Assembly: GCF_000195975.1 (NCBI RefSeq)
Contig: NC_005070.1
Location: 2,370,001 to 2,402,000 of the forward strand
DNA from: Parasynechococcus marenigrum WH 8102
GTDB lineage: Bacteria > Cyanobacteriota > Cyanobacteriia > PCC-6307 > Cyanobiaceae
Length of the DNA stretch: 32,000 nucleotides
Direction: 5' to 3'
Shown here: one piece after another, positions 1 through 32,000 of the stretch
How positions within the stretch are numbered: position 1 is the first letter of the stretch
How the letters are laid out: every line of letters begins with the position of its first letter
The notes under the pieces: generated by a model
Databases searched by the model: none
What the model was told of the DNA's origin: nothing
What the model saw: the letters and a program-made list of their open reading frames with translations, nothing else
Translations under genes and position numbers: made by a program

Positions 1-1374
1 AACATCCCCGAGAAACGTCTGCGGGACGTGGCGGCTCTGTTTCACCGGCGCCAAAAGGTGCTGAGTTTGTGGTCGATGGGGGTGAACCAGCGCCGTGAAG
101 GAACGGCCGTGGTGCAAGGCCTGATCAATCTGCATCTGCTCACCGGCCAGATCGGCAACGAAGGAGCGGGCCCGTTTTCCCTGACCGGCCAACCCAATGC
201 CATGGGCGGCCGCGAAGCCGGGGGGCTCGCCCACCTGCTGCCGGGCTATCGGTTGGTGGCCAACCCTGAGCACCGCGCCGAGGTGGAACAGGCCTGGAAG
301 CTCCCGGCTGGCCAAATCGCCGCCAAGCCGGGGCTTGCAGCGTGGCAGCAGGTGGAAGCGATGGAACGCGGTGACCTTGATCTCTGGTGGGTAGCCGCCA
401 CCAACCCGCTGGTGAGCATGCCGGACCTGGATCGGGTCAAACAGGCCATGGGCAACTGCCCGTTGGTGGTGGTGAGCGAGGCCTACGCCGACTCAGAAAC
501 GTCCCACTACGCCCACCTGCTGCTGCCAGCCGCCCAATGGAGTGAGAAGGCCGGCGCCATGACCAATTCCGAGCGGCGTGTGACCTTCTGTCCTGCCTAC
601 CGCCTCCGCTTCGGGGAAAGCCGTCCGGACTGGGAAGTGTTCGCGGACGTGGGTCGCCGGTTGGGTTACACCGAGCAGTTCCGCTTCGACTCGGCTGCCG
701 AGGTGTACGCCGAATTCACCCGACTCACCCAGGGACGCCTCTGTGACGTCAGTGGCCTCAGCCACGAACTGCTTGAGCAAGCGGGGCCTCAGCAATGGCC
801 TTATCCCATGGGCAGCATCCCCAGCACAGCAGCCAAACGCCTCTACGAAAACCATCTGTTCGCGACCCCCAGCGGCCGGGCGCGTTTCAGCACCGACCAG
901 CCTTTAGGCCTGGCAGAACCCCCCTGCGACACCTACCCATTGGTGCTGACCGTCGGTCGATACCTGGGGCAGTGGCACACGATGACCCGGACCGGGAAAG
1001 TGGAGCGGCTGATGAAACAGCACCCTGAGCCATTGCTGGAGATTCATCCAAGCGATGCCCAGGAACTACAACTGCGCAACGGCGAGCTGGCTGCGATCAG
1101 CTCGCGCCGCGGCCACCTCACAGCCACGGTGAAGGTGACCGATCGCATCCGCTGCGGAACTGTGTTCCTGCCGATGCACTGGGGATTCACCCAGGAGAAG
1201 GCTTGCGAAGCCAACACGCTGATGCATGACGATGCCTGCCCGGTGTCCAAGCAACCGGAACTGAAAGCCTGCGCTGTGATCGTGGCGCCGGCGGTCTCCG
1301 TGGTGAAACCGGTGGAGCAGGAGAAAGGACGCCTGGAGGCACTGCGGCGCCTGCTCACCCCAGCACTTCGCTGA
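1..1374 (+). CDS. narB: Assimilatory nitrate reductase NarB, C-terminal ~457 codons (5' end outside window)
   Basis: Frame 1 is open from base 1 (NIPEKRLRDVAALFHRR...), so the gene starts upstream of the window. The product reads as the C-terminal half of a molybdopterin oxidoreductase (FSLTGQPNAMGGRE, LEIHPSDAQEL...GTVFLPMHWG). It sits beside Moco genes and a narM-like gene. GC3 is high. Confidence 0.85.
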   Translation, partial: NIPEKRLRDVAALFHRRQKVLSLWSMGVNQRREGTAVVQGLINLHLLTGQIGNEGAGPFSLTGQPNAMGGREAGGLAHLLPGYRLVANPEHRAEVEQAWKLPAGQIAAKPGLAAWQQVEAMERGDLDLWWVAATNPLVSMPDLDRVKQAMGNCPLVVVSEAYADSETSHYAHLLLPAAQWSEKAGAMTNSERRVTFCPAYRLRFGESRPDWEVFADVGRRLGYTEQFRFDSAAEVYAEFTRLTQGRLCDVSGLSHELLEQAGPQQWPYPMGSIPSTAAKRLYENHLFATPSGRARFSTDQPLGLAEPPCDTYPLVLTVGRYLGQWHTMTRTGKVERLMKQHPEPLLEIHPSDAQELQLRNGELAAISSRRGHLTATVKVTDRIRCGTVFLPMHWGFTQEKACEANTLMHDDACPVSKQPELKACAVIVAPAVSVVKPVEQEKGRLEALRRLLTPALR

Positions 1375-1825
1375 AGGCGGCATCCAGGTTGTGGTGGTCA
1401 TGACCCGGCCGCACCAGCTTGCAGAGAGCGAAACGTTCCAGCTCAGTGACGTGGGCCCATTGCTCAGGCGTCAACTCCACACCCCGGGCCACCGCAGCGC
1501 GGTGAATCTCTGCCGGTAAAACGGACTGCTGCTGCCAGGCTGCGCCCACAGCCGGCGGCAAATCCTTCACCACACCATCAGCCATCCCCTCTGTGAGATC
1601 CCGCAGGTACTGCCGGAGTTGATCGAGCGCATTTGCAGCGTCCGACCAATCCACCAGCTCTTGCCGCTGGTTCTGCGTGAGTGCCAACCAGTGGCTGAGC
1701 TTGAGCTTCACACCGGCCAGATCCAACTTGCGGCGCACGCAAAGGGGAATGCAACGCCAGGTACCGATGAAATCCTGCTCGAAAGCAAAACAATGGCTGG
1801 ATGAATCAGAGGTGCTGGCCATCAA
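1355..1825 (-). CDS. narM: Nitrate-reductase-associated protein (NarM-like)
   Basis: 156-aa ORF convergent with narB, with a 20-nt 3' overlap. The N-terminal motif FAFEQDFIGTWRCIPLCVRRKLDLAGVKLKL matches my recollection of the small 'nitrate reductase associated protein' family found next to cyanobacterial narB. Not verified by search. Confidence 0.6.
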   Translation of the reverse strand: MMASTSDSSSHCFAFEQDFIGTWRCIPLCVRRKLDLAGVKLKLSHWLALTQNQRQELVDWSDAANALDQLRQYLRDLTEGMADGVVKDLPPAVGAAWQQQSVLPAEIHRAAVARGVELTPEQWAHVTELERFALCKLVRPGHDHHNLDAAFSEVLG

Positions 1826-2100
1826 CGAAGCCCGCGAACGGTGTCAATGATGACAACGACCAATCAGGAAATCAGAGATGTTCATCTCGTTACACATCCA
1901 CGTCCGTGCGATTCGCCCTCTCCCTCGGAATGTTGCTTGGCATGTCCCACGGTTGGGTGACGGCTGAGGGCCAAGCAAACGACAATTCAGACCTTCTTGA
2001 AGTCGTAAGAACCGTTAAATCGACGACAAGTTTTTCTCCATTCAGTAGCGGTCAACACCAATTTTTTCCATACTGAAGCTCGATACGAGAGTTTTGAGTT

Positions 2101-2409
2101 TTGACCAACAGCATCGTCTCCGCTGGTCGCAGCCCGATCACCCTGGCCGCTGGCTTTCTCGGAGCCTTCATCGTTGGCTCCCTGGCCGTCCAGCTGGTGC
2201 GCAGCCAAACCGCCACCATGTCGTCGGGCGTCGCCGCTGTGGAGCCGGTGATCGCGGGCCACGCTGCCCTCTGGGTTCCCTTGGCGGAGCGTGACATCGC
2301 CAGCGCCAACACAGGCGCAACGGCCCAACCGGCTGCTGCCATCCAACCCGCCGTTGAGCCGGTTGTCGGCTCCGAGGCCACCCTCTGGGCACCCTTCGGC
2401 GAGCGCTGA
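2101..2409 (+). CDS. Small membrane-anchored hypothetical protein with an internal repeat (TTG start, no in-frame ATG near the 5' end)
   Basis: 102 codons with strongly G/C-biased third positions, like the neighbouring real genes. It has an N-terminal hydrophobic helix (ITLAAGFLGAFIVGSLAVQLV). The motif AALWVPLAERD / ATLWAPFGER occurs twice. It lies directly upstream of the carbonic anhydrase gene on the same strand. Confidence 0.4.
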   Translation: MTNSIVSAGRSPITLAAGFLGAFIVGSLAVQLVRSQTATMSSGVAAVEPVIAGHAALWVPLAERDIASANTGATAQPAAAIQPAVEPVVGSEATLWAPFGER

Positions 2410-2447
2410 TCGAACAGCCCACCAGCCGGCCCACATAGGGTGCCGGC

Positions 2448-3146
2448 ATGGGGATTCAGCGGCGTCACTTCCTCCAAACGACGGGCGGTCTGGCCTTGGC
2501 CGCCCTGATGCGAGCCTGGCCTGTTGAGGCGGCAGAGAAGGATTTCTGCGTCCCGGATAATCCACTCCAGGCCCTGATGGCGGGGAACCGCCGGTTTGCC
2601 GAGGCCTGGCAACGGGCCGACCAGGAGACCAAAACGACACTCCGAGCGGCGGATCCCGACCCGCGTTGCTTCAACTCTCCCAGGGCTTTGGCCACCAGCC
2701 AACATCCCTGGGCCACCGTGCTCACCTGCTCTGATTCACGGGTGTCGCCGAGCTGGGTGTTCGACACCACCCCTGGCGAGCTGTTCGTGATCCGCAACGC
2801 CGGCAACACCGCCTTCACCGAAGCCATTGCCTCCGTTGAATACAGCGTCAGCATTCTCAAAACGCCGCTGCTGATGGTGATGGGACACAGCGGCTGCGGA
2901 GCCGTCACCGCGGCGATGGGCACCGATCCGCTGACCCCTTCCCTGGACCGGCTGATCCAACCCATCCGGGAGAACATCAGCGGCAGCAGCGATCTGGAAG
3001 AAGCGGTGAAGCGCAACGCCCTCGCCAGCGCCTCCACGTTGATGCAACGCAGCGCCGTTCTGGCCGACGCCAAAGCCAGCGGTGCGCTGAAACTGGTGGT
3101 GGGTTGTTTCCAACTCAGCAGCGGTGTTGTGACCTTGATCGAATGA
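2448..3146 (+). CDS. Beta-class carbonic anhydrase with twin-arginine (Tat) signal peptide (EcaB-like)
   Basis: The N-terminus [30 protein letters not shown] has an RRxFL Tat motif, a hydrophobic core and an AxA-like site. The beta-CA zinc-site motifs CSDSRV and HSGCGAV plus FVIRNAGN are intact. The stop TGA (3144-3146) overlaps the moaC ATG (3143-3145). Confidence 0.8.
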
Positions 3147-3619
3147 CGCAAAACCTGAGTCATCTGAACCAGCAAGGCGAGGTTCACATGGTGGATGTGG
3201 GGGACCGTCCGGCGACCCAGCGCGAAGCCCATGCCCGTGGAGCCATTCGCATGGACGCCTCAACCCTCAGCCTGATCCAGCGGGGCGAGACACCAAAAGG
3301 AGATCTTCTGGCAGTCGCACGGGTGGCAGCAATCCAGGCGGCCAAACGCACCTGGGAACTGATTCCCCTGTGCCATCCCCTGCCACTGAGTGGCATGGAT
3401 GTGACGATCGACGCCGACGCATCGCTGCCTGGCCTGGTCGTCCACTGCCGTTGCCGCACCACAGGCCAGACCGGGGTGGAAATGGAAGCGATGACGGCGG
3501 TGTCTGTGGGGCTGCTGACCCTTTACGACATGCTCAAGGCGGTCGATCCAGCCATGACGATCGAGGCGATCCAGCTTGAGTTCAAGGAAGGAGGGCGGAA
3601 CGGTGTCTGGGAGCGCTGA
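3143..3619 (+). CDS. moaC: Cyclic pyranopterin monophosphate synthase MoaC
   Basis: From the ATG at 3143 ([29 protein letters not shown]...) the product has typical MoaC blocks ([49 protein letters not shown]). The ORF-track start at 3104 lies inside the upstream gene and is less likely. Confidence 0.85.
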
Positions 3620-4853
3620 GCCCTACGGACGCGAAGGGCTCCCCCTGGAGGAGGCACGTCGACGGGTTCTGGCGGCAATTCAACCGATCACCGCCAGCAA
3701 CACGGTTCCCCTGCAGCAGGCCCTCGGCCGTGTAAGCGCAGCGGCTGTGCTCGCCAGCGAGGCCGTTCCAGGGTTCCGGGCCTCGATCATGGATGGCTAT
3801 GCCCTGGGGCAGAGCCACCAGCCCAAACCTGGGGAGACCTGGCTGCTGAAGGGACGCTCCGCCGCCGGCCAACCCTTCAATGGGACCCTGGCCAACGGCG
3901 ATGCGATCCGCATCCTCACCGGAGCTCCACTGCCGGACGGTGCCGGCTGGGTGCTGCCCCAGGAACTGATCTCCATTGACGGCAGCAGCCTGCAGCTGGC
4001 GAAAAAAGCGTCGGATCGTCCCTGGATTCGTCCCGAGGATGAGGAATGCCGACCCGGGGACCTGCTCCTGTCTGCTGGACAGCGCCTGGGTGCCGCCGAT
4101 CTCGCACGCCTCGCCGGCTGCGGCATCGCCGACTTAACCGTTGCTCAGCAACCCCGCATCGGGCTGCTGATCAGCGGGGACGAGCTGGTGCCACCCGGAA
4201 CAGCACGGCAACCCGGTGCCATCTGGGAGAGCAACGGCACGCTTCTGGAGACAATGCTCCGGGCCCTCAGGCAATCGGTGACCGAGCGACGGGTGGTGGC
4301 CGATCAACCCGACGCCCTGCGCCAGGCTCTGCTGGATCTGGCCCATGACTGCGACGTGGTGGTGAGCACCGGCGGCGTCTCCGCAGGCGACACCGATTGG
4401 ATCAGACCGCTGGTGGCGGAACTGGGTGCCGTGGACTTCTGGAAACTGTTCCTACGCCCGGGGCGCCCCTTCGCCTTCGGCAGCATCGGTGAGGGCGTGC
4501 CGTTTTTCGGACTGCCGGGCAATCCCGTGGCGGCGGCGGTCACCGCCCTGCAACTGCTCTGGCCCGCCCTGCAGGTTCTTGAGGGCCAGAGCGAACCAGA
4601 GCTGTTCCCCCGGGTGATGGTGGAACTGGCCGACCCGTTGTCCCGCCGACCGGGACGGCCGGAACTGGCACGGGCCCGCCTCGACACCAACGCCGCAGGA
4701 AAGCTGCTGGCACGGGTGGATGGCTCGCAGGCCTCATCCCGGATCGGTTCCCTGCAACAGGCCGATCTGCTGTTGGAACTGCCAGCGGAAGCCGGCCCGC
4801 TCGAAAGGGGCACCCGTCTCTGGGCCCAGGTGATTCGTCAGCGGATCTTCTAA
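3576..4853 (+). CDS. moeA: Molybdopterin molybdenumtransferase MoeA
   Basis: 425-aa ORF with MoeA hallmarks ([42 protein letters not shown]). The start is uncertain: the ATG at 3576 overlaps moaC by 44 nt, and the GTG at 3603 is an alternative. Confidence 0.85.
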
Positions 4854-5647
4854 GCCAGATCATGCTGAAAGCATCGGCGCTCCCAGGCCATGAGTTGGCC
4901 CGATGAATCGAAATGGATGCTGATCTGCTGAAACAGCGCAGCGCCGAGACGGCCACCGATCTCGAGGCTGAAGGGCTGATTGGGGAGCTCACTGGGCACC
5001 GAGAACACCAAGCCGTCGGGCATCACGGCTGAGCAGTCGTTGTGCAACAGCTGGCTTGGATCGAACACCAGCGGAGCAGCGTCCTCAGCCTGGCCGTTCA
5101 CCCCCGCTTGCGGTCTGAGCATCTGCCGCTTGCCACTCCACCCCTGCACCGGCGCCAGCAGGGCCTCGGGTGTCCCGCATGCGGGACGGTCGGATTCGGG
5201 ATCAGGACTGTTCAGGCAACGGAAGCCCACCGCCCCAACACGCTGCAGACGCCAACAGCCATCGAGCGGTTCCCAGAGCAGCACCAGCATCGAGCGGGAC
5301 CGACCGCAGAACAGATTGATTTCATGGCCGAAGCGGGGACGATCGGGATTAAGCCCCAGGCTGGACTGACCTCCTGCCCCGGGGAACTGCCAGCAGCCTC
5401 CACCAGCGTTGTAGGTGGCTCGACTGATGGGATAGGTGGCCTGCCCCCCGGGAGCTAAGGCCAGACCCGATCCATCCCACACTCCGTGGTCGTCATCGGC
5501 AAAGGAAATCACATATGTGGTGGGGTGGATTCGACGGGTCGGACGCTGGAGATCGAGCCGACCGCTGCCGTCCCTCTTAAACCAATGGCCACAGCCCTGC
5601 CAGTGACCCGCGAAATTGCGGCGGTTGAGGGTCCATTGATCGGTCAT
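4850..5647 (-). CDS. Conserved hypothetical protein (possibly DUF3598-like; unverified)
   Basis: 265-aa ORF with host-like GC3, convergent with moeA (4-nt overlap of the stop regions). The N-terminus NRRNFAGHWQGCGHWFKRDGSG resembles the N..G.W.G pattern I recall from a cyanobacterial/plant DUF family. No catalytic motif recognised. Confidence 0.5.
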   Translation of the reverse strand: MTDQWTLNRRNFAGHWQGCGHWFKRDGSGRLDLQRPTRRIHPTTYVISFADDDHGVWDGSGLALAPGGQATYPISRATYNAGGGCWQFPGAGGQSSLGLNPDRPRFGHEINLFCGRSRSMLVLLWEPLDGCWRLQRVGAVGFRCLNSPDPESDRPACGTPEALLAPVQGWSGKRQMLRPQAGVNGQAEDAAPLVFDPSQLLHNDCSAVMPDGLVFSVPSELPNQPFSLEIGGRLGAALFQQISIHFDSSGQLMAWERRCFQHDLA

Positions 5648-5706
5648 GTCCGTGACGGCATGGAACGGTCGATCTCCTTAGCGTCGCGCCAACAGCCATC
5701 CCCGCC

Positions 5707-6570
5707 ATGGACCTGACGATCGTTGGCTGCGGCTATGTGGGGCTCGCCCTGGCGGAGCGGCTGCAACCGAGACGGCCCCAGCTGAAGCTGACGCTGACCA
5801 CCACCAACAGCGAACGGCTGGAGCAACTCGACCCCCTGGCCGATCGGGTTGAGGTGTGCGATGCCACCAACCCCATGCAATTGCTGGCCGCCCTGCGGCA
5901 GAGCAGCAGCGCCGTGTTCTGCCTTGGGCCCAAAGGAGATCGCCAGGTGGATGCCAACGGCTACCGCCACACCTTCGTCGACAGCTTCCGCTGCCTGACG
6001 TCACTGTTGCCACAACTGCGGGAACTGCGGCAGATCGTCTACACGGGCAGTTGCTCGATCTACGGCGATGCCGAAGGGGACTGGGTGGATGAGCAAACAC
6101 CACCCGCGCCAAGCCGCGGCCATGGCGATGTTCTGCTGGAAAGCGAACATCTGCTCAGCGGCATCAGCGACCGGCGAGTGTGTATCCTTCGCCTTGGAGC
6201 GCTCTATGGCCCTGGCCGCGATCTTGATCGACGCCTGCGCGGACTTGCTGGACTGGAACGTCCTGGCAACGGAGCGACCTACAGCAACTGGCTGCATGTG
6301 GCGGATGCCGCCGGTGCCCTGGAAGCCGCTCTCAATGCTGAATGGGCCGGTCTGGTGAACGTGGTCAACGACGAGCCGATTCAGCTGCGAGACCTGGTAG
6401 GGCGCAGCCTGCAGCGCCAGGGTCTGGCCCCCGTGCGCTGGCTGGGGCAGGACGAACCGGGTTCAGGGGGCCGACGGATTCGCAACACCCGGCTCAAACA
6501 GCTGGGCTACCAACTGCAGCACCCGCGCCTTGATCAGAGTGGCGTGTTGGCCACCAGCCAGGTGCCCTGA
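5707..6570 (+). CDS. NAD(P)-binding Rossmann-fold protein, extended SDR / epimerase-dehydratase family
   Basis: The N-terminal MDLTIVGCGYVGLALAERL is a GxGxxG dinucleotide fold, followed by VYTGSCSIYGD and an epimerase-like C-terminal half. The 3' end overlaps the moaE 3' end by 37 nt (convergent). Confidence 0.65.
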   Translation: MDLTIVGCGYVGLALAERLQPRRPQLKLTLTTTNSERLEQLDPLADRVEVCDATNPMQLLAALRQSSSAVFCLGPKGDRQVDANGYRHTFVDSFRCLTSLLPQLRELRQIVYTGSCSIYGDAEGDWVDEQTPPAPSRGHGDVLLESEHLLSGISDRRVCILRLGALYGPGRDLDRRLRGLAGLERPGNGATYSNWLHVADAAGALEAALNAEWAGLVNVVNDEPIQLRDLVGRSLQRQGLAPVRWLGQDEPGSGGRRIRNTRLKQLGYQLQHPRLDQSGVLATSQVP

Positions 6571-6962
6571 CCCGCGCACCACTCCCGCTTCCAGAACGGG
6601 GCCTGGTGCTTGAGATGCTCCAACAAGGCGGCTGAGCAGCGCTGCGCCGCTCCACGACGATCGGCCTGCACCGCCACCAGCACGATCGGCTCACCGGGGG
6701 CAAGCTTGCCCACCCGATGCAGCACCAAAATCGGCCCCGCCTGGTGCTCCTGCTGCAGACGCTGGGCCATAGCTGTGATCTGACGTTCGCAGAGGCCGGG
6801 GAAGTGCTCCAGCTCCAGCGCCTCCAGAGGCCGGCCATCCATCGTGGTGGGCCGCACCCGACCGATGAAGATGGCCGCGGCCGCGGCATCCCCACACCAG
6901 AGCGCAAGCTGCTGCCACGGATCAAAGGGATCCGGGCACACCTCCACACGGCAACCGGTCAT
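6534..6962 (-). CDS. moaE: Molybdopterin synthase catalytic subunit MoaE
   Basis: 142 aa with IFIGRVRP...LELEHFPGLCE...IVLVAVQADRRGAAQRCSAALLEHLKHQAPFWKRE, a typical MoaE pattern. It begins 3 nt downstream of the moaD stop codon on the same strand. Confidence 0.85.
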   Translation of the reverse strand: MTGCRVEVCPDPFDPWQQLALWCGDAAAAAIFIGRVRPTTMDGRPLEALELEHFPGLCERQITAMAQRLQQEHQAGPILVLHRVGKLAPGEPIVLVAVQADRRGAAQRCSAALLEHLKHQAPFWKREWCAGQGTWLVANTPL

Positions 6963-6965
6963 GGT

Positions 6966-7196
6966 TCACCCCCCCGTGAACGGTGGCAGAAAGGCCAGCT
7001 CATCTCCAGCCTGCAACGGCTGATTGGCACCGACCAACTCCTGGTTCACCGCAATGCTGATGCCCTCGAGCGGACCAAGATCCAACTGGTCCCAGACCTC
7101 ACGGGCCGTCGAAACGCCTGAAGTGAACGGAAGGGAACGCTCGCCCCAACCGGCGCGTTCGCGCAGGGATGCGAACAGCAACACCCGGAGCACCAT
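6966..7196 (-). CDS. moaD: Molybdopterin synthase sulfur-carrier subunit MoaD
   Basis: Only the last 76 codons of the 251-aa track ORF are credible. MVLRVLLFASLRERAG...DELAFLPPFTGG ends in the diagnostic C-terminal Gly-Gly. The ATG at 7194-7196 was verified in the sequence. The upstream part of the long ORF runs antisense to moaB. Confidence 0.8.
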   Translation of the reverse strand: MVLRVLLFASLRERAGWGERSLPFTSGVSTAREVWDQLDLGPLEGISIAVNQELVGANQPLQAGDELAFLPPFTGG

Positions 7197-7247
7197 GGCC
7201 TTCCCATCTGGAGCGGTTCTAGCGTCCGAAGGCTTCGCCGCTGTGCC

Positions 7248-7745
7248 ATGGCCCTGTCCATCGCCCTGCTCACCATCTCCGACACACGCAGCCTGGCGGA
7301 CGACAGCAGCGGAGATCAGCTGCAGCGCAGCCTTGAAGCCGCCGGCCATCGCCTTCACGAGCGACAACTCTGCCTGGATGATTGCTATCAGATCCGCCGT
7401 GAACTGAGCCGCTGGATCGCCGATCCCGCGGTTGATGTGATGATCACCAGCGGCGGCACCGGACTCACCGGCCGTGATGGCACCCCTGAAGCGGTGGTAC
7501 CGCTGCTGGACAAAACAATCGAGGGATTCGGGGAACTGTTCCGTGTGCTCTCCTTCGAGAGCATTGGCACCAGCACTCTGCAAAGCCGCTGCCTTGCCGG
7601 CGTGGCCAACGGCACCTTTGTGTTTGTGCTGCCGGGATCTCTGGATGCGGTAACCACCGCTTGGGACAAGCTCATCCGTGCTCAGCTTGATGAACAGACC
7701 CGTCCCTGCAACCTGGCCCAACTGCGGGCTCGCTTGAAGGAATAA
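7248..7745 (+). CDS. moaB: Molybdenum cofactor biosynthesis protein MoaB/Mog family
   Basis: 165 aa with IALLTISDTRS...VMITSGGTGLTGRDGTPEA...FVFVLPGS, a MoaB/MogA fold signature. It is divergent from moaD across a 51-nt spacer. Confidence 0.8.
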   Translation: MALSIALLTISDTRSLADDSSGDQLQRSLEAAGHRLHERQLCLDDCYQIRRELSRWIADPAVDVMITSGGTGLTGRDGTPEAVVPLLDKTIEGFGELFRVLSFESIGTSTLQSRCLAGVANGTFVFVLPGSLDAVTTAWDKLIRAQLDEQTRPCNLAQLRARLKE

Positions 7746-7766
7746 AGCGGGATCGAGGGTAGCTGT

Positions 7767-8555
7767 TCAGAACAGAATCGGCATCGTGACCGCTGCCGGT
7801 GAGGGCCTGCAAGCTTCAACCTGCTGATCAATCACCTCACCCACCACAACGATCGAGGGCGACTTGAAGGCTTCGGCTCGGCATTGATCGGCAACGTCTA
7901 CCAAGGTGGCTTTGAGGCAGCGTTGCCCCGCCACCGTCCCCTGCTGGATCACCGCCACGGGGGTTGTCGCGGCCAAACCACCCGCCATCAGCTCCTCTGC
8001 GATCCGGGGCAGGTTGTGGAGCCCCATGTAGATCACCAATCCGTCACTGGCCGTGGCCAAAGCGCGCCAATCCACGGAGGGACGGCGCTTGTCGATTTCC
8101 TCATGACCGGTGACGAAGGTCACCGATGAGCCCGCCCGCCGGTGGGTGACGGGAATCCCGGCGTAGGCAGGGGCGGCAATACCAGCGGTGACACCAGGCA
8201 CCACTTGAACAGGGATGTTTCGCTCCGCCAGGTAAGCCGCTTCTTCCCCTCCACGACCAAACAGGAAAGGATCACCCCCCTTCAAACGCACCACCGTGCT
8301 GTGCTTCTGGGCCATTTCAACGAGCACGGCATTCGTGCTGGGTTGTGGCACCGAATGATGTCCGCGACGCTTGCCGACAAAACGGCGCTCACAGGACGCC
8401 GGCACAAGATCCAGCACTTCTCTGGGCACCAGCGAGTCGTACACCAGGGCATCGCACTGGCTCAGCAGCCGATGCGCCTTCAGCGTGAGCAATTCGGGAT
8501 CGCCGGGACCGGCTCCCACCAGATAAACGGTTCCGGTTTGTTCAGCGTTGGTCAC
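7767..8555 (-). CDS. cobA: Uroporphyrinogen-III C-methyltransferase (siroheme branch)
   Basis: 262 aa with VYLVGAGPGDPELLTLKA...LVYD...VVRLKGGDPFLFGRGGEE...PGVTAG, a SUMT signature. Its GTG start (8553-8555) overlaps the upstream gene's TGA stop (8552-8554). Confidence 0.85.
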   Translation of the reverse strand: MTNAEQTGTVYLVGAGPGDPELLTLKAHRLLSQCDALVYDSLVPREVLDLVPASCERRFVGKRRGHHSVPQPSTNAVLVEMAQKHSTVVRLKGGDPFLFGRGGEEAAYLAERNIPVQVVPGVTAGIAAPAYAGIPVTHRRAGSSVTFVTGHEEIDKRRPSVDWRALATASDGLVIYMGLHNLPRIAEELMAGGLAATTPVAVIQQGTVAGQRCLKATLVDVADQCRAEAFKSPSIVVVGEVIDQQVEACRPSPAAVTMPILF

Positions 8556-9214
8556 GGCAGAGAAACAAGCAGATCGATCAGGGCCTGGCGGGTGGGGGGA
8601 TGCTCCAGCAGAGGAGGCAATCCACCAGCTTCGCTCAATGCCTCCGTCATGAGGTTCGGGGCGAGGGTTAACGGGAGTGGGCGGGCGCAGGGATGGCGCT
8701 GCTGATACTTGGGCCAGGCATCAAAGGCAACCAATGGCAAGGCCAGGCGAGAGGAGAGCATCGCGAGGAAGCGATCCGCCACTCCCGGGCGCAGGGGGTG
8801 GTGCACCAGCACGGCATCACGGCGCTCAGACACCGGCAGTGCTGAGATCACCGCGTTCCACCAGGTGATCCAGGAGCCCAGAAAGGGAAGCAAACGCACG
8901 CTGGCCCCGGCGGCATGAAGCCTGTTGCGAATCGCCGGCACGTCCGTTCGGGCATGCGCTCCAGGCAACAGCAGCAACGGAACAATCCAAGAGGGTTGGG
9001 GAAGCGCCGACACGGGTTGTTCAGCCGTCAGCACCTCCAACTGAACGGGCGCCGATCGCCGCTGGGCCAGGAGATCCGGCAGGGAGGCCAAGCAGTCGGG
9101 AACGACACCGCCACTACGGCCATGCACCACCAGATGCAACCCTTGACGCCCCCGATCGGAAGCGTCATTCCGTAGCAATGGCCACGGATCAAAAAAAGAG
9201 CTATCTGATGTCAT
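8552..9214 (-). CDS. CbiX/SirB-like sirohydrochlorin chelatase (putative)
   Basis: LHLVVHGRSGG and LLLLPGAHARTDVP resemble the CbiX HGS and FLxxGxH blocks. It is start/stop-coupled to cobA and lies next to nirA, a siroheme enzyme. The ATG at 9212-9214 (MTSDSSFF) is preferred over the track start at 9259. Confidence 0.5.
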   Translation of the reverse strand: MTSDSSFFDPWPLLRNDASDRGRQGLHLVVHGRSGGVVPDCLASLPDLLAQRRSAPVQLEVLTAEQPVSALPQPSWIVPLLLLPGAHARTDVPAIRNRLHAAGASVRLLPFLGSWITWWNAVISALPVSERRDAVLVHHPLRPGVADRFLAMLSSRLALPLVAFDAWPKYQQRHPCARPLPLTLAPNLMTEALSEAGGLPPLLEHPPTRQALIDLLVSLP

Positions 9215-9774
9215 CGAGAAGTAATGACCTGGGGTAAGTACATGGCACCTCGCCAACAAAACGAACGTGCATCATTGGAAAGTCGTTTCTACCGGGCACA
9301 GACACGTCGGCGCTTTGACCTAAGCTCTACATTAATTGAAATTAAGAGTCCCAGTATGCGCAAAAGGGCAAAGCCGTACGACAAGAGTTACAGACGGCAA
9401 TACGAGCGGAATCGTAATTCCATCAACAGAACAACTTTTGAGTACGAACTAGAAAAGGACGTAGCCGCTTTGAAGACGGTTTGGCAAATGATCAGCTCGG
9501 GAGCTGCCCGCATGCTGAACAGAGTTTTACATCAGATTTAAATCTATAAAATGAATAGCATAGATCGCACAGGAAAAAGAATATAAAATCAACAGGGAAG
9601 CTGGGAGCCTAAAAAACCAACATTGTGCTAATATATTTCTTAAGTAGCTCGAGAAATCGAAGGTTACTTCACTATCGCACGCTTTCATTATTACGTAGCG
9701 ACAAAGGTCCCCGGGCCGATTAAACTGATCTACTACATTTTTTGATCGATCAGTCCGCCCTATTTTCATGAATC

Positions 9775-11316
9775 ATGACCATCAAAAACCAAGTCAACCC
9801 CTACTTCGCAGAAAAAAAATTGAATAAGATTGAAAAAAGTAAGTTGGAAAAAGATGGGCTTTTAGTAGGAAGCGAAATCGAAAAGTTTGCAAAAATTGGG
9901 TGGGAAAATATGGATGAAACCGACTTAAAACTCCGTCTGAAATGGTATGGAATGTTCTGGCGTCCGAAAACACCCGGAAAATTCATGCTAAGACTTAGAA
10001 TACCAAATGGTGTATTGACATCCAATCAAATACGAGTTGTAGCTTCAATAGTTGAACGTTATGGAGAAAATGGAAGCTGCGACATCACCACAAGGCAAAA
10101 CCTGCAACTTAGAGGAATACTATTATGCGATCTTCCCGAGATCCTTAGAAGACTGCGTGAAGCCGGACTAAGTAGCATCCAGTCGGGCTTTGATAATCCA
10201 CGAAACGTAACCGGCAATCCACTCGCAGGAATAGATCCGAACGAAATCGTCGATACGAGACCTTACACAACTAAATTGCAGAACTTTCTCACAAATAATT
10301 GTGAGGGAAATTCGGAATATTCCAACCTACCGAGAAAATGGAACACAGCAGTTGCAGGATCTAAAGACAATTTCCTTCTTCACAACGACATAGTGTTTCA
10401 TCCCGTTGAGAATAACGGCGTGATGGGTTTTAGCATCTGGATTGGAGGGATTTTATCTCCACAGATGAACGCATATGCATTTCCCATGAATGTATGGGTA
10501 TTACCTGACGAGATCTGCAACATTTTGGATACTGTGATTCGTCTCTGGAGAGACAATGGAGAAAGAGAGAAGAGAACCAAGGGACGTTTCCGCATGTATC
10601 TCGATGAGATAGGGCACGAGGAATTCCGCAGCCAAGTGGAAAAACTGTACGGAACACTCACTCCCGATCCAGGCTCAATATTCGAAAACTCTCCACGCTC
10701 TCACTTCGGCATTAATCAGCAGAAACAAGCCGGACTTTATTTTGCTGGCATACACGTGCCGGTCGGTCGCCTCACGGCAGAGGATCTACAAGATATCGCA
10801 ACAGCGAGTCTCAAATATGGAAATGGAGAAATTAGACTCACAGAAGACCAAAATATAATTATCACAGGTCTTACGAGTGAAAAAGTTGAAGAATTAAAGA
10901 CTGATACATTATTGCAGCGTTTCCCCCTAGCACCTAGCAATATTTCAGCAGGAACAGTGTCCTGCACGGGAAATACTTACTGTAGTTTTGCGCTTACCAA
11001 CACTAAAGACCAAGCCTTAAAAGCAGCAAAGGAACTTGACGAGGAGTTGAATCTACCTGAAGAGATAAAAGTTCACTGGACTGGCTGCCCAAATACATGT
11101 GGACAGGCTTATATGGGAGCAATAGGTTTAACAGGTACAAAGGCTAAAAATGCTGAAGGAGTAATGGGTGAAGGCTACACAATGACTATTGGTGGTTCAC
11201 AGGGTCGCAACCCAACTATTGGTCAAATCTATCGCAAAGCTATACCTGCGGCTGAAATCAAAACAGCCCTTAAGGAAGTACTTATTTCAAAATTTGGAGC
11301 TACAGAAAAGAAATAA
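9775..11316 (+). CDS. nirA: Ferredoxin-nitrite reductase NirA
   Basis: 513 aa with both siroheme/4Fe-4S cysteine clusters (VSCTGNTYCSFA and HWTGCPNTCGQAYM) and the N-terminal KLEKDG...LRLKWYGMFWRPKTPGKFMLRLRIPNG block typical of NirA. Confidence 0.9.
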   Translation: MTIKNQVNPYFAEKKLNKIEKSKLEKDGLLVGSEIEKFAKIGWENMDETDLKLRLKWYGMFWRPKTPGKFMLRLRIPNGVLTSNQIRVVASIVERYGENGSCDITTRQNLQLRGILLCDLPEILRRLREAGLSSIQSGFDNPRNVTGNPLAGIDPNEIVDTRPYTTKLQNFLTNNCEGNSEYSNLPRKWNTAVAGSKDNFLLHNDIVFHPVENNGVMGFSIWIGGILSPQMNAYAFPMNVWVLPDEICNILDTVIRLWRDNGEREKRTKGRFRMYLDEIGHEEFRSQVEKLYGTLTPDPGSIFENSPRSHFGINQQKQAGLYFAGIHVPVGRLTAEDLQDIATASLKYGNGEIRLTEDQNIIITGLTSEKVEELKTDTLLQRFPLAPSNISAGTVSCTGNTYCSFALTNTKDQALKAAKELDEELNLPEEIKVHWTGCPNTCGQAYMGAIGLTGTKAKNAEGVMGEGYTMTIGGSQGRNPTIGQIYRKAIPAAEIKTALKEVLISKFGATEKK

Positions 11317-11430
11317 TTATTTTATAAGAAATAAAACAAGTTATAAAGCAAAGTTGATCAACAGAGAAGAGTAAAGATAATATTGCAAAATTAAAAGAAT
11401 TGCAATAATTAGAGTATAGAAAAAAAGATC

Positions 11431-12357
11431 ATGCTAGGGTTAAAAGGTATAACAAAGAAAGTATCGAACTTAAATCAGATGGAGAATCTATATCACATTA
11501 GAGAAAGATTCTCAATTATTCATGATAACAAGAAAATAGGAATACAGATGAAATGGGAAGGTAAAAGAGAAAAACCTCCAATGCTAATGCTTCCGGCCTT
11601 AAGTACAATTTCAAGAAGCGATGAATGGCAGAGTTTTAAAGCAATAGTGACAGATAAATACCAATTAATAACAATTGATTGGCCTGGATTCGGCGAAAGT
11701 GATAAAAAAGATATACACTACAGCGGAAAAGTATTACAAAAAACACTTAGAAAAGCTATCAAAGCAATCCAGAGAAAAAATAATAAAAAGCTAACTATAG
11801 TTGCAGCTGGTCATAGTGCCTCAGTTGTACTTACACTAAAAGACAAGTACATCAATACAATAAAACAAGTTGTGCTAATTGCACCAACATGGAGAGGTCC
11901 ACTTCCAAGTATGACAGGATGGTCTCCTAAGAGGCTAAACATCATAAATGAAATAGTAAGACTTCCTATCATTGGTCCAATACTATACTTCATAAATACA
12001 ACAAAAGTGATTATAAGATTCATGATGAAAAGGCATGTATGGCTAAATAAGAATGACCTTGATAATGATAAAATACTCAGACTCCAAGTATTATCTCGAC
12101 AAAAGGGAGCACGATACGCAAGCGCAGCATTCGTAACAGGGAGTTTAGATATAGATAAAAATAAGAAGTGGTGGATATCAAATACAAAAAAGATTCAAGA
12201 AATGTCTACTCTTGTTATACCGAAGGATTCACCAAAAAAATCATTATCAGAGATGGAAGTACTCTCAGATAGCATTAAAGATATTTTATACGTTAGAGGT
12301 AGGCTAGGTTGCCACGAAGAATTCGGAGAAGAAATCGCAAAAAGATTATTCTACTAA
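11431..12357 (+). CDS. Alpha/beta-hydrolase-fold protein, function unknown
   Basis: It has IDWPGFGESD (a typical strand-loop motif after the oxyanion region), a nucleophile-elbow-like VAAGHSASV and a C-terminal GCHEE histidine. The start is uncertain (ATG 11431 or 11479). The 3' end overlaps the znuB 3' end by 12 nt. Confidence 0.5.
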   Translation: MLGLKGITKKVSNLNQMENLYHIRERFSIIHDNKKIGIQMKWEGKREKPPMLMLPALSTISRSDEWQSFKAIVTDKYQLITIDWPGFGESDKKDIHYSGKVLQKTLRKAIKAIQRKNNKKLTIVAAGHSASVVLTLKDKYINTIKQVVLIAPTWRGPLPSMTGWSPKRLNIINEIVRLPIIGPILYFINTTKVIIRFMMKRHVWLNKNDLDNDKILRLQVLSRQKGARYASAAFVTGSLDIDKNKKWWISNTKKIQEMSTLVIPKDSPKKSLSEMEVLSDSIKDILYVRGRLGCHEEFGEEIAKRLFY

Positions 12358-13176
12358 ATTGTATACACGAGAAAATATCAAAGAAAAAAGGAAAGCAAAG
12401 AATTGCAAGATTACAATCGAAGGACCTGAAGGTAGATTAAAGAAACCTGATAAAATAAGCCCAAACAGAGCACACAAACCGCCCAGCACCATAGAAAAAA
12501 CAATATAAGAACTAAACTTACGCGAAATAAGTCTACCAGCGCATGCAGGTATTACAACGAAAGCACTTATAAGCAATACACCAACAGACTTAATTGAAAC
12601 AGATACAACAATACCCAATAAAATGATGAAAGCAAGTTTATGGAATCTTGTGTTAATACCAATAGAGCCAGCCAAATCCTCATTAAGAGTTAAAAGAACA
12701 TGAGAACGAAGACTAAAGACAAGGTAGATAAAAGAAACAATAAAAAGGATCAATGTAATATATATATCTGATGCTGTAATACCAAGAATATCTCCAAAAA
12801 GCAACTGCTTAATGCTACCACTATAAGAGTTGATTTTACTTAAGGCAAGAACAGCTGCTGCTAGAGAGCTAGAATATACGATATTCAATAGTGCGTCGGT
12901 AGGCAAAGAACTGCTCTCAACTAGATTATTTACAAGAAATGCAAATATAATGGCAAAAGGAATAAGAACAAAAGTAGGATTCACATTTAAAAGGATACCT
13001 AGAGTTATACCGAGCAAGGCAGAATGCCCTAATGCATCACTAAAAAAAGCAAGTTGTCGGAGTACAGCAAAATAACCTATAAGCCCTCCTAAAGAACCAG
13101 TTAAAAAGCCACCAATTAATGCGCGGTGAATAAATGGCTCATCAAATAACTCAAAAAAAGTTGATAAATCACCCAC
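12346..13176 (-). CDS. znuB: Metal (zinc-type) ABC transporter permease, ABC-3 family
   Basis: 276-aa polytopic membrane protein (FIHRALIGGFLTGSLGGLIGYFAVLRQLAFFSDALGHSALLG is the ZnuB/MntB family N-terminal pattern). It overlaps znuC by 8 nt in an operon. Confidence 0.8.
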   Translation of the reverse strand: MGDLSTFFELFDEPFIHRALIGGFLTGSLGGLIGYFAVLRQLAFFSDALGHSALLGITLGILLNVNPTFVLIPFAIIFAFLVNNLVESSSLPTDALLNIVYSSSLAAAVLALSKINSYSGSIKQLLFGDILGITASDIYITLILFIVSFIYLVFSLRSHVLLTLNEDLAGSIGINTRFHKLAFIILLGIVVSVSIKSVGVLLISAFVVIPACAGRLISRKFSSYIVFSMVLGGLCALFGLILSGFFNLPSGPSIVILQFFAFLFSLIFSRVYNLVE

Positions 13177-13936
13177 GACATTGATGCTGATAAGAAACTA
13201 TATTGGGCCCATAGAGAACACTTAATCTTTCGGAAGTCAATGCAAGATTAGGTACACCTCGGCAGCACAAACGTCTATTTAAACCAAGTACTTGATCGCT
13301 ACTACGGAGAACCATATCAATATCGTGAGATATATGGAGGACAGTCCAACCTTCCTGCCGACGCAATTCAAATAACATTTTTTGAAAACGTTGAGTTGAA
13401 GGTATATCTAGACCAGCCTGAACTTCGTCCAAAACAAGAAGATCCCTCGGACGTACGATACAAAATGCAAGCATAACTCGCTTCAGTTCACCGCCAGAAA
13501 GTTCACTAAGAAGACGTCGTCTTAAATTAAAAGTATCGGTTCTTTCCAAAGATCGATGAACTAAAATCTTAGTATGGGAGTCACGCATGCGTAGAAAGGA
13601 CGAACAATTACTAAGTCCAAGTTGCACGAACTCAAATACGGAGAGGGGAAACTGACCCTGAAAAGAAAAATTCTGTGGAATATAAGAAATTCGCTCGCGT
13701 ATGGATTTCGGTAGATACCCAGCTTTATTCATTTTGGTGCCCATAATAGTGATGTCGCCTGAGACGCGCGGAATAAGACCCAACAAGGAGGCAACTAATG
13801 AACTCTTACCAGCACCATTAGGGCCAACTAAAGCTGTATCACTCTCAGCTAATAATTCAAAAGAAACATCATCTACAGCAACATTGGCACCCCTTCTTAC
13901 AGTAAGATTCTTAACAGAAGCAATTGGATATGACAT
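13169..13936 (-). CDS. znuC: Metal (zinc-type) ABC transporter ATPase
   Basis: Walker A GPNGAGKSS, ABC signature LSGGELKRV and Walker B LLVLDE are present. It lies between the permease and the binding-protein genes. Confidence 0.85.
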   Translation of the reverse strand: MSYPIASVKNLTVRRGANVAVDDVSFELLAESDTALVGPNGAGKSSLVASLLGLIPRVSGDITIMGTKMNKAGYLPKSIRERISYIPQNFSFQGQFPLSVFEFVQLGLSNCSSFLRMRDSHTKILVHRSLERTDTFNLRRRLLSELSGGELKRVMLAFCIVRPRDLLVLDEVQAGLDIPSTQRFQKMLFELRRQEGWTVLHISHDIDMVLRSSDQVLGLNRRLCCRGVPNLALTSERLSVLYGPNIVSYQHQCRG

Positions 13937-13939
13937 AGT

Positions 13940-14848
13940 TTAACCACCAAGAGAGAGAAGAAGATTGGACAAGTTATCCCGCATAAGGTCAAAATAGAGA
14001 GACTCGTCATACACAAAATCCCGTGAAATAGTTTCAATGGGATTGAATAGTGCTATTTTAATATTAAGATCACGTGCCAACGAATTGAAAGAATTGTTTC
14101 CATCTTGAGGCTCAGTTAAAAGAGCCTTTAAATCGGAGTCTCGAACAAGATTCGAAACTCGCTGTAAATCAACGGGGCTTGGATTGATATCTGGCAGATC
14201 AACTAAGTATTCAGCTTTTAATTGATATCGTTCAGCAAAATATGGTGCAAAGTCATGATAGGCGATAAATGATTTGCCCTGATAAGGCTCCAACTTGGAT
14301 AAAATTTCAGCATGCAATGCGAGCAGGTCATCCACATAAGCGGAGGCATTTAAAGTATAAACTTCACTACAAGCAGGGTTTAATTCCGCAAGAGCATCTT
14401 TAATAGTCTCAACCTGGCTAATAGCGCGTATAGGATCTAACCATATGTGAGGATTAGGATCAGAATCCGCGTTAGAGATATCAGTAGAAATGGTCTTGAT
14501 ACCAATACTAGTGTCAACAACGGATAATGTTGTACTCGCTGATGAAGAGATTAGCCTGTCTAAAAAAGTCTCCATTCCCAAGCCGTTAATAAAAAATATA
14601 TCAGCCTTGCCAATAGATAGAATGTCCTTAGGAGTTGATTGAAAATCGTGTGGTCCAATATTTGTGGGTATTAAAGCTTTGACATCACCGCATTCACCGG
14701 CTACTGCCCTAGCAAATAGTGTTATGGGAAGGAATGAGGTCATAATAGAAATTTTCTTAGACCTCTCAGGAGGCGTTGTGAGGGAGCCGCAAGAAACCAA
14801 AAATATTGAGGCTAGCGAGCCAGTAGCCCACTTACTGAAGCGCACCAT
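13940..14848 (-). CDS. znuA: Periplasmic metal-binding lipoprotein, ZnuA/TroA cluster A-I
   Basis: The signal has a lipobox (SIFLVSCGS). Ligand-position motifs are GPHDFQ, NPHIWLDP and AYHDFAPYF. The third ligand position is His, as I recall for Zn-type rather than Mn-type members. There is no long His-rich loop. Confidence 0.75.
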   Translation of the reverse strand: MVRFSKWATGSLASIFLVSCGSLTTPPERSKKISIMTSFLPITLFARAVAGECGDVKALIPTNIGPHDFQSTPKDILSIGKADIFFINGLGMETFLDRLISSSASTTLSVVDTSIGIKTISTDISNADSDPNPHIWLDPIRAISQVETIKDALAELNPACSEVYTLNASAYVDDLLALHAEILSKLEPYQGKSFIAYHDFAPYFAERYQLKAEYLVDLPDINPSPVDLQRVSNLVRDSDLKALLTEPQDGNNSFNSLARDLNIKIALFNPIETISRDFVYDESLYFDLMRDNLSNLLLSLGG

Positions 14849-14965
14849 GTAGGAGAAGCGAAGTCAAATACGATACGAAAAACCAAAGATATATTTGAAT
14901 CACTGAAAAAAAAAGGCAGTGTAAGCTACCTGGTATTAGTATAGTAGTTGATCACTCATCTAGTA

Positions 14966-16348
14966 ATGAAAGAAAAGCGAAAGGTTCCTGTCACCATACT
15001 TACTGGCTACCTTGGGGCAGGGAAAACCACACTGTTAAACAAGATCTTGAGAGAAGAGCACGGCAAAAAGATTGCAGTCATAGAAAACGAATACGGCGAA
15101 GTTGGAATTGATCAAGGACTCGTCATTAATGCAGACGAAGAGGTCTTTGAAATGTCTAATGGTTGCATTTGTTGCACGGTAAGAGGTGATCTGATAAGAG
15201 TCCTAGGCAATCTAATGAAACGTAGGGACAAATTTGATTACGTTTTAGTTGAAACGACCGGCCTCGCTGACCCAGGGCCGGTAGCACAAACTTTTTTTAT
15301 GGATGATGAAGTTAGAGATGAATTTACTCTTGATGGAATAGTGACGTTAGTAGATTCTGCTCACATTAATCAACAATTAGAACATAGCACTGAAAGTGCA
15401 GAGCAGGTCGCCTTCGCGGACGTACTCATACTCAATAAAACTGACTTAGTTTCCAAAAACGAAGTCAACGTACTTGAATCACGCCTTAGAGATATGAACA
15501 AAATGGCCCGTATACTGCGTTCAAAAGAAGCAGGGGTCGATGTTGAAGATGTCTTGAATCTTGGTGCATTTGATCTCCAGCAAACATTAGATAGACGTCC
15601 GACATTTCTCGAACCTGAATATCCGTTTGAGTGGACCGGAGTATATGAACTTAAGAAAGGAAACTACAGGCTTTATTTTGATGATGGACCTGATCCAACA
15701 ATGCTAATAACAGCAATAGAATTTAATAGTTCAAATGGAAAAGATCTTGACGGGTACGCCGAAGATTGTGTAAGAATATTTTCAAAAGAACCTAAACAAC
15801 TTATGCCAGGTGAAGCAATAAGTTTTAACGAGGTTATTGAATTACAATTACAAGATGCGGGTCAGAAGGCCTTTGAATTATACATAGATAATAAATCAAC
15901 TATAGGTCTCTTCACCCAACATACGGCAGAAGAATTCAATATAAGACTGGATGACAATAAGGATGATCAGACAAGAGATAAAAAATTTAGCAATATAACT
16001 AAGGGGATTGATACAAAGACCGAAAGAATATGGGTAGCTGAACACGAGCATGACGATGAAGTTGGATCTATTGCTCTAGAAAGCCTTGGCAACATTAATC
16101 CAGATAAATTAAACGATTGGATTTCAAAACTTCTCCGAGAAAAAGGAGTAGATATATTTAGAACCAAAGGATTTATCAGCTACGCTGAAGAATCTAGAAA
16201 AATTGTATTTCAAGGGGTCCATATGTTATTTACTGCAGAGCCTGGAAGCGAGTGGGGAAACGAGCCCAGGAAGAACCAACTTGTATTCATAGGCCGAAAT
16301 TTAGACGAGGATGCATTAAGGACTGAGTTTGAAAAATGTCTAGCATGA
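14966..16348 (+). CDS. COG0523 (CobW/ZigA/YeiR-like) G3E-family GTPase metallochaperone with ~150-aa internal insertion
   Basis: Motifs present: Walker A GYLGAGKTTLLN, metal-binding CICCTVRGD (CxCC), LVETTGLADP, NKTD, an acidic/His patch AEHEHDDE, and a CobW_C-like end (IFRTKGFISY...LVFIGRNLD). The ATG at 14966 is preferred over the TTG at 14948. It is divergent from znuA. Confidence 0.85.
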   Translation: MKEKRKVPVTILTGYLGAGKTTLLNKILREEHGKKIAVIENEYGEVGIDQGLVINADEEVFEMSNGCICCTVRGDLIRVLGNLMKRRDKFDYVLVETTGLADPGPVAQTFFMDDEVRDEFTLDGIVTLVDSAHINQQLEHSTESAEQVAFADVLILNKTDLVSKNEVNVLESRLRDMNKMARILRSKEAGVDVEDVLNLGAFDLQQTLDRRPTFLEPEYPFEWTGVYELKKGNYRLYFDDGPDPTMLITAIEFNSSNGKDLDGYAEDCVRIFSKEPKQLMPGEAISFNEVIELQLQDAGQKAFELYIDNKSTIGLFTQHTAEEFNIRLDDNKDDQTRDKKFSNITKGIDTKTERIWVAEHEHDDEVGSIALESLGNINPDKLNDWISKLLREKGVDIFRTKGFISYAEESRKIVFQGVHMLFTAEPGSEWGNEPRKNQLVFIGRNLDEDALRTEFEKCLA

Positions 16349-17403
16349 AAAGATCTAACAGCATCTTTCAAGATGGATGGTACAGTGAAATTAGCGAATA
16401 CGTAATAGCTTGTGACTGGGCACTCGAAAATAAGAATATTATTGCTGCAGATATAACAGGCAACATTTACTCTTTTGATGCAAAAACAGGGAAGTTACTA
16501 TACATGCAAAAAGACACTCACAACAAATCACTCTTAGATCTAGCAGTAAATCCCAACGGAAGCATATATGCAACTTGTGGCCAAAACGGCAAGGTTGATA
16601 TTAATGCGGCTTCAGATGGAAGCTTACTAAGTTCAAACTCATTAGGCAATGACTGGGTTGACAATATACAATGGACAAACAACGGAAAATTATTAGCCGG
16701 TAGCATTGGAAAGTTCGTACATGTGATTGATTCGTCAGGAAATCAATTATGGCGTTCCGATGAACTGACAAGTACTGTGTCAGCAATATATTGGTCAAAT
16801 AATAACGAATTAGCGATAGCAAGCTATGGCCAAGTGATTATTTACGATGTAAAAACCAATAAAGCTTGTCAAAGATTTGAGTGGAAGGGATCTCTTATAT
16901 CATTGGCATTGAGCCCAAACGGGGAAATTGTAGCTTGTGGAAGTCAAGACAATTCAGTACATTTTTGGCGACGAACTAATGGTAAAGACGCTGAAATGAC
17001 TGGTTATCCTGGCAAACCTAAAGATATTGTGTTCGATATTACGGGTCAATATTTAGCTACAGGGGGAAGCCCCCAAGTTACAGTATGGAACTTTAAAGAT
17101 AAGGGTCCTGAGGGAACAATTCCGGGACAACTTATACTTCATAATGAGCCGATAAGTTGCCTTAGCTTTGCTAACAGTAGCTCGTTATTAGCATCTGGTG
17201 CAAAAGATGGATCAATTGCAATTTGGAAATTAGATAAAAATGGAGATGGTGAGCCCATTGACAAGGTATCCATCAACTCGACGCCGACACGACTAAAATG
17301 GAAGAGAGACGATAATGCCTTTTTAGCTGCTAGCGACTCGGGGAAATTATTCTGCTGGGATATACCGTCTAAAAAAGGAGAAGGAATCGGATTCAAAAAC
17401 TAA
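16336..17403 (+). CDS. WD40-repeat beta-propeller protein
   Basis: 355 aa with repeated blades ending in W-x motifs (VHFWRR, VTVWNF, IAIWKL, LFCWDI) and GS/GG-rich turns. It overlaps the COG0523 3' end. The in-frame ATG at 16345 forms an ATGA overlap with the TGA stop at 16346-16348. Confidence 0.8.
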   Translation: MSSMKRSNSIFQDGWYSEISEYVIACDWALENKNIIAADITGNIYSFDAKTGKLLYMQKDTHNKSLLDLAVNPNGSIYATCGQNGKVDINAASDGSLLSSNSLGNDWVDNIQWTNNGKLLAGSIGKFVHVIDSSGNQLWRSDELTSTVSAIYWSNNNELAIASYGQVIIYDVKTNKACQRFEWKGSLISLALSPNGEIVACGSQDNSVHFWRRTNGKDAEMTGYPGKPKDIVFDITGQYLATGGSPQVTVWNFKDKGPEGTIPGQLILHNEPISCLSFANSSSLLASGAKDGSIAIWKLDKNGDGEPIDKVSINSTPTRLKWKRDDNAFLAASDSGKLFCWDIPSKKGEGIGFKN

Positions 17404-17748
17404 ATATATGACCGTTCGATATAATCCTTGAGGATCAAAGGAAGTTGATTAAGAAATTAGAAACTAATTCAAATGCGACTGGCCGGACTGTATAATGGTG
17501 TAAATCAATACAATACACGTTATGTATCAAACTCAATGGCTGGCCTCCGTCACTGACTCACTGCGGAAGCGTTATCTAAAGTCTCAAAAAGAAAATGACA
17601 AAAAAGCAACTACAGAATTGTTTAAGGAAGCGGTTTATTTAGGCATTAACATACGCAATTTTGATTAAGATTTTTAATGGGCCGACAATAGATTCCTTTA
17701 TAATAACATGAATGTATATAATATAGGAAGAGTCCTAGCCTATTGCCA

Positions 17749-18072
17749 ATGAATGAAGAATCAGCAAAAAGTAACGAAGACCAAGATATTTTTTCACAAT
17801 TAATGAAAGAAGTAAGTACACTTGCTTTATTAAAAGAATCAGGTGCAAGTATTATTCAAGGAAAGATTTTAATAATTATCGTTGGAATTGAAAAGGATGG
17901 AGAATTGTTAAAGGGCAAAGAGATACAACCTAAATATTGCAATATAAGCAATGAAGAAGAATTCCAAGAATTTATTAAGGGTAATTACAAAAATGTTGAT
18001 ACTTTATATGTAAGATACTTTAGACCCGGAGACATAGAATTAAGTGAAATTACTAAATACATAATAAAATAA
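17749..18072 (+). CDS. Hypothetical protein (107 aa from the ATG)
   Basis: A stop-free run of about 109 codons in roughly 30% GC DNA is unlikely by chance. The protein has an acidic N-terminus and a hydrophobic core (ILIIIVGI). No recognisable motif. Confidence 0.35.
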   Translation: MNEESAKSNEDQDIFSQLMKEVSTLALLKESGASIIQGKILIIIVGIEKDGELLKGKEIQPKYCNISNEEEFQEFIKGNYKNVDTLYVRYFRPGDIELSEITKYIIK

Positions 18073-18112
18073 AAGAGCTACTTTAGGCGGGTTCAACAAA
18101 CACAAAGTGTAA

Positions 18113-18979
18113 CTAAGAAGACTCTTCAACTGCTCTTGTTTCGCGAAGGAGATGATCCTCAAGTTGGAGTTTGATATCAATGAAGAGAGAATCTTTTTCT
18201 ATAATATTACGGATTCTGGGCCTTGGCAAAGGGACATCTATAATATCTGCAATATTTGCAGATGGTCCACTTGACATAAGTACAATTTTGTCAGACATTA
18301 ACAATGCTTCTTCAATACTATGTGTAATTAAAAGAGCTGTGACTCTATTTTTCTCCCATATTTTTAACACTTCTTCTTGCAAATAGGACCTTGTAAGGGC
18401 ATCAAGGGCTCCAAAAGGCTCGTCCATAAGTAACATAGACGGATTAATAGACAAAGCTCGTGCAATAGCAACTCTCTGCTTCATACCACCTGAAATTTGC
18501 TTTGGAAACTTGTTCATTGAGCGTTCTAACCCAACCATATTCAAAAAGTATCTGGCTTTTTCACGCCTCTGTGAGGTACTTAGTTCTGGACAGGCCGTCT
18601 CTAAGGCATATTCGATGTTGCCTGCGGCGGTAAGCCAGGGCATCAGTGCGTAGTTCTGAAAAATTATGCCTCTGTCTGGACCAGGGCCAACCAGTGGCTT
18701 GCCTTCGATGAAAATTTCACCAGACGTGAAATCATCTAATCCTGCTAAAAGATTCAAAAGCGTTGATTTACCACAACCCGAAGGGCCAATCAAAGAGACA
18801 AAAGTGTTCTTTTTAATATCGAGATTCACACCTTCAAGAGCAACATAGTTCTCAGTTTTTTTGTTAAAAAGAGAAGGTCGAGAAATTGGGAAAACTTTGC
18901 TTAGATTTACAATTTCAACATGAGATTCATGTTCCTTGTAAGAAATGGAATCAACTGAACTGGGAACAGATTTAGTCAT
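18113..18979 (-). CDS. cynD: Cyanate/nitrate/bicarbonate-family ABC transporter ATPase (CynD-like)
   Basis: Walker A GPSGCGKST, signature ISGGMKQRV and Walker B LLLMDEP are present. It overlaps the permease gene by 4 nt. The substrate is assigned from the cynS context and from the known cynABDS clusters of marine picocyanobacteria. Confidence 0.75.
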   Translation of the reverse strand: MTKSVPSSVDSISYKEHESHVEIVNLSKVFPISRPSLFNKKTENYVALEGVNLDIKKNTFVSLIGPSGCGKSTLLNLLAGLDDFTSGEIFIEGKPLVGPGPDRGIIFQNYALMPWLTAAGNIEYALETACPELSTSQRREKARYFLNMVGLERSMNKFPKQISGGMKQRVAIARALSINPSMLLMDEPFGALDALTRSYLQEEVLKIWEKNRVTALLITHSIEEALLMSDKIVLMSSGPSANIADIIDVPLPRPRIRNIIEKDSLFIDIKLQLEDHLLRETRAVEESS

Positions 18980-19755
18980 GAATCGTAATTGAATCGAAGT
19001 TGCAAAATCTCAAAGATTTGATCCAGTACATAACCAGTTATTCCTATGATTATAATTGCTACAAATATGTTAGCTACATATAAATTGTTCCATTCATTCC
19101 ATATAAAATATCCGATACCCGTGCCTAGAAGCATTTCAGCAGCAACTATTACAAGCCATGCTGTACCCATTGAAATTCTCATCCCAGCTAAAATATTTGG
19201 CATTACTGCAGGTAAGATGACTTTGGTAATGGTATTTGTTTTGGAAGCACCTAATGACTTTGCAACTTTTAAGACATCAGAATCTACGGATTGAACACCA
19301 ATTGCGGTATTAATTAAAGTCGGCCAGATGCTTGTAATAAAAATGACAAAAATACCGGTAACTTCTGAATTTCTAAATACGAATAAGCCAATGGGCAGCC
19401 AGGCAAGCGGTGAGACCGGTTTCAGTAGTTGTACATAAGGATCAACAGAAGACTTAACGGTTTTGGAAACACCAACAAAGAGACCGACTGGAATTGCAAC
19501 AACCATTGCAAGTGTGTAACCAATTAGAACTCTTCTTAAGCTTATAAGTAAATTGAAACCAATCCCTAAATCGTTAGGACCGTTATCAAAAAATGGATCT
19601 GATATCCACCATAATAATTCCTGAAAGGTCTTTAAAGCCCCTGGAAAATTAGGAATTAAATTGGTACTGGCTATAATTTCCCAGACAACGCAAAAAGAGA
19701 GGAGGCTAGATCCTGAGATCAGTAACGATCTCAGGATTGTTGACTTTGTAGACAT
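18976..19755 (-). CDS. cynB: NrtB/CynB-family ABC transporter permease
   Basis: 259-aa membrane protein with the binding-protein-dependent permease pattern (VAKSLGASKTNTITKVILPAVMPNILAGMRISMGTAW, an EAA-like loop). It lies between cynA and cynD. Confidence 0.8.
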   Translation of the reverse strand: MSTKSTILRSLLISGSSLLSFCVVWEIIASTNLIPNFPGALKTFQELLWWISDPFFDNGPNDLGIGFNLLISLRRVLIGYTLAMVVAIPVGLFVGVSKTVKSSVDPYVQLLKPVSPLAWLPIGLFVFRNSEVTGIFVIFITSIWPTLINTAIGVQSVDSDVLKVAKSLGASKTNTITKVILPAVMPNILAGMRISMGTAWLVIVAAEMLLGTGIGYFIWNEWNNLYVANIFVAIIIIGITGYVLDQIFEILQLRFNYDS

Positions 19756-19760
19756 ACAGT

Positions 19761-21440
19761 CTATACACCGTCTCTATCAATTTGTTTGCTGACATAGCCC
19801 AACGGATCAGTAGGGTCAAAGCTGTCGTATGCAAGCTTCTCAGTCTTGAACGAACGGGAGGGAGGATTGAAACCCAGCTCCCTCTCCAAAGATTGAGCTT
19901 CATTTGTTAGGAATATTGCAGCACTATTAGCATTAAAGTCACCAGCTTTAATTGCGTCAGCAGCTCCTCCAAGGTCCCATCGTACAAGTTGAGACTGAAT
20001 CCAATGTGAAAAGCTCTGCCAAGGATAAGGTTTAAAATCTATTCTGTCAGGAACATTTTTCTTATTGCCCAAGCCGTCATCGAACTTGCCTGTCAAAACA
20101 GCTTCAACGACTTTAGTCGGTTGGTTTAGGAAGGCGCGGCCAGAAATGTATTTCGCAATTTCAGATCTGTTAGTAGGATTTGTTGCATAATTCGCAGCTT
20201 CAATAATAGATTTATTGATGGCTTTAAAAGTATTTGGATGCTTGTTAATCCAGGGTTCACCCGCAGCAAAAGCGCAGCATGGATGACCAACCCAGAGATC
20301 CTTAGTTAGAAGGTGAATAAAACCAACACCTTCAAACACAGCTCTTTGATTAAATGGATCAGGCATCAAATATGCATCGATATCACCTGCAACCATCTGG
20401 GCAACACTATCCGGTGGTGGTACAGGGCGAATTTGTACATCCTTATCAGGATCAACTCCACCCTTAGCGAGGTAATATCTAAGTAGTAAATTATGCATCG
20501 AGTATGGGAATGGTACTCCGAATACAAAGCCTTTCATATCTGCGGCAGATTTAACTTTATCCTTGTGGCGATTAGCTACAGTTATTGCTTGTCCGTTGAT
20601 ATTTTCAATACTGGCTAATTTGACGCTGAATGGAGAAGTTCCCAATCCCAAAGTCATAGAAATAGGCATTGGAGCGAGCATGTGATAAGCATCAAGCTCA
20701 CCTGCAATGGCCGAATCGCGAACAGCTCCCCAACTTGGCATTTTCACAACCTTACATTTCAAACCATTAGATTTATAGAAACCCATAGGTTCTGACATGA
20801 TTATCGGTGTTGCACATGTAATTGGAATGAATCCAATCTTCAAGTTAGTTTTCTCTAATTTACCGCCGGCATGACCTGCTGCATGAGCATCTTGAGTATC
20901 TAAGCCTGCGCTATTGGCAATTGTTATCATGGCCGCACCAGCAGCCAATCCTTTGAGAAATGACCTTCTTCCAAAAGGGGAACTAGAGTGAATAGAGGCA
21001 AAGAATTCACCTGCTTGAGGACCAAAAGCTGCTGCCATTGCTTGGTCTAATCCACCGGCTTCTTCAGCTAGTGCCCGTAGAAGCTTTTCCTTGGCAGGAT
21101 CACCTTGAGAAGCGTTCTTATAAAAAAGAATCTCTCTAAGCTCCGCTGATGAAACAGCCTCAGCGACTTCTACAGCATCGGCTTTAATCAAACCCATTTT
21201 ATAAAAATCATCCATCAAATCCTCAGGATCTGAAGGCATATCTTCGGTAAAATCTTGATGATCTGGACTAAATGGCCGGCATTCTACACAGAAGCAAAAC
21301 AAACCATGACCGGTTTGTGGTTGAAAGGAAGGAGAACTTGATGTAGCTTCTGTAGTGCTATTACATTGAAGCTGTGACTTAAGAATCTCAGCGGCAGTCT
21401 GAGTTGTTGTGGATGCATGCGAGGTGAAAAGATTCGCCAC
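19761..21440 (-). CDS. cynA: NrtA/CmpA/CynA-family periplasmic substrate-binding protein with long N-terminal extension (GTG start in track)
   Basis: Residues from about 190 to 559 read as an NrtA-like binding protein (KIGFIPITCATPII, AYLMPDPFN, GHPCCAFA). A perfect Tat motif, GRRSFLKGLAAGAAM, sits at residues 157-170 rather than at the N-terminus. The frame stays open for the 134 AT-rich codons between the GTG and Met135 (21036-21038). Confidence 0.8.
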   Translation of the reverse strand: MANLFTSHASTTTQTAAEILKSQLQCNSTTEATSSSPSFQPQTGHGLFCFCVECRPFSPDHQDFTEDMPSDPEDLMDDFYKMGLIKADAVEVAEAVSSAELREILFYKNASQGDPAKEKLLRALAEEAGGLDQAMAAAFGPQAGEFFASIHSSSPFGRRSFLKGLAAGAAMITIANSAGLDTQDAHAAGHAGGKLEKTNLKIGFIPITCATPIIMSEPMGFYKSNGLKCKVVKMPSWGAVRDSAIAGELDAYHMLAPMPISMTLGLGTSPFSVKLASIENINGQAITVANRHKDKVKSAADMKGFVFGVPFPYSMHNLLLRYYLAKGGVDPDKDVQIRPVPPPDSVAQMVAGDIDAYLMPDPFNQRAVFEGVGFIHLLTKDLWVGHPCCAFAAGEPWINKHPNTFKAINKSIIEAANYATNPTNRSEIAKYISGRAFLNQPTKVVEAVLTGKFDDGLGNKKNVPDRIDFKPYPWQSFSHWIQSQLVRWDLGGAADAIKAGDFNANSAAIFLTNEAQSLERELGFNPPSRSFKTEKLAYDSFDPTDPLGYVSKQIDRDGV

Positions 21441-21462
21441 AAATCGGGTTCATACTTCTTTA

Positions 21463-21505
21463 TTTATAGTTGGAAAGCGAACGCGGATGTTGTATCAGGT
21501 GATAC
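21463..21505 (-). promoter_or_regulatory. NtcA-activated (class II type) promoter of cynA: GTA-N8-TAC box plus -10 element
   Basis: TGTATCAGGTGATACT is at 21491-21506, with GTA at 21492-21494 and TAC at 21503-21505. On the minus strand, TATAAA (21468-21463) begins 24 nt after the box. The cynA GTG at 21440 lies about 20 nt further on. Confidence 0.6.
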
Positions 21506-21694
21506 TCATAGCAAAACTTGTCGGAATTGTCTCACTTGCTACATTAATCGGCTGTTCAATTTATTAGAGAGAAAGGTAGTTCTCCAGATAAAATTTGTTG
21601 GATGTCCTAAACAGTATGCGCTTAAACTGAAAATTATACTTATTGCAACAATGAGTGAATCTTTATTATTAGGAATTTATTATATTTGAGAGAA

Positions 21695-21711
21695 GATCTG
21701 CTGCGCAGATC
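21695..21711 (-). terminator. Short hairpin downstream of tatA (candidate terminator)
   Basis: GATCTGC-tgc-GCAGATC is a 7-bp stem lying 13 nt after the tatA stop on the minus strand. It is followed there by TTCTCTC, which is only partly U-rich. Confidence 0.3.
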
Positions 21712-21724
21712 AATCGCCTTAAGA

Positions 21725-21928
21725 TTAAAGGGTATCTTCTTTAGGATCTTTGTCCTCCAAGACAACTACATCAATTTCTCTCTTAAATTCATCAGAGGCG
21801 GATCTAAAACCGCCCAAATATTTAGCCAAATATTTTCCTACTTTGGGCAATTTATTAGGCCCTAAGACTAATAAAAAAATAAGGCATATAATTAGTATCT
21901 CAGGAAAACCTAATCCAAAAAAGCTCAT
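21725..21928 (-). CDS. tatA: Twin-arginine translocase subunit TatA/E
   Basis: The 67-aa product MSFFGLGFPEILIICLIFLLVLGPNKLPKVGKYLAKYLGGFRSASDEF fits the TatA pattern (G..E, TM helix, GP.KLP..G, amphipathic F+ region). Confidence 0.75.
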   Translation of the reverse strand: MSFFGLGFPEILIICLIFLLVLGPNKLPKVGKYLAKYLGGFRSASDEFKREIDVVVLEDKDPKEDTL

Positions 21929-21948
21929 TTGTGATTGACCGCTAATTT

Positions 21949-21976
21949 ATTATAGCTGTGACGGTAAGTTCATCAA
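21949..21976 (-). promoter_or_regulatory. Candidate sigma70-type promoter for tatA (TTGATG-N16-TATAAT)
   Basis: On the minus strand TATAAT lies at 21954-21949 and TTGATG at 21976-21971, with a 16-nt spacer. The -10 element ends 20 nt before the tatA ATG. AT-rich context makes chance matches likely. Confidence 0.3.
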
Positions 21977-22073
21977 GTTGATTTTAGACATATTTAAGAT
22001 TACCAATTTTGCTTTTGTAAAATTACTATCGAACGGTATACGTGCATAATGTAAATTCATGCAGCAGGCAATA

Positions 22074-22102
22074 TAATTGATTGATTTGCAAGCAATCAAT
22101 TA
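22074..22102. repeat. Perfect 10-bp inverted repeat with 9-nt spacer (TAATTGATTG-atttgcaag-CAATCAATTA), function unknown
   Basis: Read directly from lines 22021 and 22081. It lies in the AT-rich non-coding stretch between tatA and the HEAT-repeat gene. No flanking T-run, so it is not a typical terminator. Confidence 0.9.
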
Positions 22103-22601
22103 GCTGGCACATTCTCCTAATATTCGGCTTCAAAAGTATATGCTCGTTTGTTGTATTCTCTTAATTCATTGCTTATTTAACCACTCAGACTTCTAAAATA
22201 GTATAAGGATATATAACTTTATCTCAAATGACTTATTACAATCAAAAAAGAGTCGGGTTCTGATTGGTGCAGACGTAAACGTAAAATACCGACGGGTTGA
22301 TACAAAATCGTAATTGTTAACCGACAACGAATTCTTAGTAGAACTGGATACAATTTAAATACAATAATTGAAGTTTAGATAAATTCGGCATACATCATGT
22401 GTCAAGAGCGAGTCGTAATCATTTACCTAGGTAACCATAAATGAAAAATCATACGCTCAGACTCAGCAAACCTAAAATAGGGAAAATGATATGTGATATA
22501 TTTAATCGGTACCAAGACTATATAGTAGACTTGTTGTGTTCGTTTCTACACAATGAAGAATTACATCTTGCACCAAAAAAAACTACTAGCGCTAAACAAC
22601 C

Positions 22602-23327
22602 ATGAAGGATAACGAATCAGATCTGTGGGAAAGACTCGGAAATTCACGTAAGGTTCCATTGGATCCTCGTTGGTTAGAAAATGTTTATTCGCCCAACCTT
22701 GCTACTGATCTGCGGCTAGCTCTCTGTGAAAAAATGGGTATGCTTGCAGATCATGGCTGGCCGATTATTGAACATCTACTGCAACGCTATGGCGACATGC
22801 CTGAATTGGTGATGGCCGCAGGACTCTGCCATCAAATTGAGGCCCGTGAATGGTTACTGGAACTGCTCAAGCGCAGCAATGATAATGAAAAACTTCGACT
22901 AACTGCAGTTCAATCGCTTAGTTGTTGGGGTGCTGAAGTTCCCGAAGCAATCGTCACTCATTGCTTACATCATCCTGGTCAAAGTTATCGACTCGCTGGA
23001 CTTCAATTGCTGGAATTTCGCTCACATCTTCTAACAGATCACCAACTCTTGGATTACTGTAATGAAGCACTCAACGATTTTCGGGATTCAGTTGTTATTG
23101 AAGCAGTCCGTATAATTCAGCGTCGTGACAGTAAAGAAATCTGCAAACGATTATTTTGTTTGTGTCAAGAAGACTCTGACGAAGTCGCATTTACCGCACT
23201 CAGAGCTCTTAGCTGTATAGCATCCGAAAACAGCAAGAGATATTTACTGAAACTTAGTAAAACCCTAAAAAGTGAATCAAGACGGTCATTTGCCCAAAAA
23301 AAACTTAACGAACAGTTTAGAACCTAA
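22602..23327 (+). CDS. HEAT-like (PBS-lyase/NblB-type) repeat protein, function unknown
   Basis: 241 aa with recurring helical-repeat signatures (RLTAVQSLSCWG, YRLAGLQLLEF, VVIEAVRIIQRRD, VAFTALRALSCIA). It is on the opposite strand to the surrounding cyn genes. G+C is somewhat higher than the rest of the island (lines 22801 at 53%, 23101 at 37%). Confidence 0.55.
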   Translation: MKDNESDLWERLGNSRKVPLDPRWLENVYSPNLATDLRLALCEKMGMLADHGWPIIEHLLQRYGDMPELVMAAGLCHQIEAREWLLELLKRSNDNEKLRLTAVQSLSCWGAEVPEAIVTHCLHHPGQSYRLAGLQLLEFRSHLLTDHQLLDYCNEALNDFRDSVVIEAVRIIQRRDSKEICKRLFCLCQEDSDEVAFTALRALSCIASENSKRYLLKLSKTLKSESRRSFAQKKLNEQFRT

Positions 23328-23349
23328 AGCCCAATAAGAATTGGGCTTT
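23326..23349. terminator. Hairpin between convergent genes (candidate bidirectional terminator)
   Basis: AAAGCCCAA-taagaa-TTGGGCTTT is a 9-bp stem that starts inside the HEAT-gene stop codon and lies 23 nt from the cynS stop. The A/T runs in the stem arms give U-tracts on both strands. Confidence 0.5.
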
Positions 23350-23372
23350 AGATAAGTCCAAAGCCTTAGATT

Positions 23373-23807
23373 TCACCATTTCTTATAGGGTAAAAACTTA
23401 CCACACATTACAATTTTGACACGATCACCTTTAGGGTCCTCAACTTTATCGACATCAATAGTGAAATCAATGGCACTCATAATTCCATCTCCGAAATGCT
23501 CCTGAATTACATCTTTCAGAGGCATACCATACACCTGCATGATCTCGTAAAAACGATAAATCAAAGGATCAGTGGGAATCACTGGCTCAAGGCTTCCCTT
23601 GGTTGGATATTCCTGCAGTGCCGCTGTTGTTTCTGCATCAAGGGATAACAAACCAGCAAGTTTCTCGGCCTCCTCCTTCGAGGCCGTCGCTTGGCCATAG
23701 AACAAAGATGCAACCCAAACCTCATCGAGACCAATGGCCGCCTCGAGATCAGCAAAACTCATACCTTTGGCCTTTTTGGCGGCCATCAACGTGGCTGTTA
23801 AAGACAT
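23373..23807 (-). CDS. cynS: Cyanase (cyanate hydratase) CynS
   Basis: [40 protein letters not shown]...[12 protein letters not shown]...[34 protein letters not shown] has the typical cyanase N- and C-terminal domains. The ATG at 23805-23807 was verified. The track start at 23837 is a TTG and less likely. Confidence 0.9.
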
Positions 23808-24244
23808 AACGGTCAAGCGAACAATAAACTGCCTCAAAGCAGCATTCCAAATCGGAACGTCTCAGAAGCATCGTAAGTGTCACCCAGCAGATGCACTCAA
23901 AATGCAGCAACGGCGACCAAATCAATTCATCGTTTTGATGCATCGCATACAACAGACACGTTCCTGTGACGCTGCAATAAAAAAATATAACTACAATCAA
24001 ATGAGTCAGCTCTTTCGGGACATCTCGTCGTTGTTGTTCAGCCAACAATTGCAAGCAAAACCGGCCATCAACCTCGTCCTCGAGCGTCTGTACTACGCCG
24101 ATGGTCGTCACAACCCCGACCATCCCCGGCACGGCAGCTTCGACGGACTGAACGTCCTGCCGCAACACTAGGACGATTGGTATCAACCACTACTTTCATG
24201 GGGTCCGGCACTCCTGAACACTTCGTTCAGCTGAGGGGACATCT

Positions 24245-25315
24245 GTGACCAGCGGCATCGTCAACGGTCGGGAACGCTTCAAGCAGCACCTGCGCAAAGT
24301 TGGCAGTGGTGAGCACACCAGCAAGGGGATGAGCCGGGAGGAGGCTGCCGATGCGCTCCATCTCATGCTCGATGGGGTGGCATCCCCAGCTCAGATCGGA
24401 GCCTTCCTGATCGCCCATCGCATCCGCCGGCCGGAGCCTCAGGAACTCACTGGCATGCTCGATACCTACCGTAGACTTGGTCCTGTGCTGACCAGTGCAG
24501 AGGGTCAGCGGCCGCCGCTCTGTTTCGGCATGCCATTTGACGGTCGCACACGCACGGCCCCTATCTACCCACTCACCACGCTGGTGCTGCTCGCCTGCGG
24601 TCAGCCCGTGGTGCTGCAAGGGGGGAATCGCATTCCGATCAAATACGGCGTCACCGCCATTGATCTGTTCCGAATACTGGGCCTTGACCTGGCGGGTCTC
24701 TCCATAGCCACTGTCCAAGAAGGCTTTGAGCAGACCGGGTTTGCACTGATCCACCAGCCCGACCATTTCGCCATCGCCGAAAGCCTGATCGGTTACCGCG
24801 AGGAACTGGGCAAACGTCCTCCAGTGGCCAGTCTTGAACTGCTGTGGACACCCCATCAAGGCAACCACCTGCTGGTAAGTGGTTTCGTTCATCCCCCCAC
24901 GGAAAGCCGCGCCTGGGAGGCCCTCAAGCTGGCCGGCGAAACCAATCTGCTCACGGTGAAGGGTCTGGAAGGTGGCACCGATCTCCCCATCGGGCGGGCC
25001 TGCATCACCGCAAGGGTTCAGCAGGGCCAGGCCGAACGGCTGATTCTTCACCCTCGAGACCATGGCTGCCATGCAGCGGATGTGGAGTGGAGCGACGAAA
25101 CGGCCTGGACGGAAAAGGCCCTTGCGGCACTCGACAACCGTGGCCCACTCCTGGATGCCCTGCGCTGGAATGCCGGGGCTTACCTCTGGTTCAGCGGCCT
25201 CAGCGACAGCCTTGAATCAGGCCTGCAAACAGCTGATGGCGTGCTGAAAACAGGCCAAGCCCTGCAATGCCTCGATCAGCTGCGGTCCTGGAGAAGCCAT
25301 TTATCCATCCGATAG
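24245..25315 (+). CDS. Anthranilate phosphoribosyltransferase (TrpD) family paralogue with degenerate catalytic motifs
   Basis: The N-terminal helical domain (ASPAQIGAFLIAHRIRRPEPQELTGMLD) aligns by eye to TrpD. The positions of GTGGD and KHGNR read GMPFDG and QGGNRI. GTG start. The long antisense ORF 24227-25072 is rejected. Confidence 0.65.
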   Translation: MTSGIVNGRERFKQHLRKVGSGEHTSKGMSREEAADALHLMLDGVASPAQIGAFLIAHRIRRPEPQELTGMLDTYRRLGPVLTSAEGQRPPLCFGMPFDGRTRTAPIYPLTTLVLLACGQPVVLQGGNRIPIKYGVTAIDLFRILGLDLAGLSIATVQEGFEQTGFALIHQPDHFAIAESLIGYREELGKRPPVASLELLWTPHQGNHLLVSGFVHPPTESRAWEALKLAGETNLLTVKGLEGGTDLPIGRACITARVQQGQAERLILHPRDHGCHAADVEWSDETAWTEKALAALDNRGPLLDALRWNAGAYLWFSGLSDSLESGLQTADGVLKTGQALQCLDQLRSWRSHLSIR

Positions 25316-25743
25316 CGCTTGAACGGGACGCCTCCGATGCTGATGGTTTCCGGAGCCTGCACACGCCAACCGCAGCGTTCCAGCAACGGACGACTCAACT
25401 GACTCGCTTCGGTGCGCAACCGCTCCACCCCCTCATGGCGGGCATCGGCCTCAATCTGGTCCAGCAAGGCGCGGCCATGGCCCTGGCGGCAAGCCCGTCC
25501 TCGGCAATAAAGCAAAGACAAGCGATCCCTCGGTTCACGGATGGCAAAGGCAGCGTCGTGACCGCTAATCCACCCCTGCCCCTCCAGGAAGGTGCGATCC
25601 AGGATCCCGGGCAACCAGGCCAGAGCCGCCCAGGCGCGGACCTGGTCTGAGGAATAGAGCCCCGGAGCCTGACTCTCGATGGCATCCGCGTAGATCTCCC
25701 GCAGCAGGGGGTGATCAGCGGACCCGATCGGGCGGAGTGGCAT
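25276..25743 (-). CDS. GNAT-family N-acetyltransferase
   Basis: 155 aa with an acetyl-CoA-binding-type motif (LLYCRGRACRQGHGRALLDQIEADAR). There is a 40-nt convergent overlap with the TrpD-like gene. Confidence 0.7.
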   Translation of the reverse strand: MPLRPIGSADHPLLREIYADAIESQAPGLYSSDQVRAWAALAWLPGILDRTFLEGQGWISGHDAAFAIREPRDRLSLLYCRGRACRQGHGRALLDQIEADARHEGVERLRTEASQLSRPLLERCGWRVQAPETISIGGVPFKRYRMDKWLLQDRS

Positions 25744-27040
25744 GCCATCGGCCTGTGGGAATGTGAGTCTCCTTCAACCGCCGGTCGCCTTGCAGCGCCC
25801 CCGTATCCCCACCCTGCTCAGCGCGTTTCTGACGCTGCTGAACGATCGACTGAGCGAGAGCATTTTCTTACCGCTGTTGCCCTTTCTGCTGGCGGACTTC
25901 AGCAGCAGCGGCAGCACCGTCGGTCTGCTGTCGGGGACTTACGCCCTCTCTCAATTCGCTGTAGCGCCACTGATCGGTGCCCTCAGTGATCGCTTCGGCC
26001 GCAAACCGGTGATCAGCATCTGTGTGGGTGGCTCCGTCGTCGGCATGGGACTGTTCGCTATCACCCTGACGGTGCCCTGGCAGCAGATCTGGCCCGGAGC
26101 TGCCGCAGCAGGCGTCCCCCTAGCCCTGCTGTTCACAGCCCGGATCATCGATGGCATCAGCGGCGGAACGGCCGCCACCGCCACCGCCGTACTGGCTGAC
26201 GTCACAACCCCGGAGAACCGTGCCAAAGCCTTTGGACTGATCGGTGTTGCCTTCGGCCTGGGCTTTGCCCTCGGACCAGGCCTTGGTGGTGTGCTGGGTG
26301 AAATGAACCGCATCCTCCCCGCCTGGGGAGCCACCGGGTTTGCCGTCGTGAACCTGGTGATGGTGAGTCTGTTGCTGCCGGAAACCCATCCTCTTGAGGC
26401 CCGTAAACCTCTGCCGCGCAAGCGAGCCCTCAACCCTGTATCGCTGCTTCAGCGGGTGTTTGCCCGTCCAGACGTGCGGCGTCTGGCCCTGGCCTTCTTC
26501 GGCTTCTTCATGGCCTTCAACGGCTTCACCACGGTTCTTGTGCTTTATCTGCGCAACGCCTTCAACTGGACGGAAGGGATGGCGGGAGCCGCCTTTGCCC
26601 TAGTGGGCGTGATCGCCATGGTGGTGCAGGGAGGACTGATCGGCCCGCTGGTGAAGCGATTCGGCGAACTCCGTCTCACCCTGGCGGGTCTGGGACTGCT
26701 CAGCGTGGGTTGCCTGATGGTGCCGCTCGCAACGGAAGAGACGTCGATGCCGGTCATTTACAGCGCCGTCGCCCTGCTGGCGCTGGGCACCGGCCTGGTC
26801 ACGCCTTGTCTGCGGGCGCTGGTCTCGAAACGACTGACGCGGGATGGTCAGGGAGCAGCCCTGGGAGGACTGCAGGGACTCCAGAGTCTCGGCACCTTTC
26901 TGGGGGCATCCGCTGCAGGATTCAGCTACGACCATCTGGGACAGACGAGTCCCTTCTGGATCGGTGCTCTGGTGCTGTTCGGCGTGGCAGGTCTTGTGGC
27001 TGGAGCCCCGCGTTCAGCCAGGGTTGAGACACGAATCTGA
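25742..27040 (+). CDS. MFS transporter (DHA1/tetracycline-resistance-like)
   Basis: 432 aa with about 12 hydrophobic segments and the MFS loop motif GALSDRFGRKPV between TM2 and TM3. The start is uncertain (ATG 25742 or GTG 25763). Confidence 0.8.
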   Translation: MPSACGNVSLLQPPVALQRPRIPTLLSAFLTLLNDRLSESIFLPLLPFLLADFSSSGSTVGLLSGTYALSQFAVAPLIGALSDRFGRKPVISICVGGSVVGMGLFAITLTVPWQQIWPGAAAAGVPLALLFTARIIDGISGGTAATATAVLADVTTPENRAKAFGLIGVAFGLGFALGPGLGGVLGEMNRILPAWGATGFAVVNLVMVSLLLPETHPLEARKPLPRKRALNPVSLLQRVFARPDVRRLALAFFGFFMAFNGFTTVLVLYLRNAFNWTEGMAGAAFALVGVIAMVVQGGLIGPLVKRFGELRLTLAGLGLLSVGCLMVPLATEETSMPVIYSAVALLALGTGLVTPCLRALVSKRLTRDGQGAALGGLQGLQSLGTFLGASAAGFSYDHLGQTSPFWIGALVLFGVAGLVAGAPRSARVETRI

Positions 27041-27085
27041 TTGCTACGTTTCGGCTGACCCCGCAGATCCAGCTCCAAACTTCCC

Positions 27086-29224
27086 ATGAGCTCCGCTGTT
27101 CTGAGCCCGGACCGCTACATCAACCGGGAACTGAGCTGGATCGCCTTCAACCAGAGAGTCCTCGCCCAGGCGCTGGATCAGCGCACCCCCCTGCTGGACC
27201 AGGCCAAGTTCAGCGCCATCTTCAGCAACAACCTTGATGAGTTCTTCATGGTGCGCGTGGCGTCCCTGAAGTCTCAGGTGGAAGCTGGCATCACCACCCC
27301 CAGCGAAGACGGAAAGACGCCGCTCGAACAGCTGCTGACCATTCGCGAACGGCTGATACCCCTGCTGCAGCAACAGCAGGACCACTACCGCAAACAACTG
27401 CGCAAAAAACTGCTCGACCACAACGTGCAACTGCTGGATTACAGCCAGTTGAACAAGCATCAACAGCAATGGGTCAGCGACACCTTCCGCCATTCGGTGT
27501 TTCCAGTGCTGACTCCGCTTGCCGTTGACCCGGCACATCCCTTCCCCTTCGTCAGCAACCTCAGCCTCAACGTTGCTGCTGTCATTCACGACCCGGAATC
27601 AGGCCAACGTCAATTCGCACGAGTGAAGGTTCCCCAGAAGAACCTGCCACGCTTCGTCTCCATTCCCACCGAGCTGAGTGAGAGCGATCCCAAACCCATC
27701 CACACCGCCGTACCGCTGGAACAGGTGATCGCCTTCAACCTCGATCTCCTCTTTCCGGGGATGAGCGTGCAGGGGCATTACTTCTTCCGCGTGACCCGCG
27801 ATGCCGACCTGGAACTGCGGGATCTCGAAGCCGATGACCTGATGCTTGCCCTTGAGCAGGGTCTGCGCAAACGGCGAATGGGAGGCGAAGTGGTGCGACT
27901 CGAAGTGCCCAACGACATGCCCGAGGACGTCGTTGAAATGTTGATGAATGGCCTCGCCGTTGAGGAAGAAGACCTCTACAGGATTGATGGACCCCTGGGT
28001 CTGGATGATCTCTTCGGATTGATGGCCCTGCCTCTTCCGAAACTGAAGGACAAACAGCACAGCGGACAGACCCCAACGGTACTGGCCAGAACCCAACAGC
28101 ATCTGATTGACGAAGGTGCCATCAAACCCGAGGAATTCGAGAGCATCTTCTCGGTGATGCGTCAGCAGGACATCCTCTTGCATCACCCCTATGACCTGTT
28201 CTCCACCACGGTGGAGGAATTCATCAATCAGGCCGCTGATGATCCCCAGGTGATGGGGATCAAGATGACCCTCTATCGAACCTCGAAGGATTCACCGATC
28301 ATCGCGGCACTGATCCGTGCCGCTGAAAATGGCAAGCAGGTGATGGCCCTAGTGGAACTCAAGGCCAGATTTGATGAAGACAACAACATCCAGTGGGCCC
28401 GGCAACTGGAACGCTCCGGCGTCCATGTGGTGTATGGCGTTCTGGGCTTGAAAACCCACACCAAGATCGTTCTGGTGGTCCGCAAAGAGCAAGAGAAGCT
28501 GCGCAGTTACGTCCACATCGGGACCGGGAATTACAACTCGAAAACCTCGAAGCTCTACACCGATCTCGGACTTCTCTCCACGCGGCCGGAGCTGGGCCAG
28601 GACCTGGTGGAACTGTTCAACTACCTGACCGGGTTCTCAAAACAGCAGAGTTTCCGCCGACTGCTTGTGGCTCCGGTGACCCTGCGCAAAGGGATGGAAT
28701 CCCTGATCCGGCGCGAAATCGAACATGCCAGGGAAGGTCGAGACGGTCACATCAGAGCCAAGATGAATTCCTTGGTGGATCCGGACATCATCGCTTTGTT
28801 GTATGAAGCCGCAGCAGCGAATGTGCGGGTTGAACTGATCATCCGCGGCATGTGCAGCCTCTACCCAGGCCGAGAAGGGCTGAGTGAAAGCATCAGCGTT
28901 GTGAGCATCATCGGCCAGTTCCTTGAACACTCGCGGATTTTCTGGTTCGGAAACGGCGGCTCACCTGAGGTGTATATCGGAAGCGCAGACTGGATGAGTC
29001 GCAACCTTGACCGCCGGGTGGAAGCTGTGACACCCGTGGAAGATCCCAACCTTCGAGGCCGACTGGAGCGCTTGCTGGAGCTCTACCTGAAGGACAACCG
29101 GGGCGCCTGGGACATGCAAAGCGATGGCAGCTTTATCCAACGGCAACCAGAGGACGGAGAGGACGTTCGCAACTCTCAAGTTCAACTGATCAAGCAATGG
29201 AGTCAAGGCGTGCCGCAATCGTGA
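27086..29224 (+). CDS. ppk: Polyphosphate kinase 1
   Basis: 712 aa with the N-terminal YINRELSWIAFNQRVL, the PLD-like HKD regions (GLKTHTKIVLVVR; GQFLEHSRIFWF) and the SADWMSRNLDRRVE motif. Confidence 0.92.
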   Translation: MSSAVLSPDRYINRELSWIAFNQRVLAQALDQRTPLLDQAKFSAIFSNNLDEFFMVRVASLKSQVEAGITTPSEDGKTPLEQLLTIRERLIPLLQQQQDHYRKQLRKKLLDHNVQLLDYSQLNKHQQQWVSDTFRHSVFPVLTPLAVDPAHPFPFVSNLSLNVAAVIHDPESGQRQFARVKVPQKNLPRFVSIPTELSESDPKPIHTAVPLEQVIAFNLDLLFPGMSVQGHYFFRVTRDADLELRDLEADDLMLALEQGLRKRRMGGEVVRLEVPNDMPEDVVEMLMNGLAVEEEDLYRIDGPLGLDDLFGLMALPLPKLKDKQHSGQTPTVLARTQQHLIDEGAIKPEEFESIFSVMRQQDILLHHPYDLFSTTVEEFINQAADDPQVMGIKMTLYRTSKDSPIIAALIRAAENGKQVMALVELKARFDEDNNIQWARQLERSGVHVVYGVLGLKTHTKIVLVVRKEQEKLRSYVHIGTGNYNSKTSKLYTDLGLLSTRPELGQDLVELFNYLTGFSKQQSFRRLLVAPVTLRKGMESLIRREIEHAREGRDGHIRAKMNSLVDPDIIALLYEAAAANVRVELIIRGMCSLYPGREGLSESISVVSIIGQFLEHSRIFWFGNGGSPEVYIGSADWMSRNLDRRVEAVTPVEDPNLRGRLERLLELYLKDNRGAWDMQSDGSFIQRQPEDGEDVRNSQVQLIKQWSQGVPQS

Positions 29225-29386
29225 TCTTTTGAGATGAAGTTGCGTCAAATATCCGTGATGACTGATACGGAATCGTTGCAATCAAGCTGAAGCCGTTCAA
29301 CACACTCCAGCCACACACTGGTGTCGCAAACCACATCAGGGGCTCCCGAAAGTCTTCGGATTCACAACAGTCAAATCTGAAGGTGA

Positions 29387-30412
29387 GTGCTAAATTCACA
29401 ACAAATTCATCAGGAGACCAGGGTGATGGGGATCCCTCTGGACTCTTCCGGATCGACTGCAAAGTCTTCCCGGAAGTCACCTGCCTTGCCATCCACTGGA
29501 CGGCGGGCATCAACGCGTCAAGGCGGCCGTCTGGCCACCGATTCCATCGGTTTTTATCTCAGCAGCATCGGTCGCATTCCTCTGCTGACAGCCGCTGAAG
29601 AGATTGAACTGGCGCACCACGTCCAAGAGATGAAGCAACTTCAGGAACTCCCTGAAGAGGAGCTCACCTCCCGTCATCGTCACAAAATCCGCATGGGCAA
29701 ACGTGCCCGGGATCGGATGATGGCGGCCAACCTCCGCCTTGTGGTCAGCGTCGCCAAGAAGTACCAGAACCAGGGACTGGAACTGCTGGATCTGGTTCAG
29801 GAGGGTGCGATCGGACTCGAACGGGCCGTCGATAAGTTCGACCCGGCCATGGGATACAAGTTCTCCACCTACGCCTACTGGTGGATCCGCCAGGGGATGA
29901 CTCGCGCGATCGACAACAGCGCCCGCACCATCCGGCTGCCGATTCACATCAGCGAAAAGCTCTCCAAGATGCGGCGCATCTCGAGAGAATTGTCGCATCG
30001 GTTTGGACGTCAACCAAATCGACTGGAACTGGCCAGTGCCATGGGCATTGAGCCGCGCGAACTGGAGGATCTGATCTCCCAGAGCGCTCCCTGTGCATCG
30101 CTCGATGCCCATGCCCGCGGCGAGGAAGACCGCAGCACCCTCGGTGAGCTGATTCCAGACCCCAACGGTGAGGAGCCGATGGAAGGCATGGACCGCAGCA
30201 TCCAAAAGGAGCATCTTGGTGGTTGGCTGTCCCAGCTCAATGAGCGGGAACAGAAGATCCTGCGTCTTCGCTTCGGTCTTGGCGGTGAAGAGCCGCTGAC
30301 CCTTGCGGAGATCGGGCGTCAGATCAATGTGTCCCGCGAGCGGGTTCGTCAGCTGGAAGCCAAGGCCATCCTCAAGCTGCGCTTGATGACCGATCACCAG
30401 CAGGCCGCCTGA
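29387..30412 (+). CDS. Group-2 sigma-70 family RNA polymerase sigma factor
   Basis: Regions 1.2 to 4.2 are recognisable (DSIGFYLSSIGRIPLLTAAEEIEL, NLRLVVSVAKKY, QEGAIGLERAVDKFDP, YAYWWIRQ, ISRERVRQLEAKAILKLR). Its 341 aa has no long region 1.1. The ATG at 29426, preceded by CAGGAG, is a likely true start. Confidence 0.88.
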   Translation: MLNSQQIHQETRVMGIPLDSSGSTAKSSRKSPALPSTGRRASTRQGGRLATDSIGFYLSSIGRIPLLTAAEEIELAHHVQEMKQLQELPEEELTSRHRHKIRMGKRARDRMMAANLRLVVSVAKKYQNQGLELLDLVQEGAIGLERAVDKFDPAMGYKFSTYAYWWIRQGMTRAIDNSARTIRLPIHISEKLSKMRRISRELSHRFGRQPNRLELASAMGIEPRELEDLISQSAPCASLDAHARGEEDRSTLGELIPDPNGEEPMEGMDRSIQKEHLGGWLSQLNEREQKILRLRFGLGGEEPLTLAEIGRQINVSRERVRQLEAKAILKLRLMTDHQQAA

Positions 30413-30429
30413 TCCAAGCCTCCAGTCCG

Positions 30430-31080
30430 GTGGTACATCTGATCGGACCCATCGCCATCTCTCTATGGCTCGGGATCGTGGTGCTGATCGCCGTGCTGAC
30501 TCGTCAGCGCTGGCCCGATCAGCAGGAGTTGTCTCGCAAAATCATCCACATCGGCACAGGAGCCGTGGTTCCTCTGGCCTGGTTCTTCGCCATCCCGGCC
30601 TGGATCGCCGTTCCCTTTGCCGTGTTGGTGACCCTGGCAACGGCGATCAACCACCGATGGCGCATCGTTCCGGCCGTTGAGGATGTCAATCGCAACAGCT
30701 ACGGCACTGTTGCCTACGGCCTGGCAATCACCATGCTGCTGATTCTGTGCTGGCCCGCCCGAGCCGATGCAGTCTGCGCCGGTGTTCTTGTGATGGCACT
30801 CGGCGATGGACTGGCAGGCCTCATCGGCCGATCGGTGAACTCAGCGCGGTGGACCGTGCTGGGACAGACGAAATCCGTCGCTGGCACGTTGACCATGGCC
30901 CTGGTGTCAACGCTGGTGTTGGTCGGATTGATGCTGGTCAGCGGCAACGCCATCGGCTGGAGAGTTGCCTTAGGCATTAGTACGATGGCCACGGCCCTGG
31001 AACAAGTCAGTCCGGCGGGGGTGGACAACCTCAGCGTGCCGCTGCTGGTGGGCCTGACCTGGGTGTTGCTGATCAGCTGA
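30430..31080 (+). CDS. Polytopic membrane protein, phytol-kinase/dolichol-kinase-like (CTP-dependent prenol kinase family)
   Basis: 216 aa with about 6 TM segments. SRKIIHIGTG and ALGDGLAGLIGR resemble the cyanobacterial phytol-kinase family as I recall it. GTG start. Unverified. Confidence 0.5.
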   Translation: MVHLIGPIAISLWLGIVVLIAVLTRQRWPDQQELSRKIIHIGTGAVVPLAWFFAIPAWIAVPFAVLVTLATAINHRWRIVPAVEDVNRNSYGTVAYGLAITMLLILCWPARADAVCAGVLVMALGDGLAGLIGRSVNSARWTVLGQTKSVAGTLTMALVSTLVLVGLMLVSGNAIGWRVALGISTMATALEQVSPAGVDNLSVPLLVGLTWVLLIS

Positions 31081-31420
31081 CCCGCAGCATGGCGTTCCAG
31101 TGACCCTGCCAATCGCCACGACTTCCGAGCCCGGCGACGAGTTCAACGTCAACAGGGTGATGGGTGAGTTGCTTCTGCCATCCACGGATCTGGTCCTCCT
31201 GCTCCATCCAGCGGTTGATCACCATCTGCTGCAGTGGCTCGATGTCCCAGTGCTGGTAACGTGCAATCCGCTGGGACCAACACAGGAGTTCATCCAGCAG
31301 GAGGGGGCGAAAGCCTCCCACATGAAGACCCGTGCGTTGCTCCAGAGAAAACCGACACAGCGGATCTCCGAAGCCGAAGAAATGAAGGTGAATCAACATC
31401 GTCTCCATCGTGATCAACAA
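31073..31420 (-). CDS. Hypothetical protein
   Basis: 115-aa ORF with host-like GC3 and no competing annotated gene on the other strand except an 8-nt 3' overlap. No motif recognised. Confidence 0.4.
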   Translation of the reverse strand: MLITMETMLIHLHFFGFGDPLCRFSLEQRTGLHVGGFRPLLLDELLCWSQRIARYQHWDIEPLQQMVINRWMEQEDQIRGWQKQLTHHPVDVELVAGLGSRGDWQGHWNAMLRVS

Positions 31421-31498
31421 TCTACGGAGAAGTGATGGAAAAACTGTTCAACATGATCGGTTGATGCTCAACAGTTAGCAAGCGCAAAAGGAAATCCT

Positions 31499-31529
31499 GA
31501 TTAGCACTCAAGCCCTCGGAGTGCTAATC
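31499..31529 (-). terminator. Rho-independent-type terminator downstream of the DAHP synthase gene
   Basis: GATTAGCACTC-aagccctcg-GAGTGCTAATC is a perfect 11-bp stem lying 11 nt after the stop on the minus strand. It is followed there by AGGATTTCCTTTTG, a T-rich stretch. Confidence 0.55.
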
Positions 31530-31540
31530 AATGATGAACG

Positions 31541-32000
31541 TTATGCCGTCAAAGCGCTGCTGCGATCGGCCACGGCTGCAGCCAGCTGGGACAGCAGCGC
31601 ATCCGTGGTCTCCAGGCTGATGCAGGCATCCGTAATGCTCTGGCCATAGGTGAGCTGGGAGAGACCAGCGGTCAGTTTCTGATTGCCTTCCACCAGATGA
31701 CTTTCGATCATCACGCCCATCACATGGCCGGAACCAGCCTTCAACTGATCAGCCACCGTGGCGAGTACATCGGCCTGGCGGCGGAAATCCTTGTTCGAGT
31801 TGGCATGGCTGCAGTCCACCATCAGACGATCCTTCAGGCCCGCCTTGCTCAGTTCCGCTGCAGCAGCCTGAACGGCCTCCAGGTGGTAGTTGCTGCCCTG
31901 ATGACCGCCACGCAGCACTAGATGACCATCCGGGTTGCCAGTCGTGCTCACGATCGAGGCATGGCCGTCGTGGTTGATTCCCAGAAAATGATGAGGTTTC
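31541..32000 (-). CDS. 3-deoxy-7-phosphoheptulonate (DAHP) synthase, class I, C-terminal part (5' end outside window)
   Basis: The frame stays open to base 32000 (KPHHFLGINHDGHASIVSTTGNPDGHLVLRGG...). VDCSHANS, GVMIESHLVEGNQ and GQSITDACI match class-I AroF/G/H enzymes. Confidence 0.85.
   Translation of the reverse strand, partial: KPHHFLGINHDGHASIVSTTGNPDGHLVLRGGHQGSNYHLEAVQAAAAELSKAGLKDRLMVDCSHANSNKDFRRQADVLATVADQLKAGSGHVMGVMIESHLVEGNQKLTAGLSQLTYGQSITDACISLETTDALLSQLAAAVADRSSALTA

Follow-up and report, generated by a model that had tools for sequence, protein, structure and literature searches.

Replacement-type flexible islands, among them O-antigen and capsule loci and marine flexible islands, lie between conserved core genes and pass between genomes by homologous recombination. 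Tycheposons, reportedly described by Hackl et al. in 2023, are said to be integrase-bearing islands of marine picocyanobacteria, and cyanate use was reportedly described by Kamennaya and Post in 2011. The cynABD genes have been described as a clade III-specific island, Syn_GI013, present in eight of eight clade III strains and few others (Dore et al., 2020; PMC7522525). A 32,000-nucleotide stretch of the WH 8102 genome, hereafter the window, contained the same cynABD genes at the same locus, and the published phyletic pattern agreed with the distribution found here. Only cynA-B-D are named in the published description of Syn_GI013 considered here, whereas the compositional block in the window is 14.8 kb. 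Beyond the cynABD genes named in that description, it includes a hydrolase, a ZnuABC-type importer, a COG0523-WD40 pair, a TatA-like gene and AT-shifted alleles of nirA, HEAT and cynS, replaces a formate/nitrite (FNT) transporter and has related versions outside cultured clade III.

The block probably represents a replacement-type genomic island of the nirA-cynS locus, in the form carried by WH 8102 (clade III). In common with such islands it has a fixed place between core genes, alternative content by lineage, deviant composition, no integrase, tRNA or repeat, and similarity breaks in flanking core genes. It differs from them in that its arms, nirA, HEAT and cynS, share the composition of the cargo, and in that low GC persists in each of the island types, which are only 77–78% identical to each other at the nucleotide (nt) level. 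It is thus an ordinary kind of island, with persistent low GC as its one unexplained feature. The features of the block and its immediate flanks, in window coordinates, are:

8552–9214, minus strand: cbiX-like gene of the native high-GC left flank (GC 0.63; 90–93% amino acid (aa) identity to the island-free locus L004)
9224–9541, plus strand: hypothetical 105-aa ORF, a poorly conserved backbone ORF (GC 0.47, GC3 0.51)
9775–11316, plus strand: nirA, ferredoxin-nitrite reductase (NF007125, 862 bits, cutoff 594)
11431–12357, plus strand: alpha/beta-hydrolase-fold protein, cargo (weak Pfam matches Abhydrolase_1/Hydrolase_4)
12346–13176, minus strand: znuB of a second metal ABC importer of the ZnuABC type (Pfam matches of the three genes: ABC-3, ABC_tran and ZnuA)
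13169–13936, minus strand: znuC of the same importer (all three genes 12346–14848)
13940–14848, minus strand: znuA of the same importer (published locus tags of the three genes synw2479-2481)
14948/14966–16348, plus strand: COG0523 GTPase with a ~150-aa insert (Pfam cobW and CobW_C)
16336/16345–17403, plus strand: WD40 beta-propeller gene, overlapping the COG0523 gene
17743–18072, plus strand: hypothetical 109-aa ORF, cargo (GC 0.27, the block minimum; GC3 0.19)
18113–18979, minus strand: cynD of the cynABD cyanate ABC transporter (all three genes 18113–21440)
18976–19755, minus strand: cynB of the same transporter
19761–21440, minus strand: cynA of the same transporter (GTG start; Pfam NMT1_2 binding protein)
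21492–21505, plus strand: NtcA-type box GTATCAGGTGATAC, an exact GTAN8TAC match 52 nt upstream of the cynA GTG
21725–21928, minus strand: TatA/E-like 67-aa protein, last cargo gene (NF011429, 67.4 bits, below the cutoff of 77)
22602–23327, plus strand: HEAT-repeat protein, low-GC allele of a backbone gene (56–64% aa identity to island-free Synechococcus)
23373–23837, minus strand: cynS, cyanase, backbone gene of intermediate composition (TIGR00673, 206 bits, cutoff 113)
24245–25315, plus strand: trpD-like (PRK07394) gene of the high-GC right flank (exact match to CAE09007.1; GC3 0.68)

GC content in 500-nt windows was 0.61–0.68 over positions 1–9000 (except 0.57 at 1501–2000), 0.31–0.46 over 9501–24000 and 0.54–0.65 beyond. 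Maximum likelihood placed change points at 9187 and 24060, with mean GC of 0.640 in the left flank, 0.390 in the block and 0.597 in the right flank. The first-pass annotation had described a low-GC block of ~14.8 kb within high-GC flanks, in good agreement with these values, and the switch in third codon positions that it noted was confirmed by GC3 per gene, 0.68–0.80 in the flanks (n=19) vs 0.19–0.51 in the block (n=15). Its abrupt fall in GC just past the cbiX start also held, the left boundary being sharp (within ~60 nt) and the 105-aa ORF the first gene with shifted composition; the recovery that it placed near 24000 was correct in position, but composition at the right edge changes gradually, not in one jump. 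There cynS is intermediate (GC 0.45; GC3 0.45, vs 0.69 in L004), and the cynS/trpD-like spacer is AT-rich (41–46% GC) in island-free relatives too; the right edge of the block is inside or directly after cynS. GC declines gradually from either edge toward the cargo, with an AT-rich spacer of 670 nt after the TatA/E-like gene. The backbone gene nirA is present in the block as a low-GC allele (GC3 0.38 vs 0.79 in L004) and forms the left homology arm. Amino acid usage in the block was likewise AT-shifted, the FYMINK fraction of the HEAT-repeat protein being 0.20 vs 0.08–0.10 in its orthologues. All block ORFs were intact and their families matched the nitrite reductase, cyanate, cyanase and zinc functions initially proposed for them.

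Comparison of synteny at the cbiX/cobA and trpD-like junctions, which had been proposed as a check, revealed a common backbone in which island-free relatives carry the FNT transporter instead of the island. In island-free Synechococcus the order, at normal GC, is cobA-cbiX-nirA-FNT transporter-HEAT-cynS-trpD-like; the loci L003-L016, L047-L049 and L069 kept this backbone at a GC of 0.53–0.66, with the FNT transporter between nirA and HEAT. Across more than 20 loci the backbone was conserved, the stretch from nirA to HEAT being filled in one of two ways, by the FNT transporter or by the 11-kb cargo. In WH 8102 the transporter is replaced by ~11 kb of cargo consisting of the hydrolase, the second ZnuABC, COG0523-WD40, cynABD and the TatA-like gene. 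Syntenic counterparts of the 105-aa ORF (66–106 aa) were called in other loci, with an identity of 87% in the clade III locus L064 and ~35% elsewhere. Among the cargo, the hydrolase was missing from island type 2 (L059) and had 62–66% identity in L020, and the 109-aa ORF was kept at 65–68% in island type 2. Profile searches gave no family match for either hypothetical ORF.

The left flank was 92% nt identical to L004. Identity was 85–97% up to ~9170 and below 60% past ~9170–9200, at the same place as the drop in GC. The second island type, represented by L061, was 92–100% nt identical to L004 as far as ~8780, inside cbiX, and ~50% thereafter, so that the similarity breaks differ between independent events. 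The sharp break at the cbiX 5' end, together with that of the second type inside cbiX, indicates that the block moves by homologous recombination, and these breakpoints bear out the earlier proposal of lateral acquisition through conserved flanks. No sharp right break was seen between WH 8102 and L004, with only 70–80% nt identity throughout the trpD-like gene; judging from this identity, the right flank appears to have a separate history. Relative to L068, a host of island type 2, WH 8102 was ~91% nt identical at cobA and 82–93% (mostly 88–92%) over ~25560 to ~29100, vs only 60–78% between cobA and the right similarity break at ~25560, indicating that the block differs in allele between the two lineages over its full length.

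Two further clade III loci were collinear with the block, at 97.8% (L064) and 92.2% (L067) nt identity, and their islands and flanks co-diverge. The low-GC nirA was 97–99.6% identical in four more cultured strains, A15-28, A18-46.1, RS9915 and WH 8103, which we take to be clade III. Proteins in both flanks were identical to WH 8102 CAE08990.1 and CAE09007.1; the suggestion that the gene order resembles that of oceanic Synechococcus and may already be annotated was right, the genes being those of WH 8102 and already annotated.

On our preferred reading, a clade III ancestor would have received a foreign haplotype in place of its native nirA-formate/nitrite transporter-HEAT-cynS segment through two crossovers in conserved genes of the backbone, one on the left at the cbiX 5' end (about 9170–9200) and one on the right in or just after cynS (about 23.6–24.06 kb). 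The haplotype would have brought its own AT-shifted nirA, HEAT and cynS with ~11 kb of cargo: the hydrolase, a Zur-independent ZnuABC-type importer, the COG0523-WD40 pair, cynABD and the TatA-like gene. The lineage would have gained a second module for metal uptake and chaperoning, and also cyanate uptake to go with the cyanase that it already had, while losing the FNT transporter. Vertical inheritance within clade III would have followed. The immediate source was probably another picocyanobacterium of Synechococcus affinity, with the same backbone, rather than a sampled Prochlorococcus. With regard to direction and age, which we infer from these comparisons, the difference may reflect either gain of the island by clade III or its loss by the L004 group.

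That the block is an assembly chimera, or was delivered by a phage or integrative element, is hardly credible. Many cyanomyoviruses have a GC similar to its 0.39, and the earliest exact match lay on a metagenome contig. Nevertheless, the exact matches are proteins encoded on the WH 8102 chromosome (2,434,428 bp), identical junctions occur in independent assemblies and single-cell genomes, and no DNA similarity was found in 50,697 phage records. ARAGORN identified no tRNA, an Rfam search gave no match, block ORFs matched no integrase or transposase family in profile searches, and no repeats bracketing the block were found, as the first-pass annotation had stated for integrase, transposase, tRNA target and terminal repeats. 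The artefact or mobile-element origin is effectively refuted already. An integrative element, prophage or tycheposon was rejected as an identity for the block on the same evidence of no recombinase, tRNA/att target, end repeats or phage similarity. Nutrient-acquisition cargo and a low GC relative to the Synechococcus host are reportedly shared with tycheposon-type islands; the block is unlike these in having no tyrosine recombinase, tRNA target or att-like repeats. Direct transfer from Prochlorococcus is improbable, although the block GC falls within the Prochlorococcus range and the WH 8102 COG0523 protein was placed in branch 1a, grouped with Prochlorococcus (PMC3323870). In the high-light (HL) Prochlorococcus loci L055 and L056, a metal ABC transporter, COG0523 with insert, WD40, cynABD, cynS and a TatA-like gene are linked, L055 (GC 0.32) uniting znu, zur, COG0523, WD40, cynABD, cynS and tatA, the last adjoining cynS downstream. 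The top non-island CynA matches (75–77%) also lay on low-GC marine contigs. However, identities of the block to L055/L056 were only 47–75% (COG0523 67%, WD40 47% aa), with 25–31% for the Znu permease and ATPase, and these loci have features of their own, namely zur, a 613-aa ZnuA, cynABD in opposite orientation and no nirA neighbour. Compared with Prochlorococcus generally, identities were low for nirA (64–71%), HEAT (36–44% aa) and cynS (69–71%, 71% to HL, vs 92% aa to L004), as well as for COG0523 (67–69%) and WD40 (47%), these last two compared with Prochlorococcus only; the identity of CynA and CynB was much the same to Cyanobium (73%) and to HL Prochlorococcus (75%). In neighbour-joining trees (short alignments, midpoint rooting), bootstrap support for a grouping with Synechococcus rather than Prochlorococcus was 100% for nirA (Synechococcus 5.1; the same whether or not Dayhoff recoding was applied) and 76–81% for HEAT, and cynS fell with Synechococcus, apart from HL Prochlorococcus and Cyanobium, at 100%. 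A grouping of the island with Prochlorococcus had 0–1% support for HEAT and cynS. The low-GC nirAs were monophyletic (100%), and in the unrooted nirA split the block was sister to, or nested in, Synechococcus. Block GC3 also differed, at 0.29–0.45 (five genes compared) vs 0.19–0.27 in low-GC Prochlorococcus loci and 0.49 in the Prochlorococcus locus L019 (~52% GC). The Prochlorococcus-like origin initially suggested from composition was therefore not upheld.

Even less probable is that the block was never transferred, having drifted to AT in place under vertical inheritance while relatives lost the cargo. Its backbone proteins belong to Synechococcus 5.1, nesting inside it after recoding, and block and flanks co-diverge in clade III. 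Against this, identity to L004 drops abruptly from ~90% to <60% nt at ~9170–9200, the second island type breaks elsewhere in a host 96% identical to L004 at cobA, and divergence between clade III and L068 is much greater in the block alleles than in the flanks. Furthermore, island nirA is 77–81% identical to other 5.1 nirAs, which share 85–88% among themselves. Of the signs of vertical inheritance named beforehand, branching of block proteins with the flank lineage was found, but the block, although shared by descent within clade III, was absent from the next relatives. Somewhat more plausible, though still doubtful, is that low GC is a property of the island haplotype itself and not of a low-GC donor genome. 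Cargo and linked arms would form a separate, less abundant pool, spread solely by homologous recombination, whose composition drifted toward a mutational equilibrium rich in AT, the core genome meanwhile being held high-GC. In all six island-bearing loci with visible flank (L059, L061, L064, L067, L068 and L070) low GC was confined to nirA-cynS with flanks of 54–66%, and the sampled island loci thus included no donor genome; in L068 even divergent trpD-like and GNAT alleles remained at 56–57% GC. The GC gradient from both edges and the AT-shifted amino acid usage point the same way, as do flank substitutions mostly from GC to AT (47:25 and 85:23), although these counts may be parsimony artefacts. 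On the other hand, the left boundary is sharp, the force that holds the core at high GC would have to spare the block throughout clade III, all strains of which are carriers, and an unsampled donor is compatible with the only three metagenome matches. It is, tentatively, conceivable that a long-lived haplotype free of mobility genes spreads among Synechococcus purely by homologous recombination, its arms evolving with the cargo and ~39% GC being kept; that such arms, comprising nirA, HEAT and cynS as well as cbiX in some versions, move together with the cargo is a similarly speculative proposal. If true, the force keeping the Synechococcus core GC-rich (~60% genomes) does not act on the island haplotype, and the island would offer a natural experiment on how genomes of this kind stay GC-rich. 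For the study of base-composition evolution, its persistent low GC poses a genuine, if modest, puzzle.

WH 8102 is a model oligotrophic Synechococcus, and genes of the block feature in studies of nitrogen (nirA, cynABD, cynS) and zinc (synw2479-2481, COG0523) nutrition. Under the replacement-island reading, the clade III nitrite reductase and cyanase would be island alleles that replaced the lineage's original copies. Arrival of cyanate uptake and the second metal importer with loss of the FNT transporter, as a single package, would change the reading of clade III adaptation to N- and P-poor waters.

Profile searches identified a full CynABD-CynS set, comprising an NrtA-like binding protein, NrtB-like permease, NrtD-like ATPase and cyanase; among the cynABD components, TIGR01183 scored 213.9 bits (cutoff 209) and TIGR01184 291.2 (cutoff 291.8). 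Cyanate is the presumed substrate of CynABD, following published annotation. Cyanate uptake is probably under NtcA control, the position of the box upstream of cynA being suggestive but not the count, as three GTAN8TAC boxes vs 2.06 expected across the window is not significant. The ZnuABC set was likewise complete, with cluster-9 binding protein, permease and ATPase (Pfam ZnuA, ABC-3, ABC_tran); every NCBIfam equivalog score was below cutoff. Going by the literature on Zur box and zinc response, it does not count as a Zur-regulated importer: synw2479-2481 has no predicted Zur box, is neither zinc- nor Zur-regulated, and is expressed constitutively, with an increase under P depletion (PMC9337993). 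This second ZnuABC may stand outside Zur control because it arrived on the island.

The abrupt fall in G+C marked in the first-pass annotation proved real and large, with windowed GC, likelihood change points and per-gene GC3 in agreement. In 500-nt windows GC was 0.61–0.68 over positions 1–9000 (with a dip to 0.57 at 1501–2000), 0.31–0.46 over 9501–24000 and 0.54–0.65 from there to the end of the window. A likelihood scan placed change points at 9187 and 24060, giving segment mean GC values of 0.640, 0.390 and 0.597, and GC3 was 0.19–0.51 in the 15 genes of the low-GC block compared with 0.68–0.80 in 19 flank genes. In this model genome the block constitutes a genomic island of the replacement type. 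Profile matches upheld the earlier reading of the block's open reading frames as intact and of their functions:

Block: nirA, matching NF007125 at 862 bits (cutoff 594)
Block: cynS, matching TIGR00673 at 206 bits (cutoff 113)
Block: further genes for an alpha/beta hydrolase, a ZnuABC-type importer (the published synw2479-2481), a COG0523 GTPase overlapping a WD40 gene, cynD, cynB, cynA, a TatA-like protein and a HEAT-repeat protein
Left flank: cobA, an exact protein match to CAE08990.1 of the 2,434,428-bp WH 8102 chromosome
Right flank: trpD-like gene, an exact protein match to CAE09007.1 of the same chromosome

The block also contains AT-rich non-coding spacers at 21929–22601 and 17404–17742 (GC ~0.32, no Rfam family match), in the latter of which a 48-aa ORF is called in other assemblies.

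A scan of species-representative genomes with nirA, which reaches only sequences sharing exact 8-mers and under-samples Synechococcus, identified 51 loci. In all Synechococcus 5.1 loci of the scan the gene order was cobA-cbiX-(small ORF)-nirA-(~1.1 kb)-HEAT-cynS-trpD-like-GNAT-MFS-ppk-sigma, and a Prochlorococcus locus of ~52% GC (L019) had the same order minus cynS; all were at their normal GC throughout. The ~1.1-kb gene between nirA and HEAT encodes a formate/nitrite transporter (Pfam Form_Nir_trans in locus L069). The hydrolase, znuBCA, COG0523, WD40, a 109-aa ORF, cynDBA and tatA were present in none of these Synechococcus 5.1 loci or L019. The window carries ~11 kb of this cargo in place of the transporter, together with AT-shifted alleles of the backbone genes nirA, HEAT and cynS (80, 56–64 and 76–92% amino acid identity, respectively, to island-free Synechococcus). 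A 2.6-kb contig (L018; DAISXU010000222.1) with a Synechococcus-type nirA (73–74% amino acid identity) lies in a MAG labelled Flavobacteriales, where its placement is probably a binning error.

The left flank (1–9200; narB, moa genes, cobA and cbiX) is ~92% identical in nucleotide and mostly 85–98% identical in amino acid sequence to the island-free Synechococcus loci L004, L006 and L009. In 60-nt windows, identity to L004 was 85–97% up to ~9170 and below 60% from ~9200, and GC dropped at the same point. A second island type (L059, L061) was 77–78% identical to the window's block in nucleotide and 73–91% in amino acid sequence. The cobA of its host is 96% identical to that of L004, and this second type ceases to resemble L004 at ~8780 of the window, within cbiX. 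The two different left breakpoints (~9170–9200 and ~8780) imply two independent crossovers, and the break inside cbiX indicates that the type-2 source had its own cbiX, of lower GC (GC3 0.53). WH 8102 and the type-2 locus L068 were 60–78% identical from cynS through GNAT and 82–93% (mostly 88–92%) identical over ~25560–29100. Being ~90% alike outside the block, the two lineages differ in allele across the entire segment from cbiX to GNAT, a combination that vertical co-inheritance of block and flanks cannot give. On the right, no break was visible between WH 8102 and L004, which were only 70–80% identical throughout the trpD-like gene, so this flank has its own history.

The right flank (24245–32000) was only 60–85% identical in nucleotide sequence to L004, L006 and L009, so that the two flanks have different relatives; from these identities, an exchange between clades appears to have affected one of the two, the ~9-kb nitrate/molybdopterin cluster or the region to the right. 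The MFS gene (25763–27040) falls into two allele classes across Synechococcus, independent of island presence: the WH 8102 type is 83–96% identical in amino acid sequence in L011, L015, L047, L049, L067, L068 and L070, and the L004 group, L013 and L014 reach only 62–67%. The trpD-like and GNAT genes (24245–25743, aligned with 7206–8704 of L068) were 60–73% identical in nucleotide sequence, compared with ~78% for the island and ~90% beyond; the trpD-like gene of L068 has slightly lowered GC (GC3 0.60).

No tRNA, Rfam family or repeats bracketing the block were found in the window, and none of its ORFs matched an integrase or transposase family, as the first-pass annotation had stated for mobility genes, tRNA targets and terminal repeats. 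Together with the left similarity breaks, these missing mobility features support its suggestion of homologous recombination. A phage vector found no support, with no DNA match in 50,697 phage records. An assembly chimera was excluded, because many independent assemblies encode identical copies of the nirA and trpD-like proteins. In the collection searched, the WH 8102 nirA protein occurs as an exact entry in 245 indexed blocks. A 453-kb estuary-metagenome contig (k127_102110, L001/L002; ENA ERZ922660, PRJNA320136) shares exact nirA and trpD-like proteins and the gene order with WH 8102, itself an open-ocean isolate; a true close relative, a spike-in and carry-over from culture are all candidate explanations.

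The same annotation was right on recombination and wrong on the donor, for which it had proposed Prochlorococcus or another low-GC picocyanobacterium. In neighbour-joining trees (100 bootstraps), calculated for nirA on both amino acids and Dayhoff-6 recoded data, the low-GC nirAs were monophyletic (100%) and grouped with Synechococcus against Prochlorococcus (100%) in both; they were sister to other 5.1 nirAs on amino acids (76%) and nested inside 5.1 after recoding. Island and Synechococcus HEAT sequences grouped against the rest (76–81% bootstrap), and island and Synechococcus cynS against high-light (HL) Prochlorococcus and Cyanobium (100%). Island nirA shares 77–81% identity with the remaining 5.1 nirAs, against 85–88% among those, placing it on a long branch. 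GC3 of five compared block genes (0.29–0.45) did not match Prochlorococcus, falling between its low-GC loci (0.19–0.27) and L019 (0.49). CynA and CynB were nearly equidistant from an HL Prochlorococcus locus (75% identity) and a Cyanobium-like one (73%); those two loci were 73–76% alike. That HL Prochlorococcus locus (L055, GC 0.32) does resemble the window in linking znu, COG0523, WD40, cynABD, cynS and tatA (and also has zur). Identities to it are low (COG0523 67%, WD40 47%, tatA 47%, znuBC 25–31%), so the cargo set would represent an old, shared neighbourhood rather than a recent Prochlorococcus export. The closest non-island CynA (74–77%) was on a Tara contig (L057, GC 0.32), in divergent orientation beside a WD40 gene only 25% identical to the window's, a further, unplaced low-GC variant of the WD40-cynA linkage.

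None of the 51 genome loci, three metagenome loci (obtained by ZnuA alignment) and twelve locus contexts held an island copy flanked by low-GC sequence. The divergent trpD-like and GNAT alleles of L068 are still 56–57% GC, which favours a high-GC Synechococcus, already bearing a low-GC island, as the immediate source. The AT-shifted amino acid usage of block proteins (FYMINK fraction 0.30 vs 0.24 in nirA and 0.20 vs 0.08–0.10 in HEAT) suggests prolonged AT pressure. Nitrogen thrift was not supported: block proteins had no less side-chain N per residue than the sequences compared (nirA 0.372 vs 0.351–0.368; HEAT 0.473 vs 0.41–0.47). Substitutions within clade III polarised with a distant outgroup gave AT-to-GC:reverse ratios of 156:77 and 124:69 in the block (~2:1) and the opposite, 25:47 and 23:85, in the flank, a pattern that parsimony on biased composition is known to create, so that these counts call for caution; with a close outgroup, parsimony gave a balanced 48:42 in the block. 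The persistence of ~39% GC in ~60% GC hosts is the one point that the island reading does not explain.

Within clade III the block diverges in step with its flanks, nucleotide identity being 97.8% for L064 over 16.5 kb across the left junction and 92.2% for L067 over 16 kb across the right. A low-GC nirA 97–99.6% identical to that of the window occurs in A15-28, A18-46.1, RS9915 and WH 8103, which we take to be clade III. Island versions outside clade III were L059/L061/L071, L068/L070 and L020 (single cell AG-670-A05), and wherever a flank was visible low GC was confined to nirA-cynS, with flanks of 54–66% GC. The cynABD core is already catalogued: cynABD is listed as specific to eight clade III strains, on island Syn_GI013 (Dore et al., 2020; PMC7522525), and the supplement of that study lists cyanase without the transporter for most other 5.1 strains. 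The literature searched held no account of the full 14.8-kb compositional unit, of the co-replaced nirA, HEAT and cynS alleles or of several island types that differ in breakpoint.

The block would add cyanate uptake (cynABD), cyanase being already in the lineage. A perfect NtcA-type box at 21492–21505, 52 nt upstream of the cynA start, is a candidate site of suggestive position; two more lie in the tatA/HEAT (22338–22351) and cynS/trpD-like spacers, and the three in the whole window are not above chance (2.06 expected). The second ZnuABC is reported to be neither zinc- nor Zur-regulated but constitutive, and up under P depletion (PMC9337993), a regulation that, we suggest, could be explained by arrival on an island. 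At 14948–17403 the COG0523 gene, whose product has a His-poor insert of ~150 aa, runs a few bases into the WD40 gene, and the two remain neighbours in all island versions and also in Prochlorococcus. This overlap and kept adjacency suggest a co-translated functional pair of uncharacterised role; the association of COG0523 with ~150-aa insert and WD40 has been described but not characterised (PMC3323870).

What the first reader, a model, noticed from the sequence alone, without database searches (positions are those of the whole stretch)
14849..17403. COG0523 GTPase with a ~150-residue insertion, start/stop-coupled to a WD40 propeller and divergent from znuABC
The COG0523 protein has all G3E motifs and the CxCC metal site. 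Between the GTPase domain (ending near LNLGAFDLQQ) and the CobW_C-like end (from about HDDEVGSIALE) lies roughly 150 residues (EYPFEWTGVYELKKGNYRLYFDDGPDP...LFTQHTAEEFNIRLDD...AEHEH). This is far longer than the linker in YjiA/YeiR-size members as I recall them.

Its stop overlaps the start of a 7-blade-like WD40 gene: ATGA at 16345-16348, or a 13-nt overlap from 16336. That implies co-translation at fixed stoichiometry. The pair shares a 117-nt divergent spacer with znuA, the layout typical of Zur-regulated COG0523 zinc chaperones. A dedicated WD40 partner for such a chaperone (client, adaptor or scaffold) is not something I know to be characterised.
Basis: partly seen in the sequence, partly recalled or inferred. 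Interest (0 to 1): 0.65.

Follow-up and report, generated by a model that had tools for sequence, protein, structure and literature searches.

The report
Metal chaperone GTPase with WD40 partner
A zinc-importer gene cluster encodes a metal-chaperone GTPase carrying an extra inserted domain, followed by an overlapping WD40 partner gene; this arrangement was published in 2012, but I find the inserted domain is an uncatalogued module that recurs in many metal-transport proteins.

Summary
The COG0523 gene (14966-16348) has all G3E motifs. It carries a ~136-residue insert exactly in the linker between the GTPase domain and the CobW_C domain. Its stop overlaps the start of a WD40 gene, and znuABC lies divergently across a 117-nt spacer.

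It is not new. Haas 2009 and Barnett 2012 described this COG0523 branch ("1a") in Prochlorococcus and Synechococcus, with the ~150-aa non-His insert and the WD-40 neighbour. They left the function open.

What I add:
- **WD40 linkage.** The WD40 gene follows COG0523 in 77 of 77 informative species loci, including SAR86 and SAGs labelled Alphaproteobacteria. A start codon sits at a 13-nt overlap.
- **The insert is a domain.** It models confidently as a beta-sandwich (pLDDT 87). It has no Pfam or NCBIfam family and no close PDB fold.
- **It is mobile.** The same module occurs in ZnuA (62 of 80 neighbouring loci, mostly Prochlorococcus), CusB-like, CDF and CbtA proteins, and as lipoproteins in Cbi operons. 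It is usually flanked by His-rich stretches, with conserved E, W, D, H and E.
- **No Zur box** is found in this window's spacer.

Most likely this is a metal-scarcity operon (probably zinc), with the insert as a metal-handling module and the WD40 as an adaptor. Neither role has been tested.

The parts
14966..16348 (+). COG0523 (G3E) GTPase gene, 460 aa, 'branch 1a' type with an inserted module
   Evidence: Pfam cobW and CobW_C. Motifs. YjiA alignment. There are 8000+ homologues, the closest at 97% and 95% identity and Prochlorococcus at about 69%.
15605..16012 (+). Codons for the inserted segment (residues ~214-349). The conserved beta-sandwich module is residues ~218-330, with conserved E222, W223, D243, H319 and E323.
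   Evidence: Gap in the YjiA alignment. The AF2 model of residues 208-344 has pLDDT 87.4 and pTM 0.77. Conservation across 197 non-redundant copies. No Pfam or NCBIfam match. No PDB fold neighbour at E<=0.001.
16336..17403 (+). WD40 beta-propeller gene (355 aa from ATG 16336, 352 aa from ATG 16345). It overlaps the COG0523 stop by 13 or 4 nt.
   Evidence: Pfam WD40 and propeller families. Best PDB sequence matches are canonical WD40 proteins such as 2YMU, PkwA and WDR5. The junction is conserved in 81 loci.
14849..14965 (.). 117-nt divergent spacer between znuA and COG0523. It has no recognisable Zur box. It holds a conserved hairpin/palindrome at 14914-14931.
   Evidence: Comparison with L001.
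13940..14848 (-). znuA, a cluster A-I metal-binding protein (302 aa). It has Zn-type H/H/H/E positions, no His-rich loop and no copy of the module.
   Evidence: Pfam ZnuA E 2e-61. Alignment to YcdH and AdcA. The module HMM gives no hit.
12346..13936 (-). znuC (13169-13936) and znuB (12346-13176), in an operon with znuA
   Evidence: ORFs. The orthologous L001 genes carry ABC_tran and ABC-3.

Best explanation
This is a metal-scarcity cassette: a ZnuABC importer read one way, and a COG0523 metallochaperone GTPase plus a WD40 propeller read the other way as one tightly coupled transcription unit.

**Shown**
- The COG0523 protein is an intact G3E GTPase.
- Its interdomain linker, the position where many other COG0523 proteins carry a His-rich stretch, is occupied by a ~125-residue beta-sandwich module that models confidently on its own.
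- The same module occurs in extracytoplasmic and cytoplasmic metal-handling proteins, usually embedded in His/Asp/Glu-rich stretches.
- Its only strongly conserved polar residues are E222, D243, H319 and E323, next to W223.
- The WD40 gene is always the next gene.

**Inferred**
- The module is a metal-binding or metal hand-off unit. It would take the place of, or work with, a His-rich linker by holding the ion that the GTPase cycle delivers.
- The WD40 propeller is the protein-protein adaptor or client platform that gives the chaperone its target.
- The metal is most probably Zn(II). ZnuA here has Zn-type H-H-H-E positions, and zur sits in the cluster in 53 of 80 related loci. Co(II) remains possible.
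For: - **Intact G3E GTPase.** Motifs and domains are present, and the insert sits exactly in the linker.
- **Module reach.** A phmmer search of the insert against 1.84 billion representatives gave 122 hits. Pfam scans of these representatives found cobW/CobW_C in 37, ZnuA in 3, CusB-like HlyD_D23 in 2, CDF in 1 and CbtA in 1. His-rich flanks are visible in the sequences.
- **Standalone forms.** Profile hits include lipoproteins in Firmicutes. One sits inside a CbiQ-CbiO-X-CbiM operon.
- **ZnuA neighbours.** The ZnuA ORF next to COG0523 carries the module in 62 of 80 loci, and as tandem copies in 6.
- **Fold.** The module model has pLDDT 87.4, and the module stays at 84-93 even in a poor full-length model.
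- **Conservation.** Across 197 non-redundant copies: E 95%, W 97%, D 90%, H 97%, E 94%.
- **WD40 linkage.** The WD40 gene is downstream in 77 of 77 informative loci, across Prochlorococcus, Synechococcus, SAR86, Alphaproteobacteria-labelled SAGs and Porticoccaceae. A start codon sits at the 13-nt overlap, or an ATG lies within 20 nt, in nearly all of 81 loci.
- **Zinc.** ZnuA ligand positions align with AdcA and YcdH.
- **Literature.** Zur represses the znuABC cluster in WH8102 (PMC9337993). COG0523 proteins are linked to zinc limitation (PMC2770081, PMC11672702).
Against: - No metal binding has been measured, and I had no model coordinates, so I could not check whether E222, D243, H319 and E323 cluster in space.
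- One His plus three carboxylates is not a classic high-affinity Zn site.
- No Zur box or zur gene is in this window.
- Some relatives pair the cassette with CbiM-type (Co/Ni) transporters. The Prochlorococcus ZnuA-like protein has unresolved specificity (PMC8786288).
- The module and the WD40 are separable. L009 has the module without a WD40 nearby. Barnett 2012 reports WD-40 neighbours for short-linker branch-1b proteins.
- No interface could be modelled.
Confidence: 0.55

Rival explanations
1. The insert is a protein-protein docking domain rather than a metal site. It would recruit the WD40 propeller or the ZnuBC importer to the GTPase.
For: - It is a beta-sandwich, a common interaction fold.
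- It co-occurs with the WD40 gene in all 77 informative loci.
- The conserved set of E, D, H and E is not a canonical Zn site.
Against: - The same module sits in periplasmic ZnuA, periplasmic CusB-like proteins, Gram-positive lipoproteins, CbtA loops and a cytoplasmic CDF tail. These proteins cannot share one protein partner. What they share is the metal and the His-rich flanks.
- L009 has the module without a WD40 nearby.
Confidence: 0.15
2. The cassette serves cobalt (or another non-zinc metal) rather than zinc. The importer would scavenge Co(II), and COG0523-WD40 would allocate it.
For: - Related insert-bearing COG0523-WD40 pairs lie next to CbiM/ABC_tran genes.
- The standalone module sits in a CbiMQO operon, and a CbtA fusion exists.
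- No Zur box is in this window.
- The metal specificity of the Prochlorococcus ZnuA-like SBP is unresolved, and it is linked to cobalt uptake (PMC8786288).
- COG0523 proteins sit at the Zn/Co crossroads in Cupriavidus (PMC11340326).
Against: - The window ZnuA aligns with Zn-type H-H-H-E ligand positions of AdcA and YcdH.
- zur lies in the cluster in 53 of 80 related loci.
- A 1-mismatch Zur box lies upstream of the MIT9303 COG0523.
Confidence: 0.2
3. The WD40 gene is simply a conserved operon passenger with an unrelated function. The start/stop overlap would be a by-product of the conserved COG0523 C-terminal K-C-L codons.
For: - The -13 start codon is formed by the AAA/AAG TGT codons for K-C. 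It varies ATG/GTG/TTG with the preceding codon.
- No interaction evidence exists.
Against: - Adjacency is kept in 77 of 77 informative loci, across lineages whose WD40 proteins are only 37-47% identical to the window's and across at least two phyla. It is also kept in the CbiM-linked variants.
- Residues between the -13 start and the next ATG are conserved at the protein level (F-x-P-x-G in the two Prochlorococcus loci L003 and L004), so translation probably starts inside the COG0523 gene.
Confidence: 0.1

Closest known systems
'Branch 1a' COG0523 of Prochlorococcus and Synechococcus WH8102 (Barnett et al. 2012, PMC3323870); prokaryotic members of COG0523 subfamily 5 (Haas et al. 2009, PMC2770081)
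   Same: It has the ~150-aa non-His insert between the GTPase and C-terminal domains, a WD-40 gene next door and znuABC linkage. The window protein is about 69% identical to Prochlorococcus members.
   Different: This copy belongs to a separate, long-branched clade with Synechococcus sp. AG-670-A05. It lies in a low-GC island. It has no zur gene or Zur box nearby, and its ZnuA lacks both the His-rich loop and the module.
Characterised zinc-linked COG0523 chaperones: ZNG1 (eukaryotes), ZigA (Acinetobacter), ZagA/YciC (Bacillus), YjiA/YeiR (E. coli)
   Same: It has the G3E GTPase core with CxCC, a CobW_C domain and genomic linkage to zinc import.
   Different: Those proteins have a short or His-rich linker, and none has a known WD40 partner. 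NCBIfam scores fall below the equivalog cut-offs: ZigA 195 against 600, and YjiA-type PRK11537 250 against 361.
His-rich loop of ZnuA, and accessory zinc-capture proteins or domains (ZinT, the AdcA C-terminal domain, the AztD propeller)
   Same: In ZnuA proteins the module occupies the position of the His-rich loop and is flanked by His-rich runs. This suggests an accessory metal-capture role.
   Different: There is no sequence or fold similarity to ZinT or AztD. The window WD40 is a canonical cytoplasmic WD40 with no signal peptide, not an AztD-type periplasmic propeller (PMC6689063).

Membership tests
COG0523 / G3E P-loop GTPases | P-loop GxxGxGK[ST] | tested here: met
   GYLGAGKTT, residues 14-22
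COG0523 / G3E P-loop GTPases | Walker B with the G3E glutamate (ExxG), and NKxD | tested here: met
   ETTG at 96 and NKTD at 157
COG0523 / G3E P-loop GTPases | GCxCC motif and a CobW_C C-terminal domain | tested here: met
   GCICC at 66. PF07683 covers 367-459, E 4e-24.
COG0523 'branch 1a' (Barnett 2012) | About 150 aa of non-His-rich insert between the two domains | tested here: met
   Residues 214-349 are absent from YjiA. The insert holds a single histidine (H319); the EHEH run at 359-362 lies outside it.
COG0523 'branch 1a' (Barnett 2012) | A WD-40 repeat gene immediately downstream | tested here: met
   16336-17403, overlapping the stop. Seen in 77 of 77 informative related loci.
COG0523 'branch 1a' (Barnett 2012) | Location in a znuABC and/or zur cluster | tested here: met
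   znuABC lies divergently adjacent. There is no zur gene in the window, whereas zur is present in 53 of 80 related loci.
Zur-regulated zinc chaperone | A Zur box in the promoter region | tested here: not met
   TGATAATNATTATCA has no match with 3 or fewer mismatches in 14849-14965. The best match has 6 mismatches, against 1 mismatch in MIT9303. A lineage-specific box cannot be excluded.
Zur-regulated zinc chaperone | Induction under Zn limitation; GTP-dependent Zn binding or transfer to a client | not testable with these tools
   This needs transcriptomics and biochemistry.
ZigA / YjiA equivalogs (NCBIfam) | Score above the curated equivalog cut-off | tested here: not met
   ZigA 195 against 600, PRK11537 250 against 361, CobW 195 against 332
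WD40 beta-propeller | WD40 repeats above the Pfam gathering score, spanning a whole propeller | tested here: met
   PF00400 scores 80.3 against 27. Propeller families match residues ~17-347. The best PDB sequence hits are WD40 proteins. I did not count the blades.
AztD-type periplasmic zinc-chaperone propeller | Signal peptide and periplasmic location; AztD family membership | tested here: not met
   The N-terminus MSSMKRSNSIFQDGWYSE has no hydrophobic signal. The top 60 PDB hits are canonical WD40 proteins, not AztD. I did not inspect the remaining 418 hits.
Zn-type cluster A-I SBP (ZnuA/AdcA) | His/His/His plus Glu/Asp ligand positions | tested here: met
   PHD, PHIW, YHDF and NPIE align with the corresponding positions of YcdH and AdcA. 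The ligand identities come from my knowledge of AdcA and ZnuA structures.
Zn-type cluster A-I SBP (ZnuA/AdcA) | A His-rich loop | tested here: not met
   The query has a deletion where YcdH has EHEEHDHGEHEHSHA.

The most novel reading that the evidence does not exclude
The insert defines a previously uncatalogued, widely distributed metal-binding or metal-relay domain (signature F-E-W ... GPD ... T-[QE]-H-x-x-E-F). Bacteria would plug it into importers (ZnuA, CbtA, Cbi-operon lipoproteins), exporters (CusB-like, CDF) and the COG0523 chaperone. In Prochlorococcus the same module on both sides of the membrane (ZnuA outside, COG0523 inside) would form a matched capture-and-allocation pair, with the WD40 propeller as the first dedicated bacterial COG0523 adaptor.
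Probability: 0.35. Interest if true: 0.7.

Novelty: new member of a known kind. Interest (0 to 1): 0.5.

Why it matters
How COG0523 chaperones choose clients is an open question. Only a few partners are known, such as ZNG1-METAP1. Marine picocyanobacteria live at extremely low zinc and cobalt concentrations.

A COG0523 that always comes with one specific WD40 gene is a ready-made system for finding an adaptor or client. A compact module shared between the periplasmic binding protein and the cytosolic chaperone gives a concrete, mutable target (E222, D243, H319, E323) for testing how metal is captured and handed on.

The module also offers a new annotation handle for several hundred metal-transport proteins that currently have an unannotated region.

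Tried and rejected
- **Zur box.** Scans with the Anabaena/RegPrecise-type 7-1-7 consensus found nothing in the spacer. The only inverted repeat found there (TCAAATA/TATTTGA) is not conserved in L001.
- **Fold search.** Foldseek of the module model against the PDB gave no hit at E<=0.001. The best was E 0.055 with TM<=0.40 (generic sandwiches, GOLD domain, CBMs). A profile search against PDB sequences found nothing.
- **Family scans.** Pfam and NCBIfam scans of the module at E<=10 gave only noise.
- **ZepA.** I considered ZepA (PMC10957091) as the module's identity and rejected it. It has a different motif (H-x-H-[FY]-H) and a two-domain architecture.
- **AztD.** I considered AztD as the WD40's identity and rejected it.
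- **Full-length model.** The COG0523 model was poor (pLDDT 55.6, pTM 0.40), so I draw no conclusion on domain packing.
- **Genome scan.** The first scan, with the diverse alignment A1, failed for lack of a conserved stretch. I redid it with A3.
- **Artefact readings.** An artefact, intein or mobile-element origin for the insert is rejected. The insert is in frame and conserved in at least 571 genome stretches.
Full report
**1.

The ORF list and the junction sequences show three things:
- znuA lies on the minus strand and ends its coding region at 14848.
- A COG0523 gene runs on the plus strand from ATG 14966 to TGA 16346-16348.
- A WD40 gene has two in-frame ATGs, at 16336 and 16345, which overlap that stop by 13 or 4 nt.

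The spacer 14849-14965 is 117 nt.

The COG0523 protein has the P-loop (GAGKT), GCICC, the G3E Walker B motif (ETTG) and NKTD. Pfam places cobW at residues 8-184 and CobW_C at 367-459. Against the only solved COG0523 found by sequence search of the PDB, E. coli YjiA, residues 7-213 and 350-455 align to YjiA 4-213 and 210-313. About 136 residues are therefore inserted exactly at the interdomain junction.

The downstream protein is a canonical WD40 propeller. PF00400 scores 80 bits, and the best PDB sequence hits are 2YMU, PkwA and WDR5. It has no signal peptide.

**2. It is already in the literature as an uncharacterised association.**

Haas et al. 2009 state that prokaryotic members of COG0523 subfamily 5 cluster with WD40-repeat genes and with znuABC. 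Barnett et al. 2012 describe "branch 1a" COG0523 proteins of Prochlorococcus and Synechococcus WH8102. They report:
- a strong link to znuABC/zur clusters;
- co-localisation with a WD-40 gene of unclear significance;
- inserts of about 150 aa that are not His-rich, with 4-6 predicted beta strands, possibly a domain of their own, and with no InterPro match.

Later work that I could read does not mention the WD40 partner or the insert. This covers the WH8102 Zur study (PMC9337993) and the part of the 2024 Chemical Reviews metallostasis review held in the library, which includes its COG0523 section.

**3. Conservation of the pair.**

The protein has at least 8000 homologues. Prochlorococcus proteins of 445-462 aa align over their full length at about 69% identity. 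Gene neighbourhoods in MIT9303, a low-light Prochlorococcus and an independent assembly close to the window all show znuABC, COG0523 and WD40.

A scan of one genome per GTDB species found at least 571 stretches encoding the insert. I examined the best 80:
- All 80 have the GTPase domain and the module.
- 77 have a WD40 orthologue directly downstream. The other three contigs end before that point.
- The set includes SAR86 (one on a 647-kb contig), six single-cell genomes labelled Alphaproteobacteria, a Porticoccaceae genome and a Polyangiaceae MAG.

The cassette is therefore shared across phyla in marine plankton.

In 81 junctions, a start codon (ATG in 62, otherwise mostly GTG or TTG) lies at the 13-nt overlap. 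The window clade adds the ATGA overlap. One caveat applies. This codon is formed by the codons of the conserved C-terminal K-C-L motif, so its conservation is only weak evidence for selected translational coupling. Tight co-transcription is nonetheless certain.

Two CbiM-linked variants (CbiM ... ABC ATPase - COG0523 with insert - WD40) also keep the pair. One locus has the insert-bearing COG0523 without a WD40 nearby.

**4. What the insert is.**

A phmmer search of residues 210-360 against 1.84 billion cluster representatives gave 122 hits. Pfam scans of these showed the architectures below.

| Partner domain | Representatives | Position of the module |
|---|---|---|
| cobW / CobW_C | 37 | interdomain linker |
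| ZnuA | 3 | at the His-rich-loop position |
| CusB-like membrane-fusion (HlyD_D23) | 2 | N-terminal, periplasmic |
| CDF exporter | 1 | cytoplasmic C-terminus |
| CbtA | 1 | residues ~56-170, ahead of the main CbtA match |
| TPR protein | 1 | C-terminal part |

In nearly all of these non-COG0523 contexts the module is bracketed by His-rich runs.

A profile search added a family of 160-230-aa "hypothetical" lipoproteins of Firmicutes. In a Dehalobacterium the gene sits between cbiO and cbiM.

The ZnuA gene next to COG0523 in a low-light Prochlorococcus carries the module at residues 163-279 (E 5e-26). Among the 80 species loci, 62 have the module in the neighbouring ZnuA ORF, and 6 have two tandem copies. 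The window's own ZnuA lacks it.

AlphaFold2 on residues 208-344 with a 45-sequence alignment gives a confident model: pLDDT 87.4, pTM 0.77, eight or nine strands and one long helix. Foldseek finds no PDB neighbour at E<=0.001, and TM is at most 0.40. No Pfam, NCBIfam or PDB sequence match exists.

Across 197 non-redundant copies the strongly conserved positions are F-E-W-x-G, G, Y, D (in GPD), L, and T-x-H-x-x-x-E-F. Only four of these are polar: E222 (95%), D243 (90%), H319 (97%) and E323 (94%), in window numbering.

**5. Mechanism.**

Two facts are shown. The module is a mobile domain whose only common context is transition-metal transport or allocation, on both sides of the membrane. In COG0523 it occupies the site where other family members have a His-rich stretch.

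From this I infer that it binds or relays the metal ion. The alternative, a protein-docking role, would need one partner common to periplasmic, surface-lipoprotein and cytoplasmic hosts.

The WD40 is inferred to be the adaptor or client platform. The evidence is purely genomic: invariant adjacency across lineages whose WD40 proteins are only 37-47% identical to the window's, and long invariant blocks in the propeller.

The metal is probably zinc:
- The window ZnuA aligns with the H/H/H/E ligand positions of AdcA and YcdH.
- zur is present in 53 of 80 related clusters.
- A 1-mismatch Zur box precedes the MIT9303 gene.

Cobalt cannot be excluded, given the Cbi and CbtA contexts and the unresolved specificity of the Prochlorococcus ZnuA-like protein (PMC8786288).

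In this window there is no zur gene and no recognisable Zur box; the best match has 6 mismatches. Zur control here is unsupported.

**6. What failed.**

The full-length model was of low confidence, although the module stayed at pLDDT 84-93. I could obtain neither an interface nor the geometry of the conserved residues.

**7. Verdict.**

The feature is real and the description is accurate. The gene pair is a new, divergent member of a described but functionally unknown group. The added value is that the insert is an uncurated, widespread metal-homeostasis module shared with ZnuA and other transporters. That makes both the module and the WD40 partner directly testable.

I rate interest as moderate (0.5). 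The novelty of the finding as written is low. The module result may be new, but I cannot rule out that it has been described in papers outside the searchable library.

Noticed in passing
window 9300-24200 (compare 1-9000 and 24200-32000): A ~15-kb block at 35-44% GC sits in flanks at 56-66% GC. The block holds nirA, an alpha/beta hydrolase, znuBCA, COG0523, WD40, a cynABD-like transporter, a HEAT-repeat gene and cynS. The flanks hold narB, moeA, an epimerase and cobA on one side, and a trpD-like gene, an MFS nitrate permease, ppk and a sigma factor on the other. The independent assembly L001 (GCA_902618505.1, proteins ~95% identical) shows the same GC step, so it is a real island and not a chimera. 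The cassette clade (window, L001, Synechococcus sp. AG-670-A05) is equidistant from the Prochlorococcus and proteobacterial copies.
   Followed up: partly
L004 6091-7617; L015-L092 (for example L034 4428-6293, L063 3921-5786, L070 4413-6284): The Prochlorococcus ZnuA-like binding protein encoded next to COG0523 is 500-620 aa. It carries one or two tandem copies of the same module as the COG0523 insert, flanked by long His/Asp runs. This holds in 62 of 80 loci, with tandem copies in 6.
   Followed up: yes
L016, L032 (SAR86); L025, L026, L030, L033, L042, L060 (Alphaproteobacteria-labelled SAGs); L082 (Porticoccaceae); L048; L081 (Polyangiaceae MAG): The znuABC-COG0523(insert)-WD40 cassette occurs in marine heterotrophic bacteria. 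Their GTPase domains are 73-82% identical to the window's. This suggests horizontal spread within the plankton gene pool. Mislabelling of some SAGs cannot be excluded, but L032 lies on a 647-kb SAR86 contig.
   Followed up: partly
window 14914-14931 (minus strand): A hairpin, AGGTAGCTTACACTGCCT, is followed by a T8 run in the znuA-COG0523 spacer. In L001 the equivalent sequence contains the perfect palindrome AGCTTAAGCT. It may be an operator or an attenuator. It is not a Zur-type box.
   Followed up: no
L006/L007 6001-6567 (Dehalobacterium sp.): A standalone 188-aa module lipoprotein is encoded between cbiO and cbiM of a CbiMQO-type cobalt/nickel ECF transporter operon.
   Followed up: partly
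L008 6647-8852: A ZIP-family transporter is fused to the cobW GTPase domain (466 aa). The module and CobW_C follow in shifted frames, probably because of a frameshift-prone long-read assembly. This would be a ZIP-COG0523(insert) fusion.
   Followed up: no
L011 2860-7551; L012 2915-7363: An insert-bearing COG0523 plus WD40 lies downstream of CbiM and an ABC ATPase instead of ZnuABC. The genes are fragmented by frameshifts.
   Followed up: no
window 17743-18072 (+): A 109-aa ORF just downstream of the WD40 gene has no Pfam or NCBIfam match. A 107-aa gene is called at the same relative position in L001 (12780-13103).
   Followed up: no
window 19761-21440 (-): The NMT1_2 (cyanate/nitrate-type) binding protein ORF is 559 aa, with a twin-arginine signal only at residues 158-174. 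Either the true start is about 150 codons downstream, or there is an unusual N-terminal extension.
   Followed up: no

Follow-up and report, generated by a model that had tools for sequence, protein, structure and literature searches.

The closest described relatives of cyanobacterial CynA are NrtA and CmpA, the nitrate- and bicarbonate-binding lipoproteins (PDB 2G29, 2I48-2I4C) of ABC importers built with a permease and an ATPase. NrtA is reportedly a proven lipoprotein (Maeda and Omata 1997, cited in PMC4390861). The Synechocystis NrtA and CmpA precursors start a few residues before their twin-arginine (RR) motif. Known Tat signals are roughly 25-60 residues long with an unstructured n-region, and Tat export leaves the part of a precursor ahead of its RR motif untranslocated. 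Thylakoid Tat precursors that carry an N-terminal stromal-targeting extension are still transported.

S. elongatus CynABD is the one transporter of this kind for which binding and transport of cyanate (and nitrite) have been demonstrated (Maeda and Omata 2009, cited in PMC4390861). Prochlorococcus MED4 PMM0370 belongs to the same family as the protein described here and has the same 155-157-residue extension (Read et al. 2017, ISME J 11:2267). In the available part of that study, nitrogen saving via a shortened form was proposed, a 406-aa 'PMM0370 Int' was modelled, and the form minus 155 residues was found to keep all elements that thread onto CmpA. The extension was treated there as dispensable, and that part of the paper does not describe its conservation, its Cys/His motif or its place ahead of a Tat/lipobox signal.

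The cyn locus and the layout of CynA

We analysed a window of 32,000 nucleotides from Parasynechococcus marenigrum WH 8102, by which we mean the whole stretch of DNA. Its cynA encodes a long precursor with the following surroundings and parts (window positions).

21492..21505, minus strand: NtcA-type site GTATCACCTGATAC, GTA-N8-TAC, starting 65 nt upstream of the cynA GTG
21463..21468, minus strand: -10-like hexamer TATAAA, 23 nt downstream of the NtcA box and ~22 nt upstream of the GTG
19761..21440, minus strand: cynA, full-length precursor, 559 aa, GTG start
21309..21440, minus strand: residues 1-44, variable low-complexity tail rich in Ser/Thr/Gln (dN/dS 0.265, pLDDT <50)
21240..21308, minus strand: residues 45-67, Cys/His knuckle H45-x3-C49-x-C51-x2-C54-x6-H61 (dN/dS 0.041)
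20973..21239, minus strand: residues 68-156, helical part of the CynA-specific N-domain (invariant columns, dN/dS 0.012-0.038, AF2)
20880..20972, minus strand: residues 157-187, twin-arginine signal (TAT_signal matches, dN/dS 0.007)
19764..20879, minus strand: residues 188-559, NrtA/CmpA-type substrate-binding domain (Pfam NMT1_2, Foldseek)
18976..19755, minus strand: cynB-like permease, downstream of cynA in the same operon
18113..18979, minus strand: cynD-like ABC ATPase, 288 aa, with a Walker A motif
23373-23837: cynS (Cyanate_lyase, E 3e-36)

Gene neighbours and fold lead us to predict that the protein is CynA, the substrate-binding subunit of the cyanate/nitrite ABC transporter CynABD. 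It is accompanied by the permease CynB, the ATPase CynD, which has no NrtC-type C-terminal domain, and the cyanase CynS. In the window cynS is parted from cynA by tatA and a HEAT-repeat gene; the long-form cynA of orthologues sits in contiguous cynA-cynB-cynD-cynS operons. BPD_transp_1 genes follow cynA at related loci (L001, L002, L040, L041 and L042), where ABC_tran genes equivalent to cynD are also found. NMT1_2 (PF13379) covers residues 194-433 (E 7e-79). In Foldseek searches, residues ~190-559 showed the same fold as NrtA (2g29) and CmpA (2i4b), with target TM-scores of 0.83-0.87 (E ~1e-28), and the CmpC C-terminal regulatory domain (9uak) was matched at a target TM-score of 0.85; the full-length model recovered only NrtA, CmpA and the CmpC/NrtC regulatory domains.

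The preliminary description had placed the Tat motif inside the chain, and G157-R158-R159-S-F-L-K indeed begins at residue 157. Pfam TAT_signal spans residues 158-174 and NCBIfam TIGR01409 spans 158-176; PF10518 scores 20.8-22.0 bits, slightly below its 22.7-bit cutoff, and TIGR01409 scores 19.3 bits, over its cutoff of 16.7 bits. The consensus leads into a moderately hydrophobic h-region (G-R-R-S-F-L-K-G-L-A-A-G-A-A-M-I-T-I-A), with L165-A175 as the h-region proper, followed by S177. With 157 residues counted before RR, this signal does not lie near the precursor N-terminus. Most landmarks of the preliminary description lie where it had put them: the Met135 codon (21038-21036), CFCVEC (residues 49-54), the acidic stretch DMPSDPEDLMDDF (residues 67-79) and the segment AELREILFYK...AGGLD (residues 99-132). 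AHA follows the Tat motif as claimed, its residue numbers being corrected to 185-187. The extension holds no in-frame stop, as described, and its GC content is 44%. A TGA stands in frame at 21452-21450, 5' of the GTG. In alignments the GTG falls on the ATG with which P0002, P0003 and the Prochlorococcus orthologues begin.

Two observations on neighbouring genes stand apart from this layout. A tatA/E-like gene lies directly upstream of cynA, which is only suggestive of TatABC-dependent export. A cobW (COG0523)-WD40 pair lies near the cyn operons of the window, L001, L040 and L041 and is absent from L002, L042 and L043; the cobW of L040 and L041 accompanies nitrile hydratase, the better-known type of cobW client. 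A link between the CynA Cys/His motif and the neighbouring cobW metallochaperone is a lead, not evidence.

The extension is a conserved, protein-coding domain

A homologue search with CynA returned thousands of proteins, the best 120 of which were mostly 535-575 aa long and covered 88-100% of the query; these came from Xenococcaceae, Acaryochloris, Halomicronema, Leptothoe, Prochlorothrix, Prochlorococcus and Synechococcus. The same N-terminal region is present in about 110 cyanobacterial homologues of roughly 540-560 aa. Like NrtA and CmpA, most CynA proteins have an RR-type signal followed by a lipobox Cys. Unlike them, CynA places 115-171 residues (median 138 over 110 homologues), including a conserved domain, before RR, and the window protein has also lost the lipobox Cys. 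Residues 1-44 align poorly between clades. The helical part contains M68-P-x-D-P, M82-G, an AELR helix and the invariant A128-G-G...A-A-F-G...F-F; across the 110 sequences, P69, P72, D78, M82, A93, A128, G129, G130, A134, A137, A138, F139 and G140 are invariant columns.

The alignment and dN/dS comparison that the preliminary description had put forward as its check supports conservation at the protein level. Pooled dN/dS was 0.041 for residues 45-67, 0.030 for 68-127 and 0.012 for 128-147, so that residues 45-157 fall at 0.01-0.04 with the mature domain at 0.023. As synonymous divergence is similar along the whole gene (pS 0.29-0.38), the constraint acts on the protein and not on the RNA; an Rfam search of the cynA 5' region for an RNA element gave no match. 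The frame before RR is open in all 22 complete marine loci (22/22), with 138-184 codons and no frameshifts, Prochlorococcus having 153-157.

These data bear directly on the idea that the leader is an annotation artefact, open by chance and never translated. In its favour are database entries that start at the equivalent of M68 (P0014, P0059 and P0102), yet their upstream frame is open too and encodes the Cys/His motif. After shuffling of the 156 extension codons only 39 of 200,000 sequences remained free of stops, and the two other same-strand frames across the extension hold 6 and 16 stops. Together with the low dN/dS, the conservation across cyanobacterial orders, the fixed distance from promoter to long start and the missing Rfam element, this reading is essentially refuted. 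The related suggestion of an upstream in-frame start that is not used, listed among the alternatives earlier, likewise gives way: selection on the extension is as strong as on the mature domain, conservation crosses orders, the distance to the NtcA site is fixed, and Met135 is specific to the window lineage. That CynA carries a genuine N-terminal domain before an internal Tat signal, a reading offered in two versions in the preliminary description, is borne out by conservation, by purifying selection and by a promoter at the long start. The CynA extension is thus a real, protein-coding, conserved and CynA-restricted domain at a fixed position relative to the promoter, RR and the lipobox.

The NtcA-type promoter reported upstream of the GTG was found again, with the box at 21505..21492 and TATAAA at 21468-21463. 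The same box precedes the long-ORF start by 65-69 nt in the window, in L003, in all loci of HL (HLI and HLII) Prochlorococcus and in marine Synechococcus L002. The perfect GTA-N8-TAC, the -10-like element and a position kept across orthologues point to an NtcA-dependent promoter. We predict the transcription start site (TSS) near 21456-21457, with a leader of some 16-17 nt, because the promoter geometry matches that of MED4, where a primary TSS maps 18 nt upstream of the 561-aa PMM0370 under all conditions and the gene is induced under N deprivation (Read et al. 2017). MED4 also has internal TSSs at 353380/353381 (+406) that are induced on N starvation (Read et al. 2017). Mapped starts had been named beforehand as a possible refutation, and the MED4 data cut both ways: the primary TSS upstream of the long ORF agrees with a long precursor, and the N-starvation-induced internal TSS at +406 does not. 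Some MED4 CynA may lack the N-domain, and since the +406 TSS lies upstream of a Met directly before RR, a short isoform may be possible in HL Prochlorococcus.

A rival scheme has two isoforms: the NtcA promoter yields the long ORF, but working, exported CynA is made mainly from an internal transcript and start (Met135 in the window, Met156 in HL Prochlorococcus) as a short Tat precursor of the usual kind, the extension being dispensable. The N-deprivation-induced TSSs at +406, the Met directly before RR in HL Prochlorococcus (SSPM-GRRAFL) and the location of window Met135, 22 residues before RR, fit such a scheme. However, the Met135 position is Phe in at least 90% of homologues, and the Met before RR is confined to HL Prochlorococcus, with F, L, T or S elsewhere. 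The window equivalent of +406 falls ~2-3 nt downstream of the first base of Met135, so that the transcript would be without the Met135 start, and a promoter-like scan gave no site upstream of Met135. Many internal 'TSS' are assigned within PMM0370, a strongly induced gene whose name occurs up to 28 times in one table, and these may be processing or degradation ends. Purifying selection on residues 45-156 would be left unexplained, and we hold the two-isoform scheme to be improbable.

Fold of the N-domain and fate of the Tat signal

The N-domain is predicted to consist of the Cys/His knuckle and five or six helices. The AF2 model places helices at residues 59-153 with moderate confidence (pLDDT 55-78), and pLDDT is below 60 for residues 1-57, the knuckle included. 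Cyanobacteria outside the marine clade have C-x2-C-x3-H-x4-5-H in place of that clade's H-x3-C-x-C-x2-C, and one of the two patterns occurs in 105 of 110 homologues; judging from these motifs, the knuckle probably binds metal.

Searches for relatives of this domain led back to CynA. Residues 1-156 matched no Pfam or NCBIfam model (E<=1), a PDB profile search returned at best only the CARD domain 4uz0 (E 0.085), and Foldseek with the N-domain model gave nothing at E<=0.001 (top E 5). Zinc-finger profiles run over 45 family members gave single chance-level matches only (E 0.07-0.11). Against 1.84 billion representative proteins, the N-domain profile found 55, all of them CynA-like or CynA fragments.

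Several candidate relationships were considered and set aside. A kinase fusion (P0160), the sole other architecture with the N-domain, looks chimeric and shares the domain with the frameshifted fragments P0162 and P0164. A zinc-binding anti-sigma (ZAS) domain of the H-x3-C-x2-C type was rejected given the two spacings above and no zf-HC2 match. Non-cyanobacterial CynA proteins carry 39-148 His/Cys-rich residues before RR; homology of these extensions to the cyanobacterial ones was not supported, as hhalign aligned only the RR/h-region, 23 columns. By eye, DP-x-DP and [DE]-x-A-h-x-x-A-h are common to both kinds of extension.

The preliminary description had a faint impression of Nif11-type N-terminal domains. 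If the extension were a leader of the Nif11/NHLP type, a double-glycine peptidase would cut it behind A-G-G (residues 128-130), and a Tat signal of normal length would remain. A128-G129-G130 is invariant, the helices ahead of it bear a superficial likeness to Nif11 leaders, and nitrile hydratase genes adjoin the cyn operons of Acaryochloris and Myxosarcina. However, PF07862, TIGR03798 and TIGR03793 matched neither residues 1-156 (E<=1) nor the 45 family members (E<=10), so the resemblance is not supported. Nor were a C39-peptidase ABC exporter or modification enzymes present among the scanned ORFs of the window and related loci, and the adjoining nitrile hydratase genes code for the usual alpha and beta subunits, accompanied by a cobW activator, and not for precursor peptides. 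We regard this leader as very improbable.

A lipobox Cys stands 19±1 residues beyond RR in 107 of 110 homologues, in the context L-[AST]-[NSG]-C and often with Asn at -1 (LANC, LTNC), which is unusual for classical lipoboxes. In window CynA it is replaced by Ser177 (I-A-N-S177), so that no lipobox is present, and the Cys is absent from L003, P0033 and P0034 as well. The mean Kyte-Doolittle value of the h-region, 1.66 over 15 residues, is moderate, as is typical of a cleavable Tat signal. Candidate signal-peptidase I sites in the window protein are A-N-S\|A (after S177) and A-H-A\|A (after A187).

Of the topologies raised beforehand, a pro-region fits the family better than an uncleaved anchor, owing to the lipobox Cys in 107 of 110 homologues; the window protein, having no such Cys, stands aside from this argument and may itself be an uncleaved signal-anchor. 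Given the fixed 19-residue spacing, we consider it most likely that the N-domain is a cytoplasmic pro-region removed together with the Tat/lipoprotein signal.

A permanent, uncleaved Tat signal-anchor would instead make CynA bitopic (N-in/C-out), with the N-domain contacting CynB/CynD or a regulator such as PII and coupling nitrogen, metal or redox status to cyanate uptake. Uncleaved Tat signal-anchors occur in Rieske proteins, the proteins without the Cys (window, L003, P0033 and P0034) would suit one, and selection on the N-domain equals that on the mature domain in strength. CynD (288 aa) is also without the NrtA-like regulatory domain carried by NrtC and CmpC, and PII-dependent control of CynABD was proposed in S. 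elongatus (Chang et al. 2013, cited in PMC6603209). Yet the fixed-distance Cys in its lipobox-like context predicts cleavage in nearly the whole family, the short, Ala/Gly-rich h-region of about 11-14 hydrophobic residues would be a weak stable transmembrane anchor, and the window protein has its plausible signal-peptidase I sites. We consider a permanent anchor unlikely.

Rieske iron-sulfur proteins and other N-anchored Tat substrates (UCR_Fe-S_N) share with CynA a Tat motif away from the extreme N-terminus and a cytoplasmic N-terminal part; however, their anchor is hydrophobic and uncleaved, and their N-extension is short or adds transmembrane helices, whereas CynA has a weak h-region, with a lipobox after it in 97% of the family. 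UCR_Fe-S_N matched only 1 of 45 CynA family members, at chance level (E 0.057). CynA resembles the Tat/SPII signals of Streptomyces and haloarchaea in RR-x-F-L, a moderate Ala/Gly-rich h-region and a Cys at fixed distance, but where those have an unstructured n-region it has a helical domain of over 110 residues that bears the Cys/His motif and is under selection. The bipartite transit peptides of thylakoid-lumen proteins (OE23, OE17) likewise place an extension before a Tat signal without blocking transport; those are unstructured eukaryotic organelle-import signals removed by the stromal peptidase, whereas the CynA domain is bacterial, structured and family-specific. A functional likeness to TorD, DmsD and NapD is possible, in that a cytoplasmic module beside the Tat signal could hold the precursor until ready. 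These are, however, separate proteins that act in trans on cofactor enzymes, with no sequence or fold similarity to the N-domain, and to our knowledge NrtA-type binding proteins do not need a cofactor.

A proposed route for the precursor and its consequences

The reading we favour, at a probability of roughly 55%, is a long NtcA-driven CynA precursor whose cytoplasmic N-domain is removed at the Tat/lipobox signal after a cis-acting role before export. Translation would begin at the GTG at 21440, on a transcript made from an NtcA-activated promoter and carrying some 16-18 nt of leader. Residues 45-156 would form the CynA-specific domain directly ahead of the twin-arginine signal and, since the region before RR is not translocated in Tat export, would stay on the cytoplasmic side of the membrane through which Tat carries the folded NrtA-like binding domain. 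In nearly all orthologues lipoprotein signal peptidase would then remove the whole N-terminal part of ~175 residues, so that mature CynA, like NrtA and CmpA, would be a binding protein held by a lipid anchor. In the window lineage, with Ser in place of Cys, signal peptidase I may cleave at A-N-S\|A or A-H-A\|A, or the signal may keep the protein anchored. The N-domain would most likely act in cis before or during export, in holding, quality control or targeting of the precursor. The cytoplasmic topology, lipobox removal, metal binding and pre-export role we infer; that the domain has some function is suggested by the selection on it, as a merely discarded domain would not obviously need selection at the level of the mature protein.

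The N-domain could also be a cytoplasmic sensing or signalling module, which we think rather unlikely. In one version its Cys/His site would let nitrogen (PII), metal or redox status gate Tat export or the activity of the transporter. In another, the ~175-residue membrane-tethered piece would persist after cleavage and report the amount of CynA exported; if true, this would give a bacterial signal peptide a second function, on a far larger scale than in the enterococcal pheromones derived from lipoprotein signals. Given the His/Cys-rich residues before RR in non-cyanobacterial CynA, the principle could be general to cyanate transporters.

Strong selection maintains the domain in practically every cyanobacterial CynA, and the domain adds a part not described before to a known transporter. 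Cyanate, a nitrogen source of Prochlorococcus and Synechococcus in nitrogen-poor oceans, enters by way of CynA, and cynA serves as a marker gene; a conserved domain without family assignment makes up a quarter of the protein. A domain placed before the Tat signal defeats standard signal-peptide prediction, leaving CynA liable to be misclassified as cytoplasmic or given wrong starts, and the entries that begin at the M68 equivalent indicate that misannotation of starts is already happening. The proposal that Prochlorococcus saves nitrogen through N-terminally shortened proteins concerns, in this case, a supposedly dispensable part that is under strong selection. For Tat biology, CynA would present an unusually long, structured n-region on a natural, mostly lipoprotein, Tat signal, and so a natural test of what the translocase tolerates on its cis side. 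In cyanobacterial nitrogen control, the N-domain offers a candidate lead on the still unexplained control of CynABD after translation.

The cynA reading frame and its conservation

The window protein belongs to the CynA family, and nothing sets its mature part apart from other binding proteins of the NrtA/CmpA type. What is unusual is a conserved, family-specific, structured domain (N-domain) ahead of a Tat, and in most members Tat/lipoprotein, signal.

Features of cynA and its upstream region (dN/dS values are pooled Nei-Gojobori estimates from seven unsaturated pairs)
19761-21440, minus strand: cynA ORF, 559 residues, GTG start
Residues 1-44: variable tail, Ser/Thr/Gln-rich; dN/dS 0.265
Residues 45-67: Cys/His cluster, H-x3-C-x-C-x2-C-x6-H in the marine clade and C-x2-C-x3-H-x4-5-H elsewhere; dN/dS 0.041
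Residues 68-156: helical part, five or six predicted helices (AlphaFold2); dN/dS 0.030 (68-127) and 0.012 (128-147)
Residues 158-174: twin-arginine signal (Pfam); dN/dS 0.007 (RR and h-region)
Residues 194-433: NrtA/CmpA-type binding domain NMT1_2 (Pfam, E 7e-79); dN/dS 0.023 (mature domain)
20910-20912: codon of S177, Ser in place of the lipobox Cys
21505-21492: perfect NtcA box, GTATCACCTGATAC, upstream of cynA
Upstream of cynA: TATAAA, 23 nt past the NtcA box

The preliminary description of this protein held up in its particulars: CFCVEC (residues 49-54), the acidic stretch and the AELREILFYK...AGGLD helix were all recovered, as were the Met135 codon (21038-21036), GRRSFLKGLAAGAAMITIA followed by AHA|AG, and an NtcA-type promoter just 5' of the GTG, with a perfect box. 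The nearest in-frame upstream stop is a TGA at 21452-21450. The frame of the extension is open, as had been noted; only 39 of 200,000 codon shuffles were stop-free, and the other two frames contain 6 and 16 stops (GC is 44% across its 156 codons). NCBIfam's Tat model scored above its cutoff, and residues 1-156 had zero matches in Pfam and NCBIfam, even at E<=1.

Homologues numbered in the thousands in a full-length search. The top 120, mostly 535-575 residues long with 88-100% query coverage, came from marine picocyanobacteria, Xenococcaceae, Acaryochloris, Halomicronema, Leptothoe, Myxosarcina, Roseofilum and Prochlorothrix. Alignments of 20 and of 110 homologues showed conservation from about residue 45 on, with P69, P72, D78, M82, A93, A128-G129-G130, A134, A137-A138-F139-G140 and R158-R159 among the invariant positions. 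As the long gene comes first in the cynA-cynB-cynD-cynS operons of Halomicronema, Acaryochloris thomasi and Myxosarcina, and likewise in a Prochlorothrix-like contig and marine contigs, the long form is the canonical CynA of cyanobacteria.

Orthologous loci were taken from 35 genomes. All 22 with a complete 5' end have the frame open for 138-184 codons ahead of the twin arginines, with no stop or frameshift upstream of the Met135 equivalent; Prochlorococcus genes have 153-157 open codons there, mostly with an ATG straight after the upstream stop. The comparison called for earlier thus finds the extension conserved as protein, with dN/dS of 0.012-0.041 for residues 45-147. Because synonymous divergence is similar throughout cynA (0.29-0.38), the constraint acts on the encoded protein rather than on RNA; Rfam had zero matches in the 5' region. 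The conserved domain, the low dN/dS and the open frames together reject an in-frame upstream start that is not used, one of the explanations first offered; the extension is not a leader but a domain conserved as protein. Two homologues (P0059 and P0102) are annotated from the M68 equivalent; these are start-calling errors, since the open frame upstream encodes the Cys/His motif and has usable start codons.

Transcription and translation starts

In the alignment the window GTG falls opposite the ATG with which its closest relatives, P0002 and P0003, begin (MKN...). From the start of the NtcA box to the start codon there are 65 nt for the window and for Synechococcus sp. AG-670-A05 (L003, 91% identical), 66 nt for a high-GC marine Synechococcus contig (L002) and 66-69 nt for HLI and HLII Prochlorococcus. 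With this spacing the centre of the box lies about 41-42 nt upstream of a TSS that itself precedes the start codon by 17-19 nt. Mapped TSSs in Prochlorococcus MED4, as given by Read et al (2017), bear out the part of the proposal that puts transcription upstream of the long ORF: the primary TSS, at 352957, precedes PMM0370 (561 aa) by 18 nt in every condition. They also include internal TSSs downstream, notably 353380/353381 (+406), enriched under N deprivation, and a 406-residue 'PMM0370 Int' was modelled.

It is therefore conceivable that an internal TSS and start yield an ordinary short Tat precursor in high-light Prochlorococcus, whose CynA (L013, L014, L019 and others) has a Met at residue 156, directly before the twin arginines (SSPM-GRRAFL) and coinciding with the N-starvation-induced +406 TSS. 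This Met is confined to that clade, at least 90% of the family have Phe where the window has Met135, and the window equivalent of +406 falls within the Met135 codon, so such an isoform cannot explain the N-domain, although a single clade may gain a second product from it.

The surrounding island

The operon lies in an island of 37-40% GC (window approximately 9500-24000) within a genome of 56-65% GC, and its CynA is 70-75% identical to that of Prochlorococcus. The island has the look of one gained by horizontal transfer and devoted to scavenging nitrogen and zinc.

Genes of the island
9775-11316: nirA
alpha/beta hydrolase
12346-14848: znuB/znuC/znuA
14948-16348: cobW/COG0523
16336-17403: WD40 protein
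cynD/B/A
21725-21928, minus strand: TatA/E-family gene, 67 aa (PF02416, E 3.5e-12), directly upstream of cynA
22602-23327: HEAT-repeat gene
23373-23837: cynS

The tatA-cynA arrangement is shared with L003 and absent from Prochlorococcus, and may represent a Tat component carried along with a Tat substrate; the lineage with it is the one without the CynA lipobox Cys. At the same position (PMM0369, with its own TSS) Prochlorococcus has a gene for an unrelated protein of 94 aa, which contains one transmembrane helix and two pairs of CxxC (L014 2336-2620). Pairs of cobW (COG0523 metallochaperone) and WD40 genes recur beside the cyn operons of distant cyanobacteria (window 14948-17403; L001 2944-4997; L040 1-1871 and 15572-16552; L041 17358-21564), accompanied in Acaryochloris thomasi and Myxosarcina by nitrile hydratase (alpha, beta, accessory), HupE/UreJ and DUF1348, and a WD40 gene lies upstream of cynA in Prochlorococcus MIT 9314 (L014 529-1602). 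A PAS histidine kinase and AraC-type response regulator directly upstream of cynA in Halomicronema (L001 5348-7830) and Acaryochloris (L040 7266-9337) may provide dedicated two-component control outside picocyanobacteria. Two further GTA-N8-TAC sites occur in the window, at 22338-22351 (between tatA and the HEAT-repeat gene) and at 24180-24193 (approximately 340 nt ahead of where cynS is listed to start). Three such sites are not above chance (35/100 shuffles reach three), so conservation backs only the cynA site.

Anatomy, export and role of the N-domain

One or other Cys/His pattern was found in 105/110 homologues. AlphaFold2 gave pLDDT 55-78 at residues 59-153 and largely below 50 at 1-57 (110 sequences), and a mean of 69 when run with 45 N-domain sequences. 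A profile search of the PDB gave nothing significant (a CARD domain alone, at E 0.085), nor did Foldseek with the model (top match E 5), and Pfam recovered TAT_signal alone from 45 family members. Among 1.84 billion representative proteins, the N-domain profile matched 55, all CynA-like or CynA fragments, with none in another architecture or as a separate gene. Neither Pfam nor NCBIfam nor the searchable literature yielded a description of it; the sole mention, an indirect one by Read et al (2017), treats the 155 extra PMM0370 residues as structurally dispensable.

Outside cyanobacteria, CynA of Nitrospina and Verrucomicrobia cynABDS operons has 75-110 residues ahead of the twin arginines, and a search with the Nitrospina protein recovered a clade with 39-148 that takes in Nitrospinae, Binatia, Tectomicrobia, Myxococcota and Planctomycetes; 39-148 is also the range for non-cyanobacterial CynA with Verrucomicrobia included (L034 2803-4221; L037 2704-4191; P0185-P0290). 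Within the extensions are DPFDP, a His/Cys-rich stretch and a VENAVVRAIF helix, and an A-x-A site comes after them in place of a lipobox. A long extension of this kind, with Cys/His residues, is thus a recurrent trait of cyanate-type binding proteins, although only the RR/h-region aligned between the two groups in profile-profile comparison. Immediately upstream of Verrucomicrobia cynA is a signal-less NMT1_2 protein (359 aa; L037 1600-2679, also L032 and L035), which may be a cytoplasmic paralogue serving as a sensor.

Counting 19±1 residues on from the first Arg, 107/110 homologues have a Cys, set in L-[AST]-[NSG]-C, which is how a lipoprotein signal is arranged; for NrtA of Synechococcus elongatus, the nearest relative to have been characterised, lipoprotein status is proven (Maeda and Omata, 1997, as cited in PMC4390861). 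The h-region is short and rich in Ala/Gly. On the simplest reading, CynA would be a Tat-exported lipoprotein with a 'signal peptide' of about 175 residues, its length due to a folded cytoplasmic domain attached to the Tat n-region. This is mechanistically permissible, since the n-region of a Tat signal does not leave the cis side, and in thylakoids the stromal-targeting extension, when still present, does not stop a Tat precursor from being transported. The lipobox Cys is lost in the window protein, L003 (also Ser), P0033 and P0034, which suggests that in a few lineages CynA has changed from a lipid-anchored protein into a soluble or signal-anchored one. The window protein reads I-A-N-S177-A-G ... 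A-H-A187-A-G, and would be either cut by signal peptidase I or left signal-anchored.

That the N-domain is under strong selection and occurs only in CynA argues for a role in cis, linked to this one protein. Because the N-domain directly precedes the signal and is probably removed at the lipobox, we rank first, with moderate confidence, a role that precedes or accompanies export, such as holding the precursor, checking its quality or targeting it. The main rival, a putative lasting cytoplasmic regulatory role for a signal-anchored protein or persisting cleaved fragment, is attractive given that CynD is without the NrtA-like regulatory domain which NrtC and CmpC carry and that PII-dependent control of CynABD has been proposed (Chang et al, 2013, as cited in PMC6603209). 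The extension itself is a solid and general observation, from which we infer the mechanism, and its conservation corrects the assumption of Read et al (2017) that these residues of PMM0370 are dispensable.
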